A model generated the notes under the pieces. The model made no database searches. It had not been told where the DNA came from and was given only the letters and a program-made list of their open reading frames with translations. This document shows, piece after piece, positions 1-64,000 of a DNA stretch of 64,000 bases. Within the stretch, counting starts at the first letter, position 1. Each line of letters begins with the position of its first letter. The position numbers were made by a program, and so were the translations under genes. Source of the stretch: Octopus vulgaris (lineage: Eukaryota); assembly GCA_951406725.2 (NCBI GenBank), contig OX597814.1:186434001-186498000 (forward strand), in the 5' to 3' direction.

Positions 1-358
1 TGTTACAAGCGTCTTTCCTAAAGTACTCCAAAAGTTTCTCTATATAAACTAATAAAAGTTACTCTTCAATAAATTGCTTATAAAAGGTCATATTTATTAC
101 TGACTACCCTGAATAAATGTTATAAATAAATCATAATTCTGATTTAGCTTATATTGGTGTCATTTCTGAATTTTATACAGATCTTCATAGCATTATTGCT
201 GTTATATTTTCCATTTTGTCCCACAGTTGAGATTGCTTAAAACATAACATTCAAACATGTTTCTTTCAATTTAATTTTATAGTCAAGATTTTATATATAG
301 AGATTTGCTTAAAGCATAACACCTGAACACATGAATGTTGTAACATGTAGAATAATAT

Positions 359-468
359 TACTAATTACTTTGAAATATTACATATCTTCAATAATTACAG
401 AAACAGCCAGAAGTACTAATTACTTTGAAATATTACATATTTTCAATAATTACCGAAACTGCCAGAAG
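359..468. repeat. Tandem duplication, 2 x 55 bp
   Basis: TACTAATTACTTTGAAATATTACATAT...GCCAGAAG at 359-413 and 414-468 with few mismatches. Confidence 0.9.
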
Positions 469-1215
469 CTATCTATTTATCCTCCATTATACTAAATGAT
501 AAAACAAAATAAATTTTTATTTTAAAACATAAAATATAAACATTTATGCACCTCGTTTCTGTAAAGCTACACTCAGTGACTTGTGCTAACACATTAAACA
601 AATCTATTTGTTTATTAACAGAAGTTTTACTACAAAAGTTCTTGAGAAGCAACAAACAGCAAGTTCACTTATTGCATTTATCTCAGTTGATTGCTCATCT
701 CTGTTCAGTGAATTCTACTGTAAAATCCAGCAGCTTCATGCTTCTAACAAGTTTTAGTTTTAATTTGCCTGAGTCATTACTATATGATTAGTAATGTTTT
801 GGCATACAATTGTAGTTGTTCATTATTGGCATAGACACTCGTCAAAATCAAAATAAACTTTTGTGATAGTTTGATATTCTGCAAACCTCATTATTTGGAA
901 ATTCATTCCATTACCTCAGTACTATGCATACTTTTTGATATTGCATTTATTTCAATCATTTCTTTTTCTCTCAAATTAATCAATAATATATTATCTGCTT
1001 TATATTGACATATACTTAAAACATTTATGAATGTTCAGAGTAAACATAAATTCCATTGCTACTACCAAATACATGAATTGTATACTATTTCTGATATATA
1101 TTGTCTAACCCCAGTTATACTTCACTTGTTACACTTCCTGATAGGTAATCCTAAAGTTTAGTATAATCAAGTACATATTCAAATGTAGATTAGTTTCTAA
1201 ATAGCAATAATTTAT

Positions 1216-1246
<31 letters not shown>

Positions 1247-1260
1247 TACATATATATATC

Positions 1261-1402
1261 TCATCATCATTGTTTAACGTCCGCTTTCCATGCTAGCACG
1301 GGTTGGATGATTTGACTGAGGACTGGTGAACCAGATGGCTGCACCAGGCTCCACTCTAGACGTGGCAATTTCTACAGCTGGATGCCCTTCCTAATGTCAA
1401 CA
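1261..1402 (-). mobile_element. RTE-LINE 3'-end-related repeat with (GAT)n tail, short copy
   Basis: CATCATCAT...TTTAACGTCCGCTTTCCATGCTAGC...GGATGCCCTTCCTAA shared with 6968, 21336 (opposite strand) and 51993. Confidence 0.8.
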
Positions 1403-2644
1403 TATATATGGAAATTAATTTCATATTCATTCTAACATAATTAAAATGCACCAAAGTAGTTTTCTATGCAGAAACAAATTCTCTTTATGCTGGGGAACAA
1501 TTTTTCTTAAATAACTTCTTCAAAAGAAAATTTTCAAATTAAACATCAGTAGTATAAAAATTTACTATCATTGTGAAAGTAGTACTTAAAAGATTAATAA
1601 CTTCTTAGCTTAAATTTGCCTGGCTGTGAAATGGTGCGTGTCTTTTGGTCTTTAATAGGAAATCTATATCTTATAACTGAATCACCATAAAATATAATGG
1701 AAGGTTTTTCACTTATCAGTTGTATGATACATTATGTATTCTTTATAATTCATTATTTTCTAGCATTGCTTAATGATAGCTGCCAATTTAGCTGGAAATA
1801 ATCTATTTTGTCTTTGAAAGGTTTTCAGCTAGCCAGTGTCATTCTTCTGCTATATTGTAATGAAAAATCCTGTGTAACATGATTTTTGACCTTGGGTAGC
1901 TACTGTTATCTCCTATTTGTTTACCCCTAGAAAGTGTGAAAAATGGCTAATATTTCCTTCAAACTCTGTTTTTGTTACATTTATTCAAACCCCCAAAGAA
2001 TTCCTCTCAACACATAGCTATGATGCTCCCTCACTAAGGGACATACTCAAGTGGTCAAAGCCAAGTAACTGACAAGTTTGTGATATTGAGAAGAATATTT
2101 GCAATAAAGATATTCCTGTTCCAGCTTCTGGATGCTGAATCTGTCTGAAATATAGTGGAAAATAGGTCAGTTTCAAAACATTGATGTCCAGGTTACAAAA
2201 GCAAAGTTTGATGGAAACAGTTTTCATTTCCTTTGATTTTTAAATAGAAGTAAATTGGAGGTAATACTTACTGATCAAAGACCAAAAACAGATAAATAAA
2301 TAAAAAATTTGTCACAGTGTAAATCCACTGTAAAACCAACCATTATCACTTTTGTTCTGGAAATTTGTTAAAAAACGAAAGTATGAAGGCAGTAAAAGAC
2401 AATTTTGTTATCAGAAATGTTAAAGGAATTCTAAAGCAATATTTACAAAACTTGTGAAACCCCCACTAGTAACAATTGAAGAAATATGAATGTAATTTTG
2501 GTTTCAGGTGTACATGTAGATTTTCCTCTGCATGTGTATGAAATATATGTGGATCACATTTATTTGTTTTTGTAATACAGAATGCTTTGAAGAAAAATAA
2601 ATGAATGCATTTCTAAATAAAGGTTATTAATCTGCTTTTTCCAG

Positions 2645-2792
2645 GTATTCCGTGGAAATCAAAATACTTATCGAGCTGAACTGCGTGGCGTTTCACCACC
2701 AATCATTGCAAAGCGCATTCGCTTCATTCCATATAGTGAACACCCTCGCACAGTGTGTATGCGGGTAGAAATGTATGGCTGCCAGTGGGCCG
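2645..2792 (+). CDS. DDR2: DDR exon: C-terminal part of discoidin (F5/8 type C) domain
   Basis: ttttccag|GTATTC... [50 protein letters not shown]|gtatgt; 148 nt; missed by the ORF track. Confidence 0.93.
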
Positions 2793-5700
2793 GTATGTAT
2801 CAAGAACATTTTTATTTAACCCTTTTAATACCCACCCAAAGACTTAACTGTATTAAGTATATGTTTAGGAGTTAAAATCTTCATCAAAATCTCTTTACAA
2901 TATCAATTGGTATCAGAGATATACTTACACATATATTGAAATTTTACTAAAAAAAATTTATTAAATTATTCCAAACCTTGATTATATTGAAAAATATTTG
3001 AAACAGAGGCATAGGAGTGGCTGTGTGGTATGTAGCTTGCTTACCAACCACATAGTTCCGGGTTCAGTCCCACTGTGTGACACCTTGGGCAAGTGTCTTC
3101 CACTATAGCCTTGTGGGTGAATTTGGTAGACAGAAACTGAAAGAAGCCCATCGTATATATGTATATATATATGTATATCTTTGTGTGTCTGTGTTTGTCC
3201 CCCCCCCCCAACATCGCTTGACAACCGATGCTGGTGTGTTTACGTCTCCATAACTTAGCGGTTCGGCAAAAGAGACCAATAGAATAAGTACTAGGCTTAC
3301 AAAGAATAAGTCCTGGGGTCGATTTGATTTGACTAAAGGCGGTGCTCCAGCATGGCCACAGTCAAATGACTGAAACAAGTAAAAGAGTAAAAAAGAGACA
3401 CTATTTCAGAAAAGGGCTAAAATATATTTTTGATAATTAAAAAAATCTTTTTTTTCTACTTTAAACCATTTGACTTTTTCTTACTTTTCTCTTCTCCCTT
3501 AGTTTTATTTTCTCTTTCCGCCTTTATTTATGGTCCTTTGGCCTGCCAGACTTCTTCAGATCACTTTCTTTACTTGTGCTAATAATTTCAAAAGAGTAAT
3601 CCAAACGGGTCAAATAAGGTCCCAAGATAACATAGAATAAGTAAGTAGAGTTGTTGACTTAAACACAACAGCTGGTTGAAAGCTACAAAGTTAGGATTTG
3701 TGGGTGTTGAATTTACTCTTTTGAGAGTAGGTGGGCTAGTGATGGGCAATAAAACTTAGTTGGCTGAGATTGTCTCTGTAGGAGTTGTGCCACTGCCCAC
3801 CTGCTGCCTATTGTATTCAGTGGTACCAAGACAAAGATGGTGTCAAATAACAGGAACGTTGACAATTGATGTCTATCAGGGATTAGATTTCAACAGTGTG
3901 AGATCCCCAAGGAAACCTGTATTTTTTAGTGCTATAGTTTTATACATTCATTATATTTTCTCACACTTTATCCACAAACTTATCTAAACTTTTTTCTCAC
4001 CTCCTCCTCTTTCTCTCATCACCCCCATATTACCTTTTTAATACAATGTAGTCACAATCTGTTATAACTGCTGACATATATAAAACTTTGAAGGACACTT
4101 AAACAAGCAGAAGAAGCTGTTCTTAGTTGTTCAGTTTTGAACTCTGACATATTTAAGAGAGAACACTAAACAACAAAAATGTTAAGCTCAGCCATTGAGA
4201 CACACATTATTGTTTTACCACTTATTTAGTTTACCCTAACTATTTGATTCTCTATCTGCAATATTCCGTTTATATTTTACCCCTGTCTTAAGAAATAAAT
4301 GCAAATATGGGATCTTTTCGGTTTGAACGGCAGTTTTTAACATAATTTCTAGGTAACTAAAAAATTTTAAACTTCATATACTGGTAGAATGTGTTTATAA
4401 AACATCTTTTTCTCTTGGCTTTATTGAGAAAATTCTATAGTTTGTAAGATATTTGTTTTTTTTTCTTCAATTTCTGCAATTTCAACTAATCAATAACGTC
4501 CATTGAGGTAAAAAAAAACATTCTGTGCCATATGGATATGTCCCTCGTTTAAGAAACAGATTAGGTTTATTTACATTTGTGAAGAAAAAAAATACCCTTC
4601 CCCCCACCCCTAACCCTAAAAGAGATTGAAATGCAATAGATCGATACTAGGGTCATAATTATGGGTGACAATTTCATATGACACCGCTAGAAAAAACTGC
4701 CATTCAAACCGAAAAGATCCCAAATATGTTGTTTAAATTAAAAATAGGTTTAATACTAAAATCATTGATTAATTTATCATTTGTTATAGGTGTTCTTATA
4801 AAGTATGTGTACTCTGTCTCCAATAATATAAGTATTTAAAAATAAATTACTGACTAGCCATTATTTGTTAATTCTTTCTTTGACAATGTACTGCTAATTT
4901 TTTAAAAAAGAAGTTTTCAGATTTCCTGTAGTTTACCAGTTTAGTTGGTATAATGATTTAGTGTTAACATACTGGAGCTTTATATAACTAACTAAAAATA
5001 ATTAGGCAATCAGTGAAAAACAACATTAATCAATGTTTCAGTTTTATCCTGTACTCATCAGAAAAGCACACACTTCGTTATAATTGCTGAAAGAGCAATG
5101 AAGCAACCACTAAGTAAAATGTATAAGATTTTATATAGTTTGGCATAGAAAAATAGATTTGTTTAATTAAATAATTTAGAGATGTCATCTGCATAAAGTC
5201 AAGTTATTGTGTTACTTGCCTAAAGATGACAAATGCATGTATAACAAAGACTTTAAATAATAAATCAGTAAGATCCAGGTTAGAGTGTATATCTGTATGT
5301 GTGCATGCATACAGTAGTTAGCTGCAAAAATTTAAACAATCAGTTCATTTAGCTGCCAAAATGATAATAATTATTTTGATGGACAACGAAAATTTTAACT
5401 ACAGGTTCTGTATAAAAAATTTCAAATTTGTCAGTAAAATAAATTTCATAACATTAGAATAGAATGAAATTTTGGATCCAAGGTGATGGCCTGCATGAAA
5501 AGAATTAGTAAATATAAAGTTTGTTTCTACTGTAAAGTTTATTTGCTATGTGGATTGCAGAATATAACATTTTGTTATTGGCTCTTATCTAAAGATCAGG
5601 AAATTGGTGCTCAGACTAAGGTTGAAGGATTAATTTGGTGGGGAGATGATAGGTAAGAAGGGTGATGTGAGATAGTGAGAAACCAAAGAGATGAAGTGAA

Positions 5701-8310
5701 GAAGGATTAAAAAGCTGGACAAGAAGGTAAATCACAAAACATGGTAGTTGACAGGTTAAGGTACTGGGAGGTAGTGCAAAGAGAAATTGGACAGGAAAGG
5801 TACAATACATCAAACAACCACACATAATTGTAAATAAAGTTGAACATATTTCAGAACGGGGAGAATGGCGAAAGGTGAGATAAGAACAGAAATAAAAACA
5901 CACAAGGCAGCAAGCTGGCAGAAACATTAGCATGCCAGGTGAAATGCTTAGCGGTATTTCGTCTGCCATTACGTTCTGAGTTCAAATTCGACCGAGGTCA
6001 ACTTTGCCTTTCATCCTTTTGGGGTCAATAAATTAAGTACCAGTTACGCACTGGGGTTGATCTAATTGGCTTAATCCCTTTTTCCTTGTTTAGCCCCTTG
6101 TGGGCAATAAAGAAATAAGAAATAAAAACACACAATTACACATACACACACACATGTAAGTGCAGACATGGCTGTGTGGTTAAGAAGTTTGATTCCCAAC
6201 TACATGGTTTTGGGTTCAATCCCATTGCATTACAACTTGAGCAAATGTCTTCTACTACAGTCTCGGGTCAACCAAAACTTAGTGAGTGAATTTGGTTGAC
6301 AGAAACTAAAATAAGTCAATCATGGATATATATAGATATATATGTGCATGTGTGTGTTTGTATCCCCTTGCCTAGATATATCACATGATAGTTATAAATG
6401 AGTGTTATTGACATACAAGAGATGTAATTCATTTCCAAAATTCTACAAAAACATGTCTGGTCGTGAGGAAATATTGCCTTGCTTGAAAACAGGTGAGGGC
6501 ACTGAACCATAGAAAATCTGCCTCAATAAACACTGTCCAACCCCTTGCAAGAATGGAAAAATGGGCATTAAAGTAATGGGGATATGCAAACACACACACA
6601 CACACATTCATATATTTGTGTAAATACTATTGTTTTCCCTTTCTGTTATCCCAGCATATAAACTTTTAACAATCTTCAGAACTTCAACAGTTTTGAAGAT
6701 GAAATATAGTTATTAACTTTAACTTCAAAAACATTAAAGAGCCAGCTGGTTTGCTAAGATTTGTGGGAAGTCCTTTCTCTCTTTAGGAAGATTATTATCG
6801 TAACTTTTCTACACAGGTGTCTGTTCAGTGTCCATTTAAAAAGTTAACCTTGTAAACAACTTTTAAAAAAAAAGATGTTTACATCTCAGGTTGTGTGAAT
6901 TGAGCCCAGCACATCACCCTGTATGTGTCCATTGTTCTTTCTGCAAGTTTTTTCTGAATGCAGTAGATCATCATCATCATCGTTTAACGTCCACTTTCCA
7001 TGCTAGCATGGGTTGGACGATTTTGACTGAGGGCTGGCGAACCAGATGGCTGCACCAGGCTCCAATCTTGATCTGGCAGAGTTTCTACAGCTGGATGCCC
7101 TTCCTAACGCCAAGAGTGTAGTGGGTGCTTTTTATGTGTCACTGGCACGGGGGCCAGTCAGGCAGTACTGGCAATGACCTCGCTCAAATTTTTTTACACA
7201 TGCCACCAGCACAGGTGCCAGTGAAGCGACGTTGGTAACGATCATGCTCGAATGGTGCCCTTTTACGTGCCACTGGTATGGAAGCCAGTTGGCTGCTCTG
7301 GCAAGGAAGCCAGTTGGCTGCTCTTAATTCTAACATGTCAGTTTCTTTGTTATTTTTTCTCATAATTTTGATAAATTCTTATAAATGATTATTCCTCTTG
7401 TTCTAAACAAAACAACACACAAGGTAATTTTTTTTTTTTTGTCTTTCTACTTTGCAGATGCATTATTATCTTACAGCATGCCTCAAGGTCACCAACGAGG
7501 CACTGAGCTAGAACTCTATGATTACACATATGATGGAATGAGAAAAGACGGTTACCTTTCTGGAGGTGTTGGTCAACTTACTGATGGTTTACAAGGCAAC
7601 AGTAACTTCCGCATGACTGACAGTAAGGGTCTTGGTGTGAAAGGTTATGACTGGGTGGGCTGGAGAAACAATTCGGATATGTTTAAACCAATTGAAATCA
7701 TCTTTAAATTTGATGGAGTAAGAAACTTTTCTGAGGTGTTTCTCTACTGCAATAATGCTTATAAAAAATATGTACGAGTTTTCCGGACTGCTCTGTTTTC
7801 TTTTAGTAATGGAGGCAAATATTACAGAGATGAGATAAAATTTTCTTACGTGAAGGACACTATTGTCGAGTATGCCAGAGATATAAGTATTGGTCTAAAA
7901 CACAACATTGGTAGATATATTAAAATGCAGTTGTTTTTTGAAGCACGTTGGATTATGATAAGCGAAGTTCGTTTTGAATCAAGTAAGTGAACTTTTTGGT
8001 TTCTTTTTTTTTTTTTTTCTTACTCAAAGATAAAGGCATCTTTTTGTTTTCTATATTGTATGTTGCAAAATAGTATTTTCAACCATGTAACAAACATCCT
8101 TGTTTTAGCTAGTCATCTGAATAGATGCATATGTCAATATGTTGTGAATTGTTATGATACTGCATTGCATTTATATGAAAGGAAATGTTTGAAGAGTTGT
8201 AAAATCAGTAAATCCTCAATCAGGCTTCAACATCATTTTTAATTTGTAACACATTAGCAAGCTATGATCTACACTCATTATGGAGTTGGCTTCAATATGA
8301 TGTATGTGTA

Positions 8311-8343
<33 letters not shown>

Positions 8344-11300
8344 ATTGTGTACATATTTGCGCATATGTTTATATATAAATACATGTGTGTGTATCCATAT
8401 ATGTATGTGTGTTTATACATATACATTGATCATACATACACACAAACAGACATATATACTCATATATTTACCTATATATAGATAGGTAAATATATGTTTG
8501 TGTGTATGTATGATTAATGAAAATGTTGGTGGAGATCCTACCAAGTACCATGAAAATCCACTCTGACAATTTCCAGCTACACATGCATACGTGTGTGTGT
8601 GTGTGTGTGTGTCTACTTCCAATCAACCAAAAATAATGTCAAAACAAAGTCATGTGAGATATGTATTAAAAAAAAAGTCCCTTTTGAGTCAATTTGATGT
8701 CTGAATCTTGATTACAAACTGGAAGTGTGTTTTGTTTTGTACGTAACATAAATCGTGTGATGTGGAAAACTAAAAAAAATACTTGTTTGAGCCACTTTAT
8801 GCATGTCAAGTACACACAGAAAAAAGAGTAAAGAAATAGAAAAAAAACAGTGGGAAGAAATATTAAAGATAATAAATTGAATAAATGTGATGAAGGGTAA
8901 TAAGGATGAAAATAAGGAATTTATGGTAAAACCCATGTAAACGCAAATAGAATTAGACTTAACTCAGTCCCATATCACCTGAAAGTGGTGTGGAACTGTA
9001 TGTAATATATAGTGGGCAGAAGTGATTTTGTTGAAATTACAACAAAAATACTGATGAAACAGTGATAGTTCACTAAAATCATGGATTCTTATGTGAAAAT
9101 ATCACATAACAATTTTTCTAGTGAGCTTTTGATGTCAAATTCATGAGATTCTAAATGAATTGTATATTTTTAAGGAGTTCCAAAAATATTAAAGAAATTC
9201 TACTTGTACACTTTCTATTGTACAGTATATTCAGCTTGTTGATAGGACAAGTTTCTTCATTCTTTTGTTGTTATATTTTTAACTAAAATACACCTATTAT
9301 GTGTTTCAATTAGATTGTAAAATAATTGGGTAATTAGACTAGTTTCATAAAATGACTCATTTTTTGCTTACCAACATATTGTGATTTTGTAATTGTTGTC
9401 TCAAAGTGAATCTAATTTCTACAAGTAAATTCAATAAAACTTTAAATTATTTATGTTTTGTTGGACTGTTACCATATAAAATGAGTTATTAGCTAATATT
9501 CAATTGGGTATAACAACAAAATTTTAATATAGAAGACTTGTGCACATTGCTGGATTGGTTTGGTTCTCTGTCTTTTACAAGGCTGGGTGCTTCATCAACA
9601 GAACAACTTGTTTGTGAAATTAACCTGCAAGAGGCTGAGCACTCCACACACACATGTACCCTTAACGTGGTTCTCAGAGAGATTCAGCATGACACTGATT
9701 GATGAAGCTGGCTCTTTGAATTGCAGACAGAACTCATTTTTGCCAGCTGAGTCTAGTGGAGCAATGAGAAAATCAGACACAACATATTGCCAAGAATCAA
9801 ACTCACAGCTTTATAATCACAAGATGAATACCCTAACCACTAAGACAGGTGTATCATAATGGTAAAATAGACGAAAATAATGGAATTTATCCTTGAAGAA
9901 AACTTGAAAATGAAACCTATACACCATCAAGTAAATGAAATAAACTCATATATATGCATAAATACACAAAAATATGTGCAATAATGATTCACAATACAAA
10001 TGAATCAAAATTTGTTTCTCACTTTACAGGTAAATGCAAAATAAAAACAAAGTAAATCTGAAAAAAAATTTTTATAAAATAAAATTATATATATGCAAAT
10101 CATGGAAACTTGTAAAGTGCCCCACTCTATATAATGCAACCTTGCAGAAGGCATATTAGAAAGTCATTTCAATTGATTGTCCACTGGGATCTTTCCTTTT
10201 TGTCATATAGGTAATCCAAGCACTGTTCTCCAATTTTGTAGTTTTCCTTGGCACATGCTGTCAGAAATGTACCTTACCTTTATAACCCACCATACTTTCA
10301 TAAAGGGATAAGTGTCTATCAGGCTTATCAAACATTTTGTATGTGTTCTGAGCACTATCAATGAGGGGATTTATTTTGAATAAGGGATCAAAATTCGTTT
10401 CTCCATATACTGTTTGTGTCTCTTATATGCAAATACCGTGATAATTTTAAAAATCATGTTCTTGTCATGGTATTGAAACATTCTGATCTCTGAAAGGTTC
10501 ATAATTACTCTAGTAGTTTTTAATCCTGAACAGATTCCTTAATACACATGATATTAATAGTAAAAAATTCTAGGATTTCTTCCAGGTATGTGGGTGACCA
10601 CAAACTGTCTTTTTACCTCTTTGTTTATGTTCTGTGTAATGATTTTGTTTCTACGGTTATTGTTTCAAAGAAAGGGAAAAATGCCTAATAGTTTCGTCTC
10701 CTTGGAAAGACTGTTACTAGGTCCAATTTATTCCAAACAATAATGAAAAACAGTTATTAAATTTTCACTCCATTCAGATACAAGTTTGCTTTCTTTATCT
10801 CTAATGGAGCTCTTGTCATAATCACATGTTTCACTTTTGGAAATCAAAATATCCAATTCACACAGATGGTTTTTGTATATTTTCTTAGAAATGTTCATGT
10901 CTTTTCTCAAAAATTTTTCAAATTCAGATTTGTTGCTTAAGAACATAAAACTCATATCCATTTTCTGAAATAAAAAATTTCAGAAAATTGATTTATTATA
11001 ATGTGAAATAAAAATCTTCAAAAATTCACATGCCAAATAATGTTGGACACTATAATTCAATTAGTTTAAATAGTAAAATCATGTGTTTGCATGAATGTAC
11101 TATGATTTGCAATGAAATCCTCATTTAAATACAAATACGTTATCTAGGGTGGTTTTAGGTGAGTTGGTAACATAAGCTAAAAAAAATTCTTAGGTGGGTT
11201 TGATAATGAAAGGGTTAAGATAAACTTATTTAGTTAACAGTATTTTGAAACTGGTTAATTTCTTGAATTTGACAACTTGATAAAGAGCTATCAGTGGTAT

Positions 11301-14300
11301 ATACACAATCTTTCTGAATATGGTTTGTTGAATTTTACTCCTGACCATAGAATTCTACTTGTAGTCATACTCTCATTTTTAGTTACCAATATATTGTGAG
11401 AGGGAAGTTGTATTTCTTCTTTCTGGACTCCTGAAAAAATGCATGTGTTGTGCTAGCACGGTGCATCAGCTCTTTGCTGGAACATTTATTATTTCAAGGA
11501 CAAAGTTAATGTGGTGATTACTATGTAGCTGGAAAGCTGAAGGTATACTGTTGTGGTAATTTATTTTGTTGACACTATTAATTAAATTTTTGGTGTAACT
11601 AGTGCATCTGTAGCTAACTTTTAAAGTTTTTGTTGAAAATCTTACAGTATTTATAACCAATAGGGAAGTGTCTGGGTACTAGATTCAAGAAGTTTCTAGC
11701 GGTGTTAGTAGTGACACCTAGGATAATGGTGGCTGTTAAACTAGATAATATTACAGTTGCAATGTTTTTGTTATTTTTGCAAAATATTATTAGGTGGTCA
11801 ATATTTCTCAAAATAAAAAGAAAAGTCACTCTCTTTCAATGCATTGCTATAATATGGGTTACCGAGTTGAACATTTCTTCATCTGATAAAATAGCAGAAA
11901 TCCATGGCTAATGTTGCTTACAAAATTCTTCAATACTATTGATAGATAACTAGAGTATTTGATACACACACATTTCTCATTGGCCTTCCTGTTAGGCAAT
12001 ATTTTTCTGTACTTGAGCCTAATGTAATGTTTAAAAATTAACTACAATTTATAGTGTAGTAATTCTTCAACTTAATTCTTTGAATGGTCTTTTCTTAGTT
12101 TATCCAACTGATTATTATTCATATGGCTTGAAATTAAGAAGCTGTAATCTTGTGAAAGTCTATGCCACTGAATTTCCTCTTCAAGGAATCTAACATGTAT
12201 TCCCACTTGTCTACAGGCCTCAGCCACATCATACAGTCCCGTAATGACACCAGGTAGCTCCTTGCTATTGTTTCACTCAAATTCTATCTTTAAAGAATAG
12301 TAAAAGAGTTTTAGATATGCATGATATCAATTTCAAGATTACTAATGGGGATCAGTTTCTTGCTGAACTTTAAAGAATTGAGTAGATAAAGCTTTTAAGA
12401 TATAGGGTAGAACTCAGTTTCATCCAATTGGATAAATTTTCAATTATGTTTACTATTTATTTGGATAAACCAATTAATAATATAAAGGTAAATTTATGAC
12501 TTGACAAATTTTAATGATAATTGCATCTAAGATGTGCTTGCTTGCAATAGCTAGTTCACTCTTTGCTCCAAAAATTATGATTGTGGTCCATATGGGGCTT
12601 CCCTGAGTGCTAAGTTGTAATATCTGAGTTATTTTTATCAATGTTAGTATTGATTTTCTGTATTTGATTGTAATGTTGTTAGAAAGAAGCCCGGAGCATT
12701 GTCCATCTCATAAAGGGATTTTTAATATGACTATGAATAAATTTTTTCTTTAAGCATTAGAATGTTTTTGTATTATTATTATTATTATTATTTTTTTTTT
12801 TTTTTATGTTCTTGAATGATGTGTGTATGTAATAATTTCAAATAGTTCATTTTCAAAACCCACCCAAAATTTCTTCCGGGACAATAGATTTCTAGTCTTA
12901 AGACAATATTTTATTAGTTAGAGGCATCTGCAGAGTTATGAAAGAAGTATCATTTCCAGCATGTTTTATTTATTAGGTCTTTTAGGGGTTTTTTTTTGTT
13001 ATTCTTATTCCTATTATGCATTTTAGATATGCTTTCTTAGACATGATAGGGAATGTTTTCTACTTAATGTGGGACCAGGTATTGGAACCTTGTCAGTAAA
13101 AAGTTCCCTTTTTTTGTGAAGAATACACAACAATAACTGGGCTAACGTATCCTCCTTAATACAAATGAAAGGAAATGGTACCCAATACATAACCGTTAAC
13201 TTTAATGATTGCAATGAGGAAAGAACTGGGTTTTCAACAGTTATTTACTCTGAGTTTCACATTATCAAAAAAACATTTCGTTTTTAACTGTTTGACATTT
13301 GATGAAATCATGTGGGCGGCCAGCGGGCCAGGCAGACTACAACTGATTTAAACATAGGGAGGAGAAGTAGCTAATTAAATGAAAACAAGGAGACTTTAAT
13401 CAGAGAGTGGGAGTGGAGTTATAGGTGAGTTGTTGCATGAGTGACATTATAGTAGTCGATGGGTAGTGACAGTAGAATAGAAGCAAGTGTTGAACAGTAA
13501 AAGATCTGGAAGCAATTAATTTTACTGAATGGTGATGGAGCATGGTGAGGGAAGATTTTCTGTGATCCCAAGAAACCTCATGTACCGACATCTAACTGTA
13601 TTGAGTGCACTTTCTCCTACTCATATGTATGTGTATACATGATAGAAAATACGTATGGTGCATTATATGAATGAAATAATAAAGCCAAAGAGTAAAATTT
13701 TTTGTAACAAGATTTTGATATTTTGGCATGAGAAAGCCTTTATTAAAGTTCATAACATCTATGCCTGCACCTTATGTATACACGCACACCCAAACGTACT
13801 TACATACAGACATTTATACACACACACACTCACACACACACACACATATATCGTCATCATTGTTTTGTCTAACATCTCTCTTTTATGCTGACATGTGTTG
13901 GATGGTTTGACAGGATCTTATAAGCCAAAGGATCACACTAAGCTCCAGTACCTGTTATGGCATGGTTTCTATGGCTGGATGCTGCCCTAATGCCAAACAC
14001 TTTACAGAGTGTATTACATGCTTCTTTTTTTTTTTTTTTCATGGTATTGATACTAGTGAGGTTACCATGTAACTTGCAAGACAAGAGCCCTCAATTGAGT
14101 GAGGGTTTAGTAATGAGATAGGAGGCTTTATGCCAGATATTGAGAAATTAAAGTGTAACAGAGGGACAGGAGCATGTGTCTTGTTGTAGAAGAGATAGGT
14201 AGCTACCTCAGCTGGAAAGAGAGAAGAGAGATCATGGTGATGAAGGTGTCAGGGTGTACCCTCAAGCTACAAGAAAGTGAATATAAGATAGAATAGTTAC

Positions 14301-15615
14301 AGAGGATCAGACAGAGTGGATGGGTTCATGAGAGTGTGAAAGGAGAGTGACAGGTGGTTAGAGATGGGGACAGAAGTGAAATCAGTGAATAGGGAACACA
14401 GTTGCTGGCATGGTCACTAATGAATAATGGTCAGGTGAAAGTGAAAGTAAGAGAAGTAATTCAAGGAAATGGAGATATGACACAGTATAAAAGAAAAGAG
14501 ATAGTGGAGAGCAACAATATAATAAAACCATGAAGTGTGGAGGGTGAGAAAGGAATGCACAGTGACAGAGACAGCAAACAGAGGTGAGGGAAAATAGCGA
14601 GTGACAGACAGCTTAAGATAGTGGAGGGTCTTTGAAAGCGGATATTTGACAGATATTTGTCCTCGTCTTGTTTGTTGTTAACACGTTTTGGCTGATATAT
14701 CTTCCAGCCTTCATCAGGTGTCTTGGGTAAATTTCGAACCTGAGTTTGATTCCAGGCAGTGATCTGAATAATAATAATATCAAAAAATACCTTAGAAATT
14801 AGAACCCAGGTGCAGTTTGTCATGCATGCACACTGACATTGCACATTCAGCAGAGCATGCTGGCCTCATTTCTTTTTAGTGTTCACATGTCTTCAGCAAT
14901 TACAGCCCACATTTCACTGCTGTTCAATGTGTCCCTGTCAAACCTTCCCCCACAACTCATCTTCTTAATACCCATCCTCTATCACTCTTCTTAATACAGC
15001 ACTACTCACTCAGATTCTGTAAATATCCTTTTCTCTGCTATCAGTTATCCCTCTCCTTGGAACAACTTCCGTTTGTCACCCATTTTGCTTTCTCATTTTC
15101 CCATTTTCCACTAAACACCACAAAGTCTACTTTCTCTGTTAACTTCACTGTGATTCCACTGCACCTCTTATGTGGCCATTGTTTTCACTGGGTGCACCAT
15201 AAGGAATTTCTACCTCTTCCTTTACAGCACACACACATTTAGAAATGGAAGTACTCAATACCATACTGTGTACCCAGTAAACTTTTTACTATGCAAAATA
15301 CATCTGGGCAAGAGAAAAACATATTTTCCATATTCAGTCAGTTGAATATGAAAAGCTGACTGGGGTACAAACCTTGCATCAGACAAGATAAGAACTCTAG
15401 TTATATTTCTCTTCATATAAGTTTTGATTAATTCGGGGAAAGTGAGAACTGGGCAAAAAAGAAACAACAATCCTTGCAATTCCTGGATAATAAAAAGCAC
15501 AAACTCACCTGCTGGTGATGTACATATGCATGCATGCAAGCACTCGCACATACATACACTCGCACGTGCACACACACAACACATTTAGATATCTAACAAA
15601 ACACAGATGTATATA

Positions 15616-15659
<44 letters not shown>

Positions 15660-17382
15660 TACAAGGTTGGCCAAAAGTCATCTGACAGTAAATCAAAACC
15701 ATTTAATTCCAAGATTTATTTACGTTTAACAACTAAATGAATTAAATAAAAGCATCTAAATATGAAACATCATGAAAATTGTTCAAACTGAAGTCCTTCT
15801 TGAGTGACACATTTTTCCATTCAAGTCAATACACAATTACAGATAGAATTTATGGGATTTTGATTTACTGTCAAAGTGACTTTTGACCAACCCTGTATTT
15901 AGTATTTATTTATCATCATCATCATTTAACATCCCTGTTCGATGTTGGCTTGGGTTGGGAAGATCCACTGGATCCAAAGACTTCATTCCAGTATTTGCTT
16001 TGGCTTGATCTCTACAGCTGGATGCCCTTCCTAATGCCAACCAGTTTCCAGCATATACTGGGTTGCTTTTTTTGTGCTACTAGTACTAGTGAGGTCATTG
16101 TGCAGCTTGCAAGATTATGAAACCTGAGGCAGGAGATGAGGGTAGCTTTATGCCAAGAGATGAGGTGTAAAAGTATGAGAGTAGGAGTGATGAGCAAGTC
16201 CTTATCGAGGATCTATGTGGCTGTTCACATTTAGAAGAGAGAATGAGATTGCCAGGTGACTCCACAAGGTATGAGGGGAATGGAGGTCAGTGGGGATAGA
16301 AGAACAAGGAGTGTGGGCTAGGATTTGCAAAGAGTGTATGGGAAGCAAGAGTTAGAGGTAGGCAGCAACTGTAAAGATTGGTTAGGGTTCAAGGGTGGAT
16401 ATAGAGAGTAATGTATAAGGGGTAGGAGATGACCAAGGGGTGTAGAAGAGAGATGGGGAAGTTGTAGGGTAGGATGAGTAAAGAAGATACAGTTGGCAGG
16501 GAGGAGCACGAGTGAGAGATAACATGTAATTGGGTAGGCTGCAGAAGTTGGGAGACAGGGGCCGGTGTAGTGCACGAAGAGAGATAGTTTAATGATTCAG
16601 TTAGGGAGAGGAGAGCAAATGATCAATGTGGTTCGTGGGCAACAGCTAACAAGTAAAAAACGGTTCCATGTAGCAAGAGAAAAAAAAAGAATGGTAGTGA
16701 GAGAGATCATGAGTGGGTGGTAGGGGTGGGAATATCAGGAGATTGGATAAGGTACCCATTTGTGTATATATGTACATGCAGTGCTTCCAAGTCACTTCTA
16801 CAGAGATGGATCTTCTCCAGGCCTTCATATCAGACATCCTGGTCCTTTGTCATCTGCTCCATAACCTTCAGGGATCTGAGGTCAGCCTTCATCATCATAT
16901 CATCCTGGGTCTTCTTCCACAAGTTCTAGCCTTATTGAGTGATTGACACTTCTTTCTACAGGTGTCCTCATCTATATGCATCACATGTCCATATGAGTGC
17001 AACCTTCTTTCTTGTGCACTATATCTGATTCTTCTTATGCCCAGTTTTTCTCTCAGCACATTTATACTACGTCATTCATGCACACCCAACATTCTTTCCA
17101 GTCTGCTCACATCCTCTGCATTCAAGGATCACATCTCTATCAGTTCCAATACATGCATCATACAATCTGCTCTTCAGTTTCTGGGAAAACACCTTTGTTG
17201 CCAACGACATATATATAGGTGTAGACGTGGGTGTGTGGTAAGAGGTTTGCTTCACAACCACAATGTTATGGTTTCAGTTCAAGTATGTGGGACCTTGGGC
17301 AAGTGTCTTCTACTATAGCTCCAGGCCAACCAAAGCCTTGTGAAATGATTTGGTGTACAGAAGTTGAAAGAAACCCATTGTG

Positions 17383-17429
<47 letters not shown>

Positions 17430-20400
17430 TCACACACACTCACACATGTAGGGTGAAAAGAAGAAAAAAAGCACCTTCTGAAGTAAGTAGTTTATAGGTG
17501 CAAAATTTCAAAGACAGTTCTTGCAATAGTTCATGTTTGATCATAGCTATGTTCTATATCAGTGCATTGTTCATTCTCTCTAATGCCTAGCAGTTAGTTT
17601 TTTTTTTTTTGTCTTGAGCTTTTGTAGCTGTTGACAAATATGAAAGAAAGTGAAAGAAGTATTTCTGGACTGTATCCAACCCTTAACAGTTGTACAAAAT
17701 TATTTGGTTGTGGTAATAGATGATATGACACTATGTTTCATTGTTGTTGTGTGTTTGTGTATATGAGTATTGAGATTTTGGCATCATTTAGGTTTACTTA
17801 TCCTCACTGTTCAAAAATCAAGCCCTTATCAGAAGCGAAATAGTATTTTCAACTTTTATACTCAGTTTTTGATAATTATACATTATGTGGCTATGTTTGG
17901 TGTGGTGCCATGAGACTTGGCAAAAAAAGACGATTCCATAACCATCACTCCGAAATGAGTATGACCAAGAAGTGTGTACCATGTTTTTGGTAATTGTATT
18001 AGTTAGTGATATAATAGGGTCAGTGATGGGTGCCAGTGAGGATGGTGGTGTTGGAGAGGTAAGGGCAAGTGTGGCAGTGTGGACAGGAGTAAGGGAACAA
18101 GCTGGGTTGGGAGGTTGGGTTAGGGAAGAAACTGTGGACCAGGAGATCACGTAGCTTGTGGGCTCATTTGAAGGAGGGGAGGGGTTGGAGAGGTAGAGTG
18201 GAGGAATGGTAGGTGAGGGGAGACGGGTGATGGTGGGGCAGTTGTGGGGGAAGAAAGCAGATGCATAGTCCATGGAATGTGCTCTGGCAAGGGCAGTATG
18301 GATAGTGGTGAGGGGATATCCACATAGGATGAAGTGGTAAGCCATGAGTTGAGACTGAGTCTCAAAGTCATGGTTGTCGCTGCAGAGCCTGCGCAGACAG
18401 AGGAATAGGGGATGGAGAACTTGATGTGTTTGGTGTTGGAGGAGGAGAAGTTGAGTGTGAGTCTGTGTTTTTAGTGGATGCTGGTGGTGAGAGTGGAGTG
18501 ATGAATGCTGACAGAAATGTCGAGAAAGGCGACAGAAGTGTTGGAAATAGTGCAGGAGAAGTGGAGGGCAGGATGGAAAGATTGGACAAAAGAGAGAGTC
18601 GTCAATATAACGATCATATAGTTCAGGAGTGGGACCAGTGAAACTTGAGAATATTTGGGCCTCAATGTAGCCAATGAACAGGTTCACATAGTTGGGGCCC
18701 ATTCTCGTTCCCATGGCCATATATATATAAATGTGTGTGTCTGTGTGTACACAGTATTTAAATATGAACTACTAATAGTTTCATACACACACACACAGAG
18801 GATTTAAATATTTAAATGTAAGCGACTATGTTTCATACTTCTGATAGTATGATAGTCAGATGAGCTAGTGTAGCATGTTGTGTATTATCAGTCATTCAGG
18901 CTCAAAATACAAATAGCTGCTCTCTGAGAAAATTCAAGAAAGAACAGGTGAAGAAAAGTAAATGAAAAGAAGGAACCAAGGAAAAACGTATGGAAGGAAG
19001 GAAGAAAAGACTTGTGTCTCTTTGATTTGTTACAATAGGAATTAGCATGGTTTGGTGTGATTGATTTAACAGGGAAAGGTTAATGTTTGTGAGACTCTCT
19101 GCTTAATCTGGAGAGAAGGGTGTTCTCCAATTTTATCATTGAAACTTATCCAGATGCTTGCATTTAGTGAACATTTTTGGATCCTATTACCAAGCCTGCA
19201 TTTCCTTGAGCAATCAGTGAATGGAATGCATCATTCTACAATGTCCCACTTGATGGTTTGTAGGGTATTGCTGGCATTCAGATGCCAGATATGGCTAGCT
19301 AACTTAGTGATTTCCTTATCTACATAACAGAAAGAAAACCTGTGGCTGGCATATATTTTTATAAAGTCACTTTCACATAGACCAATATACTTTTCCTTTT
19401 GTGTATTGTAATTTCATTCAACTTGGGTGACCTCAACTTCATTAACCACCAAGATAAACATACATGACTAGTTGAGTGGGCAAGTGCCTGTGTCTCTACA
19501 GTTACATTTTGGAGTAGGTGCCTGATGTGATTTATGTGTAATAATGTTTTTCATATTGAGGCGGCAGCTGTAAGAAACTGCCACTGAGTGTCTATTAAAA
19601 ATGTTCTTATACCTATAGCTATCCAGGAAATTCTTATCTTTCAAATTTACTCAGAAGAAACTTGCCATGCAGTGAGTCTGAACCTAAGACCATGTAATTG
19701 AGAAGCGAATTTCCTAACCACAAAGCCATGCCTTTGGCACATTTGAGTAATGAAGGATTGCTTTGGATTTTTTAATATCTGATCCATCTTTTCCTTTACA
19801 CCTGTACTGCTCGCCATCACTTTCCTGTCCTTCTGATCACTTCTCATTTAACATCCATCACTTCTCTTATCAATTAATATTACCTTCCTTTCATTGCCAT
19901 GCCACACACACATATACTTGTCTGTTTTACCAGCATTTACTTTATCTCTATCTCTCACCATTCACCACTTGCTGTCACTCTCTTACTAGCAAAACGATTA
20001 TATGCATAGATACACACATGCACATACAAACATATATACATCATGATGCTTGAGTATTGAGGGATTGTGTTTGATCTGATTACATCTGATGCACCCATTT
20101 CCCTCTCTCTCTCTTGCAAAATACAGCCATCATAAGCGTCTTTCCCCTCTCATGCCTGATTAAAGAGAGTTTGCATTTGATATTAAACACTGCCCCAACC
20201 TCACCCCAAGTGTCCACGGTCTCTTTAGTATTGCCATTTTGACTACCTATTAGTCATACCCTTTCATACTCATTAACATAATTTATTCTTCTGTATTGCT
20301 AGCTTCTGCTCCCTCTCTTTCAAGTTACTTATTATTGGCATCTATCAGTTACGCTTTTGTCACTAACGATTTCTATGACTACCAATCACTCACTATCTTT

Positions 20401-23400
20401 CATCACACCCTGTCAATACTGTTTCTTCCATTACTCCTTTTAGCACTATCTCCCACCTCATACTCTTGTTTTTACCATATTTCATCTTTGTTCTTTTTTC
20501 TCCTGTTAGTGACATTGCCTTCTGATAGTATGATAGTCAGATGAGCTAGTGTAGCATGTTGTGTATTATCAGTCATTCAGGCTCAAAATACAAATGGCTG
20601 CTCTCTGAGAAAATTCAAGAACGAACAGGTGAAGAAAAGTAAATGAAAAGAAGGAACCAAGCAAAAACTTATCTGCTCTGTTAGTGACATTGCCTTCTAC
20701 AAACAAAGGCAGTGTAGAGCAGTGAGAACCTCTTTTACATTGCAAGGCTGAAGGCATCTGCAACTTGTCCTGGTGTCATAAAAATGCTCCCTATTCACTT
20801 TGTAATATGATTGGTGATAGGTAGGGTATCCAGCTGTTGAAACTATGCCAAACTTAATTACATTTAAGTGAAACATGACTCCTTGACCAGTCCAAAAGGA
20901 CAAGAACTCCAAATAAGAAGTGACCATGATATTATTCATATATATCATCATCATCATCATTGTCATTGTTTATGTCACTTTTCTCTGCTTGCATGGCTCA
21001 GATGTCTCTTCTGTAGCTTAGCATTTCCACTTTTGGGGTCTTCCTTGAAATCAGCCTGACTTCTTGAGATGCCATTTTCAGTCTTATTGTTCTACAGATT
21101 CCCAAACTTGATAACTCAACATTTCTTTAGCAAATTAACCTTTTGCAAATGCATCGCATATTTGTAGCAGCTCAGTCTTCTTTCTCACACATTGTCTGAT
21201 TTCTCTCATATCCTGTTAATCTCTTGGTTCATTATGTTGTTCATATACACTAACATTACACAACCAGCAGAGTATCGTCACCTTATTTCTTTCCAGCCTT
21301 GTCACATCCTTTCACCCTCATGTTTTATTATACACTGCCGGTGGCACATGAAAGCACCCACTACACTCTCGGAGTGGTTGGCGTTAGGAAGGGCATTCAG
21401 CTGTAGAAACTCTGCCAGATCAAGATTGGAGCCTGGTGCAGCCAACTGGTTCGCCAGCCCTCAGTCACACGTCCAACACATGCTAGCATGGAAAGCGGAC
21501 ATTAAACGATGATGATGATGATGATGTCCTTAAGGACTTCACTGCCCTTTATTCAGCTCTTTTCACTTTTTCCACCTCATTCTTTCACAAAATCATCTTC
21601 TATTGCTAATTTTGTCATCTTCCTAAAGAAAAGCTATCAATTCCTTTTAATTTATTCTATGGATGCTCATAGTACTAATTCTGTTACATGGTAAGTGACA
21701 GTTATACAGATACACACACAGAGAAAAGACCTAAAGATTTTTTTTTTACACTATTATAATTTGTTATTTAATATATTTTCATTTTCCCTTTTTTTTTTTC
21801 AATCACTTTCCTCCAGCAAAACTAGAAGGCAATTTTTCCGATGAACTACCACCTTCAACAACACATTCACAGTCAATAGAAACTACCACTAGAAGTATAG
21901 ATATTCTTTTACCAAAAGATAAAACTCATGGAGGCAATGATCATGGTAAGTAAAATGTCTTCTGTGCTTTTTAATTCTTTTATTTATATTTTTTAAAAGA
22001 TACATATAAGCTTTTTTTTTAACATTTATGTCAGATTTCTTGCATCTGTGAGATGCTACATTGGGGTGGGCATAGATAAAAATTCATTCCTTAAATAGTA
22101 TATATTACTAACTTAAATGATATATATATATATATATATATATATATTGCATTATGATATGCCTTTCAGAGTTAAAATGGCTGACAACATTTTCTAATTA
22201 TTTCAAATGGGTACCTTTGTACTCTTATACAAACTGGCATAGTCATTCCCATGATAAAATCTAGAAACCATGGAAACTACTAGCCTGCAGCCAGAGCAGT
22301 AACACTTCCCTTCATTCATCAATGAAGGACAAGAGTTTGAAATGTTAGATTCTTTAATCCCTAGGCAATTAAATTTACTAGACTCTCCAAGTAACTGTCC
22401 AATTTCTTTCATTTATTTTTAAATATGTTTTGTTGTGAATTTTACTGAAGTTGAAATAAAAGTTACCTAATAGATTGTTGATTTTTGGGGGATTTTTTTT
22501 TTTGTTTTTAAATATGTAGGTTAGAGTATATTTGAAAGTGTTTACAGTTTTTGTGTGTTTGTGTGGAAGTGTACATTATTTTCACAAGATATGATCAGGC
22601 AATTCTGATGTTCACAATATAAATACCAATCCAATACTGGACTTGATTCGGTCAAGTATAGGCTTATCTCCCCAACCCTAAAAAAAAATGTATGTTATCT
22701 ATTGTATCAGTTACAAATCAACATTCTGTGAATAGCTGATATTAGTTAGAATCAACTTATTAGGTCAAAGTGATGCAGGTATGGCCATGTGGTCGTAAAG
22801 TCCACTATGCAATGGCACTAGGTTCAATCCCACTGCATGGTACCTTTGGCAAGCATCTCCTATCATAGCCTCAAATCAACCCAGTTCTTGGGTTGACAGT
22901 GCCTTCTTTCCTGACTATAAGATAAATTAAGGATAAATTTTATTAGTATTTAAATCTATACAATGGTTTCATGCAATCTCTAAATGGATAATCGTTATCC
23001 TCAGTGGCTAAGAAACAGCAGTAGAATAGTAAACATTCACTCAGATATCTACATGAAACCATTTATGGACTGAATCATGTGTATGGATATTTATTTACTG
23101 AGCTTGATTGGTATGGGGGGGGGGAATCATAAGTTTAATCTCCACAGTATTTATTTCTTTGCTACCCACAAGGAGCTAAACACAGAGAGGACAACAAGGA
23201 CAAACAAAAGGATTAAGTAGATTATATCGACCCCAGTGTGTAACTGGTACTTATTTAATCAACCCTGAAAGGATGAAAGGCAAAGTCGACCTCGGCGGAA
23301 TTTGAACTCAGAACGTAGTGGCAGATGAAATACCGCAAAGCATTTCGCCCGGCGTGCTAACGTTTCTGCCAGCTCGCTGCCTTCAATCTCCACAGTATTT

Positions 23401-25978
23401 GCCTGTATCCAAAGCACAGCAGTATTGAAATTATGACAGGCTTGTCTGATTGTGGACAGATGCTGTTAAGGTTCAGCTTGATGCTTTGTTTCAAGTGCAT
23501 GAGAGGCATTGACATGCCTACACCACCACTTCGATAGCTGTTATTTTTATTGCTATTGAGTGACCTTTAACTTTTCTCAAAGAGTGGAACTTGACTAGGT
23601 TGCAAGTTTAGCATCTGACAACTTGACCATATAGTACCACAGGTAAGAGGCTATCAAATACCCCTGGTGGCTTTATAGATTATGATCAATGTAGAAATTG
23701 GATGAAGGATGATTGAAGCCCTATCAAAGCAGCTTCAAGAGGAAATCCTTGTGCAGTGGGAAGCTGAAGTAAATTTAATCAGTAATAAATTTAACACACA
23801 AAGTTTATCTTCAACAAAAAAAATTAATGTATTAATTCCAGTTTAGTTAAAGATTGGAGAAAACTTTTTCCATAAGTTGGAATTCATTTTATTTTGCCTG
23901 TCAGCCCTTCTTCCAATAAAATTATAAAATATCAAATTATTTTTGTCATCTTTCATTGTAGAGGAGGGTATACAATTTTTTGATGTGGTACTGTTGTTTT
24001 ATTTTGTTTTATTGTTTTATTATTGTATCTGGGTTGATTCATTTATTACACCAAGATGAAATACAGATTTATTTCGTCTAAGTGATATATTATAGGCAGC
24101 CACAAAGACTTTTGTAAGTATAATATGTAAATTCATTTTTCTCTGATTTTGAAACACTCACACTCAAACATATACACACACATTTATTGATCTGGTTTTT
24201 CAAGAGAACTTAACAATTGACAGTTAACAGAATATGATCACAGCACATTTTTCTCTATCTCTTTAAAGAAAAAAAAAAAAAACTACAGCTTAAACATATT
24301 CACATTGTTGTTTTCTTTCTCCATAAGTTTTGAAAAATGTAATTTAAAGTTTGCTTTGCCTTATTTAGGAAATGTCTGCTATGTTCACGACTCTAGTCTC
24401 TGGATCTCCTTCACTGGATTAGATCTGTCTTGAGAACTGTCTTTATGGAACTTGTTCCAATCATCCCTTCTTGACGAATTGAATCAAGCAAAGAGGCTTT
24501 AGTTTGGGACTTTTCTTAAAAGACCAAATCTTTAAAAAAAAAAAAAAAAATGAATTGTTGTTTATATTTTTTTAAAGTCATTTACTTATCTATATTTTTT
24601 TCTTGTGCATGTTTTTCCTTCTAGAACGTTCTCGCAATGATCGTCAACATAAAGCTCCAAAGGCCATGGACGATAGCTATGTTGGAATTATAATTGGTGC
24701 TCTCGCTGCCCTCATAATTATTCTGTTCATTGTGGCTGTAATAATTGTGGTGCGGCATCGGCGATCCAAACATAACAACAACCAGCCTTGTCAGAAACCA
24801 GTCGTCCTTGGCGATAGGCATGTGACTATAAACCTTAGCGACCTCAGAGGTGGTTGCACCAATGGTAAGCTTTCCCATGGTAACATGTACAACAGTGTAG
24901 CAACAGATGATATGGACTCTGATCGAGAAATGTGTGCTGGCAGTGCAGATAAACTGTGTTCCAAAGGAAGTGGCAGCGGAAATTACCTGGAACCTAAAGA
25001 TAGCATTCAGGGGAGGAAACTACCTGATTTGCCTCCCACCCCTGATTCTTCAGGCAAGTATTTGGAAACCTCCTCCACTCCTACTTCCTGCTACTTATTT
25101 TGGGGTCTCTTAAACTTAAGTAGGTATAACATTTTATTATTAAAAGCATCAGGGAGCAAATAATCAATAAAGATTTCCAGTTTTTCAAATAAAAGCAAGC
25201 AAAAATTGAATTTAAAGATGAGATGATAGGCAATTATTAGAAAAGGAAAGTTGAGGATCTTGTTTTGAAAAAGCCATTAAGATATTAGTTTTCATTTATA
25301 AAATAATAAATTTGAGAATTTTCCTTTAGGAATTAATTTAAACAAATAAACTAAACTTAGATAAATTAGACTTGTATTCTTAGAGAACTCTGTGGAATCT
25401 GGATTAATATTTACCTTATTTTGTTGAAATACTATTTTTTAGTATTTTTAAGAAGCTAATTACTTAAGTTAAAAGCTTATTGCTATTCTATTTAATAGTT
25501 ATCATAGCATCAAATCTACTTAGAACCCTACTGTATGATTTCCAGCAAGGATTTGAATATTCTGTTTATTACTACTCAACACTTCATGAATTGGTTCTCA
25601 TTTTGCCTCAATTTATAGGCTTAGATCAAGGATTTAGGATTTTCAGACACACACACACACACACCCTTAAACATGTGCGTGCAAACACAGACACACAGAG
25701 TTTGAAATCAGCTTTTGCAAATAGATAATATTTATAAATTGAAGAGACTTTTCTGATAAAATACCTTCCCTTTCAATTGGATTTACTAAACTACATGCTA
25801 ATCCTATTGGAATGAATATATAAAAGAAACAATTTCCTAATCTCCAAACCTTATTTTCTCTGTGTAAAGATTAGTGAAAACAAATAAAATAAAATGGAAG
25901 TAGAAAATGATTCATTGTGAAATTGGTGATATTTCATTTGCTTATTGACTTTTATTGGTCAGAAGATGATCAATCAAT

Positions 25979-26013
<35 letters not shown>

Positions 26014-29000
26014 ATAATCATTTTATGTCCAGTTTTCCATGCCAGCTGGAGTTTAATAGGCTGTCTTAGTTCAAGTTATCTTGCACATATAACAGTCAAC
26101 CGGTCAGCTTTGGTATTGTGTCTTATGGTGTGAACTGGGCATTTCACTGTACCACTGGCACTTGAGAAGTTGTCCTATGTCAAGAGGATTATAGAGTCTC
26201 CTCTACCCTATATCAGTGCTTATGCAAAGTTGCTACCCTCCTTGACAGGTAGCCACATCTTGCTCATACATCCCATTTTGGCACGTCCTCTACACCTGAA
26301 GGCCCTTCCTGTCATTAACCTCTTAATACAGACTATGCCGGGTGAAATGCATAGCCGTCTTTCGCCTGCCGTTACGTTCTGAGTTCAAATTCCGCCAAGG
26401 TCGACTTTGCCTTTCACCTTTCGGGGTCAATAAATTAAGTAGCAGTTATGCACTGGGGTCGATGTAATTGACTTGATCCGTTTGTCTGTCCTTGTTTGTC
26501 CCCTCTGTGTTTAGCCCCCTCATGGGTAGTAAAGAAATATATTTGGTGCAGTTTGTGGTGCCACTAGCTCTTGAGAGCTTATTCTATGTGAGGACTAAAA
26601 TGTTCTCCCTTTTCTTTATCAGAAGTTATCTAGATTTAGAGTACCAGTGGTACTGTGAAACACTCAGTTCACACCATAAGACACAATACCAAAGCTGACT
26701 GGTTGACTGTTGTATGTGCAAGATGACTTGAATCAAGACAGCCTATTAAACTCCTGCTGGCATGCTATCTTAGAGGGGTGACCATCCAAAGATTGGGAAC
26801 ACGAGACTTAGAGTAATGGCAATGAAGTTTTTTGGGGTTATAATAAATGAAGTAAAATTCTTATGCCTTGAGTACTCTTTTTACTCTTTTTTTGTACAGT
26901 TCTGTGTTCTGTAACACAGTAAACATAGATAGATTTAATTGTAAGGATAATTTAAAAGAATATCTTAACATTAATATCATAGGTTTATGACTGTGATGTC
27001 TTTATTTTTGTTTGGTGAATTTCACTTTATGTTAAAGAGTTTACCTGACAAGAAAATCCAGGCAATTCTGGGTTCTAAATTTTAAGCTATCATTGCTATT
27101 GAACTTTAAACAATTGGCAATTTAACTATACAGATATGAATTGCTTAGCAAAATTTTTCCATTTAAAATAATACATTCAGCATACTACTATGCAGCAACA
27201 GTATTCATGGACAAAATTTTGCTGATTTATCTTTTTTTTATTCTGAATATTCACCTGCTTTTCTGAATAAATTCTTAATATTCAAGCAGGTGATTGTCCA
27301 CTACTCTATCCTCTTATTTCACTCATGCTTTCATTGGTGTATCTAAATATCAAGTAGCCGTGTATTAGTTCTAAACAGTTTGCAGTTAATATATTAGTGA
27401 AGAAATTTATCTCAAAGATATTGTATTTTTGCAGATAATATTTTGATATTTTAATGACAGAGCTTTCAAAATATGTTTTTATCTACTGAGTGTAGTGTTC
27501 CAAAATTGAATTAATTTTATCATTGTTGTATGGATTCAAATGACTTGAAGTTCCTCAATCATTTGCTGACATTTAATGAACTACTCAAGTCTGTAATTAA
27601 ATTGTTATTTAAGTGAAATATTAAGAATTCAGACTTAATTTGAAAGCATTTGCTTTAATTTGAGCGACTCTCAATAGTTTAAACAGAAAACTCAGCTGCT
27701 TCTATTTTGTTTTCCTACCCCTTCCAACTTTATTGCATTGCACCAAATGTTGTCATGTTGCAGTTGAAATGAAGTGCTGACTCATTCAAATGCATTTCCT
27801 TGGATTATGTAAGAGTAAAATATCAGAGTTTCAAATGGTGGTTAATGTTTGTATGCTTTTATTATTGCTGTTTGAAACATTACCCTCATCAGTGTCTGTA
27901 ATATCACACAGCATGTCTCAGATTTAACATGCTGTGACTGAACCAATGAACACTTCATTGTTTTCATGGTGTTACATTGATGGAAGAAAACATTTTAAAG
28001 GCCAGGAAATGCAAACATAAATAATACAGTTAGTTACAACTCATTGGGGATGTAAAATGTAATGTGCAATTTTGTTGACCTTTTTCAAAACATACTGCAT
28101 GAACGACCTGATAAATTGGTTGCTATGAGAAACAAATTAATGATTTTAAAAATAAAATATAATGGAATTGAAATTTATTATTTTTATAAGCTTTCTGTGT
28201 CTGTTCAGTAGTAAAGTACTCAAAAAATGTACTTCATAATTGAACAAAGACTAATTACATTTTAAGTTCTCTTTGTCAAGAATAACAGCATGTCTTTGAG
28301 ACATGCTTAATGACTGTTTAAAAAATAGTCTTTCATATAATTATTTTAGTCGCCAAGCATATATTTTATTACTTTAAATTTGAGAAATTAATATATATCA
28401 AATAGTAATGTTAATAATAAATATTAACTAGTTACAATATCAAAGTAAAGCTATAAAATATGCATTTTCTAACACATACACTCTCTTTCGCTCACTCATG
28501 TTTTAAGGCCATGTGTGTGTACATATATATATATATAAAATAAACGAATGGAAAATGGAATGAACAACATTATTTAAAATTATTACTACAATTGTTTCGA
28601 CACAGTTTAACATTCATATTACATTGGCGAGATGTTATGTAACCATTATCATCCTTCCAAAGTGTAAAATGCAACTCCTCTAGTGATTGTTTAAATGAGA
28701 CTTTCGTTAGATCTTGCTGACATTTCACTTAGTGTGAGAACGCATACCCAAAGCTGTGTGTTATTTTCAGCAGTTTACAGACAAAACCAAACTCATAGAT
28801 ATACTGACAGACAAAATACAATTATAATCAAAATGCAAAATAAAGAAATAGGCAAAAAACGGTGGGGTAAGGCTGGCTATAAATTATAATTCTACCTTCA
28901 TGGTCAGATTATAAGAAAGAAAATGCAAAACAGAATCAAGAATGAATTTCAGCTCTGAAAAACTAAAATGATGAAGACTGACCGTTCCTGTGCTTATCAA

Positions 29001-30353
29001 CTGTTTCTTTGTTTAAACAAAAACCTGAGGAGGTGAATTTTACACCTTGGATGGATGATAATGGTTACACATCTTACCAATCTATTACAAGTGTAAAAAT
29101 GTGTAGTAACAATTGTATTGATTTTGAATGTAGAATATTGTTCATTCCATTTTCTGTCATTTATCTATTTATATAAACTTTATGGTATTACTGATGTATA
29201 TCCAGTAACAAGAGTATTTCCACTGTATGATGATGTCAGATAGCCAATAACTGTGGACAAGCTTTACATAACATACTACAAGATTTTTACCCAAATTGTA
29301 TTTAGCTTATATGCATATATGTATAGATACATTTACAAAAAAAAACAAAACTCATCCATAGATATGTACATGAAAGTGTGTGTATGTATGTGTGTGTATG
29401 TACATATGTATATATATATATTCATATAAATATTAAAAAAATAAATAAATGCACTCTTTTAAACCCTAGCCAGGCTCATGGGCCCGGTTCCCCGGTTTCT
29501 ATGGCATATGTGTTCCCCAGCTGGACGGGACGCCAGTCCATCGCAGCGTTACTCATTTTTGCCAGCTGAGTGGACTGGAGCAACGTGAAATTAAGTGTTT
29601 TGCTTAAGAACACAACACGTCGCCTGGTCCAGGAATTGAAACCACAATCTTACGATCATGATGCTGACACCCTAACCACTAAGTCACGCACTTCCACTCA
29701 TATAAATATAAACAAAAATAATTGAAAAAATTATGGTAGACTAAGGAAAACAAAAATAAATTTGACCAAATATATTACAACTGTATAATTCTGTTAGTTA
29801 TTGTTACGTTCTAGAGAAATGATGATTGCACAGAGTTTCCTTACCTTTAGGTAAAAGCCACATTTTCTCCCTTTCAGATAAAAACATTTTATTTACTATA
29901 ATTCATTTATCATTTTTTTTTTTTTTTTTCATCATCATTATCCTTATTTTAACATTTTCTGTATGGCAATTACAAATCGAAAATCATAAAGATGAATATT
30001 TTAAAGTCATATAATGTGTAAAAGTAGAATTTAATCAATAAATATCAATTCTACATCACTAACATCTATAAATAGTAAGTCATCTTTCTAATGATGTATA
30101 TACGTTACTTTATAGTGGGACTTTCTAAAGAATTTAAAAGAATTTTCCAAAAAGAACCTCACATTCATCTTTCCCTTTCTGTTTCATTTTTTTTTTCTCT
30201 CATACATGTTGTCAATTGCATAGATCATCTGTTGCCTGTCAATCTGTCACTGTCTACATATCTGCCTGTTGTTGTTGTTCATTCATAGATGTATGTGTGT
30301 GTGTGTGTGTGTATGTATGGTCTACAAATACATATATATATATATATACATGT

Positions 30354-30398
<45 letters not shown>

Positions 30399-30568
30399 AG
30401 TGTGTACATATACATATGTGTGTGTATGTGTATATATTTTTATATATATATATGTGTATATATATATATATATATTTGTATTTATATATATATATATGTA
30501 TGTGTGTATATATATATATGTATTTATATATATGTATATGCATGTGTATGTATATGTATATATGTATG

Positions 30569-30601
<33 letters not shown>

Positions 30602-30828
30602 GGATTTATGTATATCTCTATGCATGTATGTATATATATATATATATGTATATATATGTATGGGCATATATATGTCTGTGTGTATATGTATATATGCATG
30701 TGTATACATATATATATGTATACATGTGTATATATACATGTGTATATATGTATGTGTATATGTATATATACATGTGTACATGAATATATATGTATACTTC
30801 TGTGTGTGTGTGTATATATATATATGTA

Positions 30829-30870
<42 letters not shown>

Positions 30871-31027
30871 CATGTATTTATATGTATACATGTATTTATA
30901 TGTATACATGTATAAATGTATACATGTATTTGTATGTATACATGTATGTATATGTATACATGCATTTATATACATGTGTATATATATATACATAATATAT
31001 ATATATATATATATATATACATTTATG

Positions 31028-31061
<34 letters not shown>

Positions 31062-31226
31062 ACATACATTTATGTATGTGTGTGTGTGTATATATATATG
31101 TGTGTATATATATATATATACATTTATGTATGTGTGTATATATAAATGTATATATATATGTGTATATATATATGTGTGTATATATATATATACATTTATG
31201 TATGTGTGTGTATATAAATGTATGTA

Positions 31227-31288
<62 letters not shown>

Positions 31289-33368
31289 TAGCATTTTGGG
31301 TGTGTAGTCTGTTTGCTCATTTTTGTGTTAGACTCATCTTAGCATTCCATTCATTATTGTATATGTCTGCTTGTTCCTCAGTATTATATGTCTGTAACAC
31401 TGTGTTAGAAGAAATGTTTGTTGTCAAATTCAATTTCATTTGTTATCAGTTTGCTCATCCATGCATTATTTTGTTCCTTTCCACCCCTCAGCTAAGATAT
31501 CTAGTTATGAGTATTTTGCCATTTCTCCTCTTTCTATTGTCACATTCTGATGTTATTTTGTTGACATGTTGTTATCATATAGATTACCCAGTGTAAATTG
31601 TGAATTTTAAAATATACATTTTAAAATGTATTTTATAATTTATACATCGAGTTTTCATATATTTTCTCTCTTCAACATTAGTTTCTCATTTTTCTTCATA
31701 TTTCTTTAAAAGGGCAATTTTTTCCCCCATTAGCTTTGTTGTATCTACATCATGCTTGTTTTAAACTATCCATATTCTACCTCTAAATCTTTGAGAATTA
31801 GAAGTTCTAGAATATATGTAGCATTATCTAAGTAAGTTTTCATTAAGTTAAAGATATGGTTTGGTAATTCTGAAATTCTGAAATAATCTTCTTGAGTTAA
31901 AGGTGATGGAATTTAATTTTTGTCTGAATTTCTGAGATAAAGATTTATCCTTATTGTATACTGATGTATTTAGGCTGTTATCTCCATACTGGTTGTTTAG
32001 TTATAATGGCTGAAATGATGCTGCATTGACCACAATGACGACACTAGTCTGAATATGTCAGTGTATAAGATGATAGATTTAAGGGTTTTTTTTCTATTTG
32101 ATTTATTATTTTCTTATATACACACACACTTTACTTCAAGGACACATATAGAGACACATGTCCACACATATGGAGATGCACATCCATACATACAAACATG
32201 GTACATAGTTGCAAAACACACACATACATGCATACACAAGGAGACAGAAGTGCATACATATACAAATGCATGCTCACACATACATAAAAAAATACACAAA
32301 CACAGACATGCAAGCATATGAATAAGCAGAATACATATATACAGATGCACACACATACATAATATATACATATGGATACACATACTTGCATACATACATA
32401 CATACATGCATGCATAGGCACACACACACACACACACACGTGCACAAACAAAGGTTGCAAGATGCAACGAAAATTTTAGGAAAATATAAATAAGGAATAA
32501 GTGGAAATTTCACCGGTGAGTGTGTTAAATTATAAGGCACAAAATGAAAATGATTCTCCCCAGACACAACAGAATATGCTTCAACACACGAACTCACATA
32601 CAGAATCTTGCAAACCAAATCCAAAACAAAATATCATCTTAAAACTAATGTTTTGTTGAGCTAATTGTTAGAACATTCAGTATTCAGCTTTAAACTATAT
32701 CTGATTTCGCTAATTAGCTTAAATTGAATAAAACGTACTAAAATTCACTATCAATAACAAATATTGTGTTGATCTGTTTTCTTTTTAACAGTTGGTTTAA
32801 TCTGATATAATTGTTATCATCTGGTCCCTTCATTTCTTTAGTAATTATTAAAATCGTTATAACATTGTATTAAGGTTTTAGAAGATATTCTATTCATGTT
32901 CTGTTTATTTTGGAACATGTTCTTTGATTTTATTCGTACAGAACTTTCATGCTTAGAGAAAACTTTAAGGTTATTAAGTCTTTCGCACTTATTAGCTATT
33001 GGTTGACAGTGAAACCATGTGATACCTGCTTAACTTTGAATAGCATAGAAATGGTTCTATTGAAAAAGAAAAAGACAATGCTGAGCAATTGAAAATGGGT
33101 GCTCAAGATTTGTTATAGAAGTAAAGTAGAGGTTGTATGGTGAAATGTTAAAATTGCAGTTCATCCTTTGAACTGTTATATTTATAAGGTTTCAGTAAAT
33201 AAATATTAATATAAAATAATGCTATTCACTGACATCTAGAATTACTGCAGCAATCAATATTAATCTGGTTGAAATTTAAGTTCAAATCCAGATGAATGTA
33301 TGCATAATGTCAGTAGCAATGATATCTATCTAAAATCATCCTTTTAAAAGTTTTCCTATGATTACCTT

Positions 33369-33401
<33 letters not shown>

Positions 33402-36400
33402 AGTGTACAAAAACAAACAAGAACAAAAGAAAAACAAACATGCCAAAAACTAAAATCCCAGAATAACAACACATACATTCAACTTGGTATACTAAAGAAA
33501 CAAGCATTTCAACAAAAATACCCTTGGTCCCAGGGGTAGGCCCAATGCGACCACAGAAGTGAATGTATGCCAAGATTAGATGCCTTTTCCTTTCATGCTA
33601 TTCATAGTGCCCATGATGGTGGGTTCCTCTCCCCACCACTGCCACCAAATCCTTGGTACTATGGAGAGGCTTGCTGGTCCTCACTCTCCCAACAACACCC
33701 CAAATGCAGCAGTCCAAGGGGTTCAAATCAAGAGAATTAGGGAGTCACAAGCACACAGTGTTTTTGTAGGGGAGGGGTGAATTTTACTGGACATGAGCTA
33801 TTCTCTTCTTTTTGCTTATACCTTTTTATTTATACCTTGAAGTCTTTGTGCATATCACATATCAAGTAGTGGATTCCACCACTTGGAAATTTTGGTGGTG
33901 GCTTCCATCAATACATTGAGGGTGTCATTGTTGATATCTTGGATCTGCTGGATAAACTCTGCTGTTCTCATGATATAACGATCACTGTGAATCTTTCTTT
34001 CTCTTAATCACAAATAACATGTCACTGCCAGTGGACCCCTGCTCTTGTCCTGAACATGCATAACCCAGCCATGTTCATGAAGCTGACCATCACCAAGTCA
34101 CTGTGGCTGGCAGCATGCCTTTCCATTTCCTGTGTCATATTGGAATCTGCCATGTTGATACTGGCAACAATGAGAAAATTAAAACTAGATACGTTGCATA
34201 TAAGATTGTTAGTCATTTTCCATTTATGGCCTGCTAAAGTTTGTTCACAGTTACCCAATGCACCTTGTATGTGTGTGTGTATTTAAAAGCACATACACTT
34301 GCACAGTATATCTTACATAAGTTATAATATCATGCTTGCAAGAAGCAGAAATTCTAATCTCCATCTCTTCATGAAAACTGCAATGAAAATTGACAGTTAT
34401 AGACTAAATGTAGTCTGTTAAGTATATAAAGATTATCATCATTGCATAGAATAGATTTAGGTAAACTGTTGTATTGAAATAGTTTCTGAATTTGAAATAT
34501 CTTATACTTGGTTACAGTCTAGTTTCCATTTTAGCAAAATTGATTTTTGATATTTTTATGATTCACTTGGAAGTAGCAGCGAAAAACTTGTCTTTTAGAT
34601 ATTGATTTGCACCAACATTTATTCAAATGGCTAAGAACAAAATGTTTTGGGACCAACATAAAGATTAGTATTTGGTTTAAACAGCTTCAGATTTCAAATC
34701 TTTATCTTACCTAGACATATTCCTAATGTTAAACATCAGTGAGAATGGAATTAATACTTTATGAATAATTGTGCTGATATCATTGAATTATTATTATTAT
34801 TATCATTGTTTCATTGAGATATTTTGTCGGTATATTAACAGTTGAAGAGACTAAGATACTTCCAAGAACAGCTTGTATACTATTGACTTTTTACAATACC
34901 ATCTTCAAATCTTGCAAAATAATTGGTACTTCTATCAAATATATTCTTGAAATCAGTAGGCAAATAAATACTCATCATCTTTCATATGGTTTTCTCATTT
35001 TACTCATTATTTCTAAAGATAACCCTCAAATTTTCACCAGTTTATTGAATTGTAAAGTTAACCAAAGCCCAAATTCATATTTATATACCAGATAATACTT
35101 TATTTAAAATTTATAATTGAATGAAAAAAAGAACATATAATTGGAATAATAATTTATTCACTTCTAACTGAACAGTTGCCAAAAGCAAAACAAAAATCTC
35201 TGTAAAATAAAACTATAAAGTTATGGAAATTAAAAGTAATAGATTCCCACCAAGTAAAGAAAACCACTCTTTTGAACATTAACTTTATGTAACAAATACC
35301 ATAATATATGTATCAATTATCATCTACTCATCTATGTTTCTAACATGTGAGAAGTTTTTTGGTGGTGAGAGATCTTCATATTAGCTTTAAACTTGTTGTA
35401 TTTTAATTACACTTTAAAATACACCTGAGTTTAAAAGATCTGCCAAATTTCTGCTATAAAATCATTATTTCTTCCAAATATAATACAATGGTATTTTTTC
35501 AAACATGGTATGATAACATTAAGAAATTCTACTTCATATTTGTTTCTGATGCTAATTAACCAACATTTCCTTGTTAAATATAGAAAAGCTTATATATTGA
35601 ATCTTAATTGATCTAAATGGGGCAGGGAAGAAAAGAAAATTTTTGATCTCTGTTATTTGGTTTAAAAAAAAAGTGGGACTTTCAGTAGAAATTACATTGT
35701 TTGGTATTTTGTTAAAAGGTTTGTTTTGATCATTTCTATTGAATTGTGATATTGCTGGTTTCAAATAGATCTTGCAATCATCATTCAGTAATAAATGCTG
35801 GATAATTTGTTACTTCTAAATGTGTATGAGTGTGTGTATCTGTATGTGTGATGAGACTTTGGTCTCTCATTTTCTTCAACTTTGATACTGAGTAGATTGT
35901 TGATTGCAAGTTGTATTGAAACCAGTTATATCTCAATCCTGGCAAACAGAATACTTTTCTGTTTATTTTATTACAAAAACTTCTCTTTAAAAAAAAATGG
36001 CAGATTTTTTATTTTTTGCTTCATTTTGTGAATTTTTTTTTACATAAAATGTATTAAAAAATATTTTTTAGTATTAAAAAAAAGCTGTAAAATATACATT
36101 GTCATTGACTTCATTTGAAACTTCTCATTAGGTAATAATTTTCCTTATTACTCTTATATATATTAAAAAAAAAAGGTAATTTTCTCCAGAATTATCATAC
36201 AGTTTTTATTAATATTATAATCAATAGAGTAATAATAGGTCAGTATAAACATCTGTCTTTTTCTTCTTTAATTTTCAATCTTCGTAAATAACTTTTATAC
36301 TTAGAATAAAAAAATCCCTTGTTCTTTTTGCATTCAAAGAATTTATACATTATTATCTTTTTTGCTTAAATCTCCCCAGCCAAATAATTATGAATATTTT

Positions 36401-37550
36401 CTGAATAAATTATCCTTTTGGCGAACTAACTTTACATTTTCAATTGTCACTCTCTTCAGTTTTTATCCTTTTTCTTCCATTTTTAAATCTTTACCTTAGT
36501 GAGGTGTTTTAAAACTCTAATTCTTGCTGACAACTCTCTCTCCTTTTTTCTCTTATTCATCAACAATGGCTTTATTTGCCACACAGCTTCAGTTTGGGAT
36601 GTCTATATATCTTATTTTTATCTCTTCATTTTTATCTTTATTTCAATCGAAGTTGGTATCTGTTGCTCTATGTTCTTTTGTCTCTTATCCTTAGGCATGC
36701 ACTTCATTCTCCCTGCGTGATGATGCCTAAGATTTGCTTTATTTTACAAATTTATAGGCATAATATTGTTGTCTTTTTAATCAATCTTATCACTTTAAAC
36801 TGGAAATTTTTTAATCAAAGATAGAGTATCTATAGTGGTAGACATGGTGTTGATAACGTTAAAACCTATACTTTTAGTGTTAACAAAATACTTTCAACTC
36901 TTAGCGTATTTATCTGTGAGAAGGTACAGTGCTAAACCTTTTCTCCAATCGTTATTGTGACAGGAGTAAATCTCAGTTTTCTATAAAGTTCAAATTGAAA
37001 ATTACTTCTTTCAGTTTGATAGTTATCTCTGAGTTATAAAGTGAGTTTATCTTATTTCAAACTTAATAACTTCATACATTAATATCCAGCAATTACTTTC
37101 TTTTTTTTTTAAATTCATGATAAGTTGAAAATATATATATAACAATCTTAAAGCATTTTAACTATTCTTACCAACATATCGAGAACCCTATTATTTTTTT
37201 TTTCTCACTTGTTTTCAATTATAGTATTTGATTCACCTATCATCTTTAGACTCCTCTTATCTAAACTCTAATTACAGTACTATCAAACTGATCAGATTGC
37301 ATATATCCTAAGTTTTGTTTTTATTTATATATACTTCTTTACATCACAGCTTCTCTCCCTTAAAAGCTACTAACAGCTTACATCAAAGTTTGATTGGAAA
37401 TTTAAACATTTCTCTCCCATCACTTACACACTTTCAACTTTTCTTATTTTCATCTGACGTAAATGTCATTAAAATACAGCCTTCATGATATCAATTATAT
37501 TTTAGTTTGATTTTTATCTGATAAAACTTGAAGTATTTTTATTTGAAGAC

Positions 37551-37587
<37 letters not shown>

Positions 37588-40500
37588 GGCTTAAAACTTC
37601 AAAACTCAGCAAAATGTAGAACTTTAAAAATAAAATTACTATAATTTCTCCAAAGCTAATTGAAGAAACAATAATGATAATGAAAGGCTTGCTTTTGGTA
37701 GGGAATTAGCCTCCATTACCCACCATTACTATTTTGTCGTACCAGACCTATAATTCTCTCTAATCAACAATGCCTGAATGACCCACTTCCATCACCTCCC
37801 TGCTGTCCACCCTTCCACACTGCTCTCTTGTTGTCTTAATCTGCCAGTACACTAGAGATCTATGGTCAGAATCCATTCCATCTCCTCGTATTCCAATCTT
37901 GCTGCCAAAAATGCTGGCCACCTAGCAATATTATTTCTTATTGCCTGCTATGTATTTTTTTTCTATAAAATGAAATTCTTCCACAGCTGTTGGAGATTAT
38001 TTTTGCTTGTTTTATTCTTTAATTTCTTTTAGTTTAGTTTTGAATTTAACATTTTTTTTATTGTTCTTTACTGCATTTTTCAATTTTTTTCTTGCTTTAT
38101 TCACTAAAAAATGCGCTTCTACTGACCTCTGTCCTATCAATTTTGCTTCATTTTATACAGATCCTTGCATCATCCATTTTTTTGTTATTAATAAATATTT
38201 TGTCTTAATGAAATAGGATTGAATAATATTTAGAACTTGAAAACTGTGTGAAAAATATCCATACTTTTTCTCACCATGATAACTGATGTATAGTAGTTTG
38301 AACCAGGAAATTCTTTTCTGTTATCAAATAAGCTATCACTAGATGAAGAGATTTTTAGACTTCTACTCCTAATATGCTTCTTTGCCTTCTGTTAAAAGTT
38401 TAACAAGATTAGAATCCATTTCAAAAGTTAGATTTAACCATGACTGCACTTTAAGAACTTCTATACCATTTTTTTTTCTTTTTTAAAGGAAAAGACATTT
38501 CTAGGTTTCTCTTGTGATATAAGTATATAATAGCTAAATTATTTTCCCCTGTTATCAGCATCAGCATCCCTAAATTTGTTAGTAACAAAGGTCTTGTTAT
38601 TATTCTATCTTGAACTACCAAAAGTATAGCAGTATTTTCCAGTACCTATCAAACGATTTAGTATTTGAATTCATTATCATGCTAATCACAATTAATCATA
38701 AAACATCCTAAATCCAGTTACATACATAATTCATTTAAGTTTTTTTTCTTTTAACAAGTTTCAACATTTTTTGTCATATTTAAACTATAATTTCTGCAAC
38801 TACATTAGCATAGCTTGCTTAATTGACACTGACAAAATATTTCAGGAGTAACAATCTACAAACAGTGTGTATTGTCTTTTATCTACATTTTTTTACTAAA
38901 TCTAATGGAGAAACACTTGCTTTTCTCAACTATCCTAGGATTTCACTCAAATGCTTTATCACCAGCTCCTATCTACCACTATATACACTCAGTTATACAT
39001 CCTTCCTTGTCTCTTTACTTCTGGACTAAGCCCTTGCATAATATTATCATTCATAGTCAGTATTATTAACATTTTTTTTTTTATTACTTTAAATTTTCCT
39101 CTAATTAAACTCATCAAACTGCTGGTATGGCATGACATTTCATCAAATTGCATGACTGTTTTTTTATTGTGCTTTTTTTGTAATGAATGTTTTCTGATTT
39201 TTCTAAATATTTTTGATTTTCATTTTTGATGTTATTACATGTTTTTATTTTTGCTATGGCTTGCTTATATATATATGTGTGTGTGCGTATGTGTGTGTGC
39301 ATTTGCATATATATATATATTTATATTTATATATATATATATTGTAGCTAGAATGTATTTATATGACTTGGTCCACGCAATGTTGTATTGTATTCGTTTT
39401 TTTTTTCTTTTCCCATCTCTCAAAAGCTAGATACCTGATACCTTCAAACAAACATATACTCATTCATGGGCCTACATAGCATGAATAGTATTCTAATAAC
39501 TTTTAGAAGAGTTGACATTTTATTTACACTAATAAAATTCAATATTCTATTTAGACTAATTTTTATTTTGTGGAAAAAAAAGTATCCATGCTATAGCTTT
39601 TCTGAAAACCATTTTTCATCATGTATAACATTATTTAAAATATTCAAATGTTTTTCTGTTTGTTTGGATTTTTTTTTTTTTTTTTACATTTAAAAAAAAA
39701 TATATTATTGAAATATATTTTAATAGAAATATCAATGAATTTTGGTATATTATATTTCTCATTTTATTAGCAGTATATATATATATTTTATTAAGTGTAC
39801 AATATTAAAATTGTCTGATAGCTTTTATAGAAATTAAGGCATATACAAAGTTTTCCTTTTAAATACTCTCTCCTTATCCCTATTCAATTTTTTTTTTTTT
39901 TTTTTTTTTGATAAAGTTCTACAAAAGCCAAATAATGAAAATCTGAAGTGTTTATTGCTTGAAATAGAATCAAAAATAATTTCTTTTCCTTCTTTTTACT
40001 GGAGGAAAAACTGAAAACAAAAAAAGTTCTTTACAGTTTCCAATGACTATAACTTTTTTTTTTTGCATAATATTTTAGCACTAAAAAAAATAGTTACATA
40101 CATACTCTTCAGTATGTGTGTATGTATGTGTGTGTGCATATATGTGTGTATGTTTTTTATGCATGAGCTCAACAATGTTTTTGGCACTAAACATTTTGGC
40201 TCATTAGCAATTTGATGTGTAAGTTCTAAGATTCATGAATTATATATCAAAGACAATAAACTGGCCTATTTGTGTCAACCCTTTAGATACTACTATCAAT
40301 AATTTAGGTATTTTCTACATATTACTTCTTATTATTTTTATCTTTTTCCAAACATTGCTTCTAATTAGTTAATAATTGATTATTTAGTATGTAAATAAAC
40401 TTTATCATGAATACTCTTTGTTTTATTTGGGGGTTGTTTTTATTTTCTGTATTCTGTTTTAGCTACAAAAACTTTTTTAATGGCTTTCCTTAAGTGAAAT

Positions 40501-43500
40501 TAATGTAAAATGAAAACAAAAAAGAGGTTGTGGGGTTTTAATTTTAAGTAAACTACAAGTAATATTCAAATCAAATTTATGTCACTTAAAGATTTTATGA
40601 AGGATTTGTTTTTTTAATGATTGTTTTACAGTTCAATGCTTCAGTAATAATGTCTATTAGTAGCAAGTCACATTTTCACATTACAATCAGTTTACTATTA
40701 ATCTTATTACTTTGAAGGGTTGATCTGAAATTCTATGGTGCCTTTGACTTTTATTTCACCAAATTATAGACATTGTATACTAACTTACACTTACCTACCT
40801 ACTTCTTACTGAGAAAATATAGCATATTCTGCATGTGATTGTGATGACAAGATAATGATGACAAACAGCTCTCTTTAACATCAATTTTACTACACTGTCT
40901 TAAGATAGATCAATATTTTATACAAGTTCTACTGGAAGATTTTTTTTTTAACTATCCTCTCATATATTAGTTTTATTCTGGAATAGTAGCTCTGCTGGGT
41001 GGGTAATCTTCACAAATTGAAGGTATTCACCTTTTGAAAAAGGAGACACTGATCACAGGTGAAGGTGTTAAAATAATAATGGGGAGGAGTAAATGTAGAT
41101 AAGAGAAAGAAAAGAGAATAATGGTGGGTGGGAGGTAATAATTTAGTGAGAAGAGCAGTGTCCACAATATTTTCAAGCCTTTCCAGAGTGGGTTGATCAA
41201 TATAGTTGACTTTTAGTTTGAACATCATATTTAAGACTATGTGGGTAGGGATGGAATTGCAGTTATAGGCAAGAAATATGATGAAAAATGCTTATTGAAA
41301 TAATAGTAGTAACAGAATTAGGTGAGCCAGATCACCTGGACATGCAACTTGCTAGCTTATAGCAGCAGAATCTATTGTAGTTACAGTTGAGGAAACAGAA
41401 AAAACAGTACGTATGTGAGCTAGGATTGTAGTATATTAGTGAATGACTTTCATATTTATAACTCTAACATGCAAAATGTTGGGAGAAAAAAATTCCCCCC
41501 GCCTAGAATTCCTAGTTTAACAAAAGATTTTATTCCACAGATTTGTCTGCTTATTAATAGTTATAAGGGACCTGCAAAAGTTGCAGTTATCACATTATTA
41601 GTCCTTTACTTTAATAATTTTTTTTAGTAAAACTAATTACCTATTAAATCAGTTTCAAGAATTAAAATTATAAAATTTTTAGTCCTTTTGTTTAATATTT
41701 TTCTGTAATTTTTTTAAAAAATTATTGATTTGATAAAATCATTTCTTTTACAGTGAAACAAATAGGATGCACTATCTCATCTATTAGGCCTAATCTTCTT
41801 AAGTCTTTATCTTCCACAAATACTCTCTAAAACTAACTTATAGCACTTTTCCCTAGCATGCATTGTTTTAATTAGATGTTCATACTAGTACAATCAGTTT
41901 TTAAATGTATATTTTCAAATCTCTTTGATACTCAGTCACTTCTACAACTTGTTTGCAGTTAAGTATCATCAAAGTGTATAAAGTTTGGCCTATGGACCAT
42001 ATTCAGAAGCCTTTCTCCAAATCCTGCAGATCATCTGCCTTTTTGTTCTGGGAGAGAAATCTTTAATCACCAACAGAAGCAGCAATAATTAGCTATATTT
42101 AAACAAACACCACAGATTAAATTTTTTTTAATGAAAACCTACTGAAGACAGAAGCAATTTTACATAATGCATTAAAACACAGAAACGATAACATTATTTT
42201 AAATTCTAGAAACAAAGCACTTGAATTTCAATAGATAAAGAGAAGTAAATAGTTCTTAAAGAGACTAGCGCCTTCTGCTTTCTAATCTCAAAATAATGGG
42301 TCTGTAGATGATCTTATTCATTTTCTATAAGTTAAGCAGTGGTTGCTCATGGAGTTAGCAGCTTCAGTGCATGCAATGCATCGGTGATTCTGGTTCCTTG
42401 CCAATCTGCCATGGATCCATTACCCCTTTTGTTCACCTCTTATTTTCATTGACTACACAACACTGAAGTCCTGTCTACTTCCTTACTGTATATTGAGCAA
42501 GTCTGTTTCTCAGATGCTTTTGAATGATAGCTAACCCCTTTAAATTAGTAAGCTAGTTTTTGTGGTATTCACTTTTTAGCCCCTTGTAGTATCAATCGGA
42601 AACAACTTTAAAGTTTTTAATTATTTCAAAAAATCTGGATTGAATCAGTCTTAATGTCAGGATAAAGAAACTTTCATAGATATCTCTTCTTGTACTTCTA
42701 TGAACCTAAACTATGATAAAGAAATCAAGACTGGTATCAGTCCTTGGTGCATACCTGCCTCTACAACATATCCTCCTCCCCCATGACCTTATTGAAATGT
42801 TCACTTATTTATACGGCCTGAATAATTTTTACAAATCATTCAGCCATATATAGCTTTTTCATTGCCCACTTGACTAAAGAATGCATCATAAGTTTCTTTT
42901 TTTTAAAAAAAAATAGTTCCTTGCGTGCAAAAACTCAAAACATTTGTATACTATGAGGAGGAGTCCTTTAACAATCTTGGTTCAATGTTGTGGGATGAAG
43001 ACCCAAGATAGTAGAATAGTGAAGTAAAATGTTGTATAATACTTAATTTCTTTTGCTGGCTTGAATTAAAATACCTGTGACAATTCACCTTTCAAGTGTT
43101 AAGAGTTAATAAAATAATGTTGTTTGTTCCTTCTCAAGCCACGCCTGGCTCATAGGGCCAGTTTCCTTGGCATATAGGTTCCCCACCTGGATGGGTTGCC
43201 AGTTCGTCGCAGGTGAGCTGCAAGATGCAGGAGGAAAGAATGGGAGAAAGTTGTGGCGAAAGAGTCAGCAGAAGTTTCGCCATTACCTTCTGCCGGAGCC
43301 GCGTAGAGTTTAGGTGTTTTGCTCATAAGCACACACATCACCCAACCTGAGATTCAAACCCGCGATCCCTTGACCGCGTGTCCGCTGCTCTAACCACTAG
43401 GCCTTGTGCCTCCACAATAAAATAATGTAGTTGGTTTGATTTGACTGACTACATGTCTACCTCTGCTACGATTAGCCCTATCAATATCTCGGTTTTATTG

Positions 43501-46500
43501 CTGCTTTTAATACTTGAAAGAAAATATTCCAAAACTAAAGATACTAGTTTATATCAGTGCCAAAGATTTCCTTTAATTGACTGATTTGAATAAATTTTCA
43601 GGTAATTTTAAATAAAATGAAAAATGTTAATGTTTTGAATCAGGGAAAAAAAAATCACAAGTGACTGAAATATCAGAGATTTAGCCATCCGTATGGTATT
43701 ATTTTTGTCTTTAAGATGGTTAAATTCATTTGTTTAATATTTGTTTTTAAAGCAATACGCTTTGAGTTTTCTATTTCACCACATTCCAGATTCCCGTGAT
43801 TATGCTGTACCTGACGTGACCAAGTCATCTTTGACAGTGTCCCTACCACCACGACCTCCACGACCTCCCAAGGGCACACCCATCATGGGTAACACACTTG
43901 ACAAACCTCCCAACTATGAAGCACTTTATGCTGCTGCAGATATAGTCAATGTACACGTGCCTAACATTCCCAGTCTACAGGGGGTTAGTGGCAACAATAT
44001 TTATGCAGTACCCAATGCTGACCTACTTCTTAGTATTGACTACTCTGTGGCAGAATTTCCTAGAGATAACCTTAAATTCATTGAAGTTCTTGGTGAAGGA
44101 CAATTTGGAGAGGTAAGATGTGTGCTTGTTATAAATTTGAATAATTTTTCTTTATATGATTTGATTTCAGCAATGCTTTGTCACCTTTGAACATCCATAG
44201 GCAAAAGTTTTTGTTGAACTATAAAAATCTTTTGTCAAACTGAGGAGGACAAGATGAAATCTAGACCTAAGAGCTTCTTATGATGCTGATATGATCTTTG
44301 GAGTTAGTTTTTGTGAAAACTTTATAAGAATTCTTATAGTTGATGCTATGGAAGGGAAAATATGATTCTTGGCTTTTTTCCCACTTTATAGAGTTGTGTG
44401 TTTCTTAAAAGCTTCATTAGATTAACACTATGCTCCAAACTCTCTTCCCAGACCTCATTAGCAACCACTATCTGTTCTTAAAGCACCAATTACAAGTATT
44501 TCTCTGGATTTTGCAATCCATAGTTTGTTTTTCTCACTAGACTCTTGGAAACTACTGAATGTAAACCCAGGAACTTTTTCATTTATCAAGTGTTTCAACA
44601 GTATGCTAATTTTCTTTTTGATTTTTCATTTTTATTTAGTTTCTCATTAATTCTACCATCTTTTTGGCCATGTGCAATGCTCTCCTCCTTGAACATAATA
44701 GTTTAAAAATATGTCTGGAAAAGTGTTGTTATTTAAGGATGAGAAATTGTGTGTCTTACTCAGGTGTTTGTAATTCTCTGCAGTCGAGTGTTCTAGCCAT
44801 AATTGGTAATATGCTAAAACTGTTATGGCTGAAGCCTTTGTATTGATCAATAAAAGCACTTCAGCATATGTCTCTTACTTTCAGCCACTTCATAATTCTA
44901 ACTCAGGAAATGGTATAATGTTTCGATACTAAAAAAGACAATAGTGGATCAGAATCTCTGCTGTGAAACTGTAATTCATGCAATTTATACATGCAATTAT
45001 GTGTGGAAATAGAAAAGTTTTACAAAAATACCATCACCATTGAAACAATAGATGCAATGATTTTATAAATAGCCTGAAAATTTTAACTGTATTTATGTGT
45101 GTAAGTGTGTGAGGCTTTGCTAATTTTGCACCTGCTTTTATTTTGAAAAGAATATAGAAAGTAAATAATGAATATAAATGGTTTAACAACTTTGAATTCT
45201 CATTAAACCAAGTTGAATGCATAGATAAAGGAAATGCCGGGAAAATGGCAATGAAGGCTGTAGTAATAAGATATTGAATGTTTTTTCTCTATTAGGTTTA
45301 ATCACATCTTGAGGAATGTGCTTGCTAGAAATGAATGTTAACTCTATTTTAACATATAACATGGAGAAAATGGAATATAATATCCATAATGTGATTACTG
45401 AGAATATTATGTTCATGATATATAATAACTATGTACTGATGTAACAGAAATGCAAAGAAACATGACCTTATATAAGCCCTATCAAAAATTACTTTTCTTT
45501 CATTTATTTATTTATTGTCTTAAATAAAAATTTTATTGGTTAACTTGAACAAAGATATCTTTAAAATTGTCAAGCACACCATAGTACAGAATTACTCTCC
45601 TGGGTAACATATTCTACAGTCTGCTTTCTGATCCTCAGTTGAACTTATTTAATTTCACTTACAAATTCAATTCTTCCTGTATTAAAAAAAAAAAAAAATT
45701 AGAGCTGGCAAAAGGAGAATTAATATAACATTCACTGAATGATGCTGGCACAGCTAGCTACATTTAGAAAATGCATTCTGAATAGAAAAAATTATACTCC
45801 GATGGTACATGTGTGTGTGTGAATAAATTTTAGATCTGCCTTTAATTAATTAAATTGCTGGAATACATGATTTTGCAGAGGAGTATGTGATTATTTCCAT
45901 TTGAATCCTGTCCATAAAACAATAAGTGGAATATCACCCCCTTCAAATAACAGTTTAACATAGACTTAACAATAAATTGAATTTCATTCCTTCACAATAA
46001 GAATAAAAAATATTTCGTCACATAACCTTTTGGTTAAGAAGTTTGTATCACAACTACATGGTTCTGAGTGAGATCCCACTGCCTGAGTAGCAACGAGTGC
46101 ACAGAATTTGGTAGTTGGAAATTGTAAAAATATATACATAAACATACATATTTACCATAATGTAAATATCCTAAAATATGTAAAAGCATAGATTTTCCAC
46201 ACTGCATCCATTATTTAATATAGAACTCAATTTGTTGGGAAGATATACTTTTTTATGTAATGAACACATATATTTAATATGTGTATCTGTATATGTAACT
46301 CACTCTAGTAAGACCATTTCTTGATTGTTATTCATGCTTCATTTCTAAAAATGACCGAGACTCTGCCTCTTAAGCATTGCAGTGACTGCAGCTGCACAAG
46401 AGATTTGTAATTGCTTTCACTTACTCTACACCTTCGATGTAATGAAGCAGGGAAGTGGCTGCATTTCATTGTCAGTGATGTACACGATACTCTGGCTGCT

Positions 46501-49500
46501 GCAATAAAAAATTCTGCCATCTGTTTGGGTTGTGAAGATGGAAAACCAATTATATTTCCCTCAGTAGCTGAATACTAGGAAATGGGATCATGCTGGTTGC
46601 TCAGTGAGCTAAGAAATACTTGTACTGATGAAAATATTTGTAGTGGACATCCTAGCACTGAACTAACCCCATTTTTAAAAAAAATCATAAAACATAGTAT
46701 GGACAAAAACCCCTGACCTCAAATTAAAAAGACACAGGCTTGACCTACATATACCACTGTATTCCAGCCAGAGAGACTATGTATCTATCTTAGACTGGTG
46801 CTGAAGACCATCACATTGTGAAAATCATCAAGTTCTTGAATTTTACTTGCCTCTTAGTTCCATTACTAATCTTAAAACAACTGCAGTTGATTTTGTAGCA
46901 AAGCTTTGATGTCTTTGAGTCAACTGGTACCTTGCTGTGTACCTCATCTATCTAGAATAGTTTTATGGTTCTTATGTTTTTCAAACAATAGTCAGTGTGC
47001 TCAGATTTTGGAAACCCAATTTAGGCAGTAGCTGTTTTTTGTGGATTATCTTACGCATGGCTGGTGTAATGTTGGTAGCATTTTTATCTTTCTGGTCATA
47101 TTTGCTGTAAGTGTACAATGCACTTAGGATTTTTTTGTTTTCTACTCGTTTTGGTGCAGTTTTACTAACTTCCTTGCACTTCAATCTCACAGACAAATTG
47201 CATACACTGTGTATCAACACATGATTAGTGAAGCAGTACTTAGCCTCCCTCATGACAGATGTACAGCTTACATCTGTAATGTTACCCCTCTGAGTAAGCA
47301 CATATTCCAACAGGTGCTATTGTTTTAACTGTGGCTGGCAATAGTCGTAAAACATCTTTTTTCAGGAAGCTGGAAGAAGTTGTTTGTCATGGCTAGATCA
47401 TATTTCAGGCATTGTTTGAATATTAGTTGTCTGTTGGATTTGATATTTCATTTTCCAAAGTAACCTGATGCATGGTCACATGTTTGGTAATTTATCCTTA
47501 TCCTTATTCTTGTATTAATATTGCCCTGGCACCAGCATCTTATTAGTTGTTAGTATTGCATCCCAGTATTTTCTTCATAGACACTTTCAGCAACTTTCAA
47601 CATGTTCTTCTAATAAAAGGTGTTTTACTGATTGAGTTGCTTGCAGAGAAACTAGGGCAGACTAATTTAGGATCTTGGCAAATTGTATATTCAGTATTTG
47701 GTGTTGGTTGTTGATAGGTTTATATTTAAGTTTTTCAGTTGTGGCTGTACGTTCTTCCTAAAGCTTAAATTTTGTCTCTAAACTGTCTTTTTAATTTGTT
47801 TTCTAAATTGTGTGCGCACGTGTAGGGTGTTGGCATAGCTATATGGTTAAAAAGTTTTTCTTTGCAACCACATGGTTTCAGGTTTACTCTCATTGCACAC
47901 CATCTTGGGCTTTTACTAAAGCACTGAGCTAGCCAATGTTTTGTGAATGAATCTGGTTGATGGAAACTGTGCAGAAGCCTGTTATGGCTGTATATATTTG
48001 GGTTTTGTCCTGCTATCTATCGTACTACCGATCTTGTATCTTATCGTACTACACAGGACACTGGAAGTCTTCTACTGTAATCTAGGGTCAACCAATGTCT
48101 TGTGGATGGATTTAGGATGATGAGAACAGTTGAAGCCTGTCGTGCATGTATGTGAGTGTGTGACTGGGTTAATATTTACATGAAATCATTGAACTTTATG
48201 CTATTGTCATATTAAATGGTCATCTAGCTTTTGTGCTTTCAAAAACAAGTGAAAAAAAAATTTGAGAATCAGTTTAGGTTTAACAGGAAGGACACCCAGC
48301 TGTAAAACAATACCTCATTGTATTTCAACCTATGCTAGCTTGGGAAACAGACGGAAAAAACAAGTTAATTCCTGTGTATGTATGTGGTTGTGCAAATTTT
48401 CATATCTATCTGCACATTGGTTGTTTACGTTCCTGTGAATAGCAGTTCAGCTAAAACAAAAATCAATTCAATAAGTATCAGGCTTTAAAATGGTCAAAAC
48501 ATTGCCACAGTGGCTGAAACAAGCAAAAAATTAATGAAATAAACGAATTAATATGCTTGTTTGTGCGTGCTTATGTTTGCAGTTGAATTTGATACAAAGC
48601 TTGCTAAAATAATAGTCGTGTAAAAGGACTAAACCACTCGATAAATACCACATGGATAAAAGAAGCCGCAAATACTGAGGTCGATATATTCGACTGAAAC
48701 CCTTCAGGGCTGCAGGTCCACTAATACTGGCATCAACTCGCTAAATCATTGACAGAATTTCGCGTTTTATATAAATAAATAAAAAAAAAATTGTAAGGGA
48801 AATAACTCATAAATTTTTTTCTTGTGTTAATTCCCCTGATAAAATATCCAATAGTTTCCTTGAGAAAATGGCAGTTTTGTTTTGTTTTGTTTTTAATATA
48901 ATGTACTTTAATAATAATAATAATTTTTAGCTTGTTTCATTTTGGTAGTGTAGCATTAATCTTATAACAATAATTATTTTCTTGTCTAGGTTCATTTGTG
49001 TGAAGCTGCCCGAATAACCGACTTCTTGGGAGAAGAATTTGTGGTGACAAGGACAACACCGCGGTCAATGTTAGTTGCTGTAAAAATGCTACGTCCCAGT
49101 GCTGATGACAGAGCCAGGTAATTAAATTTGACTCACTCTGAACTTTTGTTTTCTCTGTCCCTCATCATTACTCTTTACTCTTTTACTTGTTTGTCATTTG
49201 ACTGTGGCCATGCTGGAGCACCACCTTTTAGTCGAGTAAATCGACCCCAGGACTTATTCTTTGTAAGCCTAGTACTTATTCTATCAGTCTCTTTTGAAGA
49301 ACCGCTAAGTTACGGGGACGTAAACACACCACCATTGGTTATCAAGCGATGTTGGGGGGACAAACACAGACACACAAACACATATATATACATATATACG
49401 ACGGGCTTCTTTCAGTTTCCGTCTACCAAATCCACTCACAAGGCTTTGGTCGGCCCGAGGCTATAGTAGAAGACACTTGCCCAAGGTGCCACGCAGTGGA

Positions 49501-51198
49501 AATGAACCCGGAACCATGTGGTTGGTAAGCAAGCTACTTACCATACAGCCACTCCTACACCTATGTTCCTATGTGAACATTTTTAAAAGCCTAAATACAA
49601 TCTTTAGCTGGAATAAATTTTGCTTAACAAAATACATCAGCTGGAGTTGCAAGACAGTTTAATGATTGGAATCACTGTGTTATATATTAAAATATAAGTA
49701 GTATTAAGGAAATCTAGTTGAAACACTTATGTAAATCTAATATTTGTAAATTGTGTAAGATGTATCCAGAAGACTTAAGTACTTGGACTCTGAAAGATTT
49801 ACAAACAATATTAACGGTATTACTTTCTAAGAAAACATTTGGCTAACTTTTTGTCTAACCACTCTTTTGTTACCTACCTTTTAATGATGGATTTTCACAA
49901 AGTGCCCTGATTTCCATAGCAGAATTTTCATTCTGATGAACTCTTTTTTTATATACCAATGATTAATGAATTTCACAATATGGCATTCACAACTCTCTAA
50001 ACTAAAGGTCACAGATTTATCAGCTTTATCGACATTAAATGATACATCATGAAAATTACATGTTTGTTCCTTCTCAAGCCATGTCTGGCTCATAAGGGCC
50101 AGTTTCCCGGTTTCCTTGGCGTATAGGTTCCCCCACCTGGATGGGACGCCAGTCCATCACAGGTGAGCTGCAAGATGCAGGAGAAAAGAGTGAGAGAAAA
50201 TTGTGGCGAAAGAGTCAGTAGAAGTTTACTATTACCTTCTGCTGGAGCCGCGTGGAGCTTAGGTGTTTCACTCATAAACACACACACGGTTTGAGATTCG
50301 AACTGGTGATCCCTTGACCAGGAGTCTGCTGCTCTAACCACTAGGCCATATGCCTCCACTGAAAGTTACGTACTTATAAAAAACAAGTTTTTAACTTTTG
50401 GGATTGGGGTGGGTGAATAGATTTATAAAATCTCTGCATCAGGCTTGTAAAACTCTAATTAATTAATTAATTAAAAATACTAAAACTTCCAATTCACTCC
50501 AGAACTAATTTCACCTTTTTTAATTTTAAATTCATCCTAATGATTGTGTTTCTGTTTATAACACATCACCTCCATTGTTTGTTCTTATGTAGCATATGAT
50601 ATGGTTCTGACCACGGCTAATATTAGCATCATTTAGTTGTTGCAGTTTAACCTCTCTACAGCAAAGTCGCCTGTTCCTGTCCATCTATCACACTTCTCAT
50701 CACCTGGCATACAGTTACCTCCCTCAGTATTATACCCCATTCAGTTGTCTTGCAAATTACTTGATGACCTTACTGGTGTTTGGTGCCAGTCCCCTTTGTA
50801 AAGTGCTTGGCTTTCAGAAGGGCATCCAACTATGCCAAAGCAAACATTGGGTCTTGACAACAGTTCTCAGGCTCAACAACTTTTGTTGAAACATTCAACC
50901 CATGCCAACATGAAAATCAGATTTTAAGAATTAATTATAGATTGTAACAACTCACATTTGATCAATCTCAACAATAACCTTTTGTCACCATTCAGCTAAT
51001 TATCTCAGCTCAAAGACACATTGTTCCTATTGTTTTTTAAAACTGCCATTCTTGTAATCATCATTGTTTATATTATTAGTATGTGCTATGTTTTCTCTTT
51101 GAGTAAATTAAAATATGAACCCTTCTTTCATTAAGCAGAAGCATTCCTTAATAACGTGGAGTTACTTCTGCAAAAAAATATCTCCTCACCAAATAAAT

Positions 51199-51229
<31 letters not shown>

Positions 51230-51553
51230 ATTTGCTGTTAGTTCCTAATAAAATATTTGTTTTAATTCAGAGCTGATTTTCACAAAGAGATCAAGATTAT
51301 GTCACAGCTTAAAGACCCAAACATAGTTCGTGTACTTGGAGTCTGCACACAAGAAGAACCATTATGTATGATTGTCGAATATATGAAATATGGAGACCTC
51401 AATCAATTTATCTTGGAACATGTCCCTGAAAGTCCTGTGGCTGCTGCAACCAATGCTAAAACAATGAGGTAAATGCTAAAATCAGATTTTATAACAACAT
51501 TTTACAAATGCATGTGTATTTTATCTTATATGTTAATGTTAATAATTATATTA

Positions 51554-51588
<35 letters not shown>

Positions 51589-51955
51589 TTAAACATAAAA
51601 CAAAACAATAGGGAAGTGAAGCAAAAAATTTCCACTTTCCTGTTATTTTACAATAACTCTACAAATATTTCCATAATTCTGAATTTTATTAAGTATTTGA
51701 ACTAATATGCATCAGCATATGATACCAGATATTGGATTGTAATAATGGAATAAGCATCTGCTTATTCCATTATCCTAACTAGCTAAGTATATATAGGTAG
51801 TTAGGATTTACCCTCACAACCTATATATATATAATTTTAAAATAGGATAAAATCTTTATAAGAATTTATCAAGTAGTTAGCATGAAAAACCTCATAAGAG
51901 AAAAAAAAACCATCAATTTTTTTCTTTTAAATGTATTCATTTTTATTTAAAATAA

Positions 51956-51993
<38 letters not shown>

Positions 51994-54900
51994 CATCATC
52001 ATCATCATTTAGCGTCCGCTTTCCATGCTAGCATGGGTTGGACGGTTCAACTGGGGTCTGTGAAGCCAGAAGGCTGCATCAGGCCCAGTCTGATCTGGCA
52101 GTGTTTCTACGGCTGGATGCCCTTCCTAACGCCAACCACTCCGTGAGTGTAGTGGGTGCTTTTTACGTGCCACCCGCACAGGTGCCAGACGGAGCTGGCA
52201 AACGGCCACGAACGGATGGTGCTTTTACGTGCCACCAGTACGGGATCCAGGCGAGGCTGGCAACGGACACAAGCGGATGGTGCTTTTACGTGCCACCAGC
52301 ACGGGGGCCAGGCGAGGCTAGCAACGGACACAAACGGATGGTGCTTTTTACGTGCCACCGGCACGAGGCCAGTTGGGGTGGCGCTGGCAACGGTCATGAA
52401 CGGATGGTTCTCTTACGTGCCACCGGCACTGGTAACTCAGCTGCAATTTCCATTGATCGATTTCGATTCTGATCCTCACTTGCCTCAACAGGTCTTCACA
52501 AGTAGAGTTTTGTGTCCCGAGAAGGGAAGGTATGCATATGTAGGCTGGCTCCATCCCATGTAGAAGGCCACGGGTTATGGTCTCACTTGTCCTGCCGGGT
52601 CTTCTCGTGCACAGCATACTTCCAGAGGTCTCGGTCTCTAGTCATTTCCTCAGTGAGACCTAAAGTTCGAAGGTCGTGCTTCACCACCTCGTCCCAGGTT
52701 TTCCTGGGTCTGCCTCTTCCACAGGTTCCCTCAACCGCTAGGGTGTGGCACTTTTTCACACAACTATCTTCATCCATTCTCGCCACATGCCCATACCAGC
52801 GCAAACGTCTCTCTTGCACACCACAACTGATGCTTCTTAGGTCCAGCTTTTCTCTCAAGGTACTTTAAAATTAAATTAGAGGGTGAGTAAACCTCATGAA
52901 GGGATGGTTTCATCCAAGGAAATACTGGTTCAATACCTAGTATTTTGGGGGAATAAATTTATTTAAAATAATAGGTGTATATATATATATATATATAAAA
53001 ACATATAGTTTATATTTATTTAAAAGAAGAAAAGAAAATGGAGATTAGGAAGTTCATAATTGTTTATTATTAACAGAAAATTAGTCATCTTCACTTACAG
53101 CCATTTCAATTATTAATACTCAATAAACATTAAATTTACATTTATGTGACATGAGCACAATATCATCAGAGGAAAAAAGATGTATATTTGAATGTTATGT
53201 GTTTGTTTATGAATTCATTTTAGCAAACTGAATGTTGTGTGTGTGTGTGTGTGTGCATATATATATATATTTATATATGAAATAATGTTTCTTTATGTTA
53301 TATTTTTTTAAGGAATATATCAGCTCTAACTGAACCTACATGATGTATTCCTTTCTGTCATATTTCTGTCTCACATACCAGGCAGTGCTTTATACTTTTT
53401 CTCTCACATTGCTTTCTTCTGGAGCTTCATCTCAGTTTCCATTAATCTTCAAGCATTCAAACAGATCATTGACTCTGTTAATCTTACCCTGTTATTCTTT
53501 ACTCAGGGAGAGTTTAAAAAGGATATAGACAATCTTTCTTTCAACTCAGGGGCTGCACCACAGCAATTTAAAGATAAATCTATGTATAATATGCTGCCTG
53601 TTAAAACAGTATGACAACTAAGAGATGGTCAAGGAAGATAAATCAACCTGGAAAGCCAACTATTTCATCAAGATCATTCAATTGCTTAATGAATGAATAT
53701 CCCAAATGCTTCATCGTCAATGCAGACAATGTTGGCTCCAGGCAGATGCAGACCATCTGTATGTCACTCAGGGGCCATGCAGCTGTCCTCATGGGTAAAA
53801 ACCACAATGATGAGGAAGGCCATAAGAGGCTATTTGGAGCACAATGCAGCCCTTGAAAGGTTGCTACCACACATTAAGAACAATGTTGGTTTTGTGTTCA
53901 CTTTGGCTATTATCAGGGATAGATTGATGAATAACAAGGTAAAAACTCCTGCTCTTGTTGCTGCTGTTACTCCTTGTGATGTGCTGATACCTGCTCAAAA
54001 TACAGCTCTTGGTCCTGAAAAGACTTCTTTCTTCCAAGCTTTGTCTATCCCAACAAAAATCTCCACTGGTACTATTGAAATCTTGAATGATATCTGTAAT
54101 GTCGTTTGGTTATTCAATATAGCAAGGGAATCATTGAGTTGTCTCCCTTGTTTGTTTTTGTTTTGTTTTTTTCCATTGTAGACAACAGAAGTTTCTCTAG
54201 TAATCTTCCTGAATCTTTCCAATTTGCCACTATAGAAGAAGAGTAACAAATATCGAAATAAATAAATACAATGAAAACAGTAAACAAATTGTTTCCATAT
54301 ATGACATACATTCAATGTTTCTAAAGTTAAAGAAAATACCCAGAAAATATTCAAAAAAACATTTTGTGATTGAAAGTGGATGGTAATGTGCAATATTGAA
54401 GTGAACTGAAAGCTGGATTTCAACGGCTAAAAAGACTAACTATAATCTGATAGATGATCAGGAAGATTGAATACAAATGAGATGATAGATTTAGAAACTA
54501 GGATCTCACAAGTTAACACAAAATAGAAATCACCTACCTTGACATCATCATAATCATTTAACATCCATTTTCCATTCTTGCTTGGGTTAAAGTCAATAAC
54601 TAGACTGATACAATTTCATAAAGCTAAATGATGATTATTCATTCATTTTTTTTACATTTATAATTTAACATTAACTTGTATTATTTCTTTCAGTTATTCA
54701 AACTTGTCATCAAATATTTCATTTGAATTTACAAATACTTTGTTTCGTATTTCGTTCTTCATATCATTTTCTATGTTTTAAATGATTTTCCATTTCCCTT
54801 TCCAGCTATGGTTGTTTAATCTTCATGGCGTCACAGATTGCATCAGGAATGAAATACCTCGAGTCCCTGAATATGGTCCATCGTGATCTGGCCACAAGGA

Positions 54901-56844
54901 ATTGCCTTGTGGGCCACAACTACTGCATCAAGATCTCTGACTTTGGCATGAGCAGGAGTCTTTATAGTGCAGATTATTACAGGATAGAGGGAAGAGCTGT
55001 CTTACCCATCCGATGGATGGCCTGGGAAAGCATTCTCTTGGTATGTTGCTTCAGAACCTTCGTCTTTTACATGTTAACTAAATATTCTCTTATTCTTTTA
55101 TTTGTTTCAGTCATTTGACTGTGGCCAAGCTGAAGTACCACCTTGAAGGATTTTAGTTCAAACAACTCAACCCCAAGACTTATTTTTTTTAAGCCTAGTA
55201 CTTACTCTATCAGTCTCTTTTGCCAAATCGCTAAGTTACGGGAATGTAAACACACCAACATCAATTGTCAAGTAGTGATGGTGGGACAAGCACAAAGAGA
55301 CACACACACACACACATATGAATTCTGTAGATGAGGTCAGAACAGTACTGGAGGAGTATTTTTCATCACAGACCAGTGAATTTTGGGAGAGGGGCCTTGC
55401 AAGTCTACCAGAGAGATGGAAGAGCATTGTAGAAGGAGTATAAAAAAACCACATTATTTATGGGATGACCCAATAGAAGACACTTGCCCAAGGTACCACA
55501 AAATTGTGAATCCAGAACTGAATCCGGAACCATGTGATTGGAAAGCAAACTTCTTACACATAGCCACACCTATGTAGTGTTTAAAATCACTCCATTTGTT
55601 TGAAGTTCATTAACAATGAAACATTTAATAGCTGTTTTGTATGAAGGTTTCACAGCCATTACACAAATTTGATATGTGGAAAAATCAGTATAGTCAATGT
55701 ATTGCAATGCAGTTTATTCATTGACAGGATTCCAGCAGCTAGTTAATTAATAATAGTTAGAATAATTTTTGAATAATCCTAAATTTAAATATTACTGTTT
55801 AACCCTTTAACATTCAGATTACTCTAGCAAATGTAATAGTTATTTAATAGTTACTAATCACTATGACCCGGCAATGTTGGGTCATAGTGCTAGTGCATGC
55901 ATATACAGCTGTGTGCGTGCGCACATACACGCAAGTACTGTCCAAATCTCCGACCAATCACATACAGCTAGCTGACATTCAATTGGCGTATCGAGTTTTG
56001 GGCATTTTGATTGGGTTTTGGATAGAAAATTCACAAAAAAGTGACTTCTATTGATTTTTTAATGGCTTTGCGGGGTGACTGGGGAAATGTAAAGATGTGC
56101 ACGACCACCCTTGGATGGTTTTGAATGACCATAGAAAGTGCGAGCCCTTTAACTGAAAAATTGTGGGTTTGCATAAAGGACATGCACACACACACATACA
56201 CAGACATTTGCCGTTTATATATAGAGAGAGAGATTTAATCATTTTGAACTCCTCATGCATTGTCTTGTAGCTTTGAGATTTCAATGACGTGATTGTTTAT
56301 TTTTAAAGTGACATTGTAGGTTAGGTGTGAGAGGCCAGATCTGTCAGGTCTGAACATAAAACAGGCAGAACATTTGGGACTGATATGGCCAGTTTGAATA
56401 CTAAAGGGTTAATCTTGGGAACCAGAAGGAAATTATTGTATTTTCAACATTACTCGTTTGTAAGTAAATATTCTGTTCATAAAATGTTGTTGTTTCTCTT
56501 TCCTAAAACAGGGCAAGTTCACGACTAAGAGTGATGTGTGGTCATTTGCTGTAACACTGTGGGAAATATTAACATTTGCAAAAGAACAGCCATATGAAGC
56601 GTTAACTGATGAACAAGTCATTGAAAATGCTGGACATTATTACCGAAATGATGGACGCCAGGTTTATCTTCCACAACCGCCCAATTGCCCAAAGGAAATT
56701 TATGATTTAATGCGTGAGTGCTGGAACCGACAGGAGAGTGAACGTCCGTCGTTTAGGGAAATTCACATGTTTCTTCAACGGAAAAATATGGGGTATAACC
56801 CAAAGGATGAAAAAATGAATCAAATAAAAGTGCCCATCTGCTGA
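2645..56844 (+). CDS. DDR2: Discoidin domain receptor tyrosine kinase (DDR1/DDR2-like), 5'-partial gene, 9 coding exons in window
   Basis: Nine exons with AG/GT (one GC) boundaries join in phase (0/1,1/1,1/1,1/1,1/0,0/2,2/2,2/0,0/stop) to 2448 nt. Discoidin C-terminal [11 protein letters not shown]-like domain, [49 protein letters not shown]. Invertebrate DDRs are co-orthologous to DDR1/2, so the symbol is nominal. Confidence 0.95.
3006..3399 (+). mobile_element. tRNA-derived SINE (family A), near full length
   Basis: A-box-like TGGCTGTGTGG, B-box-like GGTTCAGTCCC, internal TA/TG microsatellite, GTAAAAGA-repeat tail; near-identical inverted copy at 49168-49560. Confidence 0.85.
4310..4720. 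mobile_element. MITE with ~29-bp TIRs and 8-bp TSD (GG-terminal; Merlin/hAT/MULE-type TSD length)
   Basis: TIR GGATCTTTTCGGTTTGAA(C/T)GGCAGTTTTT at both ends; CAAATATG duplicated at 4302-4309 and 4721-4728. Confidence 0.88.
5906..6117 (+). mobile_element. SINE family B with 18-bp TSD
   Basis: GGCAGCAAGCTGGCAGAAAC...GAGTTCAAATTC (B box)...AGAAATA tail; AGAAATAAAAACACACAA at 5888-5905 and 6118-6135; copies at 23153 and 26335. Confidence 0.88.
6165..6580 (+). mobile_element. Older SINE (family A-like head)
   Basis: TGGCTGTGTGGTTAAGAAG...GGGTTCAATCCC...GCAAATGTCTTCTACTA head similar to 3006 copy, diverged. Confidence 0.65.
6968..7323 (-). mobile_element. RTE-LINE 3' UTR fragment with (GAT)n tail and ~60-bp tandem units
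   Basis: Matches 51993-52430 including GGTGC...TTTTACGTGCCAC-type units. Confidence 0.82.
7458..7982 (+). CDS. DDR2: DDR exon: DS-like domain
   Basis: tttgcag|AT GCA TTA...; [10 protein letters not shown]...YDG...GQLTDG...GYDWVGW...[10 protein letters not shown]...[12 protein letters not shown]|gtaagt; 525 nt, phase 1-1. Confidence 0.95.
9575..9855 (-). mobile_element. Diverged tRNA-derived SINE (shares core with 29434-29697)
   Basis: ACTCATTTTTGCCAGCTGAGT...GGAGCAA and CCCTAACCACTAAG shared with the 29434 copy. Confidence 0.65.
10110..11214 (-). mobile_element. piggyBac transposon remnant (5' end + degenerate transposase)
   Basis: Minus-strand translation near 10230-10410: [12 protein letters not shown]...[29 protein letters not shown] (piggyBac DPLxKIRP...SIDESM..FKGR..F.QY.P.KP.K motif); TTAA-CCCTT terminus at 11218-11210. 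Confidence 0.8.
11230..12620 (-). mobile_element. Penelope-like retroelement remnant 1 (RT + linker/GIY-YIG region)
   Basis: Minus-strand peptides [67 protein letters not shown]...KIFNK / [14 protein letters not shown]; these resemble the PLE type with FDIxEFYPSI / TMGSYDGAEVCELVG / KIFNRNTxKVSYSC motifs; many stops and frameshifts. Confidence 0.75.
13852..14935 (-). mobile_element. Old RTE-LINE 3' fragment (RT C-terminus + long purine-biased 3' region)
   Basis: CATCAT tail at ~13853; minus-strand [30 protein letters not shown] at 14830-14930; shares blocks with 15913-16200. Confidence 0.7.
14641..14730 (-). ncRNA. Degenerate minimal hammerhead ribozyme motif (Penelope-type)
   Basis: Minus strand: GACAC-CTGATGA-A-GGCTGG-AAGATATA-TCAGCC-AAAAC-GTGTT; stems I and II can form, but GAAA is AAAA and the NUH/stem III is missing. 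Confidence 0.55.
15662..15895. mobile_element. Tc1/mariner-derived MITE
   Basis: TA TSDs; ~38-bp imperfect TIRs CA(A/G)GGTTGG(C/T)CAAAAGTCA...TGACAGTAAATCAAAA; internal minus-strand [17 protein letters not shown] resembles a transposase C-terminus. Confidence 0.85.
15913..17210 (-). mobile_element. Old RTE-LINE 3' fragment
   Basis: (CAT)n tail at 15913; degenerate match to the RT C-terminal region of the 52583-52860 copy at ~16780-17200. Confidence 0.7.
17220..17385 (+). mobile_element. SINE family A 5' half followed by (CA)n
   Basis: GTGTGTGGTAAGAGGTTTGCTT...ACCTTGGGCAAGTGTCTTCTACTATAGC. Confidence 0.7.
17995..18720 (-). mobile_element. Penelope-like retroelement remnant 2 (RT domains 4-7, thumb, Cys-linker)
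   Basis: [20 protein letters not shown]...RYIDD; [12 protein letters not shown]...FLDISV; LRRLCSD...GYP; CPHCHTC; frameshifted. Confidence 0.88.
18838..18987 (+). repeat. Donor segment of a local 150-bp duplication (copy at 20519-20668)
   Basis: CTTCTGATAGTATGATAGTCAG...GGAACCAAG identical except about 3 positions. Confidence 0.92.
20519..20668 (+). repeat. Inserted copy of 18838-18987 flanked by a 21-bp direct repeat
   Basis: CTGTTAGTGACATTGCCTTCT at 20503-20523 and 20678-20698. Confidence 0.92.
21336..21526 (+). mobile_element. RTE-3'-end-related repeat, sense copy with (GAT)n tail
   Basis: Reverse complement of the 1261/6968/51993 family; ends ATTAAACGATGATGATG. Confidence 0.85.
21817..21945 (+). 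CDS. DDR2: DDR exon: S/T/P-rich extracellular juxtamembrane stalk
   Basis: Long polypyrimidine tract + ccag|CAAAA...; [44 protein letters not shown]|gtaagt; 129 nt, phase 1-1, open in the required frame. Confidence 0.85.
23153..23384 (-). mobile_element. SINE family B with 16-bp TSD, young (CpG-rich)
   Basis: Reverse complement of 5906 copy; AATCTCCACAGTATTT at 23137-23152 and 23385-23400. Confidence 0.9.
24625..25053 (+). CDS. DDR2: DDR exon: transmembrane helix and proximal cytoplasmic juxtamembrane region
   Basis: ccttctag|AA CGT...; hydrophobic [25 protein letters not shown] followed by RHRRSK; ends CAG|gcaagt (GC donor) in the phase needed for the next exon; alternative in-frame GT donor at 25120. 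Confidence 0.88.
26038..26764. repeat. Inverted repeat, 125-bp arms (26038-26162 / 26640-26764)
   Basis: CATGCCAGC...TTTGGTATTGTGTCTTATGGTGTGAACTG...ACCACTGG(C/T)ACT versus its reverse complement; about 11 mismatches by eye. Confidence 0.9.
26335..26540 (+). mobile_element. SINE family B, 5'-truncated
   Basis: GCCGGGTGAAATGC...GAGTTCAAATTCCGCC...AAAGAAATA. Confidence 0.85.
28528..29175. mobile_element. Inverted-repeat element whose arms carry hammerhead-like motifs (Penelope/retrozyme-related, non-autonomous)
   Basis: Arms ~28528-28695 and ~29012-29175 are diverged reverse complements (e.g. GGATGATAATGGTTACA, TTGTTCATTCCATTTT); CTGAGGA at 29025-29031 and GAAACAATTGTA on minus at 28598-28587. 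Confidence 0.65.
29434..29697 (-). mobile_element. tRNA-derived SINE (family C) with CORE-like central domain, 12-bp TSD
   Basis: Minus: GTGGAAGTGCGTGACTTAGTGGTTAGGG...GGTTTCAATTCC head, TTCTTAAGCAAAACACTTAATTTC core; TCATATAAATAT at 29422-29433 and 29698-29709. Confidence 0.88.
30290..31290. repeat. ~1-kb compound (TA)/(TG)/(CA) microsatellite
   Basis: Near-continuous alternating purine-pyrimidine sequence; source of the spurious Y/I/C/V ORFs. Confidence 0.97.
32115..32450. repeat. Degenerate (CA)/(TA) microsatellite
   Basis: CACATACATGCATACAC-type alternating repeats. Confidence 0.85.
33540..34175 (-). mobile_element. Tc1/mariner-superfamily transposase remnants
   Basis: Minus strand at ~33750-33650: [19 protein letters not shown] (WPPNSPDLNPLD motif); 34030-34175 resembles a transposase C-terminus (...CMFRTRA). 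Confidence 0.72.
42640..42960 (-). mobile_element. Highly degenerate LINE (RTE-like) RT fragment
   Basis: Minus-strand VEAGMHQG resembling the GxHQGS RT motif. Confidence 0.4.
43121..43415 (-). mobile_element. tRNA-derived SINE (family D) with 13-bp TSD
   Basis: Minus head GTGGAGGCACAAGGCCTAGTGGTTAGAGC...GGTTTGAATCTC; AATAAAATAATGT at 43108-43120 and 43416-43428; second copy 50061-50359; 3' part shared with family C. Confidence 0.88.
43790..44112 (+). CDS. DDR2: DDR exon: distal juxtamembrane region and kinase Gly-rich loop
   Basis: attccag|AT TCC CGT...; DYAVP...LYAAADIVN...[11 protein letters not shown]...[20 protein letters not shown]|gtaaga. Confidence 0.95.
46980..47620 (-). mobile_element. 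RTE/BovB-type LINE endonuclease (APE) remnant
   Basis: Minus strand: [18 protein letters not shown]...[35 protein letters not shown] (cf. TNT.F.LP...HWHLIDYV...D..T...WTDH.LI). Confidence 0.7.
47825..48530 (+). mobile_element. Cluster of old, diverged SINE-A-like fragments
   Basis: GGCATAGCTATATGGTTAAAAAG...CAACCACATGGTTTCAGG head; GGAAACTG...GAAGCCTG; TGTTTACGTTCCTG...CAGTTCAGC...GAAACAAG tail. Confidence 0.55.
48990..49117 (+). CDS. DDR2: DDR exon: kinase subdomain II
   Basis: ttgtctag|GTT CAT...; [44 protein letters not shown]|gtaatt; 128 nt. Confidence 0.94.
49168..49560 (-). mobile_element. SINE family A, full length, young
   Basis: Reverse complement of 3006-3399; begins 50 nt after the donor of exon 48990-49117. 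Confidence 0.9.
50061..50359 (-). mobile_element. SINE family D
   Basis: Matches 43121-43415; imperfect TSD TGAAA(A/G)TTAC. Confidence 0.85.
51271..51468 (+). CDS. DDR2: DDR exon: kinase alphaC to hinge
   Basis: aattcag|A GCT GAT...; [67 protein letters not shown]|gtaaat; 198 nt. Confidence 0.95.
51993..52864 (-). mobile_element. Young 5'-truncated RTE-clade LINE (ORF C-terminus + 3' UTR with tandem repeats + (GAT)n tail)
   Basis: Uninterrupted [28 protein letters not shown]...GRGRPRKTW...RDRDLW (RTE C-terminal signature); five TACGTGCCACC units; CAT repeats at 51994. Confidence 0.92.
53534..54091 (+). pseudogene. RPLP0: Processed pseudogene of 60S acidic ribosomal protein P0 (uL10), 3'-truncated
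   Basis: ATG at 53625: [41 protein letters not shown]...[14 protein letters not shown]...[14 protein letters not shown]...[27 protein letters not shown]. No introns; frameshifts at ~53691 (GAAT duplication) and ~53802 (+1); short deletion after GFVFT; pyrimidine tract at 53534 upstream. Confidence 0.92.
54806..55040 (+). CDS. DDR2: DDR exon: catalytic and activation loops
   Basis: ctttccag|C TAT GGT...; [30 protein letters not shown]...[34 protein letters not shown]|gtatgt. Confidence 0.97.
55085..55575 (-). mobile_element. SINE family A, diverged, with internal replacement
   Basis: TTTGTTTCAGTCATTTGACTGTGGCC tail and AGAAGACACTTGCCCAAGG...AGCCACACC head. Confidence 0.75.
55803..56408. mobile_element. 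piggyBac-type MITE (TTAA TSD) interrupted by a nested element
   Basis: TTAA|CCCTTTAACATTCAGA ... TTTGAATACTAAAGGG|TTAA. Confidence 0.8.
55854..56233 (-). mobile_element. Non-autonomous Helitron-like element nested in the MITE
   Basis: Minus 5' end TCTCTCTCTCTATATATAAA + (TG)n; 3' hairpin CACTATGACCC..N..GGGTCATAGTG followed by TTAG|T (cf. CTRR|T); no TIR/TSD seen. Confidence 0.65.
56512..56844 (+). CDS. DDR2: DDR terminal coding exon: kinase C-lobe and tail
   Basis: aaaacag|GGC AAG TTC...; [20 protein letters not shown]...[13 protein letters not shown]...ERPSFREIH...KVPIC TGA. Confidence 0.96.
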
Positions 56845-57139
56845 TTTAAAGAAAACTGTACTGTATAGAGTACAGTCAGACCAAAGAATCCTGCAAACTC
56901 CAGCACTGCCAAAATGTCCAGATGCCTGTCTGTCTAAAACTATATTGGTTTATTATTGACATCTTATAAAGTGTCACAATGATAAAACATAAACAAAAAC
57001 CAAGCTTCAGGACATTAAGGAGAGATGTCCCCCATCCCTACAACCTTTTCTTTGATGGCCCCCCAACGACAATATAGGCAGTATCTTTGTACCTCGAGCT
57101 ATCAATGAAACATTTTCAAACAGCGAGACTACTAAGAAA

Positions 57140-57325
57140 TATATATATATACACATATATATATATATACTCATATATATGTATGTATATATATGTGCGT
57201 GTTTATATATATATACACACACACACATACTTATACATGTATATGTATATATATGTGTATATCTATATATGTATATATATATGTGTATATCTATATATAT
57301 ATATAAAACCTACACACACACACAT
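57140..57325. repeat. (TA)/(TG) microsatellite in presumptive DDR 3' UTR
   Basis: Alternating repeats ~300 nt after the stop codon. Confidence 0.85.
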
Positions 57326-60300
57326 TTAAAAAAATTTTAAAAAAACAATTTATAGAAAATGGTAAAAAAGAAAAATAAAAATTTGCCATTCAATATTGAA
57401 TATGTTCAATTGCTAAATTTGCATAAAAAAAATTATAAAAAATATAACTTATGGTTGGGCTTATGGCAATACAAAAAAAATAAAATATAAACTAAACCTT
57501 ACATTTTCTTCTAACTCCCAAATTTTCTCCTTCCCCTTTCCCTACCTTCACATCCCTTTTAACCTCTTCAATTGATGATCAGTCACTGTGTTATACTGCT
57601 ATTCCAGACTTCTGTGAATGTCTCCTCTGTGTCAGACCTAAATATTGTTATGCACACACACATACATACATACACACACTCATACATGCATACAGACACA
57701 TTATAAACAGGCAGATAGAAATTATGAAGTGACACACCTTCTTTATTTTAAACCCCCACCTGCCAATAATAAACTAGCAGTTTACTACTTTTTTTCCTTT
57801 TATCCTTATTTTTTTTAAGTTCAGGAAATATTTTAGTTGCTGTCACTGTTTCCTAAGTATTACATAAAAATTATTTTGTTGTGGTAGAATTTTTTTAGAT
57901 AAATTTCTTTTTATGTAAATTAATTTTTAAAACTATGTCAATGAAAGTATTCATTTTGTGTAAAGAAATTTTAAGTTCAAATCTATTCATAGGTTTCTTG
58001 AAAAAATTGTTCCATTGTATCTTCCCACCAGTTCCTAGGTTTCTTAGTCAAAGGAAATAAATGCACAGCTTCCAGCATTCTAGAACATACCACCTATAAT
58101 TTAGGATTTATATTAAAAAAAAAAAAACAGTAATAAAACTGCTTTAAATTTTAAATATTAAAAAAATAGCATATTTAAATACAAAACAATTTTTTTCATC
58201 CACTGCACAAAAATGTAGGATAATTTATGCCCACTGGACTCTATCTGCCTGTTGTTATCTGACATATTGTTTGTGATTCTCTATTATAAGAGACAATATA
58301 TAAATAAACACAAACAACTCTATAGAGAATTCAACTTCCTAAGGACATACAATATGGATGATGATGATAATGATGATTACCTATGGATATTCTAAAGCAA
58401 AAAATCTTTCTCGTGTTGTGAAATCCACAATGGCATGCATGCAGAGAAACATATCTTATGCAGCAAACTGTGGCAAACATTAAAAAAAAAAAAATCCTAA
58501 AAACTTTAATACTGAAAAAAATTCAATACAAAAGAGGAAAATAATTTAAAATTCAATTTATTGCTATCCTTTCTCCGAAGTATGGATGATGTGTAGAGAC
58601 AACAAACAGAAACGAGCTAATTCCTAGGAAAACGAAAGAAAGAAGAAAAGACATTAAATTTCTTTAAATTTCATAAGAAGAAATGAATTCAAAGAGAAAA
58701 TTAAATATAGATTCAATCAATTTCCCCACTTTCCCCTTTTCATTATTATTATTATTATAATTATTCCAATTATTTTTTTCCTTTTTTTTTTTTTCACTCT
58801 TTTTCTGTTTGAAATATTCATTGTGATTTAAATTATTTCCAACTTTTAGCATTGCAGCTGCTGTTCATTATTTCAAGCATTCTATTTCCATTCTAGTTTC
58901 TTATTTTTGACAGTGAAAAGTAAACTTTAACCTCCTTTCAAATATTTGTGCAAAACTTCCTCTTTGTAATACAAATATAATCACACACACACACACATAC
59001 AAACACACACAATTCATGTCAGTTTTAAGTTTGCAGCCTGTGAAGCTAAAGAAAATTAGAAATTATTTGGAGACCTGGAGAAAAAGAAAAAAATTCAGTT
59101 ACATTATTTAAATAGATAGGTGTTACTTAACTCCTAAATCTTCTGTGTAAGTAGGATGCTTTGAAATAATTTGATGTTCGAATGTGAGTGTTTAGCTCTC
59201 AACCGATTTTACTATTGGATCCAATTCCTTGGAGGAAAGCTTCATCTTGGTTTGGTCACCTAAAACGTCCATTTACAATTTGCTCATTTCTTTTATTTTT
59301 TTACTATTTCTTTTTCTCTAAACAGAAGCAGAAGAAAGGACAGATGTTTCCAATAATAAAATTTCAATTTGTACATTGGCTGGGATTTATCGTTAGGCTT
59401 CATTTATTTGCTAAAACACTCCTGAAAATCAGAAAGAGTAAAAACCTGTAAAAGAAAAAATATGTTGACAATCTTCCTATTTTTTCATCAAAAATAAATT
59501 TTAAACCATTTCAATTCATTAAGTTGACATTTCTCCTTTTTTTAATATATATTTGTAGATTATTACCATTATTAATATTAGTGCTATCATATAATCCTTG
59601 CAATTCAATACTCATTGCACAAATCCTGAGATGCCTCCTTGTCTTTGATTCAGTATTGTCTAGTTTGAAGAAATTTATGTTTCTGATTTAGTTAACAGCC
59701 TAAGAAACACCCTGGCCTTTTAGTTGCAAGGTCTTCTCAATGAAACAAAATAAAACATGAATAAACAAATAAAAATGAAATGAATTGCTCAAACATTTTA
59801 CAACCAAAATATAAGCATGTTATTCAAATCATACAATGATAGCTTGTAAAAGTTAATTATGTAGCTTTTTAAAAATGTTTGCAATTGAAAATGCTATACA
59901 TAAATGGTTGCACCTTGTGTACATTCGTGTATGAGTGGTGTGTATGCCTGTGTGTGTGTGTGTGTGTGAGAGAGAGGGAAAGAGAGAGAGCAAAATACCT
60001 CCAATTTGTAGGCTTAATATTGAGGAGAATGAAAAGTTGCCATTGTATATATACTATGAGCAATATCACCCCGACCCATTTTTTTTTTTAATGGTTTCAT
60101 TGTGGAGTTGTAAAACTATTTACCCGACAATCTTGATCTTACTTTCTTAGTTTTCCCTTTCTCTCTCTCTCTCTCAAATTTTTATCTCTAGTTCTTTCTC
60201 TATTGTTCAAAATATCTCAGGGCTTTGAGCATAATGTAAACAGGACTTTTGTTTGGGCAAAAATGATGAAATCTTTCTGAATGGATCAAAAATGGTAAAG

Positions 60301-63300
60301 CCATCACCAGTTATTTTGAACATTGAGTAGACGACTTTCTACACATATCCATATATATACAATATTATACATCCATATATACTGTGTATAAACATTTTGT
60401 TTCCATATATATATATATTTTAAATCAATATTACCCAATCATTTAATAACAATTTTAAGAACTAGAGAATTTAGAAACAGCAAAACAGATATGAAGTAGC
60501 TTTGACAAGCCTAATTTAACCCTTGAGATTTTGAGGTATTCAGACTAGTCCCCACTTCATGCTGAAAATGCAATCATTTGAAAACAGATGAACTCAAATA
60601 TTTGTTAGACTCTTTCCATCCTTCTGTCCCATGGTATCTATTACAAAAAACTCAATTTCAAATGTTTATTTTATAAGACTCTTTTCATTGTTTATTCCAG
60701 ACACTGCTCTTAGAGGGAAATGTTCAACTAGTGATTATCAGTAGAGAGAGAGAGAGACGAATGTAGATTCCAGGAGGGAGCTTTCTAAATCATTTTATAT
60801 TTATTTTTATTTTGTTGTTTTGCTCTAAACCATTTCTGTTTATTACTGTATGCTAAAGTCAACCCTATATCTGTAGCCATCACAATCAAATTTACTGACA
60901 AAGCTCTTTTGTTCTTCAACTTTTACCTCTTTGGGTTTATTTCTGATCTTAACTGTATATTGTGACTATTTCCATATATAAATCTCTCTCTCCCTCATAT
61001 ATATACATACATATATATACATATATATACATGAATATATATATATATATATATTTACATAAATGTATGTATGTATTTATATATATGAATGTATATATGT
61101 GCACACACATACAGACACATGTATATAAGAATGTGTGTGTGTCTGCGTGCTTGTAACAGCAGTGAATAATTGCAACTATATGTAAAAAAATAAAAGTTGA
61201 GAAAATGATTTTTCAGCTTTTTCAACTTCACAAGAACACCTGTCTATGAAAATGCGTGAAACTAAAATCAAATCTTTTGCGCTAGCAAGTATGATTTCTT
61301 GCTTTGAAAAAAAAAATAATAATAAAAACAAAAAACAACAAAAACAAAAGACAAAAAAATTTTGGATGACCTCATTATACAACGATAACTTGAACTGTAG
61401 CCAACCTTTTCAGCTGGTTGAACATGATCAATATTTATAAGGACGCTTTGTTACACTGTTTTTCTCTCTATCTGATCTGTCATATATATATATATATATA
61501 TAAATATAATATATATATATATGTATATGTATATATATACACACACACACTCACACATACACACACACACACACCTGTCTCCAAACCATTCCTGGCCTGA
61601 GAAAGTGATATCTTTAATTTCTCTCTTTTTCCATTAGGATGATTATTAAAACCAATTTCTTTTTCTTCCCTACTTTGAGAGACATGAGGTGGTAGAAAGA
61701 GGGTTCAGGGCAAAGGCTGACCAAACCTTAATACCGCATGTTGCAGCTGTGTTATTGGTTCGAGTTAACACAGACAAAACTGCCGATTTATTGCTGCATA
61801 ACTACAGCTGTGTTATCATATGGTTATTATGTGTCAAATTTGAAAACAAAATAAAACCATTTTAATTTTATCTTGTCTTTTAATCTTAACAGAGCTAAAA
61901 AGTTAACTGTGATGTTTTTTCCTCTCTTCATCAGTAAATAGGCAGATGAACTCCCAAGACTCTCCTCATTTCATTGACAAAACACTTGGCTCAAGTATAG
62001 TGTCAGCATGTCACTTTATTTCATTTTTTTACCTTTTTGTTTAATTATAATTACTATTATCTGTCTCCAAACGAAGAGAAATCAATGAATAAATTGCAGT
62101 TTATTTGCAGTGAATCTGGGATCAACAAAAAGAAATTCTAAAAGAATGTCTATCATATAAAACAGATTGTGGGTGGAGAGGCTAGAGCATTTTTTTCTAA
62201 CTTTCCCTCCTTCCCTTCCCCCATAATTTTTTTTTTTTTTGAATTTCATTTCTCAATTTAATTTTTTTTTTCTGTCTATCCTTGAATAAAAACAATGTTT
62301 GCTATGATTTTTTTTTTTTAATTTAATAATCTTTGTAATAATTTTTCAAGAATATTAAATCATTATGGATGTGTCTGTTTAACACAGCTTTATCTCACTC
62401 TCAAACTGTTGATATCTATGGTTTTACTATTACAGTAAAGCAGAAAAATTAAACTGGTTTTGTTGTCTTTTTTTTTTATTTATATATACAAACTTGACTA
62501 CGATAGCATGACCTGGTCTTTGTAGTGCCTTTAGCAGAGTTTATTCTGTTGCCAGCAAGCATTTGGATCGGATCTCCCAGTTTTCTTCCAACCCATGTTT
62601 TGTTTTCTATCTTTTTTTCATTCTTATGCATATTTATACTGAATACTCACAGCAGCAATTCCATCCAGTTTGGGAGGACCTGAAAAAGGTCATGGACTTC
62701 AATACTCCTTTTCCTGGCTAACTTATTGAAGAAACATTTTAATGCTTCATTAATTTTTTAAAAAAACAGAGCACAGCTTTATTTTTAAGGTTTTTGTTGT
62801 AATTTTTAAAAACATCAACATATGATTAAGAAAACTTCTGGATTTCCAGTTTAAGCTGGAAGGATAAGTGGTAACAACTGTAAGCATTTCTTTCCATCCT
62901 TTGAGAAATGACAATACCAGCTTCAACTTAGTCAAAAATAGAACTTAAGGAAAGGCTGCCTTCAGTTGTTAAAAAAAAAGCTGAAAGCTATCAGTTTTAA
63001 TTAATTAGTTTGGCTGTTCTACTTTTTTGGGAGTGGGGGGATAGGACTTATAAATTTGTAAATGAAACCATTTAGCTCTATAGTGATTTGATATCTTAAC
63101 AACAAATTATTGGAAAAATATACTTGCACTGGTTTCTCTCTAAATTTTCTATTGGCCTTATGTCTAAAGAAGAGATTAATCATTGGAGTCAACTCAGGAC
63201 AAAAGATCATAGATAATAGGTTGGATTGGCGTAACTTATTTAGGAATTCGAAAAGTGTGAAACTTTTTTGAGGTTGAGGCACTATAGGCCCAGAAATAGA

Positions 63301-63569
63301 ATTACACAACAATAATTAGAATTAGTTGTGGTTTAGCCCTTAATTCAGTAGATCTGTGATCAAAAGTGTTACTATCTAAAAGCTTGCTGTTTTAGGATAG
63401 TAAAGTTTTCAGGGAAATTTTACTGCTATTTCTCTATCAGATTGAGTGACTGCACAGAGATTCACTCTTCAATTTGTAAAAGTGCACAGCACTGCCATAA
63501 TACAGTTTCTGAAATTTTTCAGTTAAAGGATTTCTTTTAACTCATGGTTTGTATATTCATTCATGATAT

Positions 63570-64000
63570 ATCCTGGCAGGTTCAAATGCAAATATGCTAA
63601 TCACTGTTGTGTATGTCACAGGAGAACAACTTTTTTATCTATTTATAACAAACTTGGCTCATTGGTGCAAGGATTCTGGGATGCTTGTATTTTAATATGG
63701 TGTGTCTTGTTAGAAGTACTCAGAGTTTTGAGCCTAAACAAACCATTGGCTTTGTTTATGAATTTAGCAAATGAATTGTTTGATGGTCACTGCTGATATC
63801 TACCCCGTAATTTAAAAAAATCCTTATTTGAACTGAGTACAGCAAGATCAGAAATGATGATCTGCATATTTGTTCTTATTTTATTCTAGCAGATTAGAAT
63901 GTAAATATGCTAGCCACTATTGAATACATCACTGAACAATTTCTCTTTTACAATGAACAATATCTTCATTACTCATTGGTGCAAAGGATCCTGGGATACC
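63570..64000. repeat. Diverged direct repeat, period ~313 bp, runs off the window
   Basis: ATG(C/T)AAATATGCTA..CACT.TTG at ~63586 and ~63899; CTCATTGGTGCAA(A)GGAT(T/C)CTGGGAT at ~63658 and ~63972. Confidence 0.7.

What the first reader, a model, noticed from the sequence alone, without database searches (positions are those of the whole stretch)
28528..29175. Compact element with two outward-facing hammerhead-ribozyme-like arms in inverted orientation
Seen: ~165-bp arms are diverged reverse complements around a ~315-bp spacer with no recognisable coding similarity. The right arm (+) has CTGAGGA (29025-29031), a long stem II (ATTTTACAC...GTGTAAAAAT) and then G(T)AAC-AATT-GTA. The left arm (-) has an intact GAAAC-AATT-GTA but a damaged CUGA (TAGAGGA). 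Combining the arms gives a complete core with stem I AATCAC/GTGATT. Established: Penelope-like elements carry minimal type I hammerheads with a very short stem III capped by a palindromic loop (here AATT), thought to cleave as dimers, and often have inverted terminal copies; retrozymes are non-autonomous hammerhead-bearing retroelements. Inference: this is a decayed copy of a non-autonomous hammerhead retroelement family, possibly undescribed in cephalopods. Its arms would also fold back into dsRNA in the DDR pre-mRNA.
Basis: partly seen in the sequence, partly recalled or inferred. Interest (0 to 1): 0.72.

Follow-up and report, generated by a model that had tools for sequence, protein, structure and literature searches.

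The report
Back-to-back Penelope retrotransposon ends, likely edited
These are two broken-off tail ends of a long-dead jumping gene of a known kind that sit back to back in an intron of a receptor gene; each carries a damaged copy of a predicted self-cutting RNA, and the two ends are predicted to pair into a hairpin that the cell likely edits.

Summary
The arms and motifs are real, but this is not a compact two-armed element. It is two 5'-truncated 3' ends of one repeat family joined head to head at 29009-29014. Other copies sit behind a decayed RT-endonuclease frame with Hydra-clade motifs, so the family is a Penelope-like element (PLE) with a few thousand dead copies. Inverted stubs, (TA)n targets and hammerheads are published PLE traits, and an Octopus Hydra family is already in print. 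The family majority gives a complete type I hammerhead. Both window arms have core damage, copies show no covariation, and the arms lie on opposite strands, so they cannot form a dimer in cis. Two traits are unusual: a 77-nt stem II and a tail of about 140 nt. Spliced-RNA contigs span the locus and differ from the genome only by A>G at four arm positions, which suggests A-to-I editing of the hairpin in DDR pre-mRNA (no matched DNA). The scan reported this long-armed Hydra class before on other DNA.

The parts
28511..28537 (.). (TG)/(TA)n microsatellite at the left insertion end; no target-site duplication seen
   Evidence: sequence; family 3' ends mostly abut simple repeats
28528..29014 (-). 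Left piece: 5'-truncated 3' end of the PLE (3' UTR/pseudo-LTR plus hammerhead), ending at the untailed 3' end.
   Evidence: matches reference positions 561-1049 in one block
28581..28688 (-). Left hammerhead, antisense to DDR. C3 and U4 lost, stem I 4 of 6 pairs, stem-loop II 77 nt (28675-28599), palindrome 28595-28588, predicted cut after 28587
29008..29021 (.). Head-to-head junction: about 6 nt overlap of the two pieces (29009-29014) inside a 14-bp palindrome
29009..29315 (+). Right piece: shorter 5'-truncated 3' end, starting 16 nt before the core and ending at the tailed 3' end
   Evidence: matches reference positions 880-1198
29019..29123 (+). Right hammerhead, sense to DDR pre-mRNA. Core 29025-29031, stem-loop II 74 nt (29032-29105), A13 changed to U, C11.1 lost, stem I 3 of 6 pairs, palindrome 29109-29116, predicted cut after 29117
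29176..29306 (+).
29307..29330 (.). TA-rich repeat at the right insertion end
28661..28661 (+). A>G in RNA contigs of X1, X2, X3 and X5 (two studies); A opposite C29046 in the predicted duplex; candidate A-to-I site
29067..29137 (+). A>G at 29067, 29090 and 29137 in RNA contig of X2 only; DNA contig of X16 (another organism label) has A at all three; candidate A-to-I sites
24625..44187 (+). Host context: DDR transmembrane exon from 24625, long intron holding the insertion, next exon detected at about 43.8-44.1 kb

Best explanation
The locus is two 5'-truncated 3' ends of a decayed Hydra-clade Penelope-like retrotransposon joined head to head in a TA repeat of a DDR intron, likely made in one insertion event, and the arms are predicted to pair in the pre-mRNA into a hairpin that is likely edited by ADAR. 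Shown: the two-piece anatomy, the link of the family to a PLE reading frame, the two fixed 3' ends, core damage in both arms, RNA contigs across the locus. Inferred from PLE biochemistry (PMC11167929): the element's endonuclease cut both strands of the TA target, reverse transcription began at two internal start sites (one giving the tailed end, one the untailed end), both cDNAs stopped early and were joined through a few matching bases. Inferred: the ancestral hammerhead cut tandem element RNA as a dimer through its 8-nt palindrome, perhaps with protein help; the two window copies most likely no longer cut.
For: Anatomy. Family DNA lies 3' of the frame on the same strand in L115, L158, L159, L160, L165 and as an inverted 5' copy in L157, L159, L161, L174: 7 of 20 ten-kb loci, 5 of the 18 not picked for closeness. 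Motifs: CxCX5C linker, C-terminal GIY-YIG-like VIY...IG, CxH, no CCHH by eye fit the Hydra definition. 44% identity over 140 aa to sister copy L186, which has RWK and DKT. Relative L211 shows hammerhead end, tail, then frame. 19 of 74 loci have an inverted pair, 18 head to head, 17 of these 18 with one tailed and one untailed end. The arms differ by 22%, like random copy pairs (24 +/- 5%). All core positions are the majority base in 50 copies and 84% of stem cells pair. Editing: X2 holds a spliced DDR junction; 14 of its 17 listed differences in 24400-30200 are A>G, against 5 of 17 and 4 of 17 in DNA-like runs X15 and X16; all 4 sites in 28370-29369 lie in the arms (chance about 0.01 by A content).
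Against: Pfam found no family for the endonuclease remnant and the protein search found no homolog among longer proteins, so the clade call rests on motifs and on in-genome relatives; no tree was built. No intact or full-length copy of this family was found. The second Cys of the CxxC motif was not seen in 3 of 3 copies, and L115 reads DKN, not DKT. No covariation among copies: RNAalifold gave no structure, pair statistics did not exceed shuffles, and the majority sequence did not fold better than shuffles (z -0.8). Editing rests on contigs, without DNA of the same animals; three of the four changes go toward the family majority base, as an allele could; 28661 had no locus-specific DNA cover at 95% likeness.
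Confidence: 0.85

Rival explanations
1. A non-autonomous hammerhead element (retrozyme-like or SINE-like), derived from the PLE end and mobilised in trans, made most copies including this one.
For: Most sampled copies are short and lack coding sequence, and many start at a shared TA-rich point about 700 bp upstream of the untailed 3' end. A preprint argues that animal retrozymes derive from PLE pseudo-LTRs (10.64898/2026.07.22.740005; abstract, introduction and part of methods read).
Against: No tandem arrays of the unit were seen in self-comparisons of 30 loci. Several copies run on upstream of the shared start into 3' UTR and frame. 5' ends in inverted pairs are scattered. The window's pieces start at unrelated internal points.
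Confidence: 0.1
2. A DNA transposon or MITE whose terminal inverted repeats are the two arms.
For: Inverted arms at both ends and TA-rich flanks.
Against: Arm length and junction differ at every inverted locus and 55 of 74 loci have no inverted pair. The arms are no closer to each other than random copies. No target-site duplication was seen. The sequence is linked to RT.
Confidence: 0.01
3. The hairpin or the sense hammerhead has been co-opted to regulate DDR, for example by guiding recoding of the nearby exon or by cutting the intron.
For: The locus is transcribed, likely edited, and shared with a second organism label. An A>G change giving Ile to Val lies in the exon 3.8 kb upstream.
Against: The sense hammerhead lacks A13 and half of stem I. 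RNA contigs run across its predicted cut site. Decay matches neutral copies. Nothing links the exon site to this hairpin, and a second inverted repeat nearer the exon is also edited.
Confidence: 0.04

Closest known systems
Hydra clade of C-terminal EN+ Penelope-like elements, including Hydra-1_Obim of Octopus bimaculoides (Craig et al. 2021, PMC8557442; passages, section 11, supplement parts with Files S1/S2 read)
   Same: CxCX5C linker, C-terminal GIY-YIG-like domain without CCHH, RWK/DKT in close relatives, (TA)n targets, type I hammerhead near the 3' end with a CTGAGGAG...CGAAACA..TGTA-type core as in Penelope-2_NV and Hydra-1_aMil, 5'-truncated inverted copies.
   Different: Another family than Hydra-1_Obim, whose short-armed hammerhead also occurs in this genome. 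Stem-loop II is 77 nt against about 12-24 nt in the Hydra rows of File S2. The tail is about 140 nt against 30-40 bp stated for PLEs and about 50 nt in the Hydra-1-like copies here.
Minimal hammerheads of metazoan PLEs (Cervera and de la Pena 2014, PMC4209133; parts 1-2 of 4 read)
   Same: Type I topology, tiny palindromic helix III, G10.1-C11.1 pair, thousands of solo copies; the paper already notes pairs 100-700 bp apart on opposite strands.
   Different: Helix II there is 7-8 bp; here about 16 bp plus a further irregular extension. No extra base between 9 and 10.1 in my pairing.
Poseidon element of Anolis (Frangieh et al. 2024, PMC11167929; parts 1-2 of 4 read)
   Same: Two fixed 3' ends separated by a tail that is the start of the next unit; AT-rich targets; both strands cut and extended.
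   Different: Other clade; in Poseidon the frame starts inside the hammerhead, here the hammerhead and tail precede the frame (L211). Its hammerhead was shown to need protein; untested here.
Non-LTR retrozymes of animals (Cervera and de la Pena 2020, PMC7229834; passages read)
   Same: Non-coding, low GC, type I hammerhead, high copy number.
   Different: Retrozymes are 150-450-bp head-to-tail tandem units with circular RNAs; this locus is a head-to-head pair of truncated PLE ends and no tandem arrays were seen.
A-to-I editing of inverted repeats in animal pre-mRNA (Zhang et al. 2023, PMC9989829; passages read)
   Same: Repeat-derived intramolecular dsRNA as main ADAR substrate, Octopus among the species studied.
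   Different: Here a single PLE insertion event likely supplies both arms, and the arms are old (22% apart), while the paper finds young repeats edited most.

Membership tests
Penelope-like elements (EN+) | Single frame with RT and GIY-YIG endonuclease joined to the terminal repeat | tested here: met
   Broken RT (YRDD in L161, L162) and C-terminal endonuclease-like frame upstream of family DNA; Pfam did not score the remnant. The window copy itself has no coding part.
Penelope-like elements (EN+) | Pseudo-LTR arrangements: direct repeat before the frame, inverted 5'-truncated copy | tested here: met
   Inverted 5' copies in L157, L159, L161, L174; direct repeat end before the frame in diverged relative L211 only.
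Penelope-like elements (EN+) | [quoted passage not shown] | tested here: met
   3' ends cluster at two sites; 17 of 18 head-to-head loci have one of each. Longer than the published 30-40 bp.
Hydra clade | CxCX5C linker before the endonuclease | tested here: met
   L115 and L158 intact, L159 and L163 degenerate.
Hydra clade | No CCHH motif; CxH after the conserved N; CxxC near the conserved E | tested here: inconclusive
   No CCHH and CxH present by eye in L158, L159, L163; second Cys of CxxC not seen in these 3 decayed copies.
Hydra clade | RWK and DKT motifs in the RT N-terminal region | tested here: met
   Both in L206 (72% DNA identity to the L115 frame) and sister L186; DKT in L211; L115 itself reads DKN. 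L206 was not shown to carry this hammerhead.
Hydra clade | (TA)n insertion preference | tested here: met
   3' flanks are mostly TA, CA or related simple repeats, judged by eye; both window ends too.
Hydra clade | RT phylogeny inside the clade | not tested
   No reference proteins were available as stored sequences; compared by eye with the published Hydra-1_Obim alignment rows.
Type I hammerhead (family ancestor) | CUGANGA, GAAA, UH in canonical order with stems I, II, III | tested here: met
   Every core position is the majority base (76-98%) in 50 copies; 10 of 50 copies have a full core; 83.7% of stem cells pair against 32-45% for slid controls.
Type I hammerhead (family ancestor) | Covariation of stems | tested here: inconclusive
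   Not above shuffles within the family, as expected for dead copies of one master. Across families the layout recurs with unrelated long stem II sequence: L186, L083, L069, L157, by eye only.
Type I hammerhead (window arms) | Intact catalytic core | tested here: not met
   Right arm A13 to U and C11.1 lost; left arm C3 and U4 lost.
Type I hammerhead | Self-cleavage | not testable with these tools
   Needs in vitro assay; contigs cannot show RNA ends.
Non-LTR retrozyme | Head-to-tail tandem units of 150-450 bp, each with a hammerhead | tested here: not met
   None seen in self-comparison of 30 loci of 3.3-3.6 kb; window copy is head to head.
Non-LTR retrozyme | Circular monomeric RNA | not testable with these tools
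   Only contigs were offered.
TIR DNA transposon / MITE | Fixed terminal inverted repeats and target-site duplication | tested here: not met
   Variable breakpoints, most copies without inversion, no duplication seen.

The most novel reading that the evidence does not exclude
Hydra-clade PLEs insert by paired priming with a strict division of labour: the two cut target strands start reverse transcription at two different RNA sites about 140 nt apart, so each two-sided event leaves a one-tailed inverted pair. In octopus this single-step mechanism has seeded hundreds of ready-made intronic hairpins that feed ADAR, and the 77-nt stem II is a protein-docking arm of a long-armed hammerhead class that standard searches miss.
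Probability: 0.3. Interest if true: 0.55.

Novelty: new variant of a known kind. Interest (0 to 1): 0.3.

Why it matters
The locus itself is transposon debris of a described layout. Three points have modest value. First, the family hammerhead has a stem II three to six times longer than published Hydra-clade ones and was missed by Rfam here, so ribozyme counts in such genomes are likely too low. Second, 17 of 18 head-to-head pairs carry one tailed and one untailed end, a genomic pattern that fits two reverse-transcription start sites being used in one event, and the long tail makes this easy to count. Third, the RNA contigs suggest that such stubs become A-to-I substrates in a lineage known for heavy editing.

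Tried and rejected
Rfam: no hammerhead match. GIY-YIG family search of the genome returned other PLE families (781-aa frame and relatives) with no DNA match to this family apart from simple repeats. Pfam and the protein homolog search gave nothing for the remnant. I first read the remnant as Neptune-like; the CxCX5C motif and missing CCHH moved it to Hydra. An apparent likeness of the tail to the 5' end of Hydra-1_Obim did not hold: 2 of 30 tails scored above 95% of shuffles and the profile did not hit L198. RNAalifold gave no consensus structure and covariation was not above shuffles. Single arms fold no better than shuffles (z -0.6 and -0.75). Core columns are barely more conserved than others (0.90 against 0.88), so no sign of selection on copies. 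No run was on record as RNA and no raw reads were offered, so cleavage ends, circles and editing levels could not be seen; X2 was judged RNA from a spliced junction. Search of earlier findings by sequence was blank. Paper searches for this family or for long stem II in PLE hammerheads found nothing on point; Lunse et al. on dimer cleavage was not held and is known to me only as a citation in PMC6765202. Repbase and Dfam could not be searched, and the repeat library of PMC13282606 was not opened, so the family may already have a library name.

Full report
Observation. The two arms exist as described: 28532-28695 and 29012-29175 align as reverse complements at 77% over 170 columns. The motifs are at the stated places. 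The strand 28528-29185 folds into one long hairpin, far better than shuffles. Rfam found no hammerhead. The window holds a DDR receptor kinase gene on the + strand, with the feature in the long intron after the transmembrane exon.

The real unit. A genome search gave 84 matches from 40 scored of 662 candidates. The spacer and left arm match other copies as one block, and the right arm matches separately. In other copies the order on the ribozyme strand is spacer, hammerhead, then the DNA that lies right of 29175 in the window. So the locus is a minus-strand piece (29014 to about 28528) and a plus-strand piece (29009 to about 29315) of one repeat, joined head to head. They overlap by about 6 bases inside a 14-bp palindrome. 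Palindromes at inverted junctions are reported for rotifer PLEs (PMC3846280, passages). Of 74 distinct loci (90 fetched, duplicates dropped by hand), 19 have an inverted pair, 18 of them head to head, with different breakpoints each time. The arms are 22% apart, like random copy pairs. This rules out terminal inverted repeats of a DNA transposon.

The parent element. Walking upstream, locus L115 holds a broken RT and linker frame on the same strand before the family sequence. A search with 98 residues of it scored 150 places. In 20 ten-kb stretches, 7 carry family DNA where a PLE would have it: 3' of the frame (L158, L159, L160, L165) or inverted at its 5' end (L157, L159, L161, L174). Two of the 20 were picked because I had seen them near family hits; among the other 18 the count is 5. 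With roughly one copy per 800 kb, about 1 in 100 is expected (my estimate). The frame ends in CxCX5C, a VIY...IG endonuclease-like stretch, and CxH, with no CCHH by eye. This is the Hydra clade definition (PMC8557442 section 11). A better kept sister copy, L186, has RWK and DKT and aligns at 44% over 140 residues to the L159 endonuclease. L206, 72% identical in DNA to the L115 frame, has RWK and DKT. Against this: Pfam and the homolog search did not recognise the remnant, no tree was built, and no intact copy was found. The same paper's supplement lists Hydra-1_Obim from Octopus with a short-armed hammerhead. A 21-base motif of it hits 23 places in this genome, which is my main ground for calling the host an octopus (inference). 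Those copies are a different family.

Two 3' ends. Family 3' ends cluster at two sites about 140 nt apart, mostly followed by simple repeats. In 17 of 18 head-to-head loci one piece is tailed and the other is not; L046 is the exception, and the loci were selected for having a tail, though all 7 such pairs among the first 30 loci follow the rule too. In relative L211 the hammerhead end is followed by the tail and then by the frame, and Hydra-1-like copies show the same with a tail of about 50 nt. So the tail is the leader of the next unit. In the Anolis element the tail lies between two reverse-transcription start sites and both target strands are extended (PMC11167929). I infer the same mechanism here.

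The ribozyme. I aligned the 50 of 84 distinct copies that span the core. Every core position is the majority base, and stems I, II and III pair in 83.7% of cells against 32-45% in slid controls. Stem-loop II is 77 nt, against about 12-24 nt in the published Hydra rows. Ten of 50 copies keep a full core. Mean divergence from the majority is 13%, the core is hardly better kept than other columns, and covariation is not above shuffles: these are neutrally decaying copies. An exact 18-base piece of the 3' core occurs 815 times (control 1) and is exact in 12 of 50 copies, giving a rough 3,000-3,500 copies. Other long-armed hammerheads with unrelated stem II sequence occur in L186, L083, L069 and L157. 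Both window arms are damaged in the core. They lie on opposite strands, so a transcript holds one ribozyme and its antisense; opposite-strand pairs 100-700 bp apart were already noted in 2014.

RNA evidence. No run was on record as RNA, but X2 holds a contig joining the exon that ends near 21944 to the one that starts at 24625. Locus-specific contigs of X1 and X2 span about 28360-29369, across the predicted cut. Their only differences are A>G: 28661 in X1, X2, X3 and X5 (two studies), and 29067, 29090, 29137 in X2. All four lie in the arms (chance about 0.01), two opposite C and two in A-U pairs. Over 24400-30200, 14 of 17 X2 differences are A>G, while DNA-like runs X15 and X16 show mixed spectra; an X16 contig spans the junction and has A at the three right-arm sites. 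This points to A-to-I editing. It is not proof: no matched DNA, and three changes go toward the family majority. Editing of inverted repeats is well known in animals (PMC9989829).

Verdict. A decayed inverted pair of Hydra-clade PLE ends: known class, known layout, with a long stem II and a long tail that I did not find in print (repeat libraries not searchable). Earlier notes of this scan describe the same long-armed class at other places; I reached my reading before seeing them and they are not independent support. Interest 0.3.

Noticed in passing
window 24717: A>G in the X2 RNA contig turns ATT (Ile) into GTT (Val) in the DDR transmembrane exon; DNA-like runs X15 and X16 have A. Candidate recoding site or allele.
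   Followed up: partly
window 26038-26162 and 26640-26764: A second inverted repeat (91% identical) in the same intron; X2 shows A>G at 26068, 26073, 26074, 26686, 26692, 26693, 26736, where covering DNA runs have A. Likely another edited hairpin.
   Followed up: partly
window 53605-54178: Intronless remnant of ribosomal protein P0 (Pfam RL10P_insert) inside a DDR intron, likely a processed pseudogene.
   Followed up: no
L073, L074, L075 (G000 C16, C17, C9): Young PLE family with many open 781-residue RT plus GIY-YIG frames, an upstream open frame, pseudo-LTR starting at a TATAAAA site, and a hammerhead-like motif with a U3-A8 core.
   Followed up: no
L186:1911-2030; L083:5656; L069:455; L157:945: Further hammerheads with 59-80 nt stem II of unrelated sequence; L186 belongs to a sister Hydra family and shares stem I and the stem III palindrome with the family studied.
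   Followed up: partly
window 52155-52429: Tandem array of 4.4 copies of a 61-bp unit inside a common repeat, next to a LINE-like C-terminal frame at 52586-52864.
   Followed up: no
L053 / L115:2420-2680: About 250-bp near-perfect palindrome formed by a local inversion inside the element's 3' UTR, replacing the endonuclease-to-UTR continuity; the endonuclease part is deleted in this copy.
   Followed up: no
L216-L218 (G000 C18): Three equally scoring copies of a Hydra-like element within 130 kb, possibly a segmental duplication.
   Followed up: no
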